Virus record (IMG/VR): IMGVR_UViG_3300032323_001119
Coordinates: 46,438-110,437 of that record
Length of the DNA stretch: 64,000 nucleotides
Direction: 5' to 3' (one strand)
From: a virus
The notes under the pieces were generated by a model. The model was not told the origin of the DNA, ran no database searches, and was given only the letters and a program-made list of their open reading frames with translations. Both the position numbers and the translations under genes were made by a program. Positions 1 through 64,000 of the stretch are shown piece after piece (position 1 is the first letter of the stretch; the number at the start of each line of letters is the position of its first letter).

Positions 1-2735
1 GCGACTGCTGCTGCGTTAATCGCTGCACCTGCTGCTACAACTGTAGCAACTACCATATCTGTTGCTTCTTCTCTTTCTTCATCTGACATATCAGCGCCAA
101 TACTTCCAAATGCTGCTAATGCTGCTGCTGGATTAGTAAATAATTCTTCTACCAGTGCTCCTGGGTTCTGTAGTAATTCTACTTGAGCAGCGACTTCTGC
201 AGTAATCACAACTGCATTTCCATTTTCATCAGTACGAATATCTACTGGTGTTGATGGTGGCAAATCAGAATATGATACACCTGCTGCTTTTATATCTGCA
301 GATGAAACGGCTTCTCCAGGTTTAATTTCTTCAAGCAGTTTATTTACAACTACTTCTTTTTGTTTTTCAGTTAACTTACCTTCTTCTGCCGCTTTCTTTA
401 ATTCCTCTGCTTCCTTTTTTGCTGCTTCTAATTCTGCAGCTTTTGCTTCAGCTTCAGCTTTTGCATCTGCGGCTTCTTGTGCTTTAGCTTCCGCCTCTGC
501 CTTAGCATCTGCTTCTTCTTGAGCCTTTGCTTCTGCTTCAGCCTTAGCATCTGCCTCTGCCTGCGCTGCCGCTTCAGCCTCAGCCTCTAATCTATCCGCC
601 TCTGCTTTTGCATCTGCTTCAGCTTGTTCTTTGGCTTCTTGTTCTGCCTGCGCTGCTGCTTCTTCTGCTGCTATACGATCAGCCTCTGCTTTAGCAGCGG
701 CTTCCTCTGCGGCTACACGGTCTGCCTCAGCCTTAGCTGCCGCTTCTTCTGCGGCTTTAGCTTCTGCTTCTGCTTTTGCTGCAGCTTCCGCTGCTGTTTT
801 GGCGGCTGCTTCTGCGGCTGCTGCTTGTGCAGCTGCTTGTTGTGCTGCAGCCTCCGCTGCTGCTGCTTCTTGTGCTGCTTGGGCTGCTGCAGCTGCTGCT
901 GCGGCATTTGCAGCGGCTTGTGCTGCTGCTTGTTGCTCTGCATAATAATTAACTGTAACCTGTGCTGCATTTGTCATTGCAGTTACTGCTTCATTTACTT
1001 TAGTTATTGCTATATTAGCCAATGTATCTGCTGTCTGTACAGCTACTGATAGATTTTGATTTGCAGTTGCAAGGTTCTGCTGCTCTGTTGATAAGGTTTG
1101 ATTAGCATTAGTTAAATTTGTTTGAGCAGCTGTTAGGTTTGTTTCTGCTACTACCTTTTCTGCTGTGACAGTTGTTAATACTGCTGTGCTAGCAGCAAGA
1201 TCAGTAGTGGCTGATTGTAATGCTGCTACCTGTTGTGGTGTAGCAGATGATGTTGAGAACTCTGATGCTGGAATTACTTCCCAGGTTGACCCGTTATATC
1301 TACGTAATGATACTGCTGCCCCTCCACCATTTTCGTAATACCACATTTCAAGGGTCTTTCCAACACCAGCAGTAGTTTCAACATCTGCTGTGGATCCTCC
1401 ACCACCCTTGTCAAACCAGTCATTGATAACGGTCTGCCCGTCTAGCTTTAAAAGAACTCCGTCATCTGCAGGTGCTGTAATATATTGCGTTCCAGTAGTT
1501 TGTGGAGTCCAGATACCATCCCATTTAACCTGAAATCCTTCTGTAATTGTTGTAGTTCCTTGCTTAGTTGCAGACACATTGTCTACTCCATAGTAGTCCC
1601 AATTTGCTGGTATATTTATAGATGCAATCTTTTTGCCTTCTGGGGCAGTAATAACTTCTTGATGCACATAGCTAGGGTATGTTGAGTTAACATTATCCTG
1701 AATATTAAAAGTGCTTGTAGTTCCATCAGTGTATGTAACTACTGCATTATGATCTCCATTTTTAGCAAAGACTTGGAAGCTTGCAGCAACTGTATTTGCT
1801 GGCATGGTAATAAGAGTGTCTGCAGTTGATCCTCTAAGAGTTAGGGATGGATCTTGTCCAGGACCAGGAAATCCAATAGACCCAATATATACTTGATTAT
1901 TATTTGTAGTTGAGACTGGAGTTCCATTTACTGTAATTCCTATCTCAGTGTTTAGTCTATTATTAGCAAAGGTTTCGGTTACTGTTGTTGTACCGCCATT
2001 TACTGTCGGTCCTCCACTACCCCACTGCTCATTAATTCCATTTGTATCTTTTCCAGTGTAAACAACTGTTCCTTCTCCAACTGTGGGAGAAGCTCCATTA
2101 TCTGCGCTATCAATAACTGTTATATTTAGTCCAAGAGAGGTATTTGCATTTACTACTGCTGTGGCAGACTCTACAGCTTCTGCCTTTACCTCTACTACTG
2201 CCGTCTGAGATTCAACTGCTGCTGTTGCTGTAGCCAATGTAGTAGTTGCTGTGGCGACTGTTGCTGTAGCTGACTCAACTACTGTTACTGCTGTAGCTAC
2301 CACTGCTGTCTGTGAATCAACATTAGCCTGTGCTGTTGTGGCAACTGCTACGGCTGTCTCTGCAGATTGAATAGCAGTATTCGCTTCTGACACCTTTACT
2401 GTTGCCTCTGCGACTGCTGTGGCTATAGGCTCTTGAGTTGTAGCAATTTGGGTAGCAGTCTGAGTATCTGTGTTTGGAACATTGGATTGAATAGTATTTA
2501 CAATAGCTGTTGCTTGAGTTTCAGCAGCTTGCTGTAGTGTTGTTTCTGCTGTTTCTATTTTAGCTGCAACTGTCTCAACTGTAATAGGAGTGGTTGCTGT
2601 GGCTGTATCTGAAGATGGGTTTGCTGGAGTTACTTGAACGGTAACTTCTTCAGCATGTGCGTTGCTTGGTCCAAAAAGAAAGAGCCAGCCGATTATAAAA
2701 AGGCTGGTTAAAAAATACTGTAACTTTCTAGTCAA
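1..2735 (-). CDS. Large secreted/surface protein, 3' end outside window: signal peptide, Ala/Thr-rich coiled coil, split PA14 domain, Ala/Glu/Lys TolA-like stalk
   Basis: Missing from the ORF track because it has no stop in the window. Read by hand from TTG at 2735 with an AGGAG SD: MTRKLQYFLTSLFIIGWLFLFGPSNAHA-EE. PA14 motifs INEQWGSGGP, FQVKWDGIWTP, ADDGVLLKLDG, MWYYENGGGA. EAEAKAQEEADAK repeats near 400-940. Confidence 0.8.
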   Translation of the reverse strand, partial: MTRKLQYFLTSLFIIGWLFLFGPSNAHAEEVTVQVTPANPSSDTATATTPITVETVAAKIETAETTLQQAAETQATAIVNTIQSNVPNTDTQTATQIATTQEPIATAVAEATVKVSEANTAIQSAETAVAVATTAQANVDSQTAVVATAVTVVESATATVATATTTLATATAAVESQTAVVEVKAEAVESATAVVNANTSLGLNITVIDSADNGASPTVGEGTVVYTGKDTNGINEQWGSGGPTVNGGTTTVTETFANNRLNTEIGITVNGTPVSTTNNNQVYIGSIGFPGPGQDPSLTLRGSTADTLITMPANTVAASFQVFAKNGDHNAVVTYTDGTTSTFNIQDNVNSTYPSYVHQEVITAPEGKKIASINIPANWDYYGVDNVSATKQGTTTITEGFQVKWDGIWTPQTTGTQYITAPADDGVLLKLDGQTVINDWFDKGGGGSTADVETTAGVGKTLEMWYYENGGGAAVSLRRYNGSTWEVIPASEFSTSSATPQQVAALQSATTDLAASTAVLTTVTAEKVVAETNLTAAQTNLTNANQTLSTEQQNLATANQNLSVAVQTADTLANIAITKVNEAVTAMTNAAQVTVNYYAEQQAAAQAAANAAAAAAAAQAAQEAAAAEAAAQQAAAQAAAAEAAAKTAAEAAAKAEAEAKAAEEAAAKAEADRVAAEEAAAKAEADRIAAEEAAAQAEQEAKEQAEADAKAEADRLEAEAEAAAQAEADAKAEAEAKAQEEADAKAEAEAKAQEAADAKAEAEAKAAELEAAKKEAEELKKAAEEGKLTEKQKEVVVNKLLEEIKPGEAVSSADIKAAGVSYSDLPPSTPVDIRTDENGNAVVITAEVAAQVELLQNPGALVEELFTNPAAALAAFGSIGADMSDEEREEATDMVVATVVAAGAAINAAAV

Positions 2736-2778
2736 CTAGGTATCTCCTAAGTAATGCAATATTTTTGCTTACTTAGTA

Positions 2779-2787
2779 ATTATAGCA
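2779..2787 (-). promoter_or_regulatory. Extended -10 promoter TGCTATAAT
   Basis: Consensus TGnTATAAT upstream of the PA14 protein gene. Confidence 0.6.
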
Positions 2788-2802
2788 GAATGTTAGTTTA
2801 AA

Positions 2803-3429
2803 CTAGTTAGATATGTAAGTTCCATTAACATAAATATTTGTGTTTGTTGTTAGCGTTACTGGTTTCCCCTGCTTTAAAATTGCTTCCATAACTGGAGAGT
2901 TTGATCCAGGAATTTGCTTTATGTAATGAAGATCAAGTGTTTGTGTGTTGGGCAAATGATCAGCATTGACAATGATATGTCCAGCTAAGTCTGGGTTAGC
3001 TGTTTCATCAACAAAAACCCAACCTGGGAAATGATTCATAGTTCCCGATAATGGAGCAAATGGTAGTTCTAAATTTAACTGTCCTGTTCCAAAACTTGTT
3101 ACTGTTGAACAGTCTACTGCTATCCAAAATGAAACTAACTGTCCCTGCTTAACATAATAAGAATTGTATGTTGGGTGATTTACGCCTGTTCCAGTAAATG
3201 TTAGTCCAGTTGCTGTAAAGCTTGGAGTCCATCTAACTGATTGAAAAGAAACATCTGCATCTGCACCTGGCTCGCCTTGTGGACCTTGTGGACCTTGTGG
3301 ACCAGGCGTTAATGATACATTCGTTATGGCTTCTGCCAACTCTTTTATTGAGTTTAAATTTGATGGGGCAGCAGCAATTTCTAGCTCCTGTGGAGTAACT
3401 GCTCTATATGCATAAGTTTCTGGTGACAT
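2803..3429 (-). CDS. Short collagen-repeat protein with a beta-rich C-terminal fibre-tip-like domain
   Basis: GPQGPQGPQGEPG tract; C-terminus resembles phage receptor-binding tips (YYVKQGQLVSF...LPFAP...NGTY). TATAAT lies 6 nt before the ATG, so probably leaderless. Confidence 0.6.
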   Translation of the reverse strand: MSPETYAYRAVTPQELEIAAAPSNLNSIKELAEAITNVSLTPGPQGPQGPQGEPGADADVSFQSVRWTPSFTATGLTFTGTGVNHPTYNSYYVKQGQLVSFWIAVDCSTVTSFGTGQLNLELPFAPLSGTMNHFPGWVFVDETANPDLAGHIIVNADHLPNTQTLDLHYIKQIPGSNSPVMEAILKQGKPVTLTTNTNIYVNGTYISN

Positions 3430-3455
3430 ATATTTATTATACCCTATATGCTTGT

Positions 3456-4079
3456 CTAGTAGCTAATCATATCAAATATGAAAGCTGCTCGTATGCTTGA
3501 ATTGTCTATAGAGTGTATCGTGCCCTTTGGCATAAAAAGAATATCATTTTTTTCCATTAAATACTCTTTGTGCTCTCTACCTGTAACATCTATAGGGCTA
3601 CCATATGGGTCATTTTCGTCTGATTCATGAATAACATATCTTGCATTACCTAAAACTTGCGTTAGTAAAACGTGGTGAGGGTCTCTGTGTGGATCTAGCT
3701 GTGGAGTATTTTCTGTCATGTTTACAGCAAGCTTTAAATGGGTATGGAAATCGTCAGAGATGTTAGACAATTCCTGATGAATAGCAAATACTTGATTGTA
3801 TTTTATTGGATCTAGTCCATTATTTCTTTCTAGCAAATCCGTGCAATGAAATGTTAGACCGTGTTTTGCAGCCTGCATTAGGCTTGTAAATTTTTTTTCT
3901 TTGTCATTAAATAGCATTGAGGAGTTTTTATAGCTGTCTCTATGTTCATCTGACAACAAAAAATTGTAAGATATGCTTAAAGTCTTTATTGCATCTTCCC
4001 AATCAAAATTATAATCTAAGCAGGACTTTATAAATACAGGCTTTCCAGTTTTAATTGAATTTTTAATTTCATCTATCAT
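3456..4079 (-). CDS. JmjC/cupin-type 2OG-Fe(II) hydroxylase
   Basis: PHRD..VLLTQVLG..RY and DILFMPKGTIH motifs give an HxD...H triad. Start moved to ATG 4079 to avoid overlapping the neighbouring gene. Confidence 0.75.
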   Translation of the reverse strand: MIDEIKNSIKTGKPVFIKSCLDYNFDWEDAIKTLSISYNFLLSDEHRDSYKNSSMLFNDKEKKFTSLMQAAKHGLTFHCTDLLERNNGLDPIKYNQVFAIHQELSNISDDFHTHLKLAVNMTENTPQLDPHRDPHHVLLTQVLGNARYVIHESDENDPYGSPIDVTGREHKEYLMEKNDILFMPKGTIHSIDNSSIRAAFIFDMISY

Positions 4080-4083
4080 ATAC

Positions 4084-4272
4084 TTAGCTCCTGTGGTCTG
4101 TCTTATAAAATCCGTTACCCTTAAATTGTATTCCAAATGAACTAAAATGTCTAACCATATTTGATTCACACTCTTGGCATAAGTAGCCTGGGTCATCTTC
4201 TGATATTGATCGTGTTACTGAAAGTAGCGCATGGGCATCGTCTTGGCTACACTTGTATTCATATACTGGCAT
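4084..4272 (-). CDS. FmdB-family zinc-ribbon protein
   Basis: MPVYEYKC...CQEC...FKGNGFYKTD signature. Confidence 0.85.
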   Translation of the reverse strand: MPVYEYKCSQDDAHALLSVTRSISEDDPGYLCQECESNMVRHFSSFGIQFKGNGFYKTDHRS

Positions 4273-4363
4273 CTTAATCCTTTTGTTTAATGAGCAGTTT
4301 AAAGAGATGCTCAGCTCTATTCTGTTAACTTCCTACGCTATTAGCGCCCACCCACTAACAGAA

Positions 4364-4783
4364 TTATTTAATTTTAATTGTTTTAGGCTTCTTTTCTTCT
4401 GGAATAATTCTGTCTACATTAACATGAAGCATTCCATCCTCAATAGTTGCCCCAGTAACTTCCATGTATTCACCCAAAGCAAATGTTCGAGTAAATTTAC
4501 GTGCAGCTATACCTTTGTGCAGATATTCGCCGTCTGTTACCTCAGTTATTTCACCCTTGACAATAAGTGTACCATTTTCTACTGATACGTCAATATCGTC
4601 TTTTGTAAAACCTGCTACTGCTATTGATACCTGAAAGGTATCTTCGTCTAGCTTCAATACGTCATACGGAGGGTATGTCTGTCTTGTGGCTGCTTGATGT
4701 ACTGTAGCCATTCTTTCAAGTTCACGATTAAAGCCAATAAAAAATGGATCTCTAAAAAGATCCATAGCAAACTGTGTTACCAT
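4364..4783 (-). CDS. Small heat-shock protein (Hsp20/IbpA-like)
   Basis: YPPYD, IAVAGF, YLHKGIAARKFTRTFAL, DGML, IPEEKKPKTI. Confidence 0.95.
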   Translation of the reverse strand: MVTQFAMDLFRDPFFIGFNRELERMATVHQAATRQTYPPYDVLKLDEDTFQVSIAVAGFTKDDIDVSVENGTLIVKGEITEVTDGEYLHKGIAARKFTRTFALGEYMEVTGATIEDGMLHVNVDRIIPEEKKPKTIKIK

Positions 4784-4848
4784 TTTGTGCTCCTTTTAAG
4801 CGAGTTAAATTAGTACCCCCATTTGGCAGGTACTAACCTATTATATCA
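4784..4848 (-). promoter_or_regulatory. hsp20 promoter (TGATATAAT) and ROSE-like 5' UTR
   Basis: -10 at 4840-4845; hairpin 4811-4835; CUCGCU-UAAA-AGGAG hairpin at 4790-4804 that pairs with the SD. Confidence 0.6.
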
Positions 4849-4870
4849 TTTGGTTGATTAGAACTGCAAG

Positions 4871-5278
4871 CTACTTTTTATTGCTTGATCTTGCTTTTGC
4901 AAGCACTGAAAAGTCTTTAACCTTAGTATCTCCTAGGTATCCCCAGGCATAACCTTCGTCTATCATTTTCTGGTTTATAGATTTATCTGCACCATCTAAA
5001 AAAACCCATCCAAGTATTCGGCCATATTTTTCTGAGGAGTCTATTTTTTCCGTTTTGATTACAATAGTTTTTGCGGAATCAATTGCATTTTTTAAATAAG
5101 CTTTAGATTCTAGACCTAATGCCTTTTCTGCTTTATTTGTTGTTCTGCTTTCTGGCGTATCTATACCAGCAAGCCTAACTCTGGAGCTAAATGAGATATC
5201 AAATCCTAAATCTATATCTACATCTATAGTGTCCCCATCAACTACCTTACTAACTTTTTTGACGTAATATTCAAACAT
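4871..5278 (-). CDS. Thermonuclease (staphylococcal nuclease-like)
   Basis: VVDGDTI, RVRLAGIDTPES, KYGRILG motifs. Confidence 0.9.
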   Translation of the reverse strand: MFEYYVKKVSKVVDGDTIDVDIDLGFDISFSSRVRLAGIDTPESRTTNKAEKALGLESKAYLKNAIDSAKTIVIKTEKIDSSEKYGRILGWVFLDGADKSINQKMIDEGYAWGYLGDTKVKDFSVLAKARSSNKK

Positions 5279-6321
5279 TATATTCTGTTACCTGACTCTC
5301 TTAAAGATTGTGGAGATACCTCTATATATTCAAGTGACGACTGCAACTCTTTTATATTGCCCGCGCCTGAATATGTAAAAGCACTTTTTGTATTATTAAG
5401 TATATTCCATAGTCCTTCAAATGCTGGGCCCCTAGACTCTATTTCTCCAGCAACACCTTCAAAATTAAATATAGGATTTTTAATCCCAGACAAACCTTCT
5501 TCTTTTGCAGCAAACTCTTTTGATCCAAGACCTATGAGTGAGTACTTGCCATTCTCAGAACTACACTCATCGTGTCCTGCCAACATATACCCTAGCATTA
5601 CAGCACTTGCACCTGCGCCTAAAGCTTTTACTATATCACCAGATGTTTTTATGCCACCATCTGCAATAATTCCATTGACGCTGTCTTCTTTTACCATTTC
5701 GTATATATTCATAATAGATGATAATGTAGGAGCTCCGAATCCAGTCATTATTCTAGTCGTGCATGCTGCTCCACCCCCGATACCAACCCTAACCGAGTCA
5801 CATCCAGCATCCATTAACATCTTATAGGCACCATATGAAGATACGTTGCCACACATTATATGTGTTGATTTAGGAACAGATTTTCTTAAATGAGATACTG
5901 CATCTGCAACCAGCTTCAAGTGCCCATTTGCAACATCAAGAAGTATTATCTTAATATTGTTTTTAACAATTTTATTTACTGAATCTTGATCGTAAACATC
6001 TTTTATTTTTATAGTTACTGCAACTCTACTAGGATTTACCTCTAATGATTTTTGAATTTTTTCTTCTAGACTGTAAGTCCTAACTGTTGTCCCAATGCAC
6101 CCAGATGTTACCAGTATGGAAAGCATCTCCTTAGAGGAAATGCTTTCCATAGGTGCTGAAATTATAGGGGACTCAAACTCTATAATTGCATCTGGATTAT
6201 TTGGATTACCTATTTTAGTAGTAAGATCAATATGATGTCTACTTAAAAGAGGGGATGAGTCATTTGGAACTAAGAGTATGTCATCAAAACACAATCCGTT
6301 TATGGAAGTATTTTTTTTCAC
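5278..6321 (-). CDS. IMP dehydrogenase / GMP reductase family, lacking the CBS subdomain
   Basis: FDDILLVP, SAPME, DVANGH, RVGIGGGAACTTR (catalytic Cys), IIADGGIKTSGDIVKALGAGASAVMLG. Confidence 0.9.
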   Translation of the reverse strand: MKKNTSINGLCFDDILLVPNDSSPLLSRHHIDLTTKIGNPNNPDAIIEFESPIISAPMESISSKEMLSILVTSGCIGTTVRTYSLEEKIQKSLEVNPSRVAVTIKIKDVYDQDSVNKIVKNNIKIILLDVANGHLKLVADAVSHLRKSVPKSTHIMCGNVSSYGAYKMLMDAGCDSVRVGIGGGAACTTRIMTGFGAPTLSSIMNIYEMVKEDSVNGIIADGGIKTSGDIVKALGAGASAVMLGYMLAGHDECSSENGKYSLIGLGSKEFAAKEEGLSGIKNPIFNFEGVAGEIESRGPAFEGLWNILNNTKSAFTYSGAGNIKELQSSLEYIEVSPQSLRESGNRI

Positions 6322-6325
6322 AGAC

Positions 6326-6928
6326 TTATTTCTTTTTGGCTGTTGGTTTTGCTTCTGTCTTTACTGCAGCTTTTTTAACTGCTGGCTTATCTGACTTTGG
6401 CTTAACTGCTTGACCGAATGCTGGTCTTCCAAATCCTACAATAAATACTGGCTGCGACTTACGAAGCTTTGAGCCGTTCTTCTTTTTGTATGCACGATTC
6501 TTTAGGCATGCCTCTCCACCATTTCTCTGATCTCCCTTTTTATCTGGGCTGGTGTTTCCTTCTGCAACATCGACTGTTCCATCTGTATTAACTGCAGTTA
6601 CAATTCCTACGTGAGAAATTCTGTCGACCCCATCATTTGGAAAATCAAAATAGACAATGTCTCCGACTGCAGGTGCTGCTGTCTCTACTGGTTGCCATGT
6701 TCCTGCTTTAATAAATGCTTGTGCTCCTGCTGGAGTGTAAACTGTATTGGGGACTTTTACGCCAGCTTCATTGGCGCACCACATAACAAACGATCCACAC
6801 CAAGGCTGGAAATTAGCTTTTGTAAACTTTCCATACTTTGTTTCATTATCTTTTGGACCCTCTATGTATCCAATTTCGCCTAATGCTACTTCTACTAATC
6901 TTGCTGCTGATCCTTGTACTGCTGCCAT
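6326..6928 (-). CDS. CHAP-domain cell-wall hydrolase (probable endolysin)
   Basis: PWCGSFV, GDIVYFDF, SHVGIV, EGNTS; Lys/Ala-rich tail. Confidence 0.85.
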   Translation of the reverse strand: MAAVQGSAARLVEVALGEIGYIEGPKDNETKYGKFTKANFQPWCGSFVMWCANEAGVKVPNTVYTPAGAQAFIKAGTWQPVETAAPAVGDIVYFDFPNDGVDRISHVGIVTAVNTDGTVDVAEGNTSPDKKGDQRNGGEACLKNRAYKKKNGSKLRKSQPVFIVGFGRPAFGQAVKPKSDKPAVKKAAVKTEAKPTAKKK

Positions 6929-6993
6929 TTTATTTCTCCTTAATTATTGGTTGATTACATTATTAGTATACCATTTTTTATTACATAAATGCT

Positions 6994-7069
6994 TGGTGCC
7001 CCTGAAAGGAATCGAACCTCCGACACGCAGGGTAGAAACCTGCTGCTCTATCCACTGAGCTACAAAGGC
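6994..7069 (-). tRNA. tRNA-Arg(UCU)
   Basis: Cloverleaf GCCTTTG...CAGGGGC-ACCA; anticodon arm GCAGG-TTTCTAC-CCTGC; T loop TTCGATT. Confidence 0.93.
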
Positions 7070-7073
7070 TTAG

Positions 7074-7147
7074 TGTGCCAGGTAGGACTTGAACCTACGA
7101 TTACCGAATTATGAGTTCGGGGCTTTAACCAACTAAGCTACTGGCAC
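7074..7147 (-). tRNA. tRNA with CAU anticodon, probably Ile2 (lysidine type), possibly Met; CCA not encoded
   Basis: Acceptor stem GTGCCAG/CTGGCAC; anticodon arm CCGAA-CTCATAA-TTCGG; C4 and C5 in the acceptor stem as in TilS substrates. Confidence 0.85.
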
Positions 7148-7156
7148 CTAAGCTTA

Positions 7157-7184
7157 ATTTTACTATATTAATTATCAGTGTCAA
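7157..7184 (-). promoter_or_regulatory. Sigma70-type promoter for the tRNA pair
   Basis: TTGACA-16 nt-TAAAAT just upstream of the tRNA 5' end. Confidence 0.5.
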
Positions 7185-7404
7185 TAGCGGAAGCCACTAT
7201 ATCCTGAACATATTCAGAAAAATGCTTTCTTATGCTTCCAGCTGGCCTAGATCCGTAAGATTCCCAAATTCTTTTATACTCTATAACATTGTCATATGTT
7301 GTTGGACATAAAACAATATCGTTATATTTTTTTAATGTGGTTGGAAGCGGAACGTGCTTGGTACAGCATTTACATTCCTTTGCTCTTGCTTGATATTCAC
7401 TCAT
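7168..7404 (-). CDS. Hypothetical Cys-containing protein
   Basis: 78-aa ORF coupled to the terminase stop; CKCC...CPT. Confidence 0.6.
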   Translation of the reverse strand: MSEYQARAKECKCCTKHVPLPTTLKKYNDIVLCPTTYDNVIEYKRIWESYGSRPAGSIRKHFSEYVQDIVASAIDTDN

Positions 7405-9206
7405 ATTATCTCCATACTTTCTATAGATCTAGCTAAACTTTCTGGCATTCTTGGTGCACGAATCATGTTTTGGACATACTCTACTTCACCGTCGTTTCTG
7501 TTGGCAAAATCGTTATCGTAACTCATTGATTCGTAATCATGAATCTTTATTTCTTCATCCCTTTTTATTCTACTTCTGCTTATAGCATTATATATAGCCC
7601 CACATACAGCGTCAGCTAAATCTTTAGAGCCTTTTCTTGGGTGATCTACTTTATCTCTCATAATTCTTAATTGAAGTAATTCGTCTATAAGCAAGGGTAT
7701 GTGTGGACCAGATAATCTTTCTTCTAGTACAACCATAGCCATGTCGTCATAATGTTTTTTTGCAACAGAAAGGATTTCTGTATTAATGCCATATGTTTTT
7801 AGTTGCTGCATCATATCGTGAGAATTCCATCTGTCAAATGTACAGACTTTTATGTTGAACCCCCTAGTTTTTAAAGAAAGGATATAGTCTTTTACTTCTG
7901 TAAAGTCTACAGACTTATCTGGTGTTGGCGTCCAAAATCTAACTGCATCAATTTCTACAATAGGTGCTGGCTGGTTATATGTATCTGTCACCTTTATGTC
8001 AACCCATTTATTTACATGTCCCATTGCTACTGCACAATGATCATGCTTTTGAGCTAAGTCTACATGTATAAAGTAATCTTTTCCTTCTTCTGGCTTAAAC
8101 CATTCCTCAAGCCTTCCAAAATTATCTACTGCTAGGTGAGCTTTATTAAATGCCTTTTCAATTTTTTCTCTAGACTTAAAAAATGCATCAACTGCATCTG
8201 ATGGCATGCATGCAAATCTTCCTAGTGCGTCCGCTGGATTTTTATGAAATGCAACAGTAAAATCTGTTATTTTTTTGGTAGGATTAACTTCCCACGTTGG
8301 TCTTTTTAAAGCAAACACTCTTGGATAAACGTAAGAAACTATATGATCCTCTTCCCATGAAACCTCAAACTCATTGCCCTCTGTACCGTCTGGAAGATCT
8401 TGGTCTAGCTTTAATATTTCTGTTCTAATTATTGTTTCTTTTTCTGCTATCACAGACTGATAAAATTTTTGTATAGGGTCATTTTTAAAACGAGGGAAGG
8501 AAAGCAGTATCACCTTACCGAAATCTGGAAAACGAGAATCTACAGATGCACGATACATATCGTATATGGCATCTGCTGTTTTTGCTTGGTCATGGCCGCT
8601 TGTATTCTCTGTTGCAAATCCAGAAATTTCATCAAGGATAACTACAAGAACGTTGTAACCTTCCCAAGCTTCTCTTTCAGAGTGACCTGAATGAACGGTT
8701 ATTGATTTATCAAATTTAATCTCTGATGCTTTATCTGTATATTTTCCAGCAAACCATGGAGACGACTCAATACGCATCTTAAATCCTTTAAAGAAAACAT
8801 TGTTTGCCTGCTGTGCGTTAATTGCAATATTAAGTATGTCTATTGCATCTCTTGGTGGCTTACCATAATATGCTGCTGGATCTTTTAAGCACAGCAATAA
8901 ATAAACAATGTATGCTACGGCAATAGTAGAAGAGTAATCTTTGCCAGAACCTTTTCCTAGCTGAGCAATAACCTCGACACAAGTTTGCCTAAACATCTGC
9001 TTTCCAAGATCTTCTCCGTAAAGTTTTATCAAAGTAGATTCTTTATATATCTGAGAACTTCTTGCAATTAAAGTGTACTGATTTTCAGACAGTGGGGGTA
9101 GGCCTAAATAGTCTGGGCTTGTAACAAAAGTTTTAAGGTCTACTGGCCTTTCTTCAAACTCTTCCCCGTCAAGAATCTCTATAAAATCAGAAAAATCAAA
9201 CGCCAT
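7401..9206 (-). CDS. terL: Terminase large subunit
   Basis: Walker A GKGSGKD, Walker B VVILDE, nuclease HVDLA...D, FDRWNS, KVDHPRKGSKDLADA. Confidence 0.9.
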   Translation of the reverse strand: MAFDFSDFIEILDGEEFEERPVDLKTFVTSPDYLGLPPLSENQYTLIARSSQIYKESTLIKLYGEDLGKQMFRQTCVEVIAQLGKGSGKDYSSTIAVAYIVYLLLCLKDPAAYYGKPPRDAIDILNIAINAQQANNVFFKGFKMRIESSPWFAGKYTDKASEIKFDKSITVHSGHSEREAWEGYNVLVVILDEISGFATENTSGHDQAKTADAIYDMYRASVDSRFPDFGKVILLSFPRFKNDPIQKFYQSVIAEKETIIRTEILKLDQDLPDGTEGNEFEVSWEEDHIVSYVYPRVFALKRPTWEVNPTKKITDFTVAFHKNPADALGRFACMPSDAVDAFFKSREKIEKAFNKAHLAVDNFGRLEEWFKPEEGKDYFIHVDLAQKHDHCAVAMGHVNKWVDIKVTDTYNQPAPIVEIDAVRFWTPTPDKSVDFTEVKDYILSLKTRGFNIKVCTFDRWNSHDMMQQLKTYGINTEILSVAKKHYDDMAMVVLEERLSGPHIPLLIDELLQLRIMRDKVDHPRKGSKDLADAVCGAIYNAISRSRIKRDEEIKIHDYESMSYDNDFANRNDGEVEYVQNMIRAPRMPESLARSIESMEII

Positions 9207-9735
9207 GCGACTCTTCAATTATTGTTATAGGCTCTACTATCCCAGTTATTTGAGACAGGCGTTTTGCCACTTCTATTTTGCAATGACTGCAGCTTGACGT
9301 TACTTCTTTTAATATGCCGACAAGCATCTCTTGCTTTCTTTCTGTTTCTAAAATCTGAGAAGCCATCTCATTGTTTTCTAAAACACCAACAGATTGAAGC
9401 ATAGCTATTCTTTTATTTTCTATGTCCGCAATCAACTTTAATGTGCCAGACTTTACATTTAATTGGCCTTGCGTGTCTGCATCTTCTACAGTCTTCCAGG
9501 CCTCTTTAATTAGCATATCGTAATGTTGATCTGCACCCATTAGTGCTTCTTTGGCTCTGTCTCTAACATTAGTGTCGTTATGGACTACAGACTTCCACTC
9601 ATCAATATATTCAAGTACTTCTTTGCGAGTAAATCCAGTAAGGGTGGCTATTTGTGTTGCTGAGCTTCCCTTGAGTAGCTCTGAAACAACCCTATTCATC
9701 TTGTCAAAGTGTACTGAAGGCTCTATTTCGGTCAT
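9196..9735 (-). CDS. HTH protein, probable terminase small subunit
   Basis: N-terminal HTH (ATQIATLTGFTRKEV), helical body, directly upstream of and overlapping terL. Confidence 0.55.
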   Translation of the reverse strand: MTEIEPSVHFDKMNRVVSELLKGSSATQIATLTGFTRKEVLEYIDEWKSVVHNDTNVRDRAKEALMGADQHYDMLIKEAWKTVEDADTQGQLNVKSGTLKLIADIENKRIAMLQSVGVLENNEMASQILETERKQEMLVGILKEVTSSCSHCKIEVAKRLSQITGIVEPITIIEESHGV

Positions 9736-9741
9736 TTATTA

Positions 9742-9770
9742 AGTATACTTCTAGTTGACTAAAATGTCAA
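9742..9770 (-). promoter_or_regulatory. Leaderless sigma70-type promoter
   Basis: TTGACA-17-TATACT-6 nt-ATG(9735). Confidence 0.75.
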
Positions 9771-9917
9771 TTAACGCTTTACTTTTATGCCAAATTTTTC
9801 TATATATCTTTGTATTGTCATGGCAGATACACCGCACTCTTTTGATATGTCAACAATATTTTTTTTCTGAATTATATATCTATTGTAAAGCCAAGCCTTA
9901 TCCTGATACAATTTCAT
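9771..9917 (-). CDS. Small HTH DNA-binding protein (48 aa)
   Basis: Read by hand: MKLYQDKAWLYNRYIIQKKNIVDISKECGVSAMTIQRYIEKFGIKVKR; ATGA overlap with the RuvC-like gene. Confidence 0.7.
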   Translation of the reverse strand: MKLYQDKAWLYNRYIIQKKNIVDISKECGVSAMTIQRYIEKFGIKVKR

Positions 9918-10480
9918 CTTTTAGTAAGCTCCTTATTGGCATAATGTGCGATCCCAAATGAATCAGCTACATCAAAATCTTCTATAGATAAATTATACTT
10001 TGAATTAAAATAGTTTGCAGTTCTTTGCTTCCTCATATTTCTTATCTGGTTCTTGTACCATGAGTCTGCATACCCTGGATTAGCTAATCTTATTCCCGCT
10101 TTTTCTTCTTTTGTAGGATTTTTATTTCCTATATATGCCTGCCATGAAGTTGGAGATATTGTTATAACCTTTGCACCAGTTGACATAAGCTCTGCAATTA
10201 CAACTCCATATACATAAGAAAGCTTTATGACGGCATCTGCTGATCTTACTAAAACTGCACCTTCAACTGCAATATAGTCCGCTTGTAATTCATCTAGCAT
10301 AACGCTCATCTTTATTTTTGCATCATATATTTTTTCGTATATGTCGTTACCAGATAAATTTATTTTGCCCCATTTTAAAGGAATGTCATTTTCCATCAAA
10401 CAAAACGCAATAGAGCTTGTAGATGCGTCTATGCCAAGAACTCTGGATGCTTTAGTTTTTACCAGACTAGCCAATGTCAT
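9914..10480 (-). CDS. RuvC-like Holliday junction resolvase
   Basis: VLGIDAS, IAVEG, DVADSFGIA acidic catalytic motifs. Confidence 0.85.
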   Translation of the reverse strand: MTLASLVKTKASRVLGIDASTSSIAFCLMENDIPLKWGKINLSGNDIYEKIYDAKIKMSVMLDELQADYIAVEGAVLVRSADAVIKLSYVYGVVIAELMSTGAKVITISPTSWQAYIGNKNPTKEEKAGIRLANPGYADSWYKNQIRNMRKQRTANYFNSKYNLSIEDFDVADSFGIAHYANKELTKR

Positions 10481-10745
10481 CGACTATTCCCATCAATGTA
10501 TTTTTATTTTTGTTGTGCTTAGACTTTATGCATTTAGCGCAGTACAATTCTGAATTATATCTGCTTAAAAATCCTGGGCAGCCTTTGCATTTTCTGGGAG
10601 CTCCATTTTTGATTGCTTTTTTTTCATAATATTTTTCCATTATTCTTTTATTTGTTGCAACCCTGCAGCACTCGTCAGAACAATATTTTTGATTATGAGT
10701 CTTTGACTCAAAGTTTTTAGCGCACTCAGAATTTAAACAAATCAT
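10467..10745 (-). CDS. Cys-rich zinc-finger protein
   Basis: CxxxxC, YCSDEC, CKGC, CAKC. Confidence 0.7.
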   Translation of the reverse strand: MICLNSECAKNFESKTHNQKYCSDECCRVATNKRIMEKYYEKKAIKNGAPRKCKGCPGFLSRYNSELYCAKCIKSKHNKNKNTLMGIVDDIG

Positions 10746-11533
10746 TACTTCACAACCTTCATTAAATCAATTTCTATTGTGCCAGGATTAGAGCCTTTTG
10801 CCCAGCATTCTTTTTTGACTGGACAATATGTGCAAGGTAGCTTATATTTGGTAGCGCCTTCTGGTCGTTTTGGAAGATCTCCCTCTATAAAGTTGTCCCA
10901 CACATCCCTCATCCACTGAAATGCGTCTTCAATTATCTTTTTATTTTTATCATTCATAGAAATTGGAATGATCAATATCTCTTGAGTATTTTTATTTTCA
11001 TACAAGAAGAAGCCTTCTTTAGCATTCTTTAGCTTCATGTATGTGAGCAACTGAAGCATATGGTTAGGAGAAGACTTCATCTCTGCCTGCCTAGTATCCC
11101 ATACCTCTTGCTTGGCTGTTTTAATTTCACCAATGACTGTCTCACCATCATACTCCATGATCAAGTCTATAAAGCCACGGATTGGAGGGTATTCGTTTAT
11201 AATTTCTTCTTCTTCTGCCCGCCACTCTGGCATAGTCTTAATTAGGTTCTGTAGCCTCTCATGAGCTTGTGTTCCCTGAGCCATATTGGCTACAGCAACA
11301 GCATCGTTGTCATCAATAAACACTGCACCAGTAAATGCCATATACCAATATCTTGGACAGGTTCCGTGACCATAACCTAGAGAGCTTGGACTAAAAGATT
11401 TTTTAGTGGTGTCTCCATCTGGACGTTTTGTATTTCTATAAGACTCATCAAGCAGTTGTGCAAATCTTTCTGGGTCAAAGAAGTTGCCAGTATGTTTTTT
11501 AAACTTAAGGTTCTTTACAATATCTCTAGCCAC
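10745..11533 (-). CDS. Cas4-like PD-(D/E)XK exonuclease
   Basis: N-terminal CPR, GFIDL, GEIKT, QLLTY, C-terminal CTYCPVKKEC (Fe-S cysteines). Confidence 0.85.
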   Translation of the reverse strand: MARDIVKNLKFKKHTGNFFDPERFAQLLDESYRNTKRPDGDTTKKSFSPSSLGYGHGTCPRYWYMAFTGAVFIDDNDAVAVANMAQGTQAHERLQNLIKTMPEWRAEEEEIINEYPPIRGFIDLIMEYDGETVIGEIKTAKQEVWDTRQAEMKSSPNHMLQLLTYMKLKNAKEGFFLYENKNTQEILIIPISMNDKNKKIIEDAFQWMRDVWDNFIEGDLPKRPEGATKYKLPCTYCPVKKECWAKGSNPGTIEIDLMKVVK

Positions 11534-11872
11534 TTATGAATTATACCTAACGACATATTTAAGTGCATCTACGAGTTTGTCTATGGACTCCTTAACTGAG
11601 TAATAAATATTCTTCTTGTTATTATTAACTGTACCAGCCTTGTCTTTAGCAATTGTTGAATATACTGACGCAAGCACAGCAAATTTTGTAGACATGGCCT
11701 GAAGCTCCATAATTAAATGTGGAGCTTTTGCAGACGGAACATCAGGATTCATTAGAATCTTTACAACAATAGCAAGAGCTTTATCAAGATGCTCGTCATG
11801 CATGAATTCATGCAGATCATTAAACTCTGTGATATCACTAATTAGCTCTAAAGTGTTTTTATCTTCTGGCAT
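11534..11872 (-). CDS. Hypothetical protein
   Basis: 112-aa helical ORF inside the operon. Confidence 0.65.
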   Translation of the reverse strand: MPEDKNTLELISDITEFNDLHEFMHDEHLDKALAIVVKILMNPDVPSAKAPHLIMELQAMSTKFAVLASVYSTIAKDKAGTVNNNKKNIYYSVKESIDKLVDALKYVVRYNS

Positions 11873-11975
11873 CTTTAATCCTTCTATCTATCTTGTCTAT
11901 AAACAGCCCTAGGCCATATCCTAGTGATACACCAATTAAAAATCCTAGAAAAAATGGGTAAACGCTAGACATCAT
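11859..11975 (-). CDS. Small membrane protein (38 aa)
   Basis: Read by hand: MMSSVYPFFLGFLIGVSLGYGLGLFIDKIDRRIKDARR; fills the gap between flanking genes. Confidence 0.55.
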   Translation of the reverse strand: MMSSVYPFFLGFLIGVSLGYGLGLFIDKIDRRIKDARR

Positions 11976-11980
11976 AAATG

Positions 11981-12916
11981 CTACCCCTTCCAAGTTTCAA
12001 CACTTTTAGGGAAAAAGGGTATTCCGTTGCCATGCATTCTTTCATGAACTGAAACCCCTGGAAGATAAACATCTTTTTGGTATAGCCCTAGCAGGTCTTC
12101 AGTTTCTCTAATTATTTCTTGCATTGCTTCCCATTGCTCTTTACCAAACTTTGCTTGACCCTCTTTGTATCTATCTGATCCAGAGTGGTACCATAACAAA
12201 AAGTTTCTAATAAGGTATTTATCTTTATTTTTTAATGGAAAAGCTGCATGAAAGAATGGTTTTGCAGACGGGAATATAATCATATCCCCCTTTTCTGGTT
12301 TATAGTTTACTATGGTGCTATCAAATTCGTTTAGGAAAGATATTTCTCCACCTTCATAATCATCATTTAAATAAATTGTTCCAGTAATAATAGCCTTTGG
12401 TCCAGCTGCATCTTTTGAATTAAATGCATCTAGATGATATCCAATAGCAAGCTCAAGGCCTTCTATTTGGTGATCATGCCTTAAAAATTCAACTGATCCT
12501 TTTAACCAGCCCTCTTCTCCTTCGCTTCCACTAAACTTATCAAAATTTTCCCAGTCGCTTGCAAATTCTCCAAAGACATACTTCCAGTCGTCATGATATG
12601 TTGCATTTGGATTTATATACTTTTTAATTATATCGTCGTGAACCCATTCTGATATATAATCTTTGTAGCCAGAAATTAATGTGTCATTAACTGTGTTATA
12701 CACCTCTAGATGCTTTTTTTCTTCTTCAGTTAAGTTATGATTCCCACTAAAATTCATTCTAGTTCTTGTGCCTAGCTCATACCATGGCTCCCACTCTAAA
12801 AATATATTAGATGTATTGAAGCTTTTAACTGATTCTAAAAGCCCATCTACATCTTCAAAAACGTTTTTATATAGATTAACAAAAGGTATGATTGTTTTTT
12901 TATTAGATAAGTTCAT
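11981..12916 (-). CDS. 2OG-Fe(II) oxygenase, prolyl-hydroxylase-like
   Basis: YHLD, YLNDDYEGGEI, IFPS..PFFH, distal K. Confidence 0.85.
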   Translation of the reverse strand: MNLSNKKTIIPFVNLYKNVFEDVDGLLESVKSFNTSNIFLEWEPWYELGTRTRMNFSGNHNLTEEEKKHLEVYNTVNDTLISGYKDYISEWVHDDIIKKYINPNATYHDDWKYVFGEFASDWENFDKFSGSEGEEGWLKGSVEFLRHDHQIEGLELAIGYHLDAFNSKDAAGPKAIITGTIYLNDDYEGGEISFLNEFDSTIVNYKPEKGDMIIFPSAKPFFHAAFPLKNKDKYLIRNFLLWYHSGSDRYKEGQAKFGKEQWEAMQEIIRETEDLLGLYQKDVYLPGVSVHERMHGNGIPFFPKSVETWKG

Positions 12917-13214
12917 TGTTTTTCTCCCAAAATTGTATTAGTTCTTCTAGTACTGCCCACTCTATTATACCAAGTCTTACCTTGGATTCGCTTCCTATTA
13001 TTATTTTTAAAGCTGGGTGCATGTCCCTATTAACTTTAAATGTATCTGTACAAATCTTTGCCCAAACTTCTTTATTTAAAGTAAATGATTTGTTGGCCTC
13101 CTTGTAGTCTACAAGGAACTGATTCCACTGGGCATCACCTTTTTGATAATCTCCCCTTCCAGAATTTTTTTGGGCTTTTGCCCCATCTCTTTTTACTTCA
13201 GACCTTTCAGACAT
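12903..13214 (-). CDS. PD-(D/E)XK resolvase-like nuclease
   Basis: NSGRG..KGDA...VDYKE pattern typical of phage Hjc-like proteins. Confidence 0.6.
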   Translation of the reverse strand: MSERSEVKRDGAKAQKNSGRGDYQKGDAQWNQFLVDYKEANKSFTLNKEVWAKICTDTFKVNRDMHPALKIIIGSESKVRLGIIEWAVLEELIQFWEKNNELI

Positions 13215-13221
13215 ATAAATA

Positions 13222-14028
13222 CTATTCCACTATGCTTTCTACAGGTGTTACTTTTATAAGCTGCAGATCATTTCTTACATACTCTTCTTCCTTTTGCTTT
13301 ATTTTATTCCAGTCTAGCATTTCTCCTGGAATATTTTTTATGCTATATTCAAAAAATGATCTTAAGAAATACCTGCTATGATTTCTGTAAGATTTAACTG
13401 CATGGTAAAATGGATATGTCGAAGGCATAATTACCGCATCGCCAGGTCTTGGCTTATACTGATAGCTTTTATTTGACAATGAATCATACATACAAATTTC
13501 TCCTCCGTCGTACTCATCATTAAGATAAAAATTAATTGTTGCAACTTCCCTTGACTCTTTAAACTGACCTGGAATAATAAACTCGTCTACATGATATGGC
13601 ATCATTATTTGATCTTTATCGAGCTCTGAGCTTGTGTGAAGTGTGTATTTAAAATAATCAATATACTTTGTTCCAGGGTATTGATCAAAAGCAGACCAGT
13701 CGTTTATATACTCTGGCCATATACCATTGCTTGCTTTAAAATCATTAAAGTAGTCTTTGTATATAAACTCTAGGCATCTTGATATTTCATCCATAAAAAA
13801 TTTTTCTTTTTTTAGTGGTTCTGGACTTAAATCATTAACCTCTGAGTAGTAGCTATATGGAACATCTTTTCTAATTCCTTGCCCATACCATTCTCTCCAT
13901 TTTGAAAACTTAGAATTCTCTGTGTCTTCTTCAAGAAGCTCTATTAAGCTATCGCTGTACTTAAAAATGTTTTTGTATATAACAATTTGAGGTGCTACTA
14001 TAACTTTTTTTATTTCAGAGTAATTCAT
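13222..14028 (-). CDS. 2OG-Fe(II) oxygenase, prolyl-hydroxylase-like
   Basis: YHVD, YLNDEYDGGEI, MPSTYPFYHAV...RY; start at MNYS. Confidence 0.85.
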   Translation of the reverse strand: MNYSEIKKVIVAPQIVIYKNIFKYSDSLIELLEEDTENSKFSKWREWYGQGIRKDVPYSYYSEVNDLSPEPLKKEKFFMDEISRCLEFIYKDYFNDFKASNGIWPEYINDWSAFDQYPGTKYIDYFKYTLHTSSELDKDQIMMPYHVDEFIIPGQFKESREVATINFYLNDEYDGGEICMYDSLSNKSYQYKPRPGDAVIMPSTYPFYHAVKSYRNHSRYFLRSFFEYSIKNIPGEMLDWNKIKQKEEEYVRNDLQLIKVTPVESIVE

Positions 14029-14029
14029 T

Positions 14030-14227
14030 TTATCCAATCTTGTGCACTGTTTCATGTCCATCAGAGCATGTCCATGACATTATTAAATTTTCAGGATCCC
14101 ACAACCCACCATCCACATCAATATTACATTTAGAACAAGGCCGCAAGCCAGGTAAGACCTCAAATGTGGAATTAAGATCTTTTTTTTCTTGAGTTTTTTT
14201 ATTTAAAAACTCATTCAAATTTGGCAT
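14030..14227 (-). CDS. Small zinc-ribbon protein
   Basis: CSKC...CSDGH. Confidence 0.6.
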   Translation of the reverse strand: MPNLNEFLNKKTQEKKDLNSTFEVLPGLRPCSKCNIDVDGGLWDPENLIMSWTCSDGHETVHKIG

Positions 14228-15215
14228 TTATTTCTTTTTCTAGTGCATGTAATACATCTGGATTCTCTTTAATGTATTGGACTGCCTTAGCCCTTCCTTG
14301 TAAGCGCTCACCATTTACTGTATACCAGGCTCCACCTTTTTCTATAACGCCACACATTTCTGCAACATCTAACGTTTCTCCAACTCTATCTACACCAAGA
14401 GCTTCCCCTTGGTAGTAAAAGTCATATTGTCCTGATAGATTTGGGGGGCCGAGTTTGTTGTAATCAATAATCCAGTTAACTGGCCTTCCGACCCTTTGCT
14501 CAATAATCTTGTCGCCAACTTTAATGCCAGCCTTGATAGCATTAGCCTCAGCTTCAGACGACCAAAGCTTAATGACGGTGGAAGAAAAGAACTTGACTGC
14601 CATGCCACCTGTTGGGATGTGACTAGCATGCATAGATCCAAACTGATTTCGTTGTTGAGATATGAGAACAAGTAGTGTGTTTTTGTTTGCATAGTTTAAC
14701 ATTTTGACTGCGTGGGTCATATCCTTTGCTTCTGCGCCTATCTGCTTGGTATCCTGCAAATCTTTCATTTCATTCCCATCTTTTTCAAAATAGATGGCTG
14801 GGAGTAAGGCTGATATTGAGTCAACAACAATCATGTCGACTCCTGCATCCATAAGTTTTGTAGCAACATCAACCATATCGTTTACTGTTTTAGCTGGAGA
14901 ATAAATAAGGGAAGACGAATCTACTCCAAGAAGCTCTGCCCATGACTGATCGTATGAAGCTTCTGCATCAATCCATGCACATGTCTTGCCTTCTTTTTGG
15001 GCCAAAGCAATCATCTGTAAGCAAAACGAGGACTTTCCAGCTGATTTATTTCCCCACACTAATACCTGTCGACCATATCCTAGACCGCCTTTAAGAGCCA
15101 TATTCAGTCCTATACTAGGTGTTAGTTGTTTTTCAACTTTTACATCTTGTGCAGACTGCACCCTAGATCTTGTTTTTGGGTCTAGCTTAGATAATATATT
15201 GTCTATAGCTATCAT
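14211..15215 (-). CDS. recA: RecA/UvsX-like recombinase
   Basis: GNKSAGKS Walker A, WIDAE, IVVDSI, PTGGMAVKFFSS, KGGAWY. Confidence 0.93.
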   Translation of the reverse strand: MIAIDNILSKLDPKTRSRVQSAQDVKVEKQLTPSIGLNMALKGGLGYGRQVLVWGNKSAGKSSFCLQMIALAQKEGKTCAWIDAEASYDQSWAELLGVDSSSLIYSPAKTVNDMVDVATKLMDAGVDMIVVDSISALLPAIYFEKDGNEMKDLQDTKQIGAEAKDMTHAVKMLNYANKNTLLVLISQQRNQFGSMHASHIPTGGMAVKFFSSTVIKLWSSEAEANAIKAGIKVGDKIIEQRVGRPVNWIIDYNKLGPPNLSGQYDFYYQGEALGVDRVGETLDVAEMCGVIEKGGAWYTVNGERLQGRAKAVQYIKENPDVLHALEKEINAKFE

Positions 15216-15592
15216 TAGTTTTTGTAAAGAGGGCTAGTGTGATCAACAAATCCTACTTCGGTTTTGTTTCTTGTGCATGTATATCCAACTAAATCTACTG
15301 GGTCATCATTATCCATGCTGTATCTAAGCTCAAAGCCAAATTCATCTGTATTTGGGTTGTAGGTTATTGCCATTGATGAGCCGTGATTGTAAATAAAATC
15401 GTTTGGCCAAAGCTGCTCGACCTCTGCCAATTCCATTAAATTTTTTCTTGGAACAGTAAGCTTTCCATAATGAGCTAAGATAGCAACTAGTGTGTTCGTT
15501 CCTTTTAGATTTGATGCAATTTTTCCGTTTAGGTCCCAATCCTCTTGAGACACATTATATCCGTTTTCATAAACAACGTCATGATCTTTCAT
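15215..15592 (-). CDS. Hypothetical protein, apparent paralogue of 15657-15854
   Basis: LVAIL..YGKLTVP...ITYNPNTDEFGFEL; own SD and TGGTATACT promoter. Confidence 0.6.
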   Translation of the reverse strand: MKDHDVVYENGYNVSQEDWDLNGKIASNLKGTNTLVAILAHYGKLTVPRKNLMELAEVEQLWPNDFIYNHGSSMAITYNPNTDEFGFELRYSMDNDDPVDLVGYTCTRNKTEVGFVDHTSPLYKN

Positions 15593-15656
15593 AATTTCTT
15601 CCTTCTTCTCTGTATTAGTATACCATTTTAAAATAGACTTGGGAATAGAATTTTCA

Positions 15657-15854
15657 TTAATCTTTTAATTTTAATTTAAAAGTAAATGTTCCATTTTCTT
15701 GATTATAATCAACTTGAAGCTCTTTATCCTCATTTGTAGCGTTTAAAAAATCTGTAACTGGTAAAGATATTTCACCAATGCTTTGAATTGTTGCAACTAA
15801 AATCTTGGCAACATTAAGCTGTGCGTACACCTCTTCAATATTTAAATCACTCAT
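15657..15854 (-). CDS. Hypothetical protein
   Basis: 65-aa ORF with ATGA coupling to dnaE. Confidence 0.65.
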   Translation of the reverse strand: MSDLNIEEVYAQLNVAKILVATIQSIGEISLPVTDFLNATNEDKELQVDYNQENGTFTFKLKLKD

Positions 15855-18800
15855 TTTATTTCCTTTATATTTAAAGTTCCATCATCTAGTTTAGATAGAA
15901 CAACCTTGCATTTCATTCCTTCACGCATCTTAGCAAGAGTCATTTTATACATTGTAGGGAATGCAATTGCTCTAGTCAATTCTTTATTTCTATTTGAAAG
16001 GACTATGTGGCTCATTGTCTTTCCTGCTTTTGTTGTGTATGGCGTAAAGTTAACAACAATATATTCATCTTCTTCTAAATCATATTCTTTTCTATATAAA
16101 TAATCTACAAACATATCTTTTGATGATGGATCAATATCTGACACCTTAATATATCTAGCAATTCTATTGTCTCCAACTAGAATAAAATACATCTGACCAA
16201 CTTCAATTTGTGTTTGTTCATTATGGAAAAGTCCAATTGATCCAGTTTCATCTACAATCTCTACTCTTGCCCATCCAGAACCACGCTTAATTCCCTTGAC
16301 CATTCCGAACATAACAAAAGAGCCGAGATCGTCAAATTCTTCAATGGGTCTAGCTTGTGCTTTAACTCTAGGGGGTATTCCCTCTAAGTTAAATGTTGGG
16401 ATACCTAAATATTCATAGTAGTTATCCTTTTCATTGCCCTGTCTTGGGTTATCCTTAAATGCTGCTGCACCAATTGCATTTAGGGAGCTTACTGCCCTGC
16501 TGTTAATGCCGCTTCCTTTAGACGAAGCAACTGAAACAAACTGGTTGTAGTTGTCGTAAGGTCTATTATCAATAATTTTATTTGCAATGTTATCAGAAAT
16601 AAATTTAATTTCAGATAAACCAAATCTAATAGCATCTTTTTGCAATGAAAAATAAAGATCAGATTCATTAACATGTGGAAGAAGAACTTTTAGTCCTAGT
16701 CTTTTAGACTCAATAAGGTACTCTGTTCTCGCATCTTTATCATTTTCATTCTTAAGGATTGAAAACATGAACTCAAGTGGGTAGTAAAACTTAAGCCAAG
16801 CAGTATAATAGCTAAGCATAGAGTAAGCAACAGCATGGGAACGGTTAAAAGAATAGCCAGCATGCGCTTCAAAATCGTGCCATAGCGCCTCTGCTTTTTT
16901 CTTAGTAATGTGCTCTGAAGCCCCAGTAACAAACCTATCTTTGAACTGGTCAAACTCTTTTGCATCTTTTTTCTTTCCAATAATCTTGCGGACCTTATCA
17001 GCCTCTGCCCAAGTCATACCACCCAAGTGTACGCATGCCTGCATAACTTGCTCTTGATATATAATAACACCATATGTGTTCTCGGTAAATGGCTTCATAA
17101 TTGTATGCATGTAGTCTACTGCTTCATCCCCATGCTTACGCTTGATGTAGGCAGCTCCAACAGTATTCATGGCTCCTGGTCTTACCAAAGCGTTTGAAGC
17201 AACTAAATCTTCAAACTTGTCTGTACCCATTTTAATTAAAAGATTTGTGTAGGGTGTAGCTTCTGCCTGAAACACGCCCTTAGTGTAACCTTCGCTAAGC
17301 ATTTTATAAACTTCTGGATCATCTAATGATATATCTGACAGTACTATGTCCTTGCCAGTTCTGGACTTAATAGACTTAATTGTGTCTGATATAACAGAAA
17401 GAGTTTTTAGTCCCAAAGCATCGAGTTTAATAAGACCAATATCTGCAACAGTGTCCATGTCATATGCAACTACTGGTATTCTGCCAGATACTTTATCCTG
17501 TGCATCTTCTCTGGATTCAACTGGAGCAAACTTTCTAAGGTCATCCTTTGCAACTACAACTCCTGCTGCGTGTACACCAACTGATCTAATACGACCACGA
17601 AGTCTATCTGCAAGCCAAACTACTTCTGGATACTTGGCTCTAAATTCTTTTGTGTTAGGGGAAGTAATAAAATCTTCAAACGTATCAATTGATTTCATTG
17701 CACGGTTAACTTCTTGCAGTGGTACCATAAATATTCGTGCTGCATCACGAATTACACCTTTATCTTTAAAGTATGTATATGTAGAAATAGATGCAACATG
17801 CTTAAACTTTTTCTTAAGATATTCTTTTACTTCTTTACGACGTCTGTCTTCAAAGTCTGTATCAATATCTGGGAAGTCATTGCGCTCTGGATTAATAAAT
17901 CTAAAGAATAGAAGATCGTATTTAATGGGATCGACATCTGTAATTCCTAAAGAATAGCAAACAAGTGAGCCTGCTGCAGAACCACGACCAGGCCCAACAC
18001 GAATATCATTTGTCTTTGCCCAGTTAATCATATCAGCAATAACTAGAAAGTATGATGCAAAATTCTTTGAGGCAATAACGGAAAGTTCTTCTTCAACCCT
18101 ATCGATATAAACTTGATTGTCAGATAATCCTAGACTAGAAAGCCCTTGGTAAGACATTTCACGCAACTTATCGTCAGCATCTGTTTTTGGAACTGGCAGA
18201 AGATCGAGACCCTGATAGAAATCATATTCCTCAACTTTGTCTGAAATCTCCATTGTGTTTTCGTATATATCTGTACGAGAAATGCCAGAAGCATTAAAGT
18301 CAGCCTCAATTTCTGAACGTGATTGTATAAATAGATTATAGTCCTGAAAAGAAATTCTACGATCAGGATAAAGATAGTTAAATCTTTCCATCATGTCTTT
18401 AATGTTTCTAGACATTTCAAAGTCTGAATCTTTATCAATCTTTGGAGATGTAGACAGAATGAGAAGTGCTTCTTCTAAAACTCTGTCTTCTTCTTTAGCA
18501 AAGTGAGCATCTCCTGTAGCAACCGCTTTAATTTTTAGCTCGTCTGCTAATTCAAGAAGCTTATCGTTTATTTCTTTTGGGTTATGAGACTGTACTTCAA
18601 CATAAAAATCATCACCGAAAGTTTTTTGAAAATCCTTGAGAACCAATTTAGCTTCACTAAACTCGCTCCTTTCGATAGCCTTAGAAATAAGACCATTAAG
18701 GCAGCCAGAAAGGACAATAATACCCTCTGCATACTCTTTTAATACCTCTCTATCAATACGTGGCTTATGATAAAAACCTTCATTCCAGGCAAGCTCCTGA

Positions 18801-19120
18801 AGTATGTTAATATTCTCCAACCCCTTTTTATTCTTCGCTAGCAAAATAATATGGTTATAGGCTTGTATAGATTTATCTGTTTTAGAAGATCTATCAAATC
18901 TATCTGTTGGAGAAATGTACGCCTCAACACCAAGAATCGGCTTAATGCCAGTTTCCTTTGCGGCAATCTGCATATCTCTGTGTGAAGAGAGGGTACCATG
19001 GTCTGTGATTGCAATCGCTGTCTGTCCAGCATCTAACGCTGCTTGACATAATTCTTTAGGTGAATTTAGTCCATCCATTAATGAATAATAGGAGTGAACA
19101 TGTAAGTGCGTAAAACTCAT
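15851..19120 (-). CDS. dnaE: DNA polymerase III alpha subunit (C family)
   Basis: PHP domain HLHVHSYYSLMDG/ITDHG; GPGRGSAAGS, PDIDTDF, LIKLDALGL, GYSFNRSHAVAY; no intein visible. Confidence 0.97.
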   Translation of the reverse strand: MSFTHLHVHSYYSLMDGLNSPKELCQAALDAGQTAIAITDHGTLSSHRDMQIAAKETGIKPILGVEAYISPTDRFDRSSKTDKSIQAYNHIILLAKNKKGLENINILQELAWNEGFYHKPRIDREVLKEYAEGIIVLSGCLNGLISKAIERSEFSEAKLVLKDFQKTFGDDFYVEVQSHNPKEINDKLLELADELKIKAVATGDAHFAKEEDRVLEEALLILSTSPKIDKDSDFEMSRNIKDMMERFNYLYPDRRISFQDYNLFIQSRSEIEADFNASGISRTDIYENTMEISDKVEEYDFYQGLDLLPVPKTDADDKLREMSYQGLSSLGLSDNQVYIDRVEEELSVIASKNFASYFLVIADMINWAKTNDIRVGPGRGSAAGSLVCYSLGITDVDPIKYDLLFFRFINPERNDFPDIDTDFEDRRRKEVKEYLKKKFKHVASISTYTYFKDKGVIRDAARIFMVPLQEVNRAMKSIDTFEDFITSPNTKEFRAKYPEVVWLADRLRGRIRSVGVHAAGVVVAKDDLRKFAPVESREDAQDKVSGRIPVVAYDMDTVADIGLIKLDALGLKTLSVISDTIKSIKSRTGKDIVLSDISLDDPEVYKMLSEGYTKGVFQAEATPYTNLLIKMGTDKFEDLVASNALVRPGAMNTVGAAYIKRKHGDEAVDYMHTIMKPFTENTYGVIIYQEQVMQACVHLGGMTWAEADKVRKIIGKKKDAKEFDQFKDRFVTGASEHITKKKAEALWHDFEAHAGYSFNRSHAVAYSMLSYYTAWLKFYYPLEFMFSILKNENDKDARTEYLIESKRLGLKVLLPHVNESDLYFSLQKDAIRFGLSEIKFISDNIANKIIDNRPYDNYNQFVSVASSKGSGINSRAVSSLNAIGAAAFKDNPRQGNEKDNYYEYLGIPTFNLEGIPPRVKAQARPIEEFDDLGSFVMFGMVKGIKRGSGWARVEIVDETGSIGLFHNEQTQIEVGQMYFILVGDNRIARYIKVSDIDPSSKDMFVDYLYRKEYDLEEDEYIVVNFTPYTTKAGKTMSHIVLSNRNKELTRAIAFPTMYKMTLAKMREGMKCKVVLSKLDDGTLNIKEIK

Positions 19121-19326
19121 TAATATCCGCCTGTGCATTCATTTCTTGTATGATAAAGTCTAATCTTAGTCATAGTCTTTTTATTTGGTGCATATAAATC
19201 TTCTTTACAACAGCTGCATTGCATGTGCCACTCTCTTGCAAAGAAATCATAGAGCATGCCTTTGTAGTCTCTATACTTGTTAGAAACAAAAGTTTCAAAC
19301 GGGTCTGGTATTTCGTATGAGATCAT
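19120..19326 (-). CDS. Hypothetical protein with Cys/His motif
   Basis: CSCC...H...C; leaderless promoter directly upstream. Confidence 0.6.
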   Translation of the reverse strand: MISYEIPDPFETFVSNKYRDYKGMLYDFFAREWHMQCSCCKEDLYAPNKKTMTKIRLYHTRNECTGGY

Positions 19327-19348
19327 TATGCTATTTTACTAAATAAAG

Positions 19349-19374
19349 CAGGGGCAGTCAATAGACTGCCCCTG
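19349..19374 (-). terminator. Intrinsic terminator after ssb, overlapping the next -35 box
   Basis: CAGGGGCAGTC-TATT-GACTGCCCCTG followed by CTTTATTT. Confidence 0.75.
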
Positions 19375-19385
19375 ACGATAATTAG

Positions 19386-20063
19386 TTACCAGACCAGGTT
19401 GCTATCTGAATCTGATGAAGCTGGTGCTTCTTGGTTTCCGCCTTCACCATTAAAGAAAGCTTCTTGCTCTGTGTATGGTAAGTCACGAATTGCGGTTGTT
19501 TCTAAGTCATACAGCTCAAGTGCTGATGAATCAAATGGCGTTTCATCTTTAGCCAAAGGAATGATTGTGTAGCTTGTGTCTGTCTTTGTACCAGTACGCT
19601 TAATACGCCACATCAAGTTTGTAATGCTTCCCATTTCGCCAGCATACTCAATAAGGGTTGGCGTAATTGTTTTTCCACTTGATCCTTGTGAAAGAATTGC
19701 TACATATGGCTCTTCCTTGCCATCATCAATAAGCACGTTCATGTAAAGTCGTGAACGACCTTTCCATCCTGCCTTATAATCTTTACGGTGTTGTTCGCAA
19801 CCATAACACTTGCCCTGATCTTCCATTGAGCATAGTGCCTTGCGCTTATAGTCTTTCGGGTTTGTATGCTCTACAGCAATAAATCCCAGTCCTTTAGACT
19901 CATCATATGTTGGTGAGTCTGGGTCAAGCTCTTGCAAGAAACGAACTTTTACGCTCTCTGCATCTTCTAGCTTTGCCCAACGTGCTTTTGTTCCATCGTT
20001 TTCGCTGTACGAAGGCTTGTCCATGACTTGATTAAGTCCTTTTAATCCTTTTACAATACCCAC
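19386..20063 (-). CDS. Single-stranded DNA-binding protein (gp32-like)
   Basis: VKVRFL, Cys cluster, IKRTG...TSY, acidic tail ending in W; located in the replication module. Confidence 0.75.
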   Translation of the reverse strand: MGIVKGLKGLNQVMDKPSYSENDGTKARWAKLEDAESVKVRFLQELDPDSPTYDESKGLGFIAVEHTNPKDYKRKALCSMEDQGKCYGCEQHRKDYKAGWKGRSRLYMNVLIDDGKEEPYVAILSQGSSGKTITPTLIEYAGEMGSITNLMWRIKRTGTKTDTSYTIIPLAKDETPFDSSALELYDLETTAIRDLPYTEQEAFFNGEGGNQEAPASSDSDSNLVW

Positions 20064-20118
20064 TTGTATCCTCTTTTCCTATAGTTGATGGTATAGATCC
20101 ATCTGTTGTTTTAGTATA

Positions 20119-21114
20119 TCATATCCAAGAACGATATTCAATATCTGATACTGAATTTTTTATACATGTTTTTATTTCTTGCTCAGTTAAATCACCAGCA
20201 TCTTTTGCTTTATTTGGATATATCTCTTTGTAACTAAATGAAGCCCAAGAAATATCTTTGTTTCGAAGCTTACTAGAAATAGACCTACCTAGTTCTCTGC
20301 CTGCCTCATCTGCATCTGTCATAATTATAATCTTATTAAAATATCTATTTAACAGAGACTGTTGCTCATTAGAAAGGAATCCTCCTAATGTAGCAACAAC
20401 ATTTGGAAACCCAGCCTGATGTATTCTTATTGCATCAAAATTAGATTCGCATACTATTACCTGCTCACCAATCTTTTTGGCTCTATGAATATTAAATAAA
20501 GTTTTGCTTTTTGGAAGGCTCGTACTATTTTTAAATGTTTTACCTTCAATAGACCTGCCAACAATTCCTATTGGAATTGAATCTGGGCTGTGTACTGGAG
20601 TAACCACCATATTCATTGCTGTAGAATATCCAAGTTGAAAATGCTTCATAGACTCAATGCTTATTCCTCTTGACTCAAGGTAATCCCTTGCATTCTTATT
20701 GCCTGCAAGATCTGCGTGTAGCCTATCTAGAGTTTCTTGAGGAAATTCTTGAAAGACTGGCTTGTCAGCAAGCATCTCCTCCATAACCTGGTCAAAGTTA
20801 TTAAGGACTTCTGTTTCCTTGCTAGCAATTAATCTTAAAGACTGAAAGTCATTCTTGTCCATAGTTCTTTTGATAAGATCAATCAGTGTTCCAGTTTCAC
20901 CACATGCTGGGTTAAAGCATATAAACGCACCAGAAGTTTGGCTTACGCTAAAGCTAGATGTATGTCTATTAGAATGAAATGGGCAATAGCATAGAAAGTC
21001 ATTGCCTGTCTCACCAACAATATTCAGTCCAATTTCTTTTAAGACTGATTTGATGTGGCTTGGGGCATATTCCTTGGTATCAATCTGTTTTGAGTTGTAC
21101 CCTCTAATTGCCAT
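20119..21114 (-). CDS. dnaG: DNA primase (CHC2 zinc finger + TOPRIM)
   Basis: CPFH...CFNPAC, GIVGRS, VCESNFDA, DADEAG, KDAGDL. Confidence 0.92.
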   Translation of the reverse strand: MAIRGYNSKQIDTKEYAPSHIKSVLKEIGLNIVGETGNDFLCYCPFHSNRHTSSFSVSQTSGAFICFNPACGETGTLIDLIKRTMDKNDFQSLRLIASKETEVLNNFDQVMEEMLADKPVFQEFPQETLDRLHADLAGNKNARDYLESRGISIESMKHFQLGYSTAMNMVVTPVHSPDSIPIGIVGRSIEGKTFKNSTSLPKSKTLFNIHRAKKIGEQVIVCESNFDAIRIHQAGFPNVVATLGGFLSNEQQSLLNRYFNKIIIMTDADEAGRELGRSISSKLRNKDISWASFSYKEIYPNKAKDAGDLTEQEIKTCIKNSVSDIEYRSWI

Positions 21115-21341
21115 GCCTTCTTCTTTCCTACGTATATTCCATGGAGAGTCATTAAGAACTTCCATGTTTCTCCAGTAAACTCAATTGAGAATGCTGGGTC
21201 TATATCCAATACTCTTACATATCCTTTGCCACGCATATCTTGCACTAGCAAATTTTCATATTGAGGCCTTAAGCTTATGAGTTGTGCATTGTCATAAAAC
21301 TGTACCTCAATTTGAAATCTTTTAATTCTTTTGTGAGTCAT
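21039..21341 (-). CDS. Hypothetical protein
   Basis: 100-aa ORF between helicase and primase. Confidence 0.6.
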   Translation of the reverse strand: MTHKRIKRFQIEVQFYDNAQLISLRPQYENLLVQDMRGKGYVRVLDIDPAFSIEFTGETWKFLMTLHGIYVGKKKAWQLEGTTQNRLIPRNMPQATSNQS

Positions 21342-22569
21342 TGGCGAAAGGATTTTCGTAAATCTCTTTGACGATACCCCTATTGATATCCCAATCTAGG
21401 AATACGCCAAAGTCGTGTCCATGTCTATTCTTTCTGGATACAACCTCAATCATGTCAGTACCCTTATACTTATGAATTGCCATAGCCATATCAGCATCGT
21501 ACTCAATTGCTTTAGACCATGCAACTTGACTCATCATTGGTGGATTGTCTTGATCAGTAATATCATCTGCTGTAGCAGCAGTAATATCAATAATTGGAAT
21601 ATTATTTCTTACTGCTAAGTTTTTAAACTCACGAGAGATATTCATATTACGTTCTGTTGGAGCTTTTGAGTTATTGTTATCTGTAAATAGCTGGTGATAA
21701 TCAAGAATAACGATGTCTGGCTTATGCTGATCGATCTTTGCCTGAATAGCATTAGGGGTTACATTACCAGAGCCTTCATTAGAAACTAGAATAAACTTAT
21801 TCTTATCCGCAAACTTTTTACTAGACCAGCTACGGAAGTCATCGATATTAATGTCTCCCTTTGCAAAGTCGCTGGCCTTAAATAGACCTGAACCAAGCAT
21901 AGTATAAATACGGTCACGCATATTCTCTGGAGTCATTTCAAGAGAAACGATCATAGGCTTAAATCCCTGTTCCCAAGCCTTACAGGCTAGGTAGGATGTA
22001 AACCATGTCTTTCCACGTCCTGGCCATCCAATGGCTACTATAAGGTGTCCTGGAGCCATTCCAGTAGGGTATGCTAGGTCGATTGACTGGAACCCAGTCT
22101 TAATACCTGGAGAGCCACCCATCTCGGCTGTACGGACCTTGAGAGCCTCTAAATGCTTGATTGCATTATCTGAGTCGGTTACGTCTAGGTCACGAACATT
22201 ATTAGTATATTTATTTAAACTGGCAAGCTGAGATTGTAACTCTCCAATAACTCTTGAGGCCACATCTTCTTTAAGCATAGAGCCACCACGAATTAAAATA
22301 CTCTTTAGTCTGCTAGCCAAGAATTCATTCTTAAGATTATCTAGGTAGTATGCTGTTTCAGCAGTAGCATTAAGGTCTGGCTCAAAGTCTTTAAACTTTT
22401 CTTGCAGGATTCCTACCTCTGGGATTGCCTTAAACTGATTATAATATGATTTAAGTCCATTCCAAACATCTCCATGTGAAGTAAATAATTCATCAACATT
22501 CTCAGCCATAACCGTACTAATATCTTTATTCTTGCATATAGCAGAGATCAGTGTTGCTTCTGTATTCAT
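21322..22569 (-). CDS. dnaB: DnaB-like replicative helicase
   Basis: GWPGRGKT, SLEM, ILDYHQL, IEYDADM, KNRHG. Confidence 0.93.
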   Translation of the reverse strand: MNTEATLISAICKNKDISTVMAENVDELFTSHGDVWNGLKSYYNQFKAIPEVGILQEKFKDFEPDLNATAETAYYLDNLKNEFLASRLKSILIRGGSMLKEDVASRVIGELQSQLASLNKYTNNVRDLDVTDSDNAIKHLEALKVRTAEMGGSPGIKTGFQSIDLAYPTGMAPGHLIVAIGWPGRGKTWFTSYLACKAWEQGFKPMIVSLEMTPENMRDRIYTMLGSGLFKASDFAKGDINIDDFRSWSSKKFADKNKFILVSNEGSGNVTPNAIQAKIDQHKPDIVILDYHQLFTDNNNSKAPTERNMNISREFKNLAVRNNIPIIDITAATADDITDQDNPPMMSQVAWSKAIEYDADMAMAIHKYKGTDMIEVVSRKNRHGHDFGVFLDWDINRGIVKEIYENPFANDSQKN

Positions 22570-22886
22570 AGTCCGCCTTCCTCCACCATCTTTTTAGTTT
22601 GCTCTCTTAGCAAACGACGAGTTTCCATATCTCTTTGAAGCTCTACTCTAGCCTGCTCCATCTTGTCAAAATTATAATAAAAAAACTGTAGCGGGTGCCC
22701 AAACTTTTCTAGAGAAAAGTAATAGTTCATAAGATCAATAGCCTTATCAAGACCAACACTATCTATTACATCTTGCATTGCCCATTTTTCTCTGAACTTA
22801 TTTAGAGTAGCAGGCTTTTTATATTTCTCTAAATAAAGATTCTGATATATGGTCATCAGGACATATGGCTCTTTATTATTTGCCAC
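22566..22886 (-). CDS. Hypothetical protein
   Basis: 106-aa ORF translationally coupled to the helicase. Confidence 0.65.
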   Translation of the reverse strand: MANNKEPYVLMTIYQNLYLEKYKKPATLNKFREKWAMQDVIDSVGLDKAIDLMNYYFSLEKFGHPLQFFYYNFDKMEQARVELQRDMETRRLLREQTKKMVEEGGL

Positions 22887-23079
22887 TCTTAAGCTCTTCT
22901 TCTACCTCGGCTGTTTTTTGAATTAGCTTACCTTCAACAAATGCATACACTCTTTCTGTAGCAGAGTCTACAGTTTCTCCTTGACGAACATCATCCTCTA
23001 CGCCAACATTTATCTTGATGCTTTCGTAGTTGCCTAAATTCCTTGTAAAGGAAAGATCTACCTTAACTCGTGTTGTCAT
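22876..23079 (-). CDS. Conserved phage hypothetical protein
   Basis: TRNLGNYESIKI motif common in phage small proteins. Confidence 0.7.
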   Translation of the reverse strand: MTTRVKVDLSFTRNLGNYESIKINVGVEDDVRQGETVDSATERVYAFVEGKLIQKTAEVEEELKSGK

Positions 23080-23189
23080 TTGTGTTCCGCCTTCTTGTGT
23101 CTATTTAATGTATCATTTGCAAATATACCCCAGCGCACAACGATATCTTTGCTACAGATGTCGCAGGTAACGACTCTACCTTTTTCCAT
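23076..23189 (-). CDS. C2H2 zinc-finger microprotein (37 aa)
   Basis: Read by hand: MEKGRVVTCDICSKDIVVRWGIFANDTLNRHKKAEHK; start and stop overlap both neighbours. Confidence 0.65.
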   Translation of the reverse strand: MEKGRVVTCDICSKDIVVRWGIFANDTLNRHKKAEHK

Positions 23190-23671
23190 TACTCCGCCTT
23201 CCATACTGGTACAAAGCCACCTTCTGTCTTAGTATACAATATAAAGCTATGTTTGAGAAGGGCCAGCAGCTCCGCCTTAGAAGGAACATTTTTGGAGTGG
23301 CCAGCCTCTAATATATATTCATGAAGGTCTAATATATCTTTATCACTAAACATATACTTATACCATGTTTCTTCTGAACTATTACCTATAGGATAAATTT
23401 TTTGTGGAGTTTTAATTTTGCCTTCTAGAATATAGTCCTGTATCGTAACCCTATGCTTATTCAACATATCGGCAACCTGAACAATACTATAGGCGTTACT
23501 CATATTTTTATCTACTTCTGAGTACGGATACAAAATTCTTTTTTTATCTAAATAAGACCAAGCAACTATTTGATCCTTGGCTCTAGATAAACTAAGAGTT
23601 TTATGTATTTTTTCGTTTAAGAAGAAATACCGTACTTCTTTGAGTGATCTTCTTCTAGTGTCTCTAGCCAT
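23189..23671 (-). CDS. MerR/excisionase-like HTH DNA-binding protein
   Basis: YSIVQVADMLNKHRVTIQDYILEGKI. Confidence 0.7.
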   Translation of the reverse strand: MARDTRRRSLKEVRYFFLNEKIHKTLSLSRAKDQIVAWSYLDKKRILYPYSEVDKNMSNAYSIVQVADMLNKHRVTIQDYILEGKIKTPQKIYPIGNSSEETWYKYMFSDKDILDLHEYILEAGHSKNVPSKAELLALLKHSFILYTKTEGGFVPVWKAE

Positions 23672-23805
23672 TTACCCAACCTGTTTGTATTCTTATTCAT
23701 CATCCAGCGCTTTCCGCACATGATGCAAAACAATTCCATATGCATCTTCTGGGAGAATACTCTATCCACAAATACTCTTCCTCCGCATTTATTACACTTT
23801 ATCAT
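23617..23805 (-). CDS. Zinc-ribbon protein
   Basis: CNKCGG...CIMCG. Confidence 0.7.
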   Translation of the reverse strand: MIKCNKCGGRVFVDRVFSQKMHMELFCIMCGKRWMMNKNTNRLGKWLETLEEDHSKKYGISS

Positions 23806-24602
23806 ACCTGAAATAACTTTCCGTCCACAACGCATGAGTATTCTGGTGACACATGAATCATCTGAATATGTGGATAATCATTTACAATGTGAGCGATAGC
23901 AAAACCTTTTTGCCAATCGTGATGTTGCGTGTACTTCATTCCTGGTCCCTTTTCGTCACACATGTGACCAATTTCATATCCACGAAGAGTTTCTCCAGCT
24001 CCATTATTTCTTAACTCATATGTAACCATGTGAGAAGCAATTCGGTGTGAGTGTCCTCTGATCAAAGATATCTGCATATCCTCCATGTCTTTTCTTGCTG
24101 ACCCTGTTGCTGCAATGGACAATCCATGGTGAACGTGAATATCTCCAAAACGGCGCTTAGGAAGTTCATCGTAATAAATGTACTCATATCCAAGTGAGTC
24201 TAGTGACCACAATGCTTCTGGTGTTACTTCATTAATATAATCTGGAAGCTTAGCGTCCACATAATTAAAGATACGGATATCATGATTTCCTAAAGCAGAA
24301 AATAGCTGTGCGTTTGGAAGCATTTCTCTAGTCTTTGAATAGAAGTCTCTTGCACCCTTTGCTTCATGTCTCATCATAGGAACAATTAAATCCTTGCTGT
24401 CATTCTTATGCAACTGCATAAATTCAGCAGAACGACCTTCTGTATATTTACTATAACAGGCTTGATCATCTGTGTCACCTAGGTAATCAACGACATCTGG
24501 CTTAAACCACTTCATTACCTTAAACCAAAGCTCGATCATCTTATCGTCTTGATAAGGGAATTGCTGGTCGGATGAAAGCATCCATTTTAAATCATTTGAC
24601 AT
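23802..24602 (-). CDS. Calcineurin-like metallophosphoesterase
   Basis: SDQQFP, LGDTDD, GNHD, HHG, GHSHR. Confidence 0.85.
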   Translation of the reverse strand: MSNDLKWMLSSDQQFPYQDDKMIELWFKVMKWFKPDVVDYLGDTDDQACYSKYTEGRSAEFMQLHKNDSKDLIVPMMRHEAKGARDFYSKTREMLPNAQLFSALGNHDIRIFNYVDAKLPDYINEVTPEALWSLDSLGYEYIYYDELPKRRFGDIHVHHGLSIAATGSARKDMEDMQISLIRGHSHRIASHMVTYELRNNGAGETLRGYEIGHMCDEKGPGMKYTQHHDWQKGFAIAHIVNDYPHIQMIHVSPEYSCVVDGKLFQV

Positions 24603-24620
24603 TATTTACCTTAATGTTAA

Positions 24621-24644
24621 TAGGCCATGAATATTCATGGCCTA
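24621..24644. repeat. Perfect 24-bp palindrome TAGGCCATGAATATTCATGGCCTA
   Basis: Exact self-complementarity; lies between a promoter and the first gene of the replication block. Confidence 0.85.
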
Positions 24645-24657
24645 AGAGATACATCAA

Positions 24658-24685
24658 ATTGTAGCATACTGATTTAGATTGTCAA
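24658..24685 (-). promoter_or_regulatory. Promoter for the replication block
   Basis: TTGACA-16-TACAAT with TGn extension. Confidence 0.65.
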
Positions 24686-24692
24686 TACCTAA

Positions 24693-25112
24693 TTAGGCTA
24701 CTGCAATCCATTGAACAAAAACTTCACCATTTGCAGTTGCACCCATAGGAAGCATTGAAATTGTAAACTCGGTGCTGCTTGCAGTTGTAACAACTGGGCT
24801 ATATTTATGCTTTAAAAAATTTGCTGTGCTTGCTTGCCAAATTGTGCAAACAATATTAGGTCTAGAGGCAAAAGACTTTGCAAACTTTACTGTTGCTTTT
24901 CCAGTTCCAGCAGTATTGCATGGAACCTTTAGTCTGCCAGACTCAATTACTACTTGTCCACTAGGTGCACCATCTGCACCACCAGTATTGTTATTGACAA
25001 CGCTGTTAGCCATACTATTAATAATATTAATATTAGAAACTATGCTTGCCATCAATTCAGAGGTTATAGGATCCCCTGGATTAACTGACATAGGCTTTAG
25101 TTGTTCTGCCAT
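24693..25112 (-). CDS. Small virion/fibre protein with a lectin-like C-terminal domain
   Basis: VKFAKSFASRPNIV...FTI...VQWIAVA pattern seen in tail-fibre tips. Confidence 0.55.
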   Translation of the reverse strand: MAEQLKPMSVNPGDPITSELMASIVSNINIINSMANSVVNNNTGGADGAPSGQVVIESGRLKVPCNTAGTGKATVKFAKSFASRPNIVCTIWQASTANFLKHKYSPVVTTASSTEFTISMLPMGATANGEVFVQWIAVA

Positions 25113-25115
25113 TTT

Positions 25116-25265
25116 CTATTTCTCCTCTGGCTCCGCAGTATTTTGACCTTGCTGAAGCTGTGTAATTTCTGCACGAAGAACTGCAATATGGGTCTCATAT
25201 TGTGAGACTAGTTCTCCGATTCTTTGCTGTAGCGCAGCTACAACTAGTTCTAACTTGTTATCCAT
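25116..25265 (-). CDS. Small coiled-coil protein (49 aa)
   Basis: Read by hand: MDNKLELVVAALQQRIGELVSQYETHIAVLRAEITQLQQGQNTAEPEEK; AAGGAG SD. Confidence 0.7.
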   Translation of the reverse strand: MDNKLELVVAALQQRIGELVSQYETHIAVLRAEITQLQQGQNTAEPEEK

Positions 25266-25296
25266 TATATCTCCTTGATAGATTTACAGTATACCA

Positions 25297-27873
25297 TTAC
25301 GGTTCAAGTGCGTCAATCCTTGAAGAAAGTATGTTTATTTTTTCAGAAACTTCTTGTATTGCCAAAACTAAAGATGCGGTTAATCTATCGTAGGCTATGC
25401 CGTCTGGCTTATTTTCTTCATTATAATTAACTACTGTTCTAAGTTGTGGTATTTCATGAAGCTCTTCAGCAATGAGGCCAGAAAGAGTTCTAGGTTCGCC
25501 ATTATATCCAGTATCTCCAATATAATTATAAGTTACGGGCTTTAATGAATTAATTATGTCTAGGTACCCAGATTTGTTAATTTCAATAATATTTTCCTTA
25601 TATCTTGAGCTAGAAACCTGTACCCTTAAAAACCCTGCATCTTGAACTATAGAGTTTCCAGAACCAGTACCTAAAGTATTTGCAAATATTCTGCCATTAG
25701 AAAAAAGCCTTGTTACGTTACCACCAAGGTCTATATAGGCGTCTGTAGCAACTCCGTAGTTACCATTTCCTATTAATAATCTTCTCCATCTGAAGCTGTC
25801 TAAGCCTAAATCAGATCCGCCGTTATAAAATGGATAGCATGAGGTTACCCACCCGCTGGTAGAGGTGCTAACAAAAGCTATGGCATTTACTGCTGTTGAA
25901 ATAACCTGACCAGAGTCTACTGGGCCAGATCTTAAATAAGATGTTTTAAATCTTCCTGAGCTTGAATCTGTAGAAATATCAATATTAACACCTGTAATCA
26001 TTCCTGCCCGAATTTTTTCTGCATCAATAAATCCTGAATAAACATATGTTGAAACTACGTTATCTGCTATAACAGTTCCAGCTTCTAATACACCGCCATT
26101 AATAAAATTTCCATTTGTGCTATTATTAATTTTTCTAATTACTTCAGCTTTACTGAAATTAACTGCAGGCAATGCTGCATCAGCAGTTGTTTTAGCAGAA
26201 TTTGCTGTAGAAGCAGCAGAAGTTGCTGTAGCAGCAGCAGAAGTTGCTGTAGCAGCAGCAGAAGTTGCTGTAGAAGAAGCATTAGTGGCTTTTGTATCTG
26301 TAGCAGCTAAAGCACTAGTCGTTGCATACCCAGAAAGAATTGTTCCAGAACCAAGTACTGCATTTTGTGCATATAAAGTTCCGTCAGCAGCAACTCTGAA
26401 CTTAGCATTTGCATCGGGTGTATTATTGCCAGCCCACATAACAAATGATGTTCCTCCTGAAGAAGCTGTTTGTAAATAAATGCTGTTGGCGGCTGTAGAA
26501 CCAACCTGTATCTTTCCTGAGCTATCTAAAATAACATTGTTTTTGGATAACGTGGTATCATCTAGTGTCCATCCAGCAATGCTTCCACCATTTGCAGTTA
26601 TGTTTCCAGTCTCTGCGGAAATTGTTACAGACTTTGTCCCATTTGCAACCTTAAGTCCTTTTGAGTTTAAGGCAAATCCGTTTCCAGTTAAGTTTCCAGT
26701 AGATGTATCTATGGTTCCACTATATATCGATGCCCCAGTTGTAGACATAAATATATTTCCGCTAAATGTTCCACCTCTTGCAGTTACATTTCCATCTATT
26801 GCAAATGTGGACCCGTCCCAGAGAAGATAATTACTTGTTGCTCCGCCAACTTTTAGTCTTGCACTATTGGTTGCATTAACATACCAATAATTACTAGCAT
26901 CAAAGTAGAGTCCTTTATTTGTTGAAACAGATCCAACACCCACTCCGAATTGGAATGGACCCCCTGTTATATAATTTGAAACAGATGGCGTACCTTCAAC
27001 TCTAACATCTGATGCAGATATGTATGCAGATGAAGTGTTATTGTATTCGTCATACGTAGCAACAGCTATCTGATAGGTTGAGCCAATTGCAAGTCCTGCA
27101 AGCTTATATGTGGTTCCAGTTCCTGGAGAATCAACATATGAGTATGTTGCCCCATTATCGTTACTAAATCTAATTCTATATCCTCTTATGCCACCTCCAG
27201 TTACTGCTGGCCAAGAAACATTTGCAAATGCATTAAAGCCAAGGTAGCCGCTTGTGTCTATTCCGCTTGTAGTGGTTACAGAGGTAACGTTTGCTGGGCC
27301 AACTGTGTCTACCGTAATTGGATCAGATGCTTTAAACGGACCAAAGGTAACACTTTTTTTTCTATAGTCTTGGTCTCTTGTATCTACACGAATCCACCTA
27401 TTTGCTGTATTGGAAACAAGTATCGTTGCTGAATTGCCGTTTCCATTCCATACTAAATATTCTTCTCCTGAAAATGCTCCTGTAAGGCTTTCGTATATTT
27501 GTATGTCTATAAGCCACTTGTTTGCGGGCAATGCTTTGTCTATCAAGTCCCACTTAACACCATAAGAAAGAAGTCCTGGAGTTACAGAAAGATTTGTAAC
27601 AGGCTGTGTTAAATCTGGAGTTTGAAGAGTAATTAAAAAGTTTGCTGATCTTGGGCCCTGTATTGGTTGCGATGGATTATCTGGATTGTCATACAAATAG
27701 GCAAATGAGAATGGGTAGGTTCTATTTACAACTACGTTGTAGCCGTCATCTGTAACAACAAAAGTATCTGGAGATGTTTGAGATGCAACCCTTGCAGCAT
27801 CTGTTGGGTTTGCCTGTAAATCTGCAGACCTTCTGTTAAGAAATCTATCGATTGCGTCGTTGTATCCTGCCAT
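25297..27873 (-). CDS. Tail fibre/central tail protein with FN3 domain and C-terminal peptidase S74 chaperone
   Basis: FN3 (VSWPAV..GYRIRF..GLAIGSTYQIAV); SSRYKENI, LKPVTYNY, GLIAEEL, IAYDRL. Confidence 0.8.
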   Translation of the reverse strand: MAGYNDAIDRFLNRRSADLQANPTDAARVASQTSPDTFVVTDDGYNVVVNRTYPFSFAYLYDNPDNPSQPIQGPRSANFLITLQTPDLTQPVTNLSVTPGLLSYGVKWDLIDKALPANKWLIDIQIYESLTGAFSGEEYLVWNGNGNSATILVSNTANRWIRVDTRDQDYRKKSVTFGPFKASDPITVDTVGPANVTSVTTTSGIDTSGYLGFNAFANVSWPAVTGGGIRGYRIRFSNDNGATYSYVDSPGTGTTYKLAGLAIGSTYQIAVATYDEYNNTSSAYISASDVRVEGTPSVSNYITGGPFQFGVGVGSVSTNKGLYFDASNYWYVNATNSARLKVGGATSNYLLWDGSTFAIDGNVTARGGTFSGNIFMSTTGASIYSGTIDTSTGNLTGNGFALNSKGLKVANGTKSVTISAETGNITANGGSIAGWTLDDTTLSKNNVILDSSGKIQVGSTAANSIYLQTASSGGTSFVMWAGNNTPDANAKFRVAADGTLYAQNAVLGSGTILSGYATTSALAATDTKATNASSTATSAAATATSAAATATSAASTANSAKTTADAALPAVNFSKAEVIRKINNSTNGNFINGGVLEAGTVIADNVVSTYVYSGFIDAEKIRAGMITGVNIDISTDSSSGRFKTSYLRSGPVDSGQVISTAVNAIAFVSTSTSGWVTSCYPFYNGGSDLGLDSFRWRRLLIGNGNYGVATDAYIDLGGNVTRLFSNGRIFANTLGTGSGNSIVQDAGFLRVQVSSSRYKENIIEINKSGYLDIINSLKPVTYNYIGDTGYNGEPRTLSGLIAEELHEIPQLRTVVNYNEENKPDGIAYDRLTASLVLAIQEVSEKINILSSRIDALEP
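26205..26275. repeat. 21-bp coding tandem repeat (about 3 copies) encoding an ATATSAA heptad
   Basis: gcagcagaagttgctgtagca units. Confidence 0.75.
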
Positions 27874-28760
27874 TATAAGAACCCTAAATTAATTTTGTAT
27901 TCTATATCCATTTCAACACCAAGCTTTTTTACAATAGGGTTTGCTAAAACAGATCGGCTAATTAATCCGTACTGGGGATTATATCTGTCGTCATCGTTTA
28001 TTCTTAACCCATCTAAAAGCACTATAGTTGATCCAGTAGATTTTGCTTTTCCTCCGACTTCTATTTTAGTGATAGAAGAAAAGTCTATGGCGTCACCAGA
28101 AGAAAAAGAAGAATTGAATAAGTCAGATAGTTTAGCGGTAAGAATTTTTTCTCCAATAGTGCTTGATGCTGCAAACCTTACTTCTTTGTAGTCAGTAGGA
28201 GAGCTATAAAAACGAACGTAAACATAGTCTAGATTTAAATCTATTTGATAAAAAGCAATAGTTAAGCTATCGTCCACTCCGTATCCAGAAATGTCAAACA
28301 CGGTATCTAGAGAATAAGATTTAGATTGATTCATCGGTGCAGAAATTTTAAAGTAAGAAGATCCTATTCTGGGCTGTGGGCTAGAAACTTTTTCTGCTTC
28401 ATCTCCATTTGAATCTCTCCAAGAATATGAGTTCTCAAATGAAGATATGTATTGAGAAGAAAAATCTGTATTCTGAAGTGCTGCTGTTGGGAAAATTCCT
28501 ATTTCACTGATTACGCCTTCAACGTCTGTAGGCAGTGTGGTTTTATAGACAACCGAGTATGTAGTTTCTCCAGTGGCCGTATTGGTTTGAATATCAGAGC
28601 TTCCTAAAAATACACCAGATCTATAAAACTCAAACTGCATATCTGTATCGTTTGCTGACTCTGCTCTATTGCCTATGCCAATAGCAATATCTTTTTCGTT
28701 AAAGTTGAGTCCATTTGCCATATAAGAAGTTATAAATCTTTTACCAAATTTTGTTATCAT
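27873..28760 (-). CDS. Tail/baseplate-region protein
   Basis: MITKFGKRFI..IAIGIG..EIGIF..SRSVL pattern; located in the tail module. Confidence 0.6.
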   Translation of the reverse strand: MITKFGKRFITSYMANGLNFNEKDIAIGIGNRAESANDTDMQFEFYRSGVFLGSSDIQTNTATGETTYSVVYKTTLPTDVEGVISEIGIFPTAALQNTDFSSQYISSFENSYSWRDSNGDEAEKVSSPQPRIGSSYFKISAPMNQSKSYSLDTVFDISGYGVDDSLTIAFYQIDLNLDYVYVRFYSSPTDYKEVRFAASSTIGEKILTAKLSDLFNSSFSSGDAIDFSSITKIEVGGKAKSTGSTIVLLDGLRINDDDRYNPQYGLISRSVLANPIVKKLGVEMDIEYKINLGFL

Positions 28761-29161
28761 ATTAGAACTACCCCTTTTACTATTTCCCCAACGCTATTTT
28801 TTACTTCAAACTTGACTCTAAGGAATCTATTGTTATTAGAATCATAGTATATTTCTGGGTCAGTTATAGTTTGTCCCGAAGAATATCTCTTACCAGTAGC
28901 TCCAATTAAAACAATGTCTTCTAAGTTAGGTGCAGCTAAACCTGTTTCTCCTTCGCCACCTTCTCCACCCTCGCCACCTTCTCCGTCTCCATCTCCTGGA
29001 ACAGTAGGCACATAGGTTTTATCAACAGTATTGGTATATAAATTAACAACGTCATACTGATCTGTTTTTAGTATGCCAATAAGTGGAGAGTCTACTGGTA
29101 GTTGTACCTTGACTCCACCAGCTACTTGTGAGCTACCTATTTTTGGATTCTTTTTAACCAT
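28757..29161 (-). CDS. Hypothetical tail-module protein with a GGE low-complexity linker
   Basis: 134-aa ORF; leaderless TGGTAGAAT promoter 6 nt before the ATG. Confidence 0.6.
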   Translation of the reverse strand: MVKKNPKIGSSQVAGGVKVQLPVDSPLIGILKTDQYDVVNLYTNTVDKTYVPTVPGDGDGEGGEGGEGGEGETGLAAPNLEDIVLIGATGKRYSSGQTITDPEIYYDSNNNRFLRVKFEVKNSVGEIVKGVVLI

Positions 29162-29181
29162 ATAAAGATTCTACCATTTCA

Positions 29182-32100
29182 TTAAACATAAATCGACCTA
29201 CACACTATAGTAGTAGAAGGGGAATCACTGTATCCCTGCTCTATATTTAATACTATATACTTGCCAGCCGTAAAACCAGTATCTTCTGATGAATACACTA
29301 AGTTGCTTGGATATGATATTTCAACGACATCCCCTGTTTCCAAAGTAGGGTTTGGAAACACTTCTAGAGTTAAAACGGTCTGCTGTTTTGACCACTGAGT
29401 TCTCATCCATTCAGACAAAGCCTTTGCCTCGGACTCTTTTTGAATCCAAGTGGATTCAAATGCTACCTGCTCTTCTGCCTTAGTAGAAGAAAGATCAGGA
29501 TCTATGTATTCAAATGGATCTAAGGGGGCTATTGTTTCTCCAACTACAATAAAACTTTTTTGTCCGCCGTCAGCCAAATCAATAAAAGCACCAGTATTAT
29601 TTAATATGTAGGCATCAATACCAAATGACGTTGCATCATATCCAAGTAGTGTTGCGTTTGGGTTTAGTATTATTTGAGGGTACTTAACAAACCCTGGCCT
29701 AGTAGCATATCTGGTAGATATCTTTTTTATTTCTCTAGCAACTGGCCCGAACTCTTTAATCCAGGAAGGAGCTGTAGAGGTAGAGTCTGTGCCGCTTGAA
29801 AGAAATTCTCCAAATACATTTTTTAAAGAAGTTGCAGACCCTACATATGATGCATAGTTGTCGTAATCATAAGAGCCTTCAAACTCTTCTTTCTTTAGAG
29901 TTGAAGAGTAAACATAATCGAAGGCTGACTCTCCCTGTATTCCTAATAAAGCAATTTTATTTGATAAAGCAATTGGAGATGAATCAGTTGCAGTAATAAT
30001 TTGATTATTAAATTTAATCTTAAATATAAGTTTACCAGCTACTGCCTTAGAAACTTTTACATCTACTCTATAAAATTCTCCACCAGATACCCCAGTAATA
30101 GAATTGTCTTCAGTTTTTTGTGTATCCGATATGACAGTTTCTACTCCATTTACAAGTTTAAATAACTGAACGTCTCTAGAGTTTAAGCCTTTGTTGGCTA
30201 CATTTTGAGATGTTGCAATTTTTAATATGTATCCGTTTAAATTATTTGATGAAAGTCCTATTCCTAATCCAGCTGAAACTGGTTGCTCTCCAGTAACCCT
30301 ATTATTGCTATCTCGTGCAAGCTTAAAGAATAGAGCTGTTCCAATGGAAAAGTAAGTTTTATCGGCGAAGTCTAGGCCAGCAGATATGTTGGCGCAGTAG
30401 TATTCTTTTGAAGCAGGGGGTGCAACTATAGTCAAAAGTGATCTGGATATCGATGTTCCAGATCCATCCGTCTGTTTTAAGAAAAATACAGATTCATCAC
30501 CTGCATTTGTTTTTGCAGACAAATTAAGTCTGGAGCCAGACCACTCTTGTTTTAAAGCATCTACGTTGACTAAATGCTCATCTCCAATACCTATACCCTT
30601 ACCAGTTGCATTAAATGCATTTCTTTGTTTAATCCTAAATCTAAGAGTAGGTGCAAAAGAATTTATTTTGCTTTCTCCTAAATACTTTGCAATATCAGAG
30701 TCAGAAGTTATCCATTTTTTTACTGTGGTGCCTGGCGCAGATAAAGGTTCATATCTAAATTCCATTGCGTCGTATTCTATTATTTCATTATTGAGTAAAA
30801 AGTAACCAGATTTATTGTAGAATGAATTGTCTGCTAATCCACTATAAACAGTTATTGGTGCTAAGCTAACAACACCTAAAGGTGCATTTGTTTCTGCAGT
30901 TGCTGATGCAGGCAAAGTGGTTTGCAAAGCTGCTGCTCCTAGAGCAGCTGGAGGGGAAACATACAGGTTATCTGATGATCCTTTATAGTTAGTGCTAATT
31001 ATAGGAGTGTATATAACCTTTACTGCTTTTACAGATGGAACAGTTTCTTTTGTTAAAGATATGATGTTTGGTACGTTAGATCCTTTTGTTGCACTTCTAA
31101 ATTTAAAGCTAGAAGTTCTTGACTTGTCAAACAAATAGTCTCTAGGGTAAAATTGCAAGATATCATTATTGTCAAAAGTAGCAATCATTTGTGTGTCTCT
31201 GCATAAATCTTGTATGTGCTGCCAGACAGTTTTAGTATCTTCTGTGTACCAATACAATGGAACTATAGTTGCGGAGTCTGTTTTATTTGGATCCGCCTTG
31301 CCATAAGTATTAAAATTATAACTAGTAAATCCAATACTGTCTAGCAGCCTTCTTACAATAGCTTGGGAAGGAGCATTCTGAATAACAATATCTGGAGCCA
31401 ATATTTCTTGCAAAAATTTAGCACCATCTAATCCTTGAATATCCATGTCTCCAAATTCTGATATAGTAAAAGAATCTATGTAAAAAACTCCCTGTGGGAT
31501 TACATCATTACCTATCTTATTAAATGGCATCACCTTAATATTTTTATATAAGTTTATATTGGACTTATTAAACGCTAGTGTTTTATCATACTCTATTCCT
31601 CTCCTGTCAAATCCCTCAAGTGAGATAGACAGGGAATTTGAAGTTACAGATCCTACTGGAACAATGCCAGACGAATCATCAGAAGAATTTTTTGAAACAT
31701 TAAATGAAACTAATCTATCTGATACATCCTGTATATACCTCGCTCCCACCTCTATTACTCCAAGGAACGAGTTGGCTACATTTATTGTGTTAACGCTAAC
31801 AATTATTTTTTTAATATTAACAGGTGCGGATGGTGTTGTAAACTTTGTTGTAGACCAAGATGAGCCATTATAGTATAGTTGGAATACTCCATCTGTAGGC
31901 ACAACACCATTTGTTGATATTGTAGACTCTACACCAGCATGATCTTGTATTTTAATATTCCAGTTAGCTGGCTTAGAGTAAGATGTTTCAAATTTAACAA
32001 CTATTGTATTTGCTACAGCAGTTTTTGCTACTGGATAATCTACTGTAAAATTACAATTAGATAATGAATTTCCAGATGCTTGTGGAGAAAGCCAGAACTT

Positions 32101-32445
32101 GTATTGAGTTTTTGTACTAGAAAAGTATGTTCTAATTGGCATGTCTGACGAAACGTTGTATTTTGGTATTTGAGTAATTACGTTTGGATTTAAAACGAAA
32201 TAGTTTATACCAGCAAAAGATGGTCTTCTTGGATCAATAATATTTTTTAGCGGGAATAGCTTTTTAAAAGGCTGGTAAGACTTTTTAGTAACTGGATCTA
32301 TTATGGTTGCAGTTTCTACTGGAGAAGATATAGACACCCCATCAATTAGGTCATTCATATTATATTCAAGCCAGCATCCGCCAGACATAGAGTATGAAAT
32401 AGACTGATTTATTTTAGTTAGTGTGTCCTGGCTTACTGGCAGCAT
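29182..32445 (-). CDS. Large minor tail (tail tip/hub) protein
   Basis: About 1087 aa, follows TMP and Dit; C-terminal PNPTLETGDVVEI hub motif. Confidence 0.75.
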   Translation of the reverse strand: MLPVSQDTLTKINQSISYSMSGGCWLEYNMNDLIDGVSISSPVETATIIDPVTKKSYQPFKKLFPLKNIIDPRRPSFAGINYFVLNPNVITQIPKYNVSSDMPIRTYFSSTKTQYKFWLSPQASGNSLSNCNFTVDYPVAKTAVANTIVVKFETSYSKPANWNIKIQDHAGVESTISTNGVVPTDGVFQLYYNGSSWSTTKFTTPSAPVNIKKIIVSVNTINVANSFLGVIEVGARYIQDVSDRLVSFNVSKNSSDDSSGIVPVGSVTSNSLSISLEGFDRRGIEYDKTLAFNKSNINLYKNIKVMPFNKIGNDVIPQGVFYIDSFTISEFGDMDIQGLDGAKFLQEILAPDIVIQNAPSQAIVRRLLDSIGFTSYNFNTYGKADPNKTDSATIVPLYWYTEDTKTVWQHIQDLCRDTQMIATFDNNDILQFYPRDYLFDKSRTSSFKFRSATKGSNVPNIISLTKETVPSVKAVKVIYTPIISTNYKGSSDNLYVSPPAALGAAALQTTLPASATAETNAPLGVVSLAPITVYSGLADNSFYNKSGYFLLNNEIIEYDAMEFRYEPLSAPGTTVKKWITSDSDIAKYLGESKINSFAPTLRFRIKQRNAFNATGKGIGIGDEHLVNVDALKQEWSGSRLNLSAKTNAGDESVFFLKQTDGSGTSISRSLLTIVAPPASKEYYCANISAGLDFADKTYFSIGTALFFKLARDSNNRVTGEQPVSAGLGIGLSSNNLNGYILKIATSQNVANKGLNSRDVQLFKLVNGVETVISDTQKTEDNSITGVSGGEFYRVDVKVSKAVAGKLIFKIKFNNQIITATDSSPIALSNKIALLGIQGESAFDYVYSSTLKKEEFEGSYDYDNYASYVGSATSLKNVFGEFLSSGTDSTSTAPSWIKEFGPVAREIKKISTRYATRPGFVKYPQIILNPNATLLGYDATSFGIDAYILNNTGAFIDLADGGQKSFIVVGETIAPLDPFEYIDPDLSSTKAEEQVAFESTWIQKESEAKALSEWMRTQWSKQQTVLTLEVFPNPTLETGDVVEISYPSNLVYSSEDTGFTAGKYIVLNIEQGYSDSPSTTIVCRSIYV

Positions 32446-32894
32446 TATACTTCTTCCAGTGAAATAGATACATCCCAAAATGCCTGTGGAGCATCAGATA
32501 TTTTTTCTTTTACATTTCTTTTAATTAAATTAAATGAGCAGGCTGTAAATGACGCAAGGAATTCCTCTGTTCTTGTAGAGTTATATGCAATTCGTACATT
32601 AAAAGTTCCCTGCCCTTTAGCGCTTAAATAAAATGTTCTTAGGTCTTCTGCCCCCCAAAAGCCATCTACGGTCATTGTAGAGTATGATGGAACCGTGCTC
32701 CATGAGGTAGATACAGTCTTCTTATCGGCTATAAACAGCTTTCTAAGGCTTCCATTGGCCATCCTAGCAGTTCTTTCAAACCTTTGTGTATCTATAGATA
32801 TAGGGGATCTATTATGTTCTGTTAATTGACGCCATGCGTTAGTAGAGTCTTGTATAAACAAGGCTGCACCTACTGGTAAAATTAAAGCTGGCAT
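32445..32894 (-). CDS. Distal tail (Dit-like) protein
   Basis: Directly after TMP; RMANGSLR...SW...VSISLEEV. Confidence 0.65.
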   Translation of the reverse strand: MPALILPVGAALFIQDSTNAWRQLTEHNRSPISIDTQRFERTARMANGSLRKLFIADKKTVSTSWSTVPSYSTMTVDGFWGAEDLRTFYLSAKGQGTFNVRIAYNSTRTEEFLASFTACSFNLIKRNVKEKISDAPQAFWDVSISLEEV

Positions 32895-35800
32895 TATATA
32901 TTCTTCCCCTGTCCTACCATTTTAACATTAATCTTAGCTTTTTGTCCAATAACAACCTCAGCCTTTTTAACAATCATATTAGACAATGCTTCGACATCCA
33001 TTCCTTCTGATGCGTAAATATTTTGGTTAACAACATAAGAGTTGCCTGAAACAGCACCATCTCTTACATTATACTGAGCTTGGTTAAAATTATATCTTGG
33101 CGATGCCGCTGCTAATGTATTCATTACATCGTTTGGCATAATATTTGCTTTATTCTTTAAGTGTACAAACTCTGGTCCTCTTTCTCCAACCAGGAACATT
33201 CCGCTTGCATTTTCAACACCAGTGGCAGCCTTACCTGCAAAGACTATGTTACCGTCTTTTTTGCTTCTTGAATATTTTTGTCCATTCCAAATAAATGTTT
33301 CGCCTAGCTGCAAGTCTAGTCTATCTTTAATTGCATCACGAGCCTGTGCATTAAGAACCTTTATCTTTTTACCATCAAATTCTTTTTCTTCCAGCTGGTT
33401 GCTGTAGTTACCAGTAACCTTTATATTTCTTCTTAGCGTAGGATCTCCATTTGCACCCTTTATGGCATTTACAACATCCTTAAGAGTTGCCCCACCCTTA
33501 ATACTATTTGCGAGTGCTTCATTAACTCCTGCGCCAGTTCCAGATTTTAATAGAAGGTCTAGTGCATTTTGTTGTGGAGAAACTGGAACCTTAGTTGTAG
33601 TTGTAACTGGGCCAGTAGATGTTAATTCAGTAGTAGTTTTTGTTGTATATCTTGGCATTTTTTCGCCAGTTACGGCTTCCATTGCAGCCACAAATCCTGC
33701 TGCTGCTTCTTTATTTTTCTTCACATACTCTTGAATTGATTGTCCAGCTGCAGCTGCATTTCCGTAAAGAGCAGTCATAGAATCATTAACCTTTTTAATA
33801 GCAGCTTCCTGCTTATCATATCTAGACTTAAGCTTATCTAAACTTTCTCCAGCAATTGCTGCCGAATCAGAAAGTTTTTGCTGCTTATCTCCTAGCGCTT
33901 CAGCGGCTGCTTTAAGAGGCTTGTTAGCTGCTTCTGTAGCTTTATCTATTGCTCTCATCTGTGCTTCTGTTTGTTGCTGAGAAGTTAAAGACTCTAAATC
34001 AATTCTTAAGCTTTGCGCCTTCTCAGTGTCTCCAGTTGCGGCAGCATTTTGCATTTCAATTCTAGTTTTTTCAATTTGTCTTCCTAGATCTGCGTCTTGC
34101 TGTGCTGCCGACAAAGCCTTCTTTCTTGCTTCTGCAAGCTTATTGTTTGCATCTATTTGCTTGTTTAAAGCCTTTAGTCTATCTCTATCAGAAATTTGCT
34201 GAGCAACAGTCTGTCCCTTAAGGGCCTTTGTGTAGTTTGCAATTTGGCCCTTTAGTTTATCTAGGCTTGCATACTGCTCTTTTAGTATTCCAGTTCTATT
34301 TGTAGACTGTACTGAATCTGATATTGCTGCAAAAGAGTCTGCGATTACTTTAGTTTGTGCTGCGTTTAATGCAGAAAGATCTCCGTTAAATCCTTGTGCT
34401 TGAAGTCTAATTTTTTGCCAAACACTGACAATGGTGTCAGAACCATTAATCATCTTCTTTACTTCAGGATTTGTCTTAGCCATTTCATTAATAGTGCCTT
34501 GTGTAATTGCTGTACCAGCTTCTCTAGACTTGTTTATTTTGTCTATCATTATCTTTTCAGCTTCTGCATATGTAAGAGACTTTGTCTTACCGCTTAAATC
34601 TTTAGCAACAAGTCTTTCTCTTTTGGCAATTAAATCATTGATTCCAGTTTCAGTTGCCATAAGAGCAGTATTTAAAGATGCCGCCTTTTCTTTATTTCCC
34701 TGATCTCTTGTATCAGCACCAAAGCTAGTAACTGCTGAAACTGCTGCAGATTGTGGATCGGTAATTGCTTTGAACTGTGCATTACCCATTGTTGCAGTAA
34801 TTGATTGATCTTTTTTATTTGACAGCTGAAGCATAGTATAAACTTTTTTAGTTGCCTCATCTGCAGACATTCCAGCTGCAATTAGCTGCTCTTTAATTCT
34901 ACGTACAGCATCAGGCACCTTGTTTGAAGGCTGTCTATCTAGTGCTTTAATCTGCTCTCCAAAAGTTTCTTTTACTTCTTTCTTTAATTCTTTGTATTCT
35001 GCAATTGTCATCTGGAATGGAGTCCCGCCATCTTTCATGCTTTCATACACAAGCTTATTTGCAGCCGCCATATCCTTGGCATCCTGAATAGTATCTTTAA
35101 TTTTTGATCCGAAGTCTGTAAATCTTAGGTTAGCTTTTTTAGCTGCTTCTGCAGTCATTCCAAATGTAGATATATTAAGTTCTTGTCCCTTTTTGTAGTT
35201 CTGCCACATCTTGTATCCAGCAATACCTGCTAGAGTTACTGCTGCTAGTGGGGCAACTAGTCCTGCTGCTGCAGCTGCGGTTGCACCAAATCCAGCTGAT
35301 GCCATTCCTGCTGTTGCTGCACTTGCTGCAGCACGTTTTGCAACCATTCCGCCTATGCCTTTTATAAGAGATGGGCCAGCCATTGATCCAACCATTGAGC
35401 CCATCATCATTCCATTTTGTCCACCAAGGGCATTTCCTATTGCTCCCCCTGCTGCCATTCCACCCATAGTGCCAAGCATCATGCCTCCAGCGCCTTGGCC
35501 TAGTTCTGGGTTTACGACACCCTTTGCTCTCATATATTGAACTGGATGTAACATTGCTGATGTAGAATAACGAGCATTTGCCATAAACGATCTTCTAATT
35601 GCATTATCTGCTCTGGATGCTGGAACTTCATTGCCACGTCTATCTATATATGCTGGATTAAAAATTGCTCCTGGAGCATTAGCAGCTATTGATCTTTCTT
35701 CTCCAATTTTATTTTTGCGATTCTGTATCATCCCAGCAGTTCTATATCCTGAATCTTTTATTCTAGTCCCAAGTGAGCTTATACTTGATGATATATCTGA

Positions 35801-38800
35801 AGCTGCAATTCTAGCACTTGTTATTAATCTTGTAGATGCTGCCTTAAGTCCATTAGAGATAGAAGAAAATGCTGAATCTATTGCTACGTTAGCTCTTTGT
35901 AATGGAAGCTTTAACCCTGGCATGTAAGGCAAAGATCCTTGCAGTGTAGGAACATTTGTCACTACACCCTTTCCACCAACAAATGAAGTTGTCCCTACAG
36001 ATAGTGGCCCAGGCTTAGGTGGAGTAGTAGCAACTGGCATCGGTGCTCTTGATGCATTAAGGTTGTTTAAATAAAGCTGTCCTATTGCCCTCTGACTTGG
36101 ATCTCCTGATTTTAAAAGACGGTTAGCATGCTCTTTAGATGTAACTTGGCTAACATCAGAAACCTTTTCGCCATAACCTATTTTACTAGATTTGACTATA
36201 CCGCCTAGCATAAATCCTGGAATTATCTTGCCGCTCTGTTGTGGGCTAAATATTTCTGGACCCTTTTCTCCAACTAAATAGCTTTGTCCTGGAGATACTG
36301 GTCCTCCCATTTCTCTTTTACCATCAATGCCAAATATCTTTTTCTTAAGATCGTCTGTAATTGGTGTATTCTTTTTTGAATCCCAATTTAAGTATTTTTT
36401 CTTTAAAATATCTTTATCTATTGGAGAAAGTTGTTTTAAAACATTTCTGTCTGAAATCATATCGCTGGCAGCAGATCTAATTACTGCATCTAAAGCGTCT
36501 GGCTCAAGTCCATTCTTCAGTGTGCCGTCTGGCATCTTTACATAGCCATAAGGCTTTTCTTTTGCTAAAGCTGCTGCAAACTTATCGTATAAAAGCTTTT
36601 GAGTATTTTTTCTTAATCCAGTTCCAGCAAACAGCGTTTCTGCCATTTTAATTGATAAGGAGTTTACTCCCCATGGAGCAGATTCATACATGCTAGGTTT
36701 AGGGGCACCAGTTGGTCCAAAACCTGCACCTATTCTTCTCATGGCTATACCCTTTAAGACATTGCCAATTATTCCTCCACCATTAAATCCGTTTAGAGGA
36801 GTCTTAAAAGAATTGTCGCTTAGAGATATTGCATGACCTCTTTGACGTATTCTTAATTCAGCTTCGTCTTTTAACTTCTTTAATGCTGCTGGTGTAAGTG
36901 CCTTAGCTTTTGCAATTTCAACAGAAGAATGAATTCCATGGAACTCTTGCCAATTAACTGCTCTTCCATCTTCTAGCCTTTTAATCATTGCAGCATAAGC
37001 TTTAGCTTCATCTGGAGTTAAATCAAATCTTGATATGGTAGTCTTTAGTCTTGGTAGAACTGCATCAATTTCATCAATCATTGCTTTATGATATTGATCT
37101 GGAGTCATACCCTTTGGAATTGACAATGTGGACTCTGCAAAGAATCTCTTTGCTCCGCCCTTTACTCCGAGCAAGTTAATACGTGCCTGCTCTTTCATCG
37201 AAATCATTTCTTCTTCATAGGCTCTTTTACCAGAAGCCATCTTAAATACTCCAGCCGTTCCAACATCAGCCAATGTGCTTCCAGAAAGATTATCTCTACT
37301 TAAATCTCTATCTCCTCTTAAATTAGCTGCAACTAATTGCTTAAAGTAATCTTCTCGTGTAAATGATCCTGACTTATTTACAAATGCTTCGTCATAAGGA
37401 GACTCTAGTACAAGCAGCTTTCTCTTTCCAGTTGGATCTGTAGGGTCAAGCATGGTTCTAATTTCTTGTCTTGGAGCATTTAATCCATGTGCATCTCTTG
37501 CAATAATAGTTGCACGTTGCTCTGCTAGGGCTGCAGTTTCATCCATTACTGGTTTAACAAATACTTTAGTTCCATCTGGTTTTTCATAAACTCCACCAAT
37601 TCCAGAAACTGGGAAGCTTCTTCCAGATGAAGGAGAAATTAGTTTTCCAAAGTCTGTTGGAGGCATTGAAGCAAATCTGCTTGTACTCAAAGATTGGCTT
37701 ATTTCATCCATCTGCATTCTTGCGTTTCTTTGTTGCTCTACAGCTTTAAATGATCTAGGCATTCCAAGGAAAAGCTTGCCGTATCCGTACTTGCCTTTCT
37801 TTACCATACCGCCGATCATACCGCCAGCATTAGCAGCTCTAAGTCTTCTTCCTCCAACCATTGCAAACATCTGTCTCTCAGCTTTTCTAGGTTTTGCTGG
37901 AGTTCCAGACTCTCTAAATATTTTCATGTCAGCACCCAATGCTCTGACTAAGCTTTCTGGTATAGGACCTTTACCAGTCCATCTGCCAGTAGAAATCCAT
38001 TTTTCAATAACTGGTATATGTCTTTTAAAATCATCTACATCTTTAAATCCAAATGAAGTTGCAAGCCTGTGTGCTCTAGCTATAGCCTCATCTTTGGTAA
38101 GCGGAACTACGTCATCAATAATTTTTCTTTGCTCTAACCTGTTTCCAAATTTGTTAAAGTCATCATGGGCAGCTTCTCCGTAATAGCCTCGTGCAGCTAT
38201 AGGCCCAGACATTCTTTCTATATGTGCACGATCCCAGCCTGGATTTATGACAGCACCAGGGAACTTTGCTTTTAAAAGATTAAGTATTTGAAGCTTTGCT
38301 CTATTATTATTTTTTGCTGCACCTGCTTTTGCCAGCTTCCAATCTTTGTCTGTTTGTCCTGGCTTTCTTTCAAGCACAAGATCTGGGAAATTCTTTTGCA
38401 TGTAGGCTCTTTGTGCCTCAACATAGCTCATTCCTTTACCAGTTCTTAGATACTCTTCATGACTTGCCAAGGCAAGTCTTACGGCTTTTTCTGCTTCTGC
38501 AATTGCTCTTGAAGGAGTCATATTCATGTCTTTTGAATACTGCAGTATTGCAGTTGCATCATTTTGAATTAAGTTAGGAACAATATGATCTACATAAGGA
38601 GTTCTAACTCCAGTTAGATGATCTATGTACTGAGATGCTTTTTGAAGCTCAGACATCCCTCTTGCTGGACCGTCAAACATGTCTTGCATCTTGCCATAAT
38701 TTCTAATTCCTCTTGTTACCATGCCACCCAAAATTCCGCCATTATTTCTTAGTTGGACTCTTGATCCACTATTAGCTTTATCTAGCAAAGGCTTGTTGGC

Positions 38801-41755
38801 TGCTGTAAACTCTGGGTCGAAATAAGTTTCTCTAGGTGTGAGAATCGCATCTATAACTTTGCCCCCACGATTGTATCCATTTGATGCCATTCTAACTAAA
38901 TCAGGATTATTACGTGAAGCTTCTTGATTCAATATGTAGCTTCCTTCTGGAAGTCTTGCTGGAACCATATCATAATCAATATTTGATGGGCCTGGGACTA
39001 TTGAACCATGCTTTGATGGATCATAAACTAATCCTCCAGTATTTAGCTGTCTAGGTTTTGTAGTCTGAATACTATACCCTGCGCCTGATGTTCTAACGCC
39101 AAGCCCACGAGCAATTGAATCTACAAGCTTAGAAGTTTCTGTTTTGTGAAAAAGCTCTTTCATGTTTGACTTGCCTGCTGCGCTTACAACTGGCTGTGTC
39201 GTTAATGGAACTGTAGTTAAACTCAAGGTTCTTGCCTGTGCTGTTGCAACACCTTGAGCCGTTTGAACCATCATTGCTTCTACTTGTGCATTTAATGCAA
39301 ATATTTTTGCTCTTGCTGCTTCTACTGTAATCTTACCAGCTTGCAACTGTTTAACAATTAATGCTGTTTCGTCTGCCGCTAAAGATGTTATCTTTGTCAT
39401 TTGTGGCAAAAGTGCCTGATATGAATCTGATAATGATGCGGTTACTGTACCAGTTGCTGCTATTTCAGTCTTAAGTGTTGCTAATTCTGCTTTTGACTGC
39501 ATAGCAATTGCTGCTGTCATTGAGTGCCACTTAGCAGCTTCTGCTGCAACTACACCAGTAGATACACCGTTTACAGAACTCAGCCCTTGAACTCTTGGCA
39601 GATCATCTGACATGTAAAGTTGTGGGGCATTCGAAATTCTTTGATTTACTGGCTTTGGACCTGGTACTGTAGAGAATATTGTTTCTTCTGCTCTTTGCTG
39701 TGGCGTCTTTGATCCAGTTGGAATCATGTGAGACATGTCTCTAGAATATGCTCTACCTACAAGAGGATTATTCTTATCTACTATTCTTCCTCCGCCTGCC
39801 ATTACTGGGTTTCCAGCAACAGTAGACATACTATTGGATGTAGCAATAGTCGAACTCATTGCGCTTTGCTTTAGTCTATCAAATGATGCCGCAAGGGTCA
39901 TTACTGCATCTGAGAATGTAGCAGCAGCTTTTGTATCGCTATAGAATGATTGCTCTACTGTTTTGGCAGCAGCAGATGCTGCCATTAATTCTGGTGTTAA
40001 TAATTTAAAGCCAGTCCCACCCTTACCGATGTTCTTAAGGGCTAATATTCCTTTTATTATATATCCGAAGAAGTTTGCAAGCACACCAGTAAGCATGATT
40101 ATAGGACCAGCAATTGCTGTAAGTCCACCAATAAATCCTAGAACAGCTTTAATTGGACCTGGCAGATTTCCAATAAACTTTAAAATTCCATCTATAGCAT
40201 TTAATACAAATGCACCAATTTTTAAGAATTGTTCTCCAACTACCGCAAGTTCTGCTTTTACAGATTCAAGTGCTCTTCTGTATTTACCAGATGCAGATTC
40301 TGTAAGCGCTGTTAATTCTCGTGCTGAAATTGCTGCTAAGTCTTGTGTGCTTGCTTTCATCAGGTCTAAAACTTGAAGAGTCTGGCTTCCTTCTTTACCA
40401 AGGTTTTCAAACAATGCGTTGATTCTAGCAAATTGAAATTTACCGAATAGCTGTTCAATTGCTCTTGCTCTTTGTAGAGGCTCAAGTGAATCTAGGGAAT
40501 CCTTGAGTGCCATAATTGTTCCAGTTAGATTTCCAGCATTTTTATTTACAATGCCAGACAAGTCTATTCCGAATCCCATAAACATTTCTTTGGCAACCTT
40601 TGTAGGGTTAATTACAGATGCTAAAGCTGACTTTAATGCGTTGGCACTTTCTGATGCGTTAATTCCACCTTCACGCATAGCAGTTAGATAAAGAGCAAGG
40701 TCTTGTACTTCTCCACCAAGTGCTTTTACTACTGGGCCTGCTTTTGGAATAGCAGTTACTAAATCATCTAGAGTAGTAGATGTCTGGTTTTCAACTGCGT
40801 TCAAGAAGTCGATTGACTCGGCAAGTTCCATTGTATTTTGTCCGAAGGCTGTTTGAATAGCAAGCGTAGCCTTCATAGCTTCTTGTCTATCTACTTCACC
40901 AAGAATTGCAAGTCTAGTTGTTTGTCTTGTAGAGTCTATAAGATCTGCGCCCTGTTTTCCAGTAGCAGCAATATCTGCGGCAAGTGCAATAGTTTCTGTA
41001 AAGTTTGCTCCTAATCCAGAAGCTAATTCTCTAGATACTGCCATAACATCTTTACGAACCTGAAGAAGATCGGCACTTGATGTTGCAACTAATCCGCCAT
41101 AAACCTTTGTAAGTCTTACAAGCTCTTCATCTGCTTGTCTAAATGCTTTTGCTGCAGCCATACCAAACGCTGCAAGTGGCACAGTTAATCCTACTGTTAA
41201 CTGGCGACCAGCCCACTGTGTATTCTTACCCCAATTGATAAGCTGATTCGATCCATCCATCATTACCTTGTTCATGATGGCAAGTTCTTGTCTTAGAAGA
41301 GCTGACTTATTTTTTGTAACGTCTAGTCCAGATTGAACCATTACGTTATATTGCATTAAGCCTTGTGCATTTTTACCAAGCGGCTGGATAATTGAATTCT
41401 CAAGCATTACCTGCTGCTTAGCAAGGTCTCGAACTAAATTGCTAGTCTTCTGTGTATGTCCTTGCCATGTTCTGAAGTACTGGCCAAGCTTCATTCTGCC
41501 GCTGTCTAAATTTTGTCCAAACTTAGATACGTCTGATGTAAGAGTTACGAAGTGTCTAGAAAACTGGCCAGTGGAGCGCATGGTTTCGTCAAACTGACGA
41601 TTCATGACTCCAACCTGGCTAGTTAGGTTTTTATTTAAACCAATTGTTGTAGCTTGGAGTTTTAAGAGTTGCGAAGTAACCGCTTGTAACTGCGCTGTTA
41701 GGCTAGAAAAATTAGCCGTCGCAGTTATGTTGGTTACTATATTTTGATCTGCCAA
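32894..41755 (-). CDS. Tape measure protein (2953 aa) with inserted non-helical modules
   Basis: Follows the tail chaperones; TP901-type core (LTVGLTVPLAAFG, ESANALK); LVGExGPE motifs; hydrophobic Gly/Ala segments. Confidence 0.92.
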   Translation of the reverse strand: MADQNIVTNITATANFSSLTAQLQAVTSQLLKLQATTIGLNKNLTSQVGVMNRQFDETMRSTGQFSRHFVTLTSDVSKFGQNLDSGRMKLGQYFRTWQGHTQKTSNLVRDLAKQQVMLENSIIQPLGKNAQGLMQYNVMVQSGLDVTKNKSALLRQELAIMNKVMMDGSNQLINWGKNTQWAGRQLTVGLTVPLAAFGMAAAKAFRQADEELVRLTKVYGGLVATSSADLLQVRKDVMAVSRELASGLGANFTETIALAADIAATGKQGADLIDSTRQTTRLAILGEVDRQEAMKATLAIQTAFGQNTMELAESIDFLNAVENQTSTTLDDLVTAIPKAGPVVKALGGEVQDLALYLTAMREGGINASESANALKSALASVINPTKVAKEMFMGFGIDLSGIVNKNAGNLTGTIMALKDSLDSLEPLQRARAIEQLFGKFQFARINALFENLGKEGSQTLQVLDLMKASTQDLAAISARELTALTESASGKYRRALESVKAELAVVGEQFLKIGAFVLNAIDGILKFIGNLPGPIKAVLGFIGGLTAIAGPIIMLTGVLANFFGYIIKGILALKNIGKGGTGFKLLTPELMAASAAAKTVEQSFYSDTKAAATFSDAVMTLAASFDRLKQSAMSSTIATSNSMSTVAGNPVMAGGGRIVDKNNPLVGRAYSRDMSHMIPTGSKTPQQRAEETIFSTVPGPKPVNQRISNAPQLYMSDDLPRVQGLSSVNGVSTGVVAAEAAKWHSMTAAIAMQSKAELATLKTEIAATGTVTASLSDSYQALLPQMTKITSLAADETALIVKQLQAGKITVEAARAKIFALNAQVEAMMVQTAQGVATAQARTLSLTTVPLTTQPVVSAAGKSNMKELFHKTETSKLVDSIARGLGVRTSGAGYSIQTTKPRQLNTGGLVYDPSKHGSIVPGPSNIDYDMVPARLPEGSYILNQEASRNNPDLVRMASNGYNRGGKVIDAILTPRETYFDPEFTAANKPLLDKANSGSRVQLRNNGGILGGMVTRGIRNYGKMQDMFDGPARGMSELQKASQYIDHLTGVRTPYVDHIVPNLIQNDATAILQYSKDMNMTPSRAIAEAEKAVRLALASHEEYLRTGKGMSYVEAQRAYMQKNFPDLVLERKPGQTDKDWKLAKAGAAKNNNRAKLQILNLLKAKFPGAVINPGWDRAHIERMSGPIAARGYYGEAAHDDFNKFGNRLEQRKIIDDVVPLTKDEAIARAHRLATSFGFKDVDDFKRHIPVIEKWISTGRWTGKGPIPESLVRALGADMKIFRESGTPAKPRKAERQMFAMVGGRRLRAANAGGMIGGMVKKGKYGYGKLFLGMPRSFKAVEQQRNARMQMDEISQSLSTSRFASMPPTDFGKLISPSSGRSFPVSGIGGVYEKPDGTKVFVKPVMDETAALAEQRATIIARDAHGLNAPRQEIRTMLDPTDPTGKRKLLVLESPYDEAFVNKSGSFTREDYFKQLVAANLRGDRDLSRDNLSGSTLADVGTAGVFKMASGKRAYEEEMISMKEQARINLLGVKGGAKRFFAESTLSIPKGMTPDQYHKAMIDEIDAVLPRLKTTISRFDLTPDEAKAYAAMIKRLEDGRAVNWQEFHGIHSSVEIAKAKALTPAALKKLKDEAELRIRQRGHAISLSDNSFKTPLNGFNGGGIIGNVLKGIAMRRIGAGFGPTGAPKPSMYESAPWGVNSLSIKMAETLFAGTGLRKNTQKLLYDKFAAALAKEKPYGYVKMPDGTLKNGLEPDALDAVIRSAASDMISDRNVLKQLSPIDKDILKKKYLNWDSKKNTPITDDLKKKIFGIDGKREMGGPVSPGQSYLVGEKGPEIFSPQQSGKIIPGFMLGGIVKSSKIGYGEKVSDVSQVTSKEHANRLLKSGDPSQRAIGQLYLNNLNASRAPMPVATTPPKPGPLSVGTTSFVGGKGVVTNVPTLQGSLPYMPGLKLPLQRANVAIDSAFSSISNGLKAASTRLITSARIAASDISSSISSLGTRIKDSGYRTAGMIQNRKNKIGEERSIAANAPGAIFNPAYIDRRGNEVPASRADNAIRRSFMANARYSTSAMLHPVQYMRAKGVVNPELGQGAGGMMLGTMGGMAAGGAIGNALGGQNGMMMGSMVGSMAGPSLIKGIGGMVAKRAAASAATAGMASAGFGATAAAAAGLVAPLAAVTLAGIAGYKMWQNYKKGQELNISTFGMTAEAAKKANLRFTDFGSKIKDTIQDAKDMAAANKLVYESMKDGGTPFQMTIAEYKELKKEVKETFGEQIKALDRQPSNKVPDAVRRIKEQLIAAGMSADEATKKVYTMLQLSNKKDQSITATMGNAQFKAITDPQSAAVSAVTSFGADTRDQGNKEKAASLNTALMATETGINDLIAKRERLVAKDLSGKTKSLTYAEAEKIMIDKINKSREAGTAITQGTINEMAKTNPEVKKMINGSDTIVSVWQKIRLQAQGFNGDLSALNAAQTKVIADSFAAISDSVQSTNRTGILKEQYASLDKLKGQIANYTKALKGQTVAQQISDRDRLKALNKQIDANNKLAEARKKALSAAQQDADLGRQIEKTRIEMQNAAATGDTEKAQSLRIDLESLTSQQQTEAQMRAIDKATEAANKPLKAAAEALGDKQQKLSDSAAIAGESLDKLKSRYDKQEAAIKKVNDSMTALYGNAAAAGQSIQEYVKKNKEAAAGFVAAMEAVTGEKMPRYTTKTTTELTSTGPVTTTTKVPVSPQQNALDLLLKSGTGAGVNEALANSIKGGATLKDVVNAIKGANGDPTLRRNIKVTGNYSNQLEEKEFDGKKIKVLNAQARDAIKDRLDLQLGETFIWNGQKYSRSKKDGNIVFAGKAATGVENASGMFLVGERGPEFVHLKNKANIMPNDVMNTLAAASPRYNFNQAQYNVRDGAVSGNSYVVNQNIYASEGMDVEALSNMIVKKAEVVIGQKAKINVKMVGQGKNI

Positions 41756-41758
41756 CTC

Positions 41759-42127
41759 TTACTCCTTTTTGTATCCGAGTCCCGCTCCGATACCAAACCC
41801 TGCTTCTGATGCAAACTGACCTTGTAATGAAACAATGTCAGATGGATCTGCAGTTATTCCAAGAGCCTTTCGTCTTACGTCTTCAAAGCTCTTGCTTTGT
41901 TGTTCTTCTTCAGCGCTATCAAGTTCTACGCCTTGTATTGCGGCCAAAAATTTTCTTTTCTCTGATTCAGTCTTTTGCATAGATTTAAAAGTTTGAATCA
42001 ATTCTGGCATTGAAAGACTGTCTTCCAATTCCTCGTAATTCTTATAGTTTCCTATTAGAAATACTTCTCCTTCTAATGCAGCTAGATCTAGTTCTGACCA
42101 GCTAGAACCGCTGCTGCTAGCAAATTT
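41759..42127 (-). CDS. Tail assembly chaperone, -1 frameshift extension (gpGT-like)
   Basis: The -1 frame is open from the A AAT TTG site (KFASSSGSSWSELDLAALEGEVFLIG...) to the stop at 41759. Confidence 0.75.
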   Translation of the reverse strand, partial: KFASSSGSSWSELDLAALEGEVFLIGNYKNYEELEDSLSMPELIQTFKSMQKTESEKRKFLAAIQGVELDSAEEEQQSKSFEDVRRKALGITADPSDIVSLQGQFASEAGFGIGAGLGYKKE

Positions 42128-42420
42128 GGATCATCCATCTTAATGCCACCGCAAACTTCAAGGATACGATTAATTGTTGGTACATCTAATACGTCCTCAA
42201 ATGCATCTCTATCTGCTACCAATTCTGGAAGCTGCTTTTCTAGTGCTACTGCACAAGCATCGATTAGGATGGTTAATGTTTCGTCTTCTGTAGTTACTTC
42301 TGCTGTCTTACTGATAGCGGCCATAAACTTTCTAAGCTCTTTAATGGTTAAAGGCTTCAGCTTTACTGTTGCGCCATTTTGTAGTTGAATCTCTTCTACA
42401 TCATATACTGTTGTTGCCAA
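42088..42420 (-). CDS. Tail assembly chaperone (gpG-like)
   Basis: Between tail tube and TMP; LKPLTIKELRKF; slippery heptamer near its end. Confidence 0.85.
   Translation of the reverse strand: MATTVYDVEEIQLQNGATVKLKPLTIKELRKFMAAISKTAEVTTEDETLTILIDACAVALEKQLPELVADRDAFEDVLDVPTINRILEVCGGIKMDDPNLLAAAVLAGQN
42121..42127 (-). promoter_or_regulatory. -1 ribosomal slippery site A-AAT-TTG
   Basis: X XXY YYZ heptamer in the correct frame; the -1 frame has a TGA two codons upstream. Confidence 0.75.
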
Positions 42421-42483
42421 TTTAAATCCTCCTAGGATCTCGTCTTAATTATTGTATCATATCAGTAATACCAACACAATGCT

Positions 42484-42513
42484 AAAACCCCCCTAATTTC
42501 TTAGGGGGGTTTT
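42484..42513. terminator. Intrinsic terminator after the major tail gene
   Basis: AAAACCCCCCTAA-TTTC-TTAGGGGGGTTTT. Confidence 0.8.
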
Positions 42514-42530
42514 ATTAATTAATAAATTAA

Positions 42531-43211
42531 TTATGCTGTGACGACACGGTCAATAATTAGTCCGTATTCAGAGCCACCCTTGTTACCGTCTGGAAGCAAA
42601 CGGAATGTTACTGGGAATGTTGTTGCTGCGTTACGAGCAAGTGAGAACTGAGATTGCTGTACTGAAAGAACTCTACGTCCGTAGTATACTCTCTCTGTTC
42701 TTGTGATGTTTGTTCCTGACTCAGAAACAGTTGGTGCTGCACCAACTGCAATCAGCTGACGCTCTGTTGGCTGTACGCCAAGAGCACCTGCTTCAAGACC
42801 TAGAGTGTCGATGTCATCTCCTCTGTCTAGAGTTGATTGACCCTGTCCGAATACAGCAAGAATGTTCTCAAGTGTACCTTCAGACATTTCTGTTGCAATC
42901 ATAACTTCCATTGACTCCTTGAAAAGCTTTGCTGTATCAAGAAGCTGATCTACTGTAACTGAACCGTATGATGGGTTGTAAGTAATCTGAAGACCGTTAT
43001 TTGTAAAACCTACGTTGCGGAACTTAGGATTAAGTCCTGCTGCTGCTGTGTTGAGGGTATCTGTGTAAGATGTTCCATCAACAAATGCTACTCCTGCTGT
43101 CTCATTTGGTTCCATGTTTTCAGTGTAACCTGAAACAGTTGAATCCTTTACTGACAAGAACAATGGAGAAGCTCCAACAAGAATATTTCTTGCGTTGTTA
43201 AATGTTGCCAT
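42531..43211 (-). CDS. Major tail (tube) protein
   Basis: NILVGA, VGFTNNGLQITY, VTVDQL, FPVTFRLLPD; strong SD and downstream terminator. Confidence 0.85.
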   Translation of the reverse strand: MATFNNARNILVGASPLFLSVKDSTVSGYTENMEPNETAGVAFVDGTSYTDTLNTAAAGLNPKFRNVGFTNNGLQITYNPSYGSVTVDQLLDTAKLFKESMEVMIATEMSEGTLENILAVFGQGQSTLDRGDDIDTLGLEAGALGVQPTERQLIAVGAAPTVSESGTNITRTERVYYGRRVLSVQQSQFSLARNAATTFPVTFRLLPDGNKGGSEYGLIIDRVVTA

Positions 43212-43323
43212 TGGTAAAACCTCCTGTTAAATAAATATATATATATTGACTTACTTTAAATTAAGCTGGCTAGGCTCTTTTCCTCTTGGTATAAGTTTAT
43301 CTTACAATCAACTAAAAGGCAAA

Positions 43324-43830
43324 CTAGTCAAATCTGCCGTTTTGTCCCACTGTCCTTGAATACTTTACCTCTAGGATGACATCTGCTGCCAGGAATCCTG
43401 CTAGCTCTGTAGATGGTTCAGTTGGGGACATTTCGAGTATAAGGGTATTGTGAAATATTATCTTGTCTGTAGACTTTGACATGTTTAGGTCTCTAGCTGA
43501 ATCATCCATTCTTCTAAATACGTCAATCATCATGTTTCGGATTATATTGATTTCAGCAAAGTCTACTGAGTATATAGTAAATGATATCTTCTCGCAGCAT
43601 ATCATCCAGTTCTCCTCATAAGTGCTGCCTATCTTGTCATAGACTATATGAGTCTTTCCGCTCAAGAATTGATTCATTTCTGGCGCTTGTTGAACTGGAA
43701 TAATTGGGATAATTGATTCACCGAGATTATCGCTATAGTAAGCATTTTGATCAATTATGTTGTTTGACAAAAGCTCTTGCCAAAGATGCTTTCTTATGTC
43801 GTACATAGCGTCTATTCCATAATTAGTCAT
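43324..43830 (-). CDS. Tail terminator-like protein
   Basis: Size and position immediately upstream of the tail tube gene. Confidence 0.6.
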   Translation of the reverse strand: MTNYGIDAMYDIRKHLWQELLSNNIIDQNAYYSDNLGESIIPIIPVQQAPEMNQFLSGKTHIVYDKIGSTYEENWMICCEKISFTIYSVDFAEINIIRNMMIDVFRRMDDSARDLNMSKSTDKIIFHNTLILEMSPTEPSTELAGFLAADVILEVKYSRTVGQNGRFD

Positions 43831-44615
43831 TAAAATACTCCTCCGAATTTTTCTGTTAGTGCCGCCTCGGCCTGTAGTCTAATTGTACCTGGACTAAAGG
43901 AATAACGCACCTTGGCAATAGATGAAGGAACTTTCATTGCTCTTTCAAACTTAGCCCCAAATAGGTTCTGGAATCCAGACATCTTTATTGAGTTGCTAAC
44001 CATTGGTCCACTAAAGTATCTACTATATGTTAAATCAAATTGATTTGTAGACGCCCTTCCTCCAGGGCTTTTTACTGTAACGGACTTGCCCTTTGGCATA
44101 AAAACTGTTTCTCCGTCAATTTCAAAAACTAATCTCTCAGCCGACTTTGGTCTAATTACAACTGGCATTCCCTTTTCCATGACATATGCTTTTCTTTCAA
44201 AAACATATCTGCTGGTCTGCTCTCTATTCTTAGATGGAACTGATGATTTAGAAAGCTTAAACTCATAATTAATTCTAAATGATAATCCAGCCCCGTCCAT
44301 TTGGTTTAACTTAAAAAGACGACTAGAAGTTTGCCCTGTCTTATTCCACTCATAAACATGGTGCAATGACTTTGGCTTTGTCCTAGCTTGAGAATCAATG
44401 AATAGGCCAAAATCTTTTTCTATCTGATTAAATATTGTTGTTTTAAATAGTCTTTGAAATGCTTTGTTAGACTCTAGTCTGGCTGCTACGTTTGCCTGAT
44501 AGTATAAGAATGCAGATATTTGAGCAACATTGCTATCTTTTAAAACGCCAGCCTGAGATGATCCTACCATCAATCTCTCTAGACCAGAAGAAGCTTGAAG
44601 TAGTGCTACTCCACT
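43830..44615 (-). CDS. Neck/tail-completion protein
   Basis: Position in the head-tail block; start uncertain (ORF track extends to 44624). Confidence 0.55.
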   Translation of the reverse strand, partial: SGVALLQASSGLERLMVGSSQAGVLKDSNVAQISAFLYYQANVAARLESNKAFQRLFKTTIFNQIEKDFGLFIDSQARTKPKSLHHVYEWNKTGQTSSRLFKLNQMDGAGLSFRINYEFKLSKSSVPSKNREQTSRYVFERKAYVMEKGMPVVIRPKSAERLVFEIDGETVFMPKGKSVTVKSPGGRASTNQFDLTYSRYFSGPMVSNSIKMSGFQNLFGAKFERAMKVPSSIAKVRYSFSPGTIRLQAEAALTEKFGGVF

Positions 44616-45042
44616 AGTCTCCAATTAATTGACTCTCTGATCTTTTAGCAATTGAGTTGTAAGCCATTAAATTACCGAATGGGTCTGTTATCGGTGTTGA
44701 GCTTGTTATTTCAAATACGGTTGGGGTATCATTTGGATAATTTAACTCTACCCATATTGGGTTATTAGAGCTGTCTCTAATGTTTGTTACTTTCTCTCTG
44801 TATGTTAATTTTGTTTCTGTTCTAATTTCAATAGTCTGATTATCTACATACTTAACAGAAATTGCTCTATTATCTCCACCCCTGCTTGTTGCAGAGTTGG
44901 TTATTATTCCTTTTGCAAAGCACGGTATGGTTCTTTGGTAAATCCAAGACTTTTTTATTGCGCCAGTATTTTGGTCTTGATAATCCTCTTGAGCATAAAC
45001 ATCTATTTTCATGCTAAGAATAGAGTCTACGATTCTGTTCAT
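44614..45042 (-). CDS. Head-tail stopper/closure protein
   Basis: DVY....QDQNTGAIKKSW...FEI...DPFG pattern; position. Confidence 0.65.
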   Translation of the reverse strand: MNRIVDSILSMKIDVYAQEDYQDQNTGAIKKSWIYQRTIPCFAKGIITNSATSRGGDNRAISVKYVDNQTIEIRTETKLTYREKVTNIRDSSNNPIWVELNYPNDTPTVFEITSSTPITDPFGNLMAYNSIAKRSESQLIGD

Positions 45043-46022
45043 TATATCAAAACCATTGTACTTAAGACATATGCTGACAAAAGCTGGTCTGCGTAGTTGT
45101 TTCCAGTGCCGCTAAATGTTGCAGTGTCATATTCAAACTGCCAGTCAAATGTCTGTATGCTCTTTAGGTACTTGTTTCTCCAGTCTTTATCTTTAGAGAA
45201 GAAGTCTTTCATTAGCTCTATAGCTGCTAATTGAACTTCATGAGGGACTTCATCCCAACCATATCTTCCTTCAATTCTATAAGCCCCGCCATTAACAAAT
45301 GACCCATTGCCGTAATCATTAATGCTTGGAGGAATCATTCCGTTAGCTGTATAAACAACATTGTCTAATAAGCCAGATTTATTGACCTTTATCCCGAATC
45401 CACTAGAAGATATTTCTACTGGAACATTCCAGTTATCAATGTTATTTAATCTATCTACTAAAAGAATATCGTTTAGGTGTATTGAGTGTATTTCATTTAT
45501 CTTGTATGGCAAAGGAAGAACCTCTGAGCCAGTAGCATAAATTATATTAACATCATCATACAAATAAAATTCTTGTCCAGTGTAGCTTTCAATTAGCTTT
45601 CTTGCATATCTTTCTGCAGCAGCTAAATCGGCAAATGTCTTGTAGTTAGGATCAGACTGATCAAAACCAAATCCTAATGTCTCTGCGGCTTCTGTTAAAT
45701 CAACATATGGCTTTACGACATCAAGCAAGTGCTCTTTTGTTACACTTTCTTCATCTACTTCATATTCCCAAACTAGCCTCAATGTCCTTGGTCTATCTGT
45801 TAAAGATATTGGAGGATATACCAGATATACGCCCCTATCTGTTTCTGCCTCTTCGGCAGTTTGGGTTAGAAGTAAAGTGTTTGGATTTATAGAAGGCTCT
45901 ACTGATGGATCATTTGTTACATCATAAAATTTAACAGTAGGCAAAGAGTCTGCTTGGGCTATCCCGCCCTTCCAAAATACTCTTTGCTTTACTGGTGAGT
46001 TTGTTCCTACTATAATTTCCAT
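45042..46022 (-). CDS. Head-tail adaptor with an N-terminal Ig-like extension
   Basis: PYVDL, ARKLIESYTGQEF, YGWDEVPHEVQLAA, ADQLLSAY. Confidence 0.75.
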   Translation of the reverse strand: MEIIVGTNSPVKQRVFWKGGIAQADSLPTVKFYDVTNDPSVEPSINPNTLLLTQTAEEAETDRGVYLVYPPISLTDRPRTLRLVWEYEVDEESVTKEHLLDVVKPYVDLTEAAETLGFGFDQSDPNYKTFADLAAAERYARKLIESYTGQEFYLYDDVNIIYATGSEVLPLPYKINEIHSIHLNDILLVDRLNNIDNWNVPVEISSSGFGIKVNKSGLLDNVVYTANGMIPPSINDYGNGSFVNGGAYRIEGRYGWDEVPHEVQLAAIELMKDFFSKDKDWRNKYLKSIQTFDWQFEYDTATFSGTGNNYADQLLSAYVLSTMVLI

Positions 46023-46037
46023 TTGTTGCGTTTAAGC

Positions 46038-46433
46038 TTAGCCGTAATATTCCTGAACTTCCTTTGGTGTGGCTAAACGAAAACCCTCCTCTTTATCAAA
46101 AATTTGTTGAGCTGAGTCTTTATGCATTGCTACAAACGGATGAGTCTGAGTAAATGTGTGACCCATAATATCGTATCTATGGTTTGCTCTTGTCATCATG
46201 ACCAATACTGTATCTTCTGTGCGCTCTGCCTTTGGATCAAATATTGGAAGAATCTCAACCTCTTCTTTTGCATCTTCTACGTCTTTTAGTGTTTTTTCAT
46301 ATACTGCATATGTAACACCTTCTTCTGCTAGTGCTGCAATTATATCCTGCTTGTTCTTAAGTCCGTCTGTTTCGACTGCAAACTCTTCTGCAATCGCCTT
46401 TAGTTCTCCGACCTTTAATGTGTCAAAAGACAT
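46038..46433 (-). CDS. Hypothetical protein with a Rho-N/HeH-like N-terminus
   Basis: LKVGELKAIAEEF...KQDIIAAL. Confidence 0.6.
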   Translation of the reverse strand: MSFDTLKVGELKAIAEEFAVETDGLKNKQDIIAALAEEGVTYAVYEKTLKDVEDAKEEVEILPIFDPKAERTEDTVLVMMTRANHRYDIMGHTFTQTHPFVAMHKDSAQQIFDKEEGFRLATPKEVQEYYG

Positions 46434-46484
46434 TTATTACTCCTTTTTCTAGGTAAAACCATTATAGCATTGTATAATTAAAAT

Positions 46485-46516
46485 GAAAAGCCCCCAAATT
46501 TAATTGGGGGCCTTTC
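46485..46516 (-). terminator. Intrinsic terminator after the major capsid gene
   Basis: GCCCCCAA-ATTTAA-TTGGGGGC with a T-rich tail on the minus strand. Confidence 0.75.
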
Positions 46517-46532
46517 TTAGATTAATTCCTAA

Positions 46533-47582
46533 TTAGGAAGCAACCTTAACGTTCTTTACAACTACCCAAGCATCTGCCTGTTCGATTTGAACGCCAACAC
46601 GAGTATACATTGTGTACTCGATTGAGTCCTTACGTGGCCAGAAGAATCGGTAAACAGTTACGTCACGCTTAACACCAACAACAACGTTGTTAGGGAATGT
46701 CAAGTGAACATCTCCGTGTGATCCTGTAGCCTGTGAGTAGTCACCAGTCTGTGTCTCTGGAAGAAGTGGAACTTCAACGATTGGAATACCGAAAGCGTAT
46801 GGAGCTACGTATCCTGCTGGTCCACCTAGAGGGGCGACATCTCCACGGATGATGCCTGAAGCAATATCCTGTGGGTTAACATTCTGGATGTTTTGTGATG
46901 TTGCGTATAGGTAATCCTGGATCAAGTTTGATCCTGCAAGGAAGCGTAGGTCTGTGCGACGCTGCTTGTACTTACGTGGAAGTGCCTTAAGTGCTGAGTT
47001 AAATACAGCACGTGAAAGTCCTGCACCTGCTGCGTCTACGACGTGTGCATTTGCCTTGGCCTTCTTTACAACACCGTCAAATGCCTTGTAAAGAGCATCT
47101 GATGAAAGTGCTGTGTTACCGTTAAGTAGAACGTCTTCAATGTCGTTACCAGCCTGAGTTGCCATCATACGTGCGATGTGGTCTTCTAGATCTGGACCTT
47201 CGATATTGTCTTCTAGTGACTCTGTTGAGAGCTCCCAGTCAAGACGTAGCTTCTTTGTTGTGAGAGAGATCTTTGAGAATGTGACTGCTGAATTTGTACC
47301 AGTGTTGTCACCTTCTGTAGCGAGCTTCATAAGCTTCTCGCCTACTCCGATTCTATCAATTTCTGTTGTGTCAGACTTCATTCTGACTGTACGTGCGACT
47401 TTTCCAATTACGGTTGCGTCGAACATATAGTCTAGGAAACGAGCTGATTGCTCTGGGTTGAGAAGACCACCATTGCCGTTTTCAGACGCAGTGTGAATTC
47501 CATCTCCACCAGTTGTTGATGCGAAAGTTCCTGTAGCTGTTGTTCCAGCTGCGATTGCTTTCTCTAATGTTTCATTACTCAT
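46533..47582 (-). CDS. Major capsid protein (HK97 fold)
   Basis: GGLLNPEQ, LSTESLEDNIEG, LNGNT, FGIPIVEVP; strongly biased codon usage. Confidence 0.92.
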   Translation of the reverse strand: MSNETLEKAIAAGTTATGTFASTTGGDGIHTASENGNGGLLNPEQSARFLDYMFDATVIGKVARTVRMKSDTTEIDRIGVGEKLMKLATEGDNTGTNSAVTFSKISLTTKKLRLDWELSTESLEDNIEGPDLEDHIARMMATQAGNDIEDVLLNGNTALSSDALYKAFDGVVKKAKANAHVVDAAGAGLSRAVFNSALKALPRKYKQRRTDLRFLAGSNLIQDYLYATSQNIQNVNPQDIASGIIRGDVAPLGGPAGYVAPYAFGIPIVEVPLLPETQTGDYSQATGSHGDVHLTFPNNVVVGVKRDVTVYRFFWPRKDSIEYTMYTRVGVQIEQADAWVVVKNVKVAS

Positions 47583-47597
47583 ATTATTTCACCTACC

Positions 47598-48968
47598 CTA
47601 GTTAAATATTTCGTTTACGGAACCGAGGAAAGAACCGTTCCATTTTGATTTGTTTTTTGCTAATACCTCAGACCCGCCAAGGTCAGAGGACTTCTTAATT
47701 GCTGTATCGCCTTCTACGGCATCTACACGCTTTTGAACACCATCAATGGTGCTCTTTATTTCTGAAACAGCTGCACTAAGTGCGCTGTGCTTTTCTGCTA
47801 ATTCTGTAATTTGAGCGTTAACGCCCTTGCTAAAAGTCTCTACAGTTTCCTTGATTTCTGAAACCTGCACTGCATTTGCCTCTGTAGCCTTGCTAAGAGT
47901 ATCTGCAAAGAATCCCTTTAGGTCTACTAACATTTTTGCAAAATCAGGCTCTTCATTTTCTACTGCAGTATCTGCTGGAAGAGCATCAACCGACTTAAAG
48001 ACATCTACAGAAGCAGAGTCTGCATCTTCTGCTGAATCAGCAGCTGGTGCATCTTCGACAACAGGAGCATCAGATGCTACTACGGTCTCTTCAACGATTG
48101 CTTCGACAGCTGGTGCTTCTGCAACTGGTGTTGCTTCTACAACTGCTGGATCTTCAGCTTTTACGTTTAGTTTTTCCACTTCATTACCTCCTTGTACGTT
48201 TGCCTGTTTTGCGATTGTTTGTGTTGCAGGCAACGAAACTCTTGACTTCTGAAATGAAGCAAGAATCTTATCTATCTCTTTTGATTTGTTTGTGTCTGAG
48301 CTTTCAACCCATCCAATTAGCGCTGCATCTTTTCCAGTAACTGGAGAGACGTATGTTTTTTCTGTCGAGATAAAAACAGAATCGCTTTCTTCGCAATAAA
48401 AAATATTTTCAGTAACTACATCTGCAGCCATGCCCTTAAATATAAGTTGGCCATTCATTTTTTCAATTGATACAATATTGCACATTTCATTAGCTGGTGA
48501 ATCAACAATAGAAAGTTCAACAAGGTCGTACTCTTTAATAAATCTTACAGTTTGTCCTGTAGCCTTATTGATCTCGTTGTCTGATTCTTTAATCTTTCCG
48601 CCGATTGAAAAACCAGTGAGAGTGCCATCTAAAACTTTTTCCCAAGTATCTTGTGCGCCTTTTGAAATGTAAGAAGTTACATAAACTCCGTTATAAAATT
48701 CTTTAGACTTTACGTCATAAAATGTTTCTGGTTTAAATGAAACAACTTTACCTACGGCCAATGGCTGATGCATTTCTCTTAAGTTTCCTCTAAAACTTTC
48801 AAATGCTTTTAAGCTTGCTTCAGCAGTTACGACGTCTCCTGTTTGGTCTACGTTATCAAGTGTAGCAAAACCAGAGACTGTTCTTGTCTCTCTGTTTACT
48901 TTTGTAAATGGGACAGAGAGGTGTATATTTTGGCCTTCTGAGGACCATTGAGATTTTTCAATGTTCAT
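47598..48968 (-). CDS. Prohead protease fused to scaffold
   Basis: VSGFAT..VDQTGD, REMH, GFSIGG, ELSIVDSPAN; acidic Pro/Ala linker and coiled-coil C-terminus. Confidence 0.9.
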   Translation of the reverse strand: MNIEKSQWSSEGQNIHLSVPFTKVNRETRTVSGFATLDNVDQTGDVVTAEASLKAFESFRGNLREMHQPLAVGKVVSFKPETFYDVKSKEFYNGVYVTSYISKGAQDTWEKVLDGTLTGFSIGGKIKESDNEINKATGQTVRFIKEYDLVELSIVDSPANEMCNIVSIEKMNGQLIFKGMAADVVTENIFYCEESDSVFISTEKTYVSPVTGKDAALIGWVESSDTNKSKEIDKILASFQKSRVSLPATQTIAKQANVQGGNEVEKLNVKAEDPAVVEATPVAEAPAVEAIVEETVVASDAPVVEDAPAADSAEDADSASVDVFKSVDALPADTAVENEEPDFAKMLVDLKGFFADTLSKATEANAVQVSEIKETVETFSKGVNAQITELAEKHSALSAAVSEIKSTIDGVQKRVDAVEGDTAIKKSSDLGGSEVLAKNKSKWNGSFLGSVNEIFN

Positions 48969-49021
48969 ATGCTTAATTTTATACGTGTCTATCTAAAAAT
49001 GCAAATAGCAGTTGATTAGAT

Positions 49022-50605
49022 TTAGTCGACCCTATTTCCTTCACCTTTAGCATTTCTTCCTTCTCCAACTTTATCTGAAGAAGCGGCAGATCTTTCTGAG
49101 TCCCTGGCTCTTGTCTTGCCAGCATTAGCTCTTTGATCGGCAGCCTGCTGAGGCTTTAGCTCTACCATTTCATCTCCGCCATCTACGGGAATCATGCCTT
49201 TTCTAATTCTTACCTCATTAGGGGTAATTACCTGCATTCTAAGATATCTTTCATCTATCTGAGATTGCGTATCTTCATCGGTCAATGTAAGCTCTTCGAA
49301 TTTAATCTTTAGGGCGTCAGTCTTTTCTTCAATTATTGCATTAATTCTTTTTTCTAGTCTCATTTGTGCTGGACGGCAAACCTGCTCTTTAAATGTCTTG
49401 TCTGCGTCCCTTGCAACTGCTAAATTAACTCCCTCTGGAGTTCCAATTTTATTAATTGGGACACGGTGAGCTAAAAGTATTTCATCTCTATTAGATTGTC
49501 TATATATATTAAATGAAGATTCTTGAGCACCAGCTTCAACTGGCTCCATCTTAAATTCAACTTTATTGTCTGGAGTATCTGCTGGAAGTGGGATATACAA
49601 GGATCTATGATTCTTGCCTTTTAATCCAACCTGAAAAAACTCTAGTAGTTTTCTTTCTGACTCTGGAGAAAGCTTTGCTCCCTTTACTGTAATAATATAT
49701 CTTGGGACCGCCTTGTTTTCAAAGTAGTCAAGGTTATATCTTCCAGCAAACTCGTTACCAGCCAAAGACATCTGTGCAGCAACTATATCTGGAATTCCAT
49801 AATAGTTGTTCATTGGTGTGTACTTCTTTAGATGAATAATTTCATTTGGACGATCTTCAACATCGCCAATTGGATTAGGTGTATCTAAGTCTCCAAAGTT
49901 TCTAAAGAATACAGCCTTGCCGTAAAGCAACTGCATAAAGCCATCACGAAGTCTTCTTACTCGCATTGTCTTTGCTGGTATATGACCGATATATCCTATA
50001 TCTCCTGCTGTTGTTCTACCAATTTCAATATAGCCATTTCCTGTAGCCTCTAGATCAGTGTAAACCTTTATTAGTGTTTCAGTAAAAGTATCTTCATCAT
50101 TAGTGGTATCAAGCCACTCTTGCAAATCCTGCTTTAGCTTGTTAAGCTTTCTTCTAGCTCTTTCTAATTGCTTTGTATCTGTTATGGCATCTATAGCGTC
50201 ATTAGTTTTTCTAGTCTCTGTAAATGAGTATCCTAGACCAACAATGTTTGCCACCTTTGCATTGATTGCAGCATAATTGTATGTTGAAACTTCATAAATC
50301 TGAGATAAGTATTCCAAATTATATATTGGCTGAACAAGATCAAACATTGCATAGCCAGTAACGGCTTGCTGAAGAAGATTCTGCTGTGTTGCTGCTCCAT
50401 CTTTACCAGTAAATGACTTTGCAAAATCTCTATTTACTTTTCTTTTAAAATTGGTGCCAAGCCCTCTTACCTTTTTTAGCTCATCCATTCCAATGGCAAA
50501 CGGATCTACGTGCTCTTTTTCTTTTTTAAATGAAAAAAGATCTGAGCTATTTTTTACAGAAACCTCATATGTATCTTCTGGACCATCTTCTAGAAACTGT
50601 GTCAT
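49022..50605 (-). CDS. Portal protein
   Basis: DLEATGNGYIE, EIIHLK, YYGIPD, ILLAHRVP, ITPNEVR. Confidence 0.93.
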   Translation of the reverse strand: MTQFLEDGPEDTYEVSVKNSSDLFSFKKEKEHVDPFAIGMDELKKVRGLGTNFKRKVNRDFAKSFTGKDGAATQQNLLQQAVTGYAMFDLVQPIYNLEYLSQIYEVSTYNYAAINAKVANIVGLGYSFTETRKTNDAIDAITDTKQLERARRKLNKLKQDLQEWLDTTNDEDTFTETLIKVYTDLEATGNGYIEIGRTTAGDIGYIGHIPAKTMRVRRLRDGFMQLLYGKAVFFRNFGDLDTPNPIGDVEDRPNEIIHLKKYTPMNNYYGIPDIVAAQMSLAGNEFAGRYNLDYFENKAVPRYIITVKGAKLSPESERKLLEFFQVGLKGKNHRSLYIPLPADTPDNKVEFKMEPVEAGAQESSFNIYRQSNRDEILLAHRVPINKIGTPEGVNLAVARDADKTFKEQVCRPAQMRLEKRINAIIEEKTDALKIKFEELTLTDEDTQSQIDERYLRMQVITPNEVRIRKGMIPVDGGDEMVELKPQQAADQRANAGKTRARDSERSAASSDKVGEGRNAKGEGNRVD

Positions 50606-50940
50606 TTAACAGATCCTCCTCTTAATACTGAATCTTTGTACTCTCCTATATCAAGAGGGTCTGGCGTCAGCCCCCACTTAAGTCTTTGATTCTGATATTC
50701 AAACTCTTCGTCGTCAATCTTTCTTCTTCCAGACAAAAACTTAGGCTGGCCCTCATAAATTCCATAGTGTCTTACTGCATCTGCTAACAAAGCCATTCTG
50801 GAACGGTTTCCTTTTTTAGAAGTTATTGAAAGAAAGTTTCCGTCGTCGTCGCCAATCCATCGTCCGTCTGGCATTTCCCATACGTATATTCCGAGAGTGG
50901 TTTCCTCGATTACTTGGCTTTTTTGGTTTAAGATGTCCAT
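50602..50940 (-). CDS. Hypothetical protein
   Basis: 112-aa ORF coupled to the portal gene. Confidence 0.7.
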   Translation of the reverse strand: MDILNQKSQVIEETTLGIYVWEMPDGRWIGDDDGNFLSITSKKGNRSRMALLADAVRHYGIYEGQPKFLSGRRKIDDEEFEYQNQRLKWGLTPDPLDIGEYKDSVLRGGSVK

Positions 50941-51024
50941 ATGTTAAATAGTTTACCATTGTTCTTAGCAAAAGTCCAGCTTATGTACAAACAAGTGACA
51001 CTTTTTACAAATTGTGGTAGCAGA

Positions 51025-52827
51025 TTAGTCAAAAATTCTTACAAAGTTAGGGGTACTGTCAATTCCAGTGTTGCTTTCAGATATGGTAATGCCTGGGTCA
51101 TCCACTAGGAAAGAATTGTCTGAGCAATATAGCTTGTAGTTATGCTGAGCTTCTGACTCAGTAAAGTCTTTTACATAAAACGCTATATTGTTATATGTGC
51201 TTGATGAGCCATATACGGAGCCAGATTGATTTTGATTAAACTTAATATTATCTGCTGCTGAGTCCAAAACAATAACTATATGGTGGGATACTCCCTCAAG
51301 AAGAAATGATGATATATTTGTCTCGTCTGTACGATCTACTCCATTTACATATATTGATTGAATTCCTGTTTTACTAATTAGGCCTGCGCTTGACCATGAA
51401 ATCTCAGATGAGCTTGATGAGAATAATACGTTGTTTGTGCCTCTTGGCGAAAAGAACAATTCTACTGTTTTTGGACTTATTGGAAGATCTACAGAAAATC
51501 CATGACCGTCGTACATTGAAAGTCCATTGTACTTGTTTTGTATTCTGACTGGATAGTTGTAGTAGCCTAAAGAATAGTCATAGTCGGAATATATTTTTGC
51601 GCCAGAATTGTCGGCATAAAGATCGTTATTAGAATATAAATCTATTTCCAACCCATCAAAATATGGTAGGTCGAAAGAAGAGTCTGCTGTTGTCATGGTG
51701 ACACGAATATCTAGTATTGGGCTATTTAAGTTTTCATTTTTATTAAAGTATGGGATAGGAGAATTGTTGTGACAAACTGCCCACTCTTGTCCTGGAACAC
51801 TAACTTCAACTAAAATATTTTTAACATCTTGGCCATATTTAAGTCTAGATGAAACTATTGACTCTGGGTTTGCAACATAAAGTCTTTCTTCAAATGAAAA
51901 AGTTTTTTCTTCTGGCGTTTCCGTTAAAGCAAACTCTATTCTATTTAGTGCTGGGTTGTAATATGCATCTTCTGATACTAAGTCTTCCAATAACTTTATT
52001 CCAGGATATCTATAAGATATGTCTGGTCTTATTGTTAAAGAATTTAAAGAAAACAGGATGCCTTCGTTGGAATAAACAATTTGAGAGTACTTTGTTTCTT
52101 TGTACCCAGCTTTATAATGTTTGTTGGCTATCTCTTCATTAATTTCATAATCATATATGGCTGCTGAATCTACAATAAACCTTTTACCAATATTTGATGG
52201 GCCAATATTTAAGCTAGCGGACTCATTAGTAAACTTAAAACCATTTTCTATAAACTTTTCTGAGGCCAGCTTGCCATCAACATATAGGGACAACTTGTTT
52301 TTTGAAAATACTCCAGCAACATGCATTGCTTGTGTTTTAGTAATTTTGTGGTTTACATATACATCTTCTGAACACTTAAATATAATATTTTCATTTAGAT
52401 AAAATAATCCTATTTGATTTTGTAGGTCACCTAGCACTAAATATTCTTCTAGATCATTCGGGCTTGGGCTAAACCATATTTCAAATGAAAATGGGCTGTC
52501 TGGTCTTTTGTTTGTTGCAACCCCTAAAGCTTTTAGTTGTATTACTGTGTCTTCATTGATTTCAGTTCCTCTAACTCCCGCTCCAATAATAGGGAGAACC
52601 TCCATGTCAGATGTGTTTAGGGCATAGCCTTCCATAGCATTTCCAGAATAATCTATTATGGGCAAACCGCTAATGGCTGCATAAGAAATTCCATTATCTT
52701 TTAAATCTTGATATGTAGAATATAACGTTGTTAAATTAGAGTATACGCCAACTTCACCAGAACGAACTTCGTCTAGCAAAAAAAATGCAAGTGGGTTATC
52801 CTGTAAGACAGTGTATTTATATGACAT
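51025..52827 (-). CDS. LamG/concanavalin-A-like virion protein
   Basis: VLQDNPLAFFLLDE, SFEIWF, HVAGVF, LYVDG, AAIYDY. Confidence 0.75.
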   Translation of the reverse strand: MSYKYTVLQDNPLAFFLLDEVRSGEVGVYSNLTTLYSTYQDLKDNGISYAAISGLPIIDYSGNAMEGYALNTSDMEVLPIIGAGVRGTEINEDTVIQLKALGVATNKRPDSPFSFEIWFSPSPNDLEEYLVLGDLQNQIGLFYLNENIIFKCSEDVYVNHKITKTQAMHVAGVFSKNKLSLYVDGKLASEKFIENGFKFTNESASLNIGPSNIGKRFIVDSAAIYDYEINEEIANKHYKAGYKETKYSQIVYSNEGILFSLNSLTIRPDISYRYPGIKLLEDLVSEDAYYNPALNRIEFALTETPEEKTFSFEERLYVANPESIVSSRLKYGQDVKNILVEVSVPGQEWAVCHNNSPIPYFNKNENLNSPILDIRVTMTTADSSFDLPYFDGLEIDLYSNNDLYADNSGAKIYSDYDYSLGYYNYPVRIQNKYNGLSMYDGHGFSVDLPISPKTVELFFSPRGTNNVLFSSSSSEISWSSAGLISKTGIQSIYVNGVDRTDETNISSFLLEGVSHHIVIVLDSAADNIKFNQNQSGSVYGSSSTYNNIAFYVKDFTESEAQHNYKLYCSDNSFLVDDPGITISESNTGIDSTPNFVRIFD

Positions 52828-52830
52828 GTC

Positions 52831-53940
52831 TTAGATCTCTTCTAGTGCTTTAACTCTCGCTGTAAGCTCTTGTACCGCTTTAATTAATGGTGCTATAAAT
52901 TCTTCATACCTTAATGCTTGCTCAGAGTCTGGATCTTCTTTGTTTAAAAGCACCCATCCTCCAAAATCAACTTGAGCTTCATCAAGTACTTCTTTTACTT
53001 CTTGTGCTATTAGGCCATAGTGTGTTCTTGAGCCAGGAATAGAAATAGCATCTCCGTCAACTATTTCTTTACCGCCTTCTATAAACTTATAGCTTACTGG
53101 ATTTAAATTGTTTATAAAGTCAAGCCCAAGTGCTGACTGAGCAATTTCTGTTTTTAATCTTTGATCTGATGTGTTAATTGTTCCAGTATTGGAAAATATT
53201 GTTTTCCAAAATCTATTTGATGTTACTCCGTTTGGTGTGTCTATTGGCTGACCAAGATTGTAAAGATTGTTAAATGTTGGGTACCAACTAGAGTTTACGC
53301 CTAGCCCATTTGAAGTTGGTATGTTTAAAGATATTGTTGTAGGCACTGGATCTATTGTTGCACTTGAGCCAGGAATTCCTTGTGGGCCTTGAGGGCCCGT
53401 TAAGCCAGTTGCACCTCTAGGAATTGTAAATGCAAAAACTGCATTTGAAGCCGTACCAGTATTTGTCACTGAAGCATTAGTGCCTGCGGCACCTGTTGTT
53501 GTTGTTCCAACTGCTAAAGTTGTAGGACCCTGCGGACCAGCAGGACCCTGCGGACCAGCAGGCCCCTGTGGCAAGACAAGGTTGAGTGTCTGAGATGGGC
53601 TAGTGCCAGTAATAGTTGCAGATGCAGAACCACCTTGCTCAACGCTCCCAATCGACAAAACATTAGCTGGTCCAGGACCGCCAATTATTCCATCCACACC
53701 TCTTGGTAATGTTAAGTTTAATATTGCAGCTGATGCAGTTCCAACATTTACAACTGAAGCTGGAGTGCTTGCGCTAACGGTTGTTACAGAGCCTATTTCT
53801 AAGGTCCCTGCAGGCCCCTGTGGGCCTGGATGATCATCTAAGTATGCATCTACGTCGGCAGCTAGGTACCCAAGGTCCCTAGGGACATCTGGAGTATCTG
53901 TGTATTGAGGATATCTAAATCCTTTTCCTGTTTCACCCAT
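52831..53940 (-). CDS. Collagen-repeat fibre protein with a peptidase S74 chaperone domain
   Basis: GPQGPAG/GPAGPQGPAGPQGP tracts; SDQRLK, LNPVSY, HYGLIAQEV, LRYEEFIAPLIKAVQEL. Confidence 0.85.
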   Translation of the reverse strand: MGETGKGFRYPQYTDTPDVPRDLGYLAADVDAYLDDHPGPQGPAGTLEIGSVTTVSASTPASVVNVGTASAAILNLTLPRGVDGIIGGPGPANVLSIGSVEQGGSASATITGTSPSQTLNLVLPQGPAGPQGPAGPQGPTTLAVGTTTTGAAGTNASVTNTGTASNAVFAFTIPRGATGLTGPQGPQGIPGSSATIDPVPTTISLNIPTSNGLGVNSSWYPTFNNLYNLGQPIDTPNGVTSNRFWKTIFSNTGTINTSDQRLKTEIAQSALGLDFINNLNPVSYKFIEGGKEIVDGDAISIPGSRTHYGLIAQEVKEVLDEAQVDFGGWVLLNKEDPDSEQALRYEEFIAPLIKAVQELTARVKALEEI

Positions 53941-53960
53941 TTTTTTATTATACCACCTAA

Positions 53961-54611
53961 TTACTTAATATATACGTGTGCTGGGCTCATGTATCTTGTG
54001 CCAGATATAATTGGCTTTACTTCATGAATGAATGGCTCCTGAGAAGGGAACATTATCATACTGCCAGCTTTAGGCTTTATTGTTATGTTATGATTTGGAA
54101 AACTAATTTCTCCACCTTCATAGTCATCATTAATATATGCCACAAGCGAGAAAGCTAACTCTGTATGTCCATCTTGTCCATCAAAGTGCGGTCCCATTGA
54201 CTGCCCTTCATTCCAGGCCTTAATTTTAACATTATTTATGTCTAAATTATATTTGCTTTTGTCAAGCCCTTGACCATCGAGGTACCTATCTGTACACATT
54301 TCAAAAGCCATTAAGAAGCTATTTGCTATGTAAAGAGTTTTTTTGTCTACTATATCAGAGCCAGTAGATGTTTTTAGCTTAGAGCGATCTATATTTTTTG
54401 TTTTACCATAAACTAAGCTTGTATCATTGCTAGCTGTCCAATTTTCCCACTTAGATATTCTAGAGTAAGACAGTGGCTCTTCATCGATCTTGTCTATAAA
54501 TGATTTTAATTCTACTGGAAAACTTAAAGTGTTTTCCCAATACCAAATCTGTGGAGAAAGCACTTGAAGGTCAAACATTATAAATTGTTTAAACTCTACA
54601 TTTTTTTGCAT
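53961..54611 (-). CDS. 2OG-Fe(II) oxygenase, prolyl-hydroxylase-like
   Basis: PHFD, YINDDYEGGEI, FPS..HEVKPIISGTRY. Confidence 0.9.
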   Translation of the reverse strand: MQKNVEFKQFIMFDLQVLSPQIWYWENTLSFPVELKSFIDKIDEEPLSYSRISKWENWTASNDTSLVYGKTKNIDRSKLKTSTGSDIVDKKTLYIANSFLMAFEMCTDRYLDGQGLDKSKYNLDINNVKIKAWNEGQSMGPHFDGQDGHTELAFSLVAYINDDYEGGEISFPNHNITIKPKAGSMIMFPSQEPFIHEVKPIISGTRYMSPAHVYIK

Positions 54612-55360
54612 TACTCAACTTCCTTAGCTGGATATTTTTCTCCCTGTGGAGTTATTCTTAGTCCTTCTTCTCTGATAGCTTCCCATTCGGCAGCCTCTGT
54701 TTTTTGATATGCTCTTACTTCAGCAAGCTCAGCTGCCCATTCATCTCTTAATTCTTGTGGATAGTCTGACTCTTCTCTGTCATCCCAAAAAGATCCAAGA
54801 GTGTATCGAATTGCTTTCTTTACAGTTGTGACTTCATGAGTATTTTCAAATCCTCCAGCAAATGTTGCCATCCTTCCAGTTTTTGGAACAATAGTCAACC
54901 CATGCTTAAAGTTTAAAACCCCATCTTCAAAATCATCATTTAAATAAATAAATGTTGCATATCTACTTCTTGTAAATGCGCCAGACTTACCTTCGTTATC
55001 TGTATTGTCTGAATGCATATTTGCAAATGCACCTGGTGCCCATCTTTGAGAGTGCCAACTAATTTGTGACATCTGCTCAGGTTTTTTACCAGCCATATCG
55101 GCTGTTGCATCGATAACCCTCTGTCTTAAAACCTGAAAAAAATCTCCTGGTAATCCACAGGCGATTGTGTCTGGGTCATTTACTTCTGGCATTCCAGATG
55201 AATATGATTCGTAAAAAGAAATAGGCATCCATTTTAATTCTTCTTTTTGCATTTTTATGTCTAGGACTTTAATAACTGCAGCGCACTCTTCTGGAGTAAG
55301 GAAGTTGTCATAGACAACAATGTCTGATTTATGTCTTGTTATTTCCATATCTCTTTCCAT
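54611..55360 (-). CDS. 2OG-Fe(II) oxygenase, prolyl-hydroxylase-like
   Basis: VYDNFLTPEEC, MHSD, YLNDDFEDG, HEVTTV..RY. Confidence 0.9.
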   Translation of the reverse strand: MERDMEITRHKSDIVVYDNFLTPEECAAVIKVLDIKMQKEELKWMPISFYESYSSGMPEVNDPDTIACGLPGDFFQVLRQRVIDATADMAGKKPEQMSQISWHSQRWAPGAFANMHSDNTDNEGKSGAFTRSRYATFIYLNDDFEDGVLNFKHGLTIVPKTGRMATFAGGFENTHEVTTVKKAIRYTLGSFWDDREESDYPQELRDEWAAELAEVRAYQKTEAAEWEAIREEGLRITPQGEKYPAKEVE

Positions 55361-56175
55361 TATTTGTTTTCTCCCTTTATATTTGCAAGGTCGTCGTAGA
55401 GTGTCGGTACGCCATTTTCTAAGTACCTCATGTTTCTTGGGTCCTCATACTTTATTCTTTCTGCTTCCATTTGAGCCCACTTGTATGCACCAAATCTTTT
55501 TTGGCTTTCAAGCCACTCTTTTGTTCCATCAAATGGGATCATTACAAAATTTCTTACAAAGAACTTTTCATTTTTTTCAATGGTTTTTACGCCGTGGTAA
55601 TATGGTTCTACTGATGGGAATACTAAAATATCTCCAGAAACTGGCTTATGATTAATAAGCTTTCCATCAACATAAAACTCTATGTCTCCACCATCATAAT
55701 CATCATTTATATACATGGTGCATGTTATAAAAAATTTATCTCCAGGCATATCTTTTTGAGAAGTTATATGGTCTGTGTGATATTGCATTGTCATGTTGTT
55801 GTCTAATGTATTAATCTGAGGATTATATTTTGAATAAGAGCATCCACTAAATCTCCATCCATCTGGCAACTCTATTCCATGCCTATCAACATAGTCCATC
55901 AAAACTTTAGTGTATGCGTCTTCTACTTCATCTACAAAGTTTTTTTCTTTAATAAACATTTCTTCAGACTCTTGGCCCGCTACTATTTCTTGAGGATTCT
56001 TTTTTTGAGTATAGGTACCAAAATGTGCCCATGGATCCCAAGTTTTTAAAAAATGCTTGCCTTCTGAAGTTCTTTCAGATTCTTTCATGACCTCATACAT
56101 TTTTTGTGGGTCAGCAAGAACATCTCTGTAAATTTCTACCTTTGGATAAATCTCTATATAGTTTAGCTTGCTCAT
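55360..56175 (-). CDS. 2OG-Fe(II) oxygenase, prolyl-hydroxylase-like
   Basis: YHTD, YINDDYDGG, FPS..YYHGVK....KF. Confidence 0.9.
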   Translation of the reverse strand: MSKLNYIEIYPKVEIYRDVLADPQKMYEVMKESERTSEGKHFLKTWDPWAHFGTYTQKKNPQEIVAGQESEEMFIKEKNFVDEVEDAYTKVLMDYVDRHGIELPDGWRFSGCSYSKYNPQINTLDNNMTMQYHTDHITSQKDMPGDKFFITCTMYINDDYDGGDIEFYVDGKLINHKPVSGDILVFPSVEPYYHGVKTIEKNEKFFVRNFVMIPFDGTKEWLESQKRFGAYKWAQMEAERIKYEDPRNMRYLENGVPTLYDDLANIKGENK

Positions 56176-56846
56176 GGTTGTCTTTCTCCTGTGTGCTTAG
56201 ATATCGTCCAAAAGAATGGAGATGTAAATCGATTTCCAGATTTTACTGGTCTTACCCCGTGTGTATAATGCATGTCACCTGGGAAAAAATATGCCGCTCC
56301 AGCTACTGGCTGAAACTCAATTCCATGTTGAGGAAAATAAAGTTCTCCGCCCTCATAGTCATCGTTAAAATAAAAAAGTCCAGCTAAGTCGTACCAGGGA
56401 AAGTCGTTTGGCCTTCCCTTTTCTGGTCCAGAATGAAACTCTTTGTCTGCATGAGGTTCTTGTCTTGCTCCAATTGGCCACTTAACAATTGCTGGACCAG
56501 TTTCTTTTGCGTCAACATCAAAAAACTTATCTACCTCGATTTTTAGCCTGTCAATCATGCTATAAATAAGATCTAGTATTGTTGGGTCTGACTCTCTTAA
56601 AGAATTGATGGTGCAAACTCTGTCTTCCCATACCTTGTGGTCATACAAAACAAGTCCGTCTTCATCTACGTGTGTTTCTGTTATATCCCAAATTTTGTTC
56701 GATAATGCAAAATCCATTAGACGCTTTCTTTCTTCTAATGAAAGAAAATCTTTAATCTCAACTATGTTATCTATAGAATTGCCAAAAAAACCAGAAGGTG
56801 TAATAGATACTGGTCTGTCGTTATTCCATGCATTCTGTGTTTTCAT
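56172..56846 (-). CDS. 2OG-Fe(II) oxygenase, prolyl-hydroxylase-like
   Basis: PHAD, YFNDDYEGGELYF, HGVRPVKSGNRF. Confidence 0.9.
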   Translation of the reverse strand: MKTQNAWNNDRPVSITPSGFFGNSIDNIVEIKDFLSLEERKRLMDFALSNKIWDITETHVDEDGLVLYDHKVWEDRVCTINSLRESDPTILDLIYSMIDRLKIEVDKFFDVDAKETGPAIVKWPIGARQEPHADKEFHSGPEKGRPNDFPWYDLAGLFYFNDDYEGGELYFPQHGIEFQPVAGAAYFFPGDMHYTHGVRPVKSGNRFTSPFFWTISKHTGERQP

Positions 56847-56880
56847 TTATTCCACTTCCTCTATAATTAATTTTACCACA

Positions 56881-57591
56881 CTATTTTTTGTCTTTTATGG
56901 GATTTACCGATAGCCTTAGTGCCTTTACCTGATGCTTGCCTATAGAATTTTTTAAATGGTCAACTGCATCTCTATAAAAATTTGACCAGGTGCCTGATCT
57001 ATTTAAGTCGTATATTATCTCAGAATACTTGTCTGAATCAAACTGGGATTCTGGAAGATTTTGCATTGGCTCAAAGTTAATTTCTGACCCCTGAAGATCT
57101 TCTAAATTTATTGGAAGTATCGTTATAATTGGTGTTCCAGCCTTTATTGTTATAACTTCATTAGGCTTTGTAATCATCCATGCTACTGGCAACTCTCCTC
57201 TAAAAAAAGAAGTGCTAATTAAAGTAGTAAAAGGAACTGCACCATCAACAAACAAATTAGGAACTGGCATAGAAAGCATTGTTATGTTTTCTTCAGTTTT
57301 AAACATTAAACCAGTATTAAAACTAATCGTACCATTTGCTCTTCCTGAGTAAGCATACTTTTCTCCAGATAAAATCTTTACGTGATCTGGGCTAGCATCG
57401 CTTATTCCGTCCCATATAAAAGATATGTCTTCTGGGAATGAGATTGACCATCCAAGTTGATTAGTTAGTCCAACTGGGAAACACTTATACGCATGAGCCT
57501 CCCAAGTGTCGTCCATCCATTTTCTTTTTATAGATAAAGGCTCGACTATGCCATAGCCATCTCTTATCTCAAAAGCTTTTATATCATACAT
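56881..57591 (-). CDS. DUF6065-like protein
   Basis: KRKWMDDT...AYKCFPVGLTNQLGW...WDG...TGLMFKT, matching the family pattern as I recall it. Confidence 0.65.
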   Translation of the reverse strand: MYDIKAFEIRDGYGIVEPLSIKRKWMDDTWEAHAYKCFPVGLTNQLGWSISFPEDISFIWDGISDASPDHVKILSGEKYAYSGRANGTISFNTGLMFKTEENITMLSMPVPNLFVDGAVPFTTLISTSFFRGELPVAWMITKPNEVITIKAGTPIITILPINLEDLQGSEINFEPMQNLPESQFDSDKYSEIIYDLNRSGTWSNFYRDAVDHLKNSIGKHQVKALRLSVNPIKDKK

Positions 57592-58297
57592 ATGAATTTT
57601 TACCAGACTTGGCGTCTTCCTCTACCCATTTAGATCTCATTTCCATAAACTCTTGTCTATGGGCATGATCATTATAGTCTAGCATCGTAACAATTGAAAA
57701 TTTCATTCCAGATTTTACTGGCATTGCTCTATGAGAAAAAAGATATGTGGATGGAAATATGTATAGGTCACCAGCTTTTGGCTTTATGTCTAGGCCAATT
57801 TTTGGAAAATATAAGTTGCCGCCTTCATAATCATCGTTTACATAAGCAACAAGTGAGACGGTGGCGCTATATGAAAATCCATGATCTGCATGTTCTTGGA
57901 AGTGTTGCCCTTCTCCATATCGAATGCAATTCATAACTTCCCAGTAATTCATCTTAACATTAAATTTTGCACAATAATCTTGTACTGCTAAATCTTGAGA
58001 ATATTTAAGGTCTTTCCATAGTTCGGAAACAAGCTTTTCTGTTTCTGTTCTTGGATTAGGAATATCTCCTACCTTTATATCTTCGCAATCTCTATAGTCT
58101 GGTCTTTTTTCACTATAACCTACAAAGCCAAATGTCCATAGAAATCTAGAATCATTGTCTTTTATAGCAGACTCCCCTATTTGATTGAGTCTTTCGATTA
58201 CATTTAGTTCTTTTTTAATTACGTCTCTGTAAACCCATACCCCTGGAAAAAGCTCTTCTTTTGAAGAAAATTTAAATTTATCTATAATGTTATTCAT
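57584..58297 (-). CDS. 2OG-Fe(II) oxygenase, prolyl-4-hydroxylase-like
   Basis: RYGEGQHFQEHAD, YVNDDYEGG, FPS..HRAMPVKSGMKF. Confidence 0.9.
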   Translation of the reverse strand: MNNIIDKFKFSSKEELFPGVWVYRDVIKKELNVIERLNQIGESAIKDNDSRFLWTFGFVGYSEKRPDYRDCEDIKVGDIPNPRTETEKLVSELWKDLKYSQDLAVQDYCAKFNVKMNYWEVMNCIRYGEGQHFQEHADHGFSYSATVSLVAYVNDDYEGGNLYFPKIGLDIKPKAGDLYIFPSTYLFSHRAMPVKSGMKFSIVTMLDYNDHAHRQEFMEMRSKWVEEDAKSGKNSYV

Positions 58298-58304
58298 GAT
58301 ATTT

Positions 58305-58334
58305 ATTGTACCATTTACAAATTCACATTGTCAA
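58305..58334 (-). promoter_or_regulatory. Leaderless promoter for the oxygenase cluster
   Basis: TTGACA-18-TACAAT (TGG extension)-7 nt-ATG. Confidence 0.7.
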
Positions 58335-58339
58335 TAAGA

Positions 58340-58366
58340 AAGAGGGGGCAGATGCTGCCCCCTCTT
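58340..58366 (-). terminator. Intrinsic terminator after the FN3-Hint gene
   Basis: AAGAGGGGGCAG-ATG-CTGCCCCCTCTT followed by a T-rich tract on the minus strand. Confidence 0.75.
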
Positions 58367-58382
58367 ATGTACTAATTTAAAA

Positions 58383-59705
58383 TTAGTTTCTTATTATAAA
58401 CGACTCTCCTAGTACCAAAACATCTGGGTCTGTGTAGAATCGGTATACTGTAGATGGTTCGTTTACTTCATCAACTGAATTTACCTCTAAATACTGAGAT
58501 TCTTCATCTGATGCGTAGACAATCTTGTCTCCAGCCTTTATGTCTGCTGGTGTCATAAACTTATAAACACCATCTCTTAAGACTATAAGTTCTTCTTGAA
58601 GAGAGAATCTTGCAGAGCTGTCTCCATTAAACATAAATGTTTTATTCTGAAGTGTAGATTGGATAGAGAATATCTCTGCCTCAATACTTTTAGCCTTTCC
58701 AAGATTTGAAGATGTCCAAGTCTTTGGATCATAGTCACCCTCGTTTGGAAGTCCCTCAAATATTAAGCTTGACAAAATATCTCCGAGCTTTATATCCTTG
58801 GCCTTTTTGTATCCACTTGTAGTTAGAATTAAAGTATCTTCGTTGATACATCCAAATCTAGGTGGTGAAAAGAAGCCAGGTGGGAAGAACGGTGGTGCGA
58901 AGAAGAACGGTGGGAAGAATGGTGGGGCGAAGAAGTTAGGTGGGAAGAATGGTGGGAAGAATGGTGGTGCGAAGAAGCTAGGTGGGAAGAATGGTGGGGC
59001 GAAGAAGTTAGGTGGGAAGAATGGTGGTGCGAAGAATCCTGGTGGGAAGAACGGTGGGAAGAATGGTGGGAAGAACGGTGGGAAGAACGGTGGAAAGAAT
59101 GGTGGGAAGAATGGTGCCTGAGTAGTAACTTCATTAGTGTTATTAGAAGCTGCAGACCGTCCGTTTGCATTATCTGCGTAAACGTTGTAATACTGTGATG
59201 TATTAGCTGAATCGCTAATTGTAACAGAATTACCTGTTGTGTTTCCACTTGTTCCATCGTTACCAGCTACATAGTAGTTGGTAATGGCTTTTCCTCCATT
59301 TGCTGGAGTTTGCCACTGAATTGTATTTTGATTTACTCCAGCAGTTGCCGTAGCACTTATTGGTGCTTGAGGTACTGTTGTGGCTGTAAAAGCAGCTGAT
59401 GTTGCAGCTGGAGAATTTCCTACGGCATTTTTTGCAACTACTGTTACTGTATATGAAGTATTTGACAAAAGACCAGTGATAGTTGCACTAGTAGTAGATA
59501 CATTTGTTGTAGTTGTTGATGGTGTAGTTGTTATATCATAGCTTGTAGCAGCTGGTGAGTCTGCTGGCAATGTCCAGGAAACTGAGGCTGCTCCATTGTT
59601 ATATGGACGATTAGTGCCTACATCAGATGCGGAAAGTCCTGTTACTTCTTTTGGCTCTAAAAAGTTATCTTGAGCTGATGCTCTTCTACCTATATTTTTT
59701 GACAT
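58383..59705 (-). CDS. FN3-FN3-(FFPP)n repeat-Hint domain protein
   Basis: Two FN3 repeats (VSWTLP..Y..TGL..YTVTVVAKNAVG; WQTPANGGKAITNYYV); 85-aa Pro/Phe repeat; Hint block A G-CINEDTLILT..GYKKAKDIKLGD at Cys286; ends VYRF...IIRN-stop. Confidence 0.8.
   Translation of the reverse strand: MSKNIGRRASAQDNFLEPKEVTGLSASDVGTNRPYNNGAASVSWTLPADSPAATSYDITTTPSTTTTNVSTTSATITGLLSNTSYTVTVVAKNAVGNSPAATSAAFTATTVPQAPISATATAGVNQNTIQWQTPANGGKAITNYYVAGNDGTSGNTTGNSVTISDSANTSQYYNVYADNANGRSAASNNTNEVTTQAPFFPPFFPPFFPPFFPPFFPPFFPPGFFAPPFFPPNFFAPPFFPPSFFAPPFFPPFFPPNFFAPPFFPPFFFAPPFFPPGFFSPPRFGCINEDTLILTTSGYKKAKDIKLGDILSSLIFEGLPNEGDYDPKTWTSSNLGKAKSIEAEIFSIQSTLQNKTFMFNGDSSARFSLQEELIVLRDGVYKFMTPADIKAGDKIVYASDEESQYLEVNSVDEVNEPSTVYRFYTDPDVLVLGESFIIRN
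58860..59114. repeat. Coding tandem repeat of 12-nt (FFPP) and 18-nt (xFFAPP) units
   Basis: ggtgggaagaaY units on the plus strand. Confidence 0.95.
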
Positions 59706-59723
59706 TTTATATCCTCTTTCCTA

Positions 59724-62399
59724 TTATGCCTTTAGATCTCCAGCTAACAACCAAGTTGTTGCTGCAACCTTAGTGGCTGTTACTGATGAAGCTGTTGTTC
59801 TTAATGTTGACCCAGGAGTTGAAAGAATTGTTATTCCAGATCCTGTTATATTTGCACCAGTACCTGATGACTGGTAGAAGCTGATTGAAGAACCGATTGC
59901 ATATTTAGCGTTTCCTGTTGCTTCAAAGCTTATGTTTACTGCACCAGCTAGCGGTACCAAGGAATCTCTTACTTGAGCATCTGTTCCTAGTGCATCAAGT
60001 GTTGTATTTGATGACCGTTCTGTTGCTATGGTTGTAAGTGATGGAACACCAGCCCGTGTCTGAGTTTTATCAGAGAAAACAATTCCTGCTGCAACCAAGT
60101 TATTAAGCTCAAGGTTATCAAGAGATCCTTGTGCAAAGTTGACTGTGGTTGTTGGTTCTGATGTTACACCTTTAAAGAGCTTCCATTCATCATCAGATAC
60201 GTCTCTTACAAGACCTGAGTGCTTTGCTGCTCCATCATTGTAAGCAACAACAAGACCTAGGTCTACTGTGTTGCCTGGATTTTGATGAGACAGCTGAAGT
60301 ATATTATCTTCAATTGTAATAGATGTTGCAGAAGCATTAAATGTTGTACCATTTACAGTAAGGTCTCCCTGAACTGTTAAAGCTCCATCTAATGTTGTAG
60401 ATTGAGAATCTGTTTTAACCAACTTGGATGTATCTGCGATTCCATGTACATCTGTTGTGTCTGCAGAGTGTGTAGAAATTGCAGATGCAGATGCTGTTGC
60501 TGCTGCTGAAATTGCTGCAGTCTGAGCTGCGTCAGACTTTGTAGTTGCATCTGTTGCTGCTGCATTAATTGCTTCGGTTTTTGCTGTAGCAACATTTGCT
60601 GTAGTTGCAAGCAATGATGTATCTGCAATTCCGTGAACATTTGTTGTATCTAAAGCATGATCATTTAGTGCTGTTTCAGCTGCTGCTATTTGTGACTGTA
60701 CAGAAGATGTTATTCCGTCAAGGTATCCTATTTCTGTTGCAGAAAGATTTCCAATTGATGTTGTGCTTGGCAAAACTACTGTTCCTGTAAATGTTGGACT
60801 ATCTTTGCTAGCTAAAAGATCTAGGTCTGATTCAAGATTAGCAATTTTTGACTGGCTAATATTCGCATCAGACTTTACATTAGCGTCTGAAATTGAATTT
60901 GATGCAAGCTTGTCTGCGTTGACAGAGCCATTTGCAATTTTATTTGAATTAACTGAACCATTTTCAATCTTGTCAGATGTTACTGAGTTATTTGATAGGT
61001 GTCCTGCAAGGATAGACCCATCTTCAATTTTACTTGAAGTAACTGAGCCATTTGCAATTTTATCAGATGTTATTGCAGAAGAAACTAATTTTTCAGATGT
61101 TATAGAGTTGTCAGATATTTTGCTGGTGGTAATTGAGCTATCTGCAATTTTACCCTCTGTAACAGCAGCTGAAGCAATTTTATTTTCTGTAACAGCTGCA
61201 TTGTTAATTTTATTTTCTGTAATATTTGAATCTAAAATTTTTGCAGTTGTAATTGCATCATCTGCAATTTTTTCTGTTGTTACTGCTTCATCAATTATTT
61301 TATCAGTAGTTACTGCATCGTCTGCAATTTTCGCTGCTGATATTGAGTTGTTTGCTAAATGATTTACAAGAACAGCTTCGTCTGCAATATTTTGAGAAAT
61401 AATAGATGAATTTGGAAGAGTTACTGCCCCAGTTAATGTTGGGTTGTTTATTTCTGCTTCGCTTGCTTCAAATCTTCCAACTTGAAGTGCATCTAGTGAA
61501 CCTTGGGCAAAGTTAACTGTAGTGGTAGGCTCATCAATAACATCTTTAAACAGCTTCCACTTATCTTCTGATGCGTCACGCACAAATCCAGTGTGATTAA
61601 ATACTCCAGTGTTATGTCCAGCAACAAATCCTAGGTCAAGCATTCCTGACTGATTTGTATTTGCCATCAATAACAAAGTATCTTCAATTGCAAAGTTTTC
61701 TGTGTTAATTGTTGTCATTGTACCGTTTACCGCAAGGTTTCCAGTAACAGTAACGTTATTTGCACTTAAGTTTCCAGTTGTTGCAATGTCTGCTGTAAAT
61801 GATCCTAATGGAAGCTCTGACTGCAAAATCTTAGAATTAGAGTCTAGTGATGCTACTCCGCCTGCTGCCCCTCTTTCTCCTACTTCAAGATAACCAGACA
61901 AAGAGTTATTTACTGAGTTTATTGCTGTGTCTGTATAATCTTCTGCAGCCAATAAAGCGTCATTTGCTTTTGTAGAAGCATCTGTTGCAGCTGCAGCGAT
62001 AGCAGCTGATTGTGCTGCTCCAGCTTTTGCGGTTGCATCTATGGCAGCTGCAGCGATAGCAGCTGATTGTGCTGCAGTAGAAGAAGATATCGCAAATTCT
62101 TTTGTTGAAACCACATCTGTGTCAACAGTTATAGTGATTGTGTTTGCGCCATCGTTATAAGTCTTTGTTAAACCCGCTCCTAATGAAAGGGCGTTATTAA
62201 TAGCGTCTTGGGAAATTTCACCAATTGCTACATCTGAATTGTTGGCATATGGGAGGGCTGTCCAAGTAGCGGTTCCGTTACCAAATTTAAATAAATTAGT
62301 GTTTGTTTCAACACCCATTTCACCTGCTGCCAAAATTGGATTTGCTGTAGTCCATTCTGAAGCTAAACCTCTGCGTACTTGAATTCTTACTGTTGACAT
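59724..62399 (-). CDS. Fibre protein with an Mtd-N/hyaluronidase-type N-terminus and decapeptide repeats
   Basis: RIQVRRG.ASEW..ANPILAAGEMGVET..FKFGNG; about 16 (V/I)TxxKIxxxS/A repeats; duplicated RDxSxDxWKLFK module. Confidence 0.8.
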   Translation of the reverse strand: MSTVRIQVRRGLASEWTTANPILAAGEMGVETNTNLFKFGNGTATWTALPYANNSDVAIGEISQDAINNALSLGAGLTKTYNDGANTITITVDTDVVSTKEFAISSSTAAQSAAIAAAAIDATAKAGAAQSAAIAAAATDASTKANDALLAAEDYTDTAINSVNNSLSGYLEVGERGAAGGVASLDSNSKILQSELPLGSFTADIATTGNLSANNVTVTGNLAVNGTMTTINTENFAIEDTLLLMANTNQSGMLDLGFVAGHNTGVFNHTGFVRDASEDKWKLFKDVIDEPTTTVNFAQGSLDALQVGRFEASEAEINNPTLTGAVTLPNSSIISQNIADEAVLVNHLANNSISAAKIADDAVTTDKIIDEAVTTEKIADDAITTAKILDSNITENKINNAAVTENKIASAAVTEGKIADSSITTSKISDNSITSEKLVSSAITSDKIANGSVTSSKIEDGSILAGHLSNNSVTSDKIENGSVNSNKIANGSVNADKLASNSISDANVKSDANISQSKIANLESDLDLLASKDSPTFTGTVVLPSTTSIGNLSATEIGYLDGITSSVQSQIAAAETALNDHALDTTNVHGIADTSLLATTANVATAKTEAINAAATDATTKSDAAQTAAISAAATASASAISTHSADTTDVHGIADTSKLVKTDSQSTTLDGALTVQGDLTVNGTTFNASATSITIEDNILQLSHQNPGNTVDLGLVVAYNDGAAKHSGLVRDVSDDEWKLFKGVTSEPTTTVNFAQGSLDNLELNNLVAAGIVFSDKTQTRAGVPSLTTIATERSSNTTLDALGTDAQVRDSLVPLAGAVNISFEATGNAKYAIGSSISFYQSSGTGANITGSGITILSTPGSTLRTTASSVTATKVAATTWLLAGDLKA

Positions 62400-62460
62400 T
62401 ATGCCACCCCTTTAATTTGATATATTGAAATTATAGCATTAAACTGATTATTGATAAGCG

Positions 62461-62823
62461 TCATGCTACTAACGCTCCTGAGTCAAAAGTCATACCGAAT
62501 TCAGTTGTTGATGGGTCTCCACCAGAAACGAATTTACTTGTTCCTGTTGGGGTAACTCCATTTGCCTGAATTATATATGTTGGCTGGCCATTGTAGTCAA
62601 TTGCCAATCCGACATCCATGAATGAGAGCATTAGTGCCTCATTAGGAATTTCTGAGTATAAAGCTATAGGCTGCCAAGTTCCATCAATCTGAACCTGTAG
62701 CCTATTTGTTTGTGTATCAAAAGATATTGGGGCTGTACCTAAAACTATATCTGTGCCAAATGTCGCTGTACCAGCTACATCTAACCCATTCTTTACTTTA
62801 AAATTCTTATCGTTTGTTGCCAC
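62461..62823 (-). CDS. Small virion/fibre-associated protein
   Basis: N-terminal DKNFKVKNGL motif typical of phage fibre subunits. Confidence 0.6.
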   Translation of the reverse strand: MATNDKNFKVKNGLDVAGTATFGTDIVLGTAPISFDTQTNRLQVQIDGTWQPIALYSEIPNEALMLSFMDVGLAIDYNGQPTYIIQANGVTPTGTSKFVSGGDPSTTEFGMTFDSGALVA

Positions 62824-62847
62824 TTAAGTTCACATATCCCCTAATTG

Positions 62848-62884
62848 TTTTGGTGGGGGATTTTTAAGGAATCCCCCAAAACCT
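62848..62884. terminator. Intrinsic terminator
   Basis: GGGGGATT-TTTAAGG-AATCCCCC flanked by T/A tracts. Confidence 0.65.
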
Positions 62885-62892
62885 TTATTTAA

Positions 62893-63999
62893 TTATTTAA
62901 GAAGTGTTCCAGTTACTTTAACTGTTGAGCCATTTGTTGGGTTAACTGTTATTGCAACATTTGAACCTATAACAGCTGCAGAGATTGTGCCTCTTGAGCC
63001 ATTTGTTCCAACGATTGCATATTCTGTAATTGCAATCTGGTCTGCTGAATCTAGTGTTAATAAGATTTCTGATATTTCATTGTGTGTTCCGTTATCAACC
63101 TTGACAAGGAACTTACCTGAGCGGTAATCCGCCTTTGGCCATGAATATACAGTTGATGCAGATCCTACTGCTATAGTAGATGTTGCTGCAATCTGCTTAG
63201 CCTCATCATTTACGTTAATTTCTGTAAATGCTGTTGTTGCATCTAGAACATTGTTAAGTGCTGCTTGAGCTGTTGCTTCTGCATCTGATTGTGCATCTGC
63301 TGCTGCTGAGTCTACATCACCTATTGTTGCAATCTTTGTATCTGAATCTGGTGTGCCAAGGTAAGCGTTGCTTGAGTTTGGAGCAATAACTACGTTATTG
63401 AATAGTGATCCAAGAACTAAATCTCCTGCTTTAGCTACGACATTAAGGGCGTGGCTTACTGGCTGAACTCCGATTTCTGCTTCATCAGCAAGTGTGTTGG
63501 ACTCTGTAAACTTAAGACCATCAACAATTGTCTTGCTTGAGAGGTTTTGGATATCTGTAGTTCCAACTACATCTCCGTATACACCGTGTGCAGATGAGTC
63601 ATTGATGTGGTCTGTTAGGTCATCTGCTACTGCTGCTGCTGCACCTGCTACATCATATGATGCTGCTGTTGCAAGATTGGCTGCGAAGTTAAAGTCTGAT
63701 ATGTCTTGTGAATTAAGACCAGTTACAGAGATTATGTCATCTGTAATATCAATGTTTGCGCCTGGTGTTAATGTATTTTGCTTTCCTGCTGCAATACCCT
63801 GAAGATCAGAGATAATATCTGGATTATCCTGAAGTGCTTCAGCCAACTCATTAAGAGTGTCAAGAACTGCTGGTGCACCATTAACAAGTGCTGCTACTGC
63901 ATCATCTGCGTGATCCTTTGCTCTTTCTTCTGCAAGACCAATCTCTGTACTTGTCTTGTATGATGACCAAGTTGTTGTTGATGTTGTTTGAGAATCTTG
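62893..63999 (-). CDS. Tail-fibre-like structural protein, 5' end outside window
   Basis: Frame is open to the window edge: LVNGAPAVLDTLNELAEALQDNP motif; C-terminal YRSGKFLVK..EILL..TEYA domain. Confidence 0.75.
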   Translation of the reverse strand, partial: QDSQTTSTTTWSSYKTSTEIGLAEERAKDHADDAVAALVNGAPAVLDTLNELAEALQDNPDIISDLQGIAAGKQNTLTPGANIDITDDIISVTGLNSQDISDFNFAANLATAASYDVAGAAAAVADDLTDHINDSSAHGVYGDVVGTTDIQNLSSKTIVDGLKFTESNTLADEAEIGVQPVSHALNVVAKAGDLVLGSLFNNVVIAPNSSNAYLGTPDSDTKIATIGDVDSAAADAQSDAEATAQAALNNVLDATTAFTEINVNDEAKQIAATSTIAVGSASTVYSWPKADYRSGKFLVKVDNGTHNEISEILLTLDSADQIAITEYAIVGTNGSRGTISAAVIGSNVAITVNPTNGSTVKVTGTLLK

Positions 64000-64000
64000 A

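Follow-up and report, generated by a model that had tools for sequence, protein, structure and literature searches.

The gene for a giant siphophage tape measure protein (TMP) in the window, which is the whole 64,000-nucleotide stretch of viral DNA that we analysed, carries a self-contained cassette of about 330 residues (aa 1328-1655) in its middle, between repeated Gly-rich linkers. This cassette is predicted with high confidence to be a bilobal protein-kinase-like domain of an atypical class (CotH / CtkA-HipA / PI4KII-LepB-like). Since no sequence model links the module to kinase families, its identification as a kinase rests on the predicted structure and the residue pattern. On balance, we favour the reading that an active kinase may ride in the virion and act on the host at entry.

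The ORF that contains the cassette is a TMP as judged from its sequence matches. When the whole protein was compared with PHROGs, it matched phrog_10030 'tail length tape measure protein' (E 2e-119), and over its N-terminal 650 residues it shares 37% identity with the TMP annotated in Streptomyces phage BoomerJR. The gene is preceded by a major tail protein gene and two chaperone genes, in the same order as in BoomerJR. Hydrophobic blocks flank the cassette region on both sides (Kyte-Doolittle). The same phage genome encodes a WhiB-like gene, and its capsid protein is 59-62% identical to capsid proteins of Streptomyces phages; from these two features, the host is probably an actinobacterium. 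It is probably one of low GC content, and relatives are found in lake-type metagenomes.

The TMP of relative L135 can be aligned over aa 1-1324 and again over aa 1656-1860, and it lacks exactly aa 1325-1655. These boundaries were derived independently of the first-pass annotation, which had placed kinase-like motifs inside the TMP at 36800-37770 (minus strand, aa 1329-1652 of the 2953-aa ORF), and the two spans are almost equal. The Gly-rich linker motif occurs at four sites in the TMP (aa 1006, 1311, 1660, and 1851), and the kinase cassette has a neighbour on each side (modX and modY, Table 1). Because modX has an invariant RAH...HDxFN, it was considered as a His-Me finger nuclease, but its model (pLDDT 78) gave no structural match (best Z 4.2, Foldseek E > 0.1) and this identity was rejected. 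The other neighbour, modY, follows the kinase in 16 of 150 matches, which form the closest subclade, and phrog_1538 (TMP C-terminus) matches aa 1809-1902, overlapping the end of modY.

Table 1. Window positions of the TMP gene, its predicted kinase cassette, and neighbouring features.
Feature	Position	Strand	TMP residues	Basis
TMP ORF P0001, 2953 aa	32894..41755	-		single uninterrupted frame; TTG start; PF10145 and PHROG TMP matches
PhageMin_Tail (PF10145) core	40442..41029	-	243-438	E 4.2e-27, 95.8 bits (cut-off 33.2)
First hydrophobic, transmembrane-like block	40037..40249	-	503-573	Kyte-Doolittle 19-residue mean 1.5-2.1
Neighbouring cassette modX	37841..38698	-	1020-1305	few relatives carry it
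Upstream Gly-rich linker repeat (..ANAGGMIGGMVKKGKYGYGK)	37775..37834	-	1308-1327	L135 cassette junction falls within the linker
Predicted kinase cassette, starting at conserved LFLGMP	36791..37774	-	1328-1655	one block, missing from the TMP of L135
Predicted folded kinase core	36911..37678	-	1360-1615 (model residues 33-288)	AlphaFold2 model; range aligned to CotH, CtkA, PI4KII-alpha, and HipA
Gly-rich loop GIGGVY	37586..37603	-	1385-1390	G1388 129/129, Y1390 125/129; start of strand, model residues 61-64
VFVKP; K1401, putative ATP-anchoring Lys on third strand	37550..37564	-	from 1398	K 129/129; strand, model residues 70-75
Predicted helix C, ALAEQRA; E1412	37511..37531	-	from 1409	E 129/129; helix, model residues 79-95
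Putative catalytic loop GDRDLSRDNL	37286..37315	-	1481-1490	D1484 128/129, L1485 128/129, N1489 129/129; directly after model helix 140-153
LADVG; D1497, putative DFG-equivalent metal-binding Asp	37259..37273	-	from 1495	D 129/129, G1499 126/129
Downstream Gly-rich linker repeat (NGFNGGGIIGNVLKGIAMRRIG)	36725..36790	-	1656-1677	repeat motif and L135 junction alignment
Cassette modY, ending in TMP C-terminus-like LVGEKGPE motif	36206..36718	-	1680-1850	3' of the kinase in the closest subclade
Second hydrophobic, transmembrane-like segment	35213..35296	-	2154-2181	Kyte-Doolittle mean 1.97

The five motifs that the first-pass annotation had named are all present in the order it gave (GIGGVY, VFVKP, ALAEQRA, GDRDLSRDNL, and LADVG). 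Conservation was counted over 129 aligned modules, which are representatives of 50%-identity clusters with identities of 31-92%, and the catalytic residues are invariant or nearly so (Table 1); D1482 is Asp in 123 modules and Asn in the other six. Such conservation ruled out that the motifs are there by chance. The module has the PKL catalytic pattern D-x4-N with a metal-binding DxG, as well as the conserved beta-3 Lys and helix-C Glu (K1401 and E1412). D1484 lies 5 residues before N1489, which is the spacing of the HRDxxxxN and DRHxxN kinase loops. In most homologous modules the loop reads D-K-D-L-x3-N, and in the window it reads G-D-R-D-L-S-R-D-N followed by D-V-G. The distance from N1489 to D1497 is 8 residues, shorter than in most kinases. 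Since the catalytic set is invariant down to 31% identity, it carries the signature of selection on catalysis.

The cassette was modelled with AlphaFold2 (pLDDT 86.3, pTM 0.80) from an alignment of 41 sequences, in which the most divergent members (31-35% identity) were left out. The model places the putative catalytic residues on the expected elements: K1401 on beta-3, E1412 on helix C, D1484 and N1489 in the loop that follows helix E, and D1497 at the DxG turn. Its C-lobe is helical, with helices from residue 193 to 283. A Foldseek search of the segment against PDB, proposed earlier as a check, returned kinases throughout the matches listed, including HipA (prob 0.99), CtkA (0.98), and RioK1 (0.97), with marginal E-values (about 1e-3) and low TM-scores (0.2-0.35). 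With VIA-align against 48,161 chains, the best 50 rows were all kinase-fold proteins. The top match was CotH (5jda, Z 11.6, 218 residues, 4.0 A, model residues 33-278), followed among others by PI4KII-alpha (9.8), CtkA (9.6), MavQ (9.6), Fam20C (8.8), and HipA from Shewanella (8.7). A second structural comparison gave CtkA (10.5), PI4KII-alpha (9.9), HipA (9.2), and LepB (9.2). HipT scored 8.5-8.8, and PI4KIII-beta and VPS34 scored about 8. As a negative control, modX was given the same treatment, and its matches did not exceed Z 4.2. Among viral proteins, the kinase model is structurally closest to large multi-domain phage proteins that bear the names portal, ADP-ribosyltransferase, or PI3K/PI4K-domain protein. 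None of the structural matches resembles a lysin or a cell-wall enzyme, and such an identity was therefore rejected.

Sequence searches told less. A Pfam search of the module (E up to 1; 41 members at E up to 10) found no kinase and no significant family, PHROGs had no family match for it, and neither single-sequence nor profile queries found a significant match among PDB sequences. The HipA model PF07804 had no match when all six frames of the genome were searched (E up to 1), nor in the 41 members at E up to 10, and hhalign against Escherichia coli HipA gave a probability of 0.4%. Likewise, neither PF00454 (PI3K/PI4K), which was also searched against the module itself, nor PF08757 (CotH) matched any of the 41 members at E up to 10. 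Thus, the module appears to be a sequence-orphan kinase family, since it escapes the sequence models of Pfam, PHROG, and PDB. The first-pass annotation had called it a HipA/PI3K-like kinase. The fold part of that call stands in the model, where HipA/CtkA and PI3K/PI4K are among the best neighbours together with CotH, while the family part does not, because the sequence models of HipA, PI3K/PI4K, and CotH do not match. The further proposal of that annotation, that an injected kinase could phosphorylate host proteins of defence or translation ahead of any phage gene expression, is a hypothesis, and a lipid substrate would be as conceivable. From the searches and the model, we regard the module as a new family within the atypical kinase fold class and not as a member of the HipA or PI3K families. 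It is an atypical-kinase sequence family that current domain libraries have missed.

Enzymes that travel with phage virions have precedents. In Thermus phage P23-45, a virion RNA polymerase responsible for transcribing the pre-early genes is built into the TMP (PMC10770324), and injected polyvalent phage proteins contain kinase domains (PMC5512222). In the reading that we favour, the cassette would be catalytically active and transfer phosphate from ATP. As a segment of the TMP, it would be present in a few copies per virion, and these would leave the particle together with the TMP once the tail opens. The two hydrophobic blocks of the TMP might insert into the membrane of the host, so that the cassette region faces the cytoplasm, where ATP is available. 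From that side, the kinase could phosphorylate a host target before or during DNA entry, for host takeover or against host defence. In an actinobacterial host, which has Ser/Thr signalling, a protein would be the most likely target. The lumen of a siphophage tail tube should be too narrow for a folded domain of 30 kDa; the cassette would have to travel unfolded, sit elsewhere, or be excised during assembly.

The structural neighbours also include lipid kinases, and the cassette might instead modify a membrane lipid or glycolipid at the entry site, with phosphatidylinositol or its mannosides as candidates in an actinobacterial host, so as to aid channel formation, alter the envelope, or block superinfection. 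PI4KII-alpha, MavQ, LepB, PI4KIII-beta, and VPS34 all score within about 1 Z unit of protein kinases, and the G-D-R prefix of the catalytic loop partly resembles the GDRH of PI3K/PI4K. The nearest named ESM Atlas clusters, which are leads only, are LepB_N, PI3_PI4_kinase (PF00454, carried by 38% of the cluster members), and HipA_2 (each 0.90). The transmembrane-like blocks of the TMP and the probable actinobacterial host are consistent with a lipid substrate; Actinobacteria synthesise phosphatidylinositol. However, the top structural match is the protein kinase CotH, followed by CtkA (10.5), PF00454 has no match, and the D-K-D-L-x3-N loop of most members is nearer to the HRDLxxxN of protein kinases than to DRHxxN. 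On the whole, a lipid kinase seems the less likely reading.

Homologues of the module were found in 168 clusters from 339 IMG/VR viral contigs, and each match is a giant TMP or a TMP fragment. Free-standing homologues were searched for, and the shorter ones were all TMP fragments at contig ends. The position of the cassette along the TMP varies (near aa 720, 1000, 1240-1630, 2182, and 2857). One relative (P0143) combines the kinase module (aa 2857-3132) with an M23 peptidase (aa 2198-2291) in a single TMP. We fetched the 80 nearest TMPs, of which 17 were cut off, and scored the remaining 63: the cassette is present in 33 and missing from 30 complete ORFs, and the core of TMPs with and without it is 83-93% identical. 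The cassette is thus optional and swappable among very close relatives, and as these do without it, infection as such does not require it. A tblastn search of 50,697 phage records found no cultured phage with the module. Among 185,579 bacterial and archaeal species genomes there was one match, on a contig of 85 kb that had been binned into a Bifidobacterium MAG. This is probably a phage contig, and hence there is no sign of prophage or cellular copies in these genomes.

This distribution bears on whether the kinase could act in the producing cell or on the virion, by autophosphorylating the TMP, by modifying the tail or chaperones during assembly, or through a late effect on the host while the TMP is made. 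TMP is produced in quantity late in infection, in a cytoplasm rich in ATP, and there are two candidate autophosphorylation sites (S1508, Ser in 127 aligned modules and Thr in 2; S1380, Ser in 128 of 129). Such a role would also sidestep the problem of a folded domain in the tail lumen. Nevertheless, a cassette that is optional among nearly identical TMP cores lies outside the assembly pathway, its position in the TMP is widely variable, and P23-45 is a precedent for a TMP-fused enzyme that can act after entry, so that we find this role improbable. Least probable of all is a catalytically dead kinase-fold module that serves as a spacer (ruler length) or docks a host protein, or a kinase fold used for another nucleotide-dependent reaction such as AMPylation, since, although pseudokinases and kinase-fold AMPylases and glutamylases exist and the Asn-to-DxG spacing is unusually short, the entire catalytic set is invariant at identities as low as 31% and SelO-like and SidJ-like chains are absent from the 50 best structural matches.

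Beyond virion delivery of an active kinase, we tentatively suggest a broader possibility, which we hold with less confidence. The middle of the TMP might be a swappable effector array, in which recombination at the Gly-rich linkers exchanges the kinase, modX, and others, each a pre-made weapon that enters before the DNA. The kinase would then be an anti-defence or takeover effector acting before any phage gene is expressed, and the whole would amount to a 'polymorphic effector' system in a phage tail. A conserved putative kinase with an intact predicted active site in hundreds of uncultured phages, optional between near-identical relatives, makes it possible to ask how the tail tube stores a globular domain or lets it pass, which molecules a phage would have to phosphorylate in the first seconds of infection, and whether TMP cassettes are a general route of counter-defence.

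Among known kinases, CotH, an atypical protein kinase of the Bacillus spore coat (5jda, PF08757), shares with the cassette the atypical kinase fold and the Lys/Glu/Asp/Asn/Asp set, but the two are unrelated in sequence, and CotH is a spore-coat protein in its own right while the cassette is inside a virion protein. The toxin kinases HipA/HipT and CtkA of Helicobacter pylori (HipA_C, PF07804) have the fold in common with it, with scores tied with those of other atypical kinases, and in either case a few kinase copies could reprogramme a bacterium. However, the cassette has no HipB/HipS partner and no HipA N-terminal domain, and it is embedded in a 2953-aa structural protein. With the PI3K/PI4K-type lipid kinases (PI4KII-alpha, LepB, and MavQ; PF00454, PF18640), it shares the fold and the DxG turn, and the catalytic loop likewise begins with G-D-R, but the resemblance is partial: their loop is DRHxxN and that of the cassette family is D-[KR]-D-L-x3-N. 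The Legionella effectors LepB and MavQ are kinases delivered into a target cell, as proposed here for the cassette. Phage T7 also uses a protein kinase against its host, but that kinase is expressed after entry and is not delivered by the virion.

TMPs are usually regarded as rulers and channel formers, and to our knowledge the only enzymes common in them are cell-wall cutters. These TMP-embedded enzymes (M23 peptidase, lysozyme-type, and Rpf-like motifs) are modules within the TMP as the cassette is, but they act on peptidoglycan outside the membrane and are independent of ATP, whereas a kinase needs ATP and therefore access to the cytoplasm. In our literature searches, we came across no report of a TMP that contains a kinase. 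The polyvalent-protein kinases (Iyer et al. 2017, PMC5512222) also travel in the virion, and it is in large multi-domain phage proteins of this type that the cassette model has its best viral structural matches. As described in that paper, they have wholly lost the C-terminal lobe and are carried by head-packaged MuF-type proteins, which sets them apart from the cassette, which keeps a helical C-lobe and is carried by a TMP. One TMP-fused enzyme of this sort is known from gp96 of Thermus phage P23-45, a giant TMP whose enzyme acts in the cytoplasm and is proposed to function at the TMP pore while the genome enters (Chaban et al. 2024, PMC10770324). The enzyme of gp96 is an N-terminal RNA polymerase essential for pre-early transcription, while the cassette is a predicted kinase fold, lies mid-protein, and can be missing in close relatives. 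If our reading is true, the cassette would be the second cytoplasm-acting enzyme delivered by a phage tail, after the P23-45 RNA polymerase, and the first that is aimed at modifying the host rather than at reading the phage genome.

The segment that the first-pass annotation had placed inside the tape measure protein (TMP) lies within one long ORF in the window. The window covers the right-hand 64 kb of an IMG/VR virus record that is 110,437 bp long and bears direct terminal repeats. The ORF matches PF10145 in Pfam (aa 243-438, E 4e-27), and its N-terminal third matches nine PHROG 'tail length tape measure protein' families (top phrog_10030, E 2e-119). A major-tail-protein-like gene and two small genes precede it. 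BoomerJR, a Streptomyces phage, has this gene order too, and its annotated TMP shares 37% identity with the ORF product across the first 650 aa. Thus, judged by sequence, the ORF is a TMP, and the annotation was right about the carrier. In its layout the protein resembles two units in series: aa 1-1850 would form a complete TMP-like unit, and behind it a hydrophobic segment, a coiled coil, and a C-terminus would make up the second. Two copies of the GE[KR]GPE motif, which is characteristic of TMP C-termini, are present, and aa 1809-1902 match phrog_1538, a TMP C-terminus family.

All five motifs on which the kinase had been proposed are present, in the order proposed. When aa 1328-1658 were searched with phmmer in a set of 1.84 billion cluster representatives, 168 proteins matched with E no higher than 1e-3, and 141 with E no higher than 1e-30; almost all measured 2000-4400 aa. 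We aligned 129 excised modules with 31-92% identity to the window copy. Since the catalytic residues are near-invariant while the segment ends (the first ~45 and last ~50 residues) are weakly conserved, the alignment indicates selection on the active site. A chance motif string is ruled out by catalytic residues kept in 123-129 of 129 modules.

Positions of the TMP, its kinase module, and other features (nt, window; aa, TMP residues)
Feature	Position	Strand	Remark
TMP ORF, 2953 aa	nt 32894-41755	minus	single frame, contains the whole kinase-like segment
GIGGVY	aa 1385	minus	
VFVKP	aa 1398	minus	
ALAEQRA	aa 1409	minus	
GDRDLSRDNL	aa 1481	minus	
LADVG	aa 1495	minus	
K1401, E1412, N1489, D1497, G1388			129/129 modules
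D1484, L1485			128/129 modules
G1499			126/129 modules
D1482			123/129 modules; others Asn
modX	nt 37841-38698; aa 1020-1305	minus	cassette adjoining the kinase upstream
GE[KR]GPE, first	nt 36251-36271; aa 1829	minus	
GE[KR]GPE, second	nt 33167-33187; aa 2857	minus	
Transmembrane-like blocks	aa 503-573; aa 2154-2181	minus	flank the cassette region
tRNA genes, Arg (tct) and Met (cat)	nt 6994-7147	minus	neighbouring
WhiB-like gene	G000:C1:45132-45305 (whole virus record; locus L205)	minus	about 1.1 kb before window start
Module copy in CAZCDW010000001.1	locus L124, 5001-5798		

An AlphaFold2 model of the module (pLDDT 86.3, pTM 0.80; model residue i is TMP residue i + 1327) was built from a 41-sequence alignment that left out the most divergent members. 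Its elements follow the canonical kinase order: an N-lobe of a strand, the Gly-rich loop, a strand, the strand bearing K1401, the helix bearing E1412, and two strands, and then a helix to R1480, the loop D1482-x-D1484-L-x3-N1489, a short hairpin, D1497-V-G, and a helical C-lobe. Foldseek against the PDB, the check suggested by the annotation, gave kinases in all rows shown (probability 0.99 for HipA, 0.98 for CtkA, 0.97 for RioK1), with marginal E-values (about 1e-3) and low TM-scores. An independent VIA-align search of 48,161 representative chains ranked CotH first (Z 11.6, 218 aa, 4.0 A), followed by PI4KII-alpha (9.8), CtkA (9.6), MavQ (9.6), Fam20C (8.8), HipA (8.7), actin-fragmin kinase (8.3), HipT (8.1), and PI4KIII-beta and VPS34 (both 8.0); the best 50 rows were all kinase-fold proteins. 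When the Foldseek candidates were rescored, CtkA reached Z 10.5, PI4KII-alpha 9.9, and HipA and LepB 9.2 each. The control, modX (pLDDT 78), gave no chain at Z 5 in the same structure searches. Because the two methods agree and the control was negative, a kinase-like fold of the atypical class is well supported by the model.

Sequence comparison did not place the module in any family. Nothing in Pfam or PHROGs matched it, nor did any PDB sequence, whether queried with a single sequence or with a profile. Pfam, run on 41 members one by one, failed to recognise the module in any of them even with E allowed up to 10, and an hhalign comparison with E. coli HipA found nothing. Therefore, the HipA/PI3K-like kinase that had been proposed holds as an atypical-class fold in the predicted model, but no sequence test makes the module a member of the HipA, PI3K/PI4K, or CotH family. 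As modelled, the module is a new sequence family of the atypical kinase fold class.

An N-terminal TMP core like that of the window was found in 112 among the 150 matches listed, the remainder being fragments. Among these matches the kinase was commonest near aa 720-1015 and elsewhere lay near aa 1000-1300, 1240-1630, 2182, or 2857, with differing other cassettes. A Gly-rich linker, GG-[IM]-[IL]-G-x-[MV]-V..G, flanks the window kinase (copies at aa 1006, 1311, 1660, and 1851); relatives farther away have, on either side of the kinase, a 45-aa repeat of the form ..PAMLSPGEAVIPA..IPG. In the 80 IMG/VR loci with the closest TMP core (67-98% identity to the window's), the kinase was present in 33, absent from a complete TMP ORF in 30, and the TMP was cut off in 17. 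The TMP of one fetched locus, L135, matches aa 1-1324 and then runs straight on at aa 1656-1860, with the junction within the linker; the missing block, aa 1325-1655, coincides almost to the residue with the segment first annotated. In two others, L130 and L133, whose cores match that of the window at 93% and 90% identity, modX and the kinase are both replaced by another cassette, 240-260 aa long (TMP aa about 1022-1280). These kinase-less close relatives, the clean gap, and the swap thus identify the kinase, at the sequence level, as an optional and exchangeable cassette outside the ruler proper. A separate set of invariant residues, R-A-H ... Y-x-G-E-A-x-H-D-x-F-N, marks modX. Its fairly confident model is mainly helical with a small three-stranded sheet; neither the structure searches (best Z 4.2; Foldseek E above 0.1) nor the family searches yielded a match. 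The TMP of a distant relative (P0143, 4468 aa) carries an M23 peptidase (aa 2198-2291) and a kinase cassette (aa 2857-3132), and thus a single ruler can hold both a wall-cutting enzyme and a kinase.

The module occurs in at least 339 IMG/VR contigs. A search of 50,697 deposited phage genomes found no copy, and one of 185,579 species genomes found it in a single contig (CAZCDW010000001.1, 85 kb) binned with an 'uncultured Bifidobacterium' MAG; this is probably a stray phage contig. The capsid protein shares 59-62% identity with its counterparts in Streptomyces phages of Stanwilliamsviridae, which also have a homologous TMP core, and a WhiB-like gene (PF02467, 43 bits, above cut-off) is present; among control genomes PF02467 matched in Corynebacterium only. 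These features point to an actinobacterial host. The GC content of 36-40%, a weaker hint, suggests that it is likely a low-GC actinobacterium. Two tRNA genes also lie in the window.

The TMPs of siphophages occupy the tail tube. On infection they are ejected and pass into the envelope, where they make or line the channel for the DNA. What the model and comparisons show is that a virion protein contains a predicted kinase-fold module whose catalytic set is complete and invariant; relatives may have the module or lack it, and it moves between them. We infer that the cassette may be an active kinase delivered together with the TMP. The flanking transmembrane-like blocks could place it on the cytoplasmic side with access to ATP, where a few catalytic copies would modify a host target ahead of phage gene expression. 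We lean slightly towards such a delivered, active, host-directed kinase. The main obstacle to delivery is physical: a folded 30-kDa domain should exceed what the tail-tube lumen can hold, and therefore the cassette must be unfolded in transit, sited elsewhere, or removed in assembly. The substrate could be a protein or a lipid, a lipid-directed version being the less likely. The top structural matches, CotH and CtkA, are protein kinases, and the catalytic loop in most members, D-K-D-L-x3-N, resembles HRDLxxxN; however, the lipid kinases PI4KII-alpha, MavQ, and LepB score within about one Z unit of these, and actinobacteria make phosphatidylinositol. Whatever probability these two readings leave is shared by a kinase that works in the producing cell or on the virion and by a role other than phosphotransfer.

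Enzymes inside TMPs are already known, namely cell-wall hydrolases and the polymerase of Thermus phage P23-45. A kinase cassette within a TMP was not described in the literature searched. Virion-borne phage kinases have been predicted earlier, in head-packaged proteins; Iyer et al. reported protein-kinase domains in injected 'polyvalent' phage proteins (PMC5512222). In structure, the viral proteins nearest to our model are large phage proteins with many domains, named as portal, ADP-ribosyltransferase, or PI3K/PI4K-domain proteins. The precedent for delivery is the P23-45 TMP (5002 aa): its N-terminal part works as an active virion RNA polymerase on the pre-early genes, and the authors of that study propose the TMP pore as its place of action (PMC10770324). 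While the enzyme of P23-45 is an N-terminal RNA polymerase, the one carried here is a predicted kinase-fold cassette.

Follow-up and report, generated by a model that had tools for sequence, protein, structure and literature searches.

A Pro/Phe-repeat protein linked to P4H-type oxygenases in freshwater actinophages as their possible hydroxylation target

Several described systems resemble parts of the locus reported here. EF-Tu or ribosomal proteins can serve as substrates of bacterial P4H-like enzymes, and the Bacillus anthracis P4H (3itq, 5hv0), a bacterial-type, monomeric or dimeric enzyme discussed with the collagen-like BclA, acts on collagen-like peptides. C-terminal Hint domains without a C-extein, for example that of Hedgehog, are capable only of cleavage or transfer, and the Peptidase_S74 (S74) domain is a C-terminal module of phage fibres and endosialidases that helps assembly and then self-excises. 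In the Skp1 pathway the P4H PhyA is paired with the GlcNAc transferase Gnt1, which we take to be a member of GT60 (CAZy), the Hyp-GlcNAc-transferase family; plant and algal hydroxyproline-rich glycoproteins are a further comparison. Gnt1 acts on the hydroxyproline of Skp1 (PMC3515798) and PF11397 is annotated as GT60 (PMC6418280). The closest precedent is Chlorovirus PBCV-1, which likewise encodes a small P4H-type 2OG oxygenase (A085R, 5c5t) and Pro-rich repeat proteins. PMC7019647, citing Eriksson 1999, gives this enzyme as active on Pro-containing peptides in vitro, and also states that no hydroxyproline was found in PBCV-1 virions, which counts against the main reading proposed below. T4-like cyanophages carry several 2OG-Fe(II) oxygenase copies per genome, with function unknown (PMC3037559).

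The window (the whole stretch of DNA analysed, 64,000 nucleotides) derives from an uncultured lake phage of Actinobacteria. The features of the locus, all on the minus strand, are as follows in order of transcription.

59724..62399 (-): fibre protein, 891 aa, with an N-terminal Mtd_N domain (Pfam Mtd_N E 9.9e-13; PHROG tail-fibre families)
58383..59705 (-): repeat protein precursor, 440 aa (FN3, Ig-like region, polymer, RFG|C and Hint)
59121..59594 (-): FN3 domain and second beta-rich region, residues 38-101 and ~105-195 (Pfam fn3; weak PKD_6 in homologue L074)
58860..59114 (-): Pro/Phe polymer, residues 198-282, the proposed hydroxylation substrate (residue count)
58386..58850 (-): C-terminal Hint domain, bacterial-intein-like/Hedgehog-type, residues 286-440 (profile against PDB; AF2 and Foldseek)
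58340..58366 (-): intrinsic-terminator-like hairpin (12 bp stem, 8 GC, T-run), ending the fibre/repeat-protein transcription unit
58305..58334 (-): promoter-like site TTGACA-18-TGGTACAAT, extended -10 (11/12 positions match, TG present)
57584..58297 (-): ox1, P4H-like 2OG-Fe(II) oxygenase (PF13640 E 1.1e-13)
56881..57591 (-): DUF6065 protein, dUTPase-like beta fold (PF19541 E 3.7e-30; AF2 pLDDT 89)
56172..56846 (-): ox2, P4H-like 2OG-Fe(II) oxygenase (PF13640 E 2.5e-7; HxD..H and R)
55360..56175 (-): ox3, P4H-like 2OG-Fe(II) oxygenase (PF13640 E 9.2e-8; HxD..H and K)
54611..55360 (-): ox4, P4H-like 2OG-Fe(II) oxygenase (PF13640 E 5.2e-8; HxD..H and R)
53961..54611 (-): ox5, P4H-like 2OG-Fe(II) oxygenase (PF13640 E 7.7e-12)
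52831..53940 (-): collagen-like fibre with short Gly-Pro-X tracts and a C-terminal Peptidase_S74 intramolecular-chaperone domain (PF13884 E 8.5e-16)

A preliminary description of this DNA had read the repeat protein as two FN3 domains, a Pro/Phe tract and an RFG|C-Hint end. The first FN3 was recovered by Pfam at residues 38-101 (E 7.7e-13), whereas residues ~105-195 had no Pfam match and are better described as one more Ig-like region; this beta-rich domain gave a sub-threshold PKD_6 match in homologue L074. The 85-aa tract holds exactly the 37 Pro and 37 Phe first counted, with 12 FFPP and 6 xFF[A/S]PP units, and the one Cys, at position 286, lies right behind RFG. No other Pro-rich polymer is present in the genome. 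The repeat was found in 184/184 distinct homologues examined and is their sole constant part: the N-terminus may consist of two FN3 domains, a large Cys-rich protein or a 75-aa domain, and the C-terminus of a Hint domain (Cys1), a Hint-like domain (Ser1), S74, Cys-rich tails or nothing, the Hint cap giving way to S74, to Cys-rich tails or to nothing in 61 of the 184 proteins.

The Hint domain of the window protein begins at Cys286 and terminates in ...IIRN and a stop. It was not matched by Pfam; its fold, as first described, was recognized by a profile of 23 homologous domains, which matched the bacterial intein-like domain 2lwy (E 1.5e-6) and mini-inteins in the PDB, and by an AF2 model (pLDDT 89), for which Foldseek returned inteins, BIL2 and the Hedgehog Hint (1at0/6tyy). 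The domain shares its fold, a Cys nucleophile after Gly and the missing C-extein with Hedgehog C-terminal Hint and BIL domains, but it has no sterol-recognition region, carries Glu for the TxxH (block-B) His, ends in RN rather than HN, and sits on a phage fibre-region repeat protein from which it is freely swapped or lost. Cys1 is invariant across the 23 diverse Hint domains, whereas most subtypes lack the block-B His. Because of its Glu and RN end, the window domain may cleave slowly or not at all, and with no C-extein only N-terminal cleavage or transfer is possible. In homologue L197 an S74 autoprotease domain, unrelated to Hint in structure and chemistry, begins exactly behind ...PPGFK, and cap-less proteins terminate in ...PPAFK or ...FGSRFIRAY, at about the same point. 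This interchangeability of caps favours self-removal over ligation, and the fold, the invariant Cys1 and the Ser1 variant of the domain also speak for self-removal. Most likely, an N-to-S acyl shift at Gly285|Cys286 and subsequent hydrolysis would let the Hint cut itself off, so that it acts as a disposable cap or folding aid and leaves ...PPRFG as the mature C-terminus.

The neighbouring enzymes were as first proposed, with all five oxygenases above the PF13640 cut-off, HxD...H and R/K at His+10 intact in 5/5, and a DUF6065 gene between the first and second. The best solved sequence relative of ox1 was the B. anthracis P4H (3itq/5hv0, E 5e-6), although this match is weak and confined to core residues 112-185, and that enzyme differs in substrate type and has no DUF6065 partner. 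The PBCV-1 P4H was matched by ox5 (5c5t, E 1.2e-3), PiuC was among the matches of ox1/ox5-type searches, and the nearest homologues in isolated phages were the T4-like cyanophage enzymes (~30 % identity), for which neither a repeat protein nor DUF6065 is reported as a companion. The window also differs from PBCV-1 in belonging to a bacteriophage, in having 5-8 clustered paralogues with DUF6065 rather than one enzyme, in its Phe/Pro rather than PAPK-type repeat, in the adjacency of enzyme and repeat genes, and in the self-cleaving-type cap. The ox1-type enzyme is the paralogue retained in both phage lineages (conserved residues in A4), and its gene overlaps the start of DUF6065 by 8 nt. DUF6065, for which tblastn found no match among 50,697 phage records, was modelled with a VIA-align Z of ~10 to dUTPases. 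It is fused to PF13640 oxygenases in four proteins (P0297, P0327, P0339 and P0380), to Cupin_8/JmjC hydroxylase domains in Alphaproteobacteria, and to Stf0-type and Sulfotransfer_1 domains in some proteins. From these fusions we infer that it is a partner of protein hydroxylases.

On either side of the module lie fibre genes. The Mtd_N fibre gene is always directly upstream of the repeat-protein gene, an order kept in relatives, and the collagen-like fibre starts 20 nt past ox5, its short Gly-Pro-X tracts confirming the collagen fibre noted earlier. As a necessary second substrate it is unsupported, having been unmatched in L139, L140, L142 and L144, which keep the oxygenase block; it is possibly an additional substrate and is dispensable for the keeping of the block. 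The terminator and separate promoter that had been placed between the Hint gene and the oxygenases are present, and both are kept in relatives, where substitutions in the hairpin stem compensate one another. As the -10 element ends 7 nt before the ox1 ATG (6-7 nt in relatives), a leaderless ox1 mRNA is suggested.

Linkage was assessed in 69 loci fetched by repeat-protein similarity, in the 80 listed loci anchored on DUF6065 and in 116 more that a DNA-level repeat pattern brought in (120 matches, 4 already in the set). The (xFFxPP)n gene stands directly ahead of ox1-DUF6065 in every related contig with upstream sequence, and in 83/83 distinct complete blocks it is followed by 4-8 oxygenases, never none. 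Repeats richer in proline were not accompanied by more oxygenases (rho 0.10, p 0.37, n=83), and a second repeat-Hint cassette in relatives was followed by an oxygenase in only 7/36 cases; both results weigh against the polymer as target. The co-occurrence of repeat with oxygenase and DUF6065 genes, which had been proposed as a check, holds through the lineage, and also in the unrelated G001, a myovirus-like actinophage (204.9 kb, 97 % complete, with a sheath-like gene). No match was found between G001 and the portal, capsid or terminase of the window phage, whereas positive controls matched; both phages encode WhiB. In G001 a fibre gene precedes a 135-aa repeat protein, with a different N-terminus and without Hint, followed by an ox1-like gene, DUF6065 and further oxygenases. 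New in this study are the adjacency of the repeat gene and ox1, the recurrence of the trio of repeat gene, ox1-type gene and DUF6065, the swappable caps, the fold and fusions of DUF6065, and the GT60, AspH-like and sulfotransferase genes of relatives.

The anatomy of the protein, the folds, the intact catalytic residues, the conserved, independently recurring linkage and the interchangeable caps are shown here, and taken together the linkage, enzymes and caps support the substrate link well on comparative grounds. We consider it about evenly balanced that the repeat polymer is the target of the P4H-type oxygenases, that the Hint cap is self-removed and that the whole serves freshwater actinophages as a fibre-accessory module; with the trio recurring in an unrelated phage, the polymer is, judged from sequence, the most likely substrate of the orphan phage oxygenases. 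The functional part of the gene behind the Mtd_N fibre would be an extended, very hydrophobic (F-F-x-P-P)n polymer, borne in the window on FN3/Ig-like domains and made with a C-terminal Hint domain. The adjoining block, under its own promoter, would supply five P4H-type 2OG/Fe(II) oxygenases with DUF6065 as their dedicated partner; prolines in the PP dipeptides would be hydroxylated, and the paralogues may differ in the positions or sequence contexts that they serve. What we infer is which substrate and which residue are modified, that the precursor is cleaved and that it enters the virion. Of the pathway first envisaged, in which several hydroxylases act on the repeat and the Hint releases or ligates the product, the linkage stands and the repeat is the likeliest substrate from sequence comparison; release is favoured by the S74 swap, the absence of caps in some proteins and the similar end point, and ligation is not. 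Action on Phe is unsupported, and 'RiPP-like' does not suit a 440-aa multidomain fibre-region protein, which is not a leader-core peptide.

It is unlikely, yet deserving of weight, that the oxygenases instead modify other proteins: the collagen-like S74 fibre, further fibre or virion components, or targets in the host, translation factors for example; the repeat would then be adjacent because a hypervariable fibre/moron region takes up and co-transfers genes. Twelve P4H-like paralogues are dispersed through the genome, and the seven outside the block, two of them in the replication region, indicate that such enzymes are not confined to a repeat substrate. The strong terminator and separate promoter, which split the repeat gene from ox1 and count against the polymer as target, are in keeping with this, as are the adjoining collagen-like fibre and a second repeat cassette that mostly lacks adjacent oxygenases. 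The fibre gene goes with the module in both lineages and is as constant as the repeat; co-occurrence by itself therefore does not single out either of them as the target. However, collagen and LamG genes were unmatched in several relatives retaining the repeat gene and block, and in the 18-kb module region of G001 examined, whereas the repeat is the genome's sole Pro-rich polymer and outlasts every domain swap.

Rather less probable is that the oxygenases and DUF6065 (with the sulfotransferase in relatives) act on a small molecule, sugar or nucleotide, for example a host envelope glycan or metabolite. PF13640 includes PiuC-type enzymes, whose substrates are, to our knowledge, unknown; the DUF6065 fold is of a nucleotide-binding type, its sulfotransferase fusions would fit, and roles in 2OG consumption or DNA repair have been considered for the cyanophage homologues (PMC3037559). 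Against this, none of four dUTPase motif strings occurred in any of 24 DUF6065 sequences, the non-enzymatic dUTPase-fold proteins pp71 (herpesvirus) and ORF10 were among the structural matches, the P4H-type and JmjC/Cupin_8 fusion partners are mainly protein hydroxylases, and the surroundings are fibre genes, joined in relatives by GT60 and AspH-like ones. More doubtful still is a ligase-like Hint, in which the Gly285-Cys286 thioester would pass the FN3-repeat moiety to a virion protein or host-surface nucleophile. An invariant Cys1 and a Hedgehog-like lack of C-extein would suit such transfer, as would a stand-alone FN3-repeat protein with no virion-attachment domain recognized by Pfam. However, S74 forms no thioester and the block-B His is absent in most Hint subtypes; with S74, Cys-rich tails or nothing able to replace the cap, ligation cannot be a general requirement.

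If the polymer is the target, its hydroxylated product may in some relatives go on to receive sugar (GT60) or sulfate. In 7 related loci the same slot is occupied by a PF11397/GT60 glycosyltransferase (E 2e-41), a pairing with P4H-type enzymes like that of the Skp1 pathway, although the GT60 gene is absent from the window, the target would be a polymer rather than a single Pro, and the host is prokaryotic. In 22 loci this slot holds an Asp_Arg_Hydrox (AspH-like) and sulfotransferase pair.

Every element that the preliminary description had listed for this region was found in the window, with all genes of interest on the minus strand. The 440-aa repeat protein (58383-59705) had been read as opening with two FN3 domains; Pfam places an fn3 domain at residues 38-101, and the second domain amounts only to a beta-rich region. 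The count of 37 Pro and 37 Phe in an 85-aa tract was borne out exactly (residues 198-282), and this polymer consists of 12 FFPP and 6 xFF[A/S]PP units, followed by R-F-G and then by the sole Cys of the protein, at position 286. The 6-mer units place G, A or S at each third position of the repeat. A collagen-like triple helix was considered for the polymer and rejected because the 12 FFPP 4-mers break the register; Gly is also rare. Across repeat proteins the N-terminus was variable (two FN3 domains, a large Cys-rich protein or a 75-aa domain) and the (xFFxPP)n polymer was the sole constant part. The large Cys-rich carrier, of up to 1142 aa, forms a second repeat-Hint cassette upstream in some relatives. 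The earlier label of a RiPP-like system does not suit a 440-aa precursor with folded FN3/Ig-like domains and homologous carriers of up to 1142 aa, and no RiPP recognition or leader-peptidase families were found among the neighbouring genes.

A tblastn search with the repeat protein returned a single weak Hint match, in phage NCTB, and a scan of 185,579 prokaryote genomes for the repeat pattern gave 34 stretches, nearly all of them low-complexity noise read off-frame. Genuine in-frame repeat proteins came in that scan solely from two contigs of the window's own phage lineage (L154 and L160), and no cellular FFxPP protein was found. Elsewhere in the full record (G000), at 2003-3580 (minus strand), a Pro-rich 525-aa protein with 16 Cys follows a second Mtd_N-type fibre; it sits where relatives have the second repeat-Hint cassette, and is without repeat, Hint domain or following oxygenase.

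The five oxygenases of the adjoining block (ox1-ox5) all scored above the Pfam cut-off for PF13640 (32-52 bits, cut-off 27) with intact HxD...H triads, as had been reported. H136, D138 and H189 were invariant in an alignment of seven paralogues, and each of the five carries R or K at His+10, the basic residue for the 2OG C5 carboxylate. Weak matches linked ox1 to the Bacillus anthracis P4H 3itq (E 5e-6) and ox5 to the PBCV-1 P4H 5c5t (E 1.2e-3). The collagen-like fibre described next to the block is present and has a Peptidase_S74 domain. In total, the 110-kb genome encodes twelve P4H-like ORFs, seven outside the block and two of these in the replication region.

P4H-like ORFs outside the block
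Window 11981-12916, minus strand
Window 13222-14061, minus strand
G000 12320-13742, plus strand
G000 15700-16401, minus strand
G000 36976-37518, minus strand
G000 44333-45040, minus strand

Two of the outside ORFs flank one gene of the replication/recombination region.

Related loci were collected by repeat-protein similarity (69 fetched), by DUF6065 matches (80 listed of 204) and by a repeat DNA pattern, which gave at least 120 stretches (at least 116 new loci). The gene order was fibre, repeat protein, ox1, DUF6065, ox2-ox5, (collagen fibre, LamG protein), g112 and portal. Among the matches listed, the repeat gene stood immediately ahead of ox1 in every locus with upstream sequence, which upholds the proposed linkage to the oxygenase and DUF6065 genes, and the 83 distinct complete blocks held 4-8 oxygenases, never none. 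In L139, L140, L142 and L144 the collagen and LamG genes had no match and the repeat gene and block were kept. On its own, such linkage is weak evidence for a functional tie, because it comes from one viral lineage with general synteny.

A second genomic background was revealed by the repeat-pattern scan, which returned small repeat proteins of 122-150 aa with a 75-aa N-terminal domain and 6-11 xFFxPP units, and with ...PPAFK as the C-terminus. Their genes all lie behind a tail-fibre gene and ahead of an ox1-like gene (35-38 % identity to ox1), DUF6065 and further oxygenases. Among these contigs is G001, which is 204.9 kb long and 97 % complete. It gave no match at E 0.01 to the portal, capsid protein or terminase of the window, and the same search found the portal in two lineage members used as a positive control. 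In a T4-type portal family search on G001, the control gave no match. G001 also carries three genes for WhiB and gave a weak match to a tail sheath.

Module of G001, in gene order
Oxygenase
Fibre
Repeat protein
Oxygenase, on the other strand
ox1-like oxygenase
DUF6065

The presence of the repeat protein, ox1-type oxygenase and DUF6065 on this unrelated backbone indicates that the trio moves as one unit among unrelated phages whose hosts share a phylum. In the G001-type trio the FN3 and Hint parts have been shed and the polymer kept.

DUF6065 (PF19541) was identified by a profile match of E 3.7e-30 (105.6 bits, cut-off 26.6), and its structure was predicted with confidence (pLDDT 89). The model aligned by VIA-align to 13 dUTPase or dUTPase-fold chains with Z 8.3-10.4 over 104-121 residues, compared to Z ≤4.2 for unrelated folds, and is thus predicted to adopt a dUTPase-like beta-barrel. 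An active dUTPase was rejected because none of the four motifs (RSS, GxIDxxYxGE, RIAQ, RGxxGFGS) occurs in any of 24 aligned DUF6065 sequences; the structural matches include non-enzymatic dUTPase-fold proteins. A profile search returned 1465 cluster representatives, including fusions to PF13640 (P0297, P0327, P0339 and P0380) and to Stf0/Sulfotransfer_1 (P0334 and P0388). An integrase Arm DNA-binding domain is the fusion partner in P0323, TPR repeats in P0356. DUF6065 was present in 30 of 301 sampled alphaproteobacterial genomes, a tally that takes in the unpublished genome G050, used for this count alone, and three of the four long open frames examined in that sample were Cupin_8/JmjC fusions (L302, L309 and L312). 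Within 1.5 kb on either side of 15 DUF6065 genes from Alphaproteobacteria, phmmer picked up Cupin_8 fusions alone and no neighbouring oxygenase of the phage type. In the window, the DUF6065 gene overlaps ox1 by 8 nt. Taken together, the hydroxylase fusions and this overlap point to a dedicated role for DUF6065 as partner to 2OG protein hydroxylases. A tblastn search against phages gave no DUF6065 match and no mention of the family was found in the literature searched; a partner role, with fusion to P4H- and JmjC-type domains, would be its first functional context.

Further modification genes were seen in relatives, among the loci listed.

Accessory genes
L010:4112-5366, also L059, L063 and 19 others: sulfotransferase-like and Asp_Arg_Hydrox genes between the repeat gene and ox1, without counterpart in the window (22 loci)
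L038:4392-5576, also L021, L039, L045, L047, L067 and L069: PF11397 'GlcNAc' glycosyltransferase (E 2e-41) directly after the second cassette, the large Cys-rich repeat-Hint protein (7 loci)

The Sulfotransfer_1/2 match was near threshold, and Asp_Arg_Hydrox (aspartyl/asparaginyl beta-hydroxylase family) was found at E 5e-11. A tie between the AspH-like genes and Asp or Asn in the variable repeat position was rejected, as the repeats of L010, L059 and L063 contain neither. Many other loci have an 80-aa ORF matching part of the PF11397 gene. The Skp1 enzyme Gnt1 is a member of GT60. PF11397 corresponds to CAZy GT60 (PMC6418280), and Gnt1 transfers GlcNAc onto hydroxyproline (PMC3515798). The accessory enzymes all belong to families that work on proteins or the glycans of proteins, which would fit a protein-tailoring pathway.

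The last 155 residues of the repeat protein had no Pfam match. A profile of 23 homologous domains matched the bacterial intein-like domain 2lwy (E 1.5e-6) and mini-inteins, and the AF2 model (pLDDT 89, pTM 0.80) had as its top Foldseek PDB matches inteins, BIL2, the BIL domain 2lwy and Hedgehog 1at0/6tyy (E 7e-6 to 5e-5). The domain is therefore predicted to have the Hint beta-fold, in agreement with the original assignment. Cys1 is invariant in the 23 diverse domains (22-69 % identity). The block-B TxxH motif is missing in the window, which has SLQEELIV with Glu in the His column; the His occurs in one subtype only (SLVQHVF), with Pro or Thr in others. Since the window's domain ends ...IIRN directly before the stop codon, with no C-extein, it is unable to splice. 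Some subtypes end HNK.. plus a few residues. A survey of C-terminal ends took in 184 different repeat proteins from the loci listed, all complete at that end.

C-terminal ends of 184 repeat proteins
Cys1 Hint domain: 100
Hint-like domain with Ser1 (K|SVGVNTL..): about 7
Peptidase_S74 domain: 1
Short tail (RFGFRY, TFGSRFIRAY, AFK): 61
Small Cys-rich tails: 13 in the mid-length class; several of the short tails are also of this kind

At least five subtypes of Cys1 Hint domain were distinguished, sharing just 22-35 % identity with that of the window, and their junctions are RFG|C, KGK|C, FGG|C, GPP|C and xF|C. In L197 the S74 domain (E 6.5e-10) begins directly past ...PPGFK, and repeat proteins without a cap stop near the same point. 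The Hint domain had been proposed to release or to ligate the product. Its exchange for the Ser-protease-type S74, or its loss, argues for release, with ligation apparently not required, and the domain would best be read as a self-removing cap. Hint and S74 would then be exchangeable caps, both removable, of a protein from the phage fibre region. In L239/L301 (11124-11531, minus strand), L234, L068, L040, L204 and L214, Cys-rich tails such as ...CNKGTCGCCLPC, or with 6-Cys motifs, stand in place of a self-cleaving domain and look like disulfide-knotted tips.

We consider the Pro/Phe polymer the best candidate substrate of the oxygenases, at about even chances, and this part of the earlier interpretation finds support, as does release by Hint; the RiPP-like framing and hydroxylation of Phe find none. 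Modification of other proteins instead is a rather unlikely reading. A fibre gene is found alongside as consistently as the repeat gene, an oxygenase follows the second cassette in just 7 of 36 cases, and across 83 blocks the number of oxygenases was unrelated to proline count (Spearman rho 0.10, p 0.37) and gave rho 0.21 (p 0.06) with repeat length; the polymer is the part retained in the G001-type trio. Hydroxyproline was not found in PBCV-1 virions (PMC7019647). Action on small molecules or glycans is less probable still. The nearest isolated-phage relatives of the oxygenases are cyanomyovirus 2OG-Fe(II) oxygenases, and aquatic phages, cyanomyoviruses above all, carry many such genes, listed as 'auxiliary metabolic genes' (PMC3037559).

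The module offers a concrete, cloneable substrate candidate encoded beside phage 2OG-Fe(II) oxygenases. We tentatively put forward a joint reading in which freshwater actinophages would carry a previously unknown kind of virion appendage, a Phe/Pro polymer that is hydroxylated and, in some lineages, also glycosylated or sulfated. A dedicated multi-enzyme P4H/DUF6065 machine would make it, swappable self-cleaving caps would mature it, and DUF6065 would act as a subunit, new and widespread, that handles the substrate for 2OG protein hydroxylases. In a bolder variant, uncleaved Hint would hold a latent thioester at the fibre tip and bond covalently with the host surface. If the proposed system holds, hydroxyproline chemistry akin to that of plant and algal cell-wall proteins would exist in a prokaryotic virus, and 'metabolic' oxygenase genes would be reclassed as virion-tailoring genes. 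No description of the system was found in the literature searched.

The terminator and separate promoter noted between the Hint gene and ox1 are both present and kept in relatives, making the repeat gene and the block separate transcription units.

Transcription signals
58340-58366, minus strand: terminator hairpin, 12-bp GC-rich stem with T-run
58305-58334, minus strand: promoter, near-consensus extended -10

Hairpin stems in relatives differ in sequence and keep their pairing. The -10 before ox1 sits just 6-7 nt from the ATG in the window and relatives, which suggests that the ox1 mRNA may be leaderless. Leaderless mRNAs are common in Actinobacteria. Extended -10 boxes (TGNTAYAAT) occur on the coding strand at several genes (58305-58313, 53947-53955, 62430-62438 and others, minus strand), and at ox1 and the collagen fibre gene the box stops 7 nt short of the ATG, as expected for leaderless mRNAs. 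Across the whole window the box was not above chance (13 observed, 8.6 expected).

The window covers the final 64 kb of an IMG/VR virus record of 110,437 bp.

Gene content of the window
Portal, protease, capsid protein, head-tail adaptor, minor tail proteins, terminase and DnaE-like polymerase
2953-aa open frame, putative tape measure per an earlier reading

The portal has 57 % identity to those of the Streptomyces phages Circinus and BillNye (Stanwilliamsviridae); in Circinus, the one neighbourhood of the two looked at, no oxygenase block lies upstream of the portal. The genome encodes WhiB, no tail sheath was detected, and related contigs appear, from their IMG sample numbers, to come from lake metagenomes. 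The window's phage is therefore a freshwater actinophage without a detectable tail sheath. Megablast of the region against GenBank phages gave no match, and one repeat-protein homologue (P0021) bears the NCBI name 'uncultured Caudovirales phage'. DUF6065 searches gave 1194 protein clusters at E ≤0.001, the best 120 listed each sharing 60 % identity or more with the DUF6065 of the window, and the lineage appears to be abundant in lakes. L154 (JBBALJ010000003.1, 78 kb) and L160 (CAIJZG010000064.1), which carry fibre, FN3-repeat-Hint, ox1 and DUF6065 genes, were binned in Bacteroidia/Bacteroidetes MAGs; this is probably mis-binning, because these phages carry WhiB and Streptomyces-phage-like portals. 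IMG/VR classes G000 as having direct terminal repeats, yet its first and last 50-2000 bases differ. A g317-type fibre ORF spans the end of the record, its frame at 62893-63999 of the window going on in genome positions 1-686.
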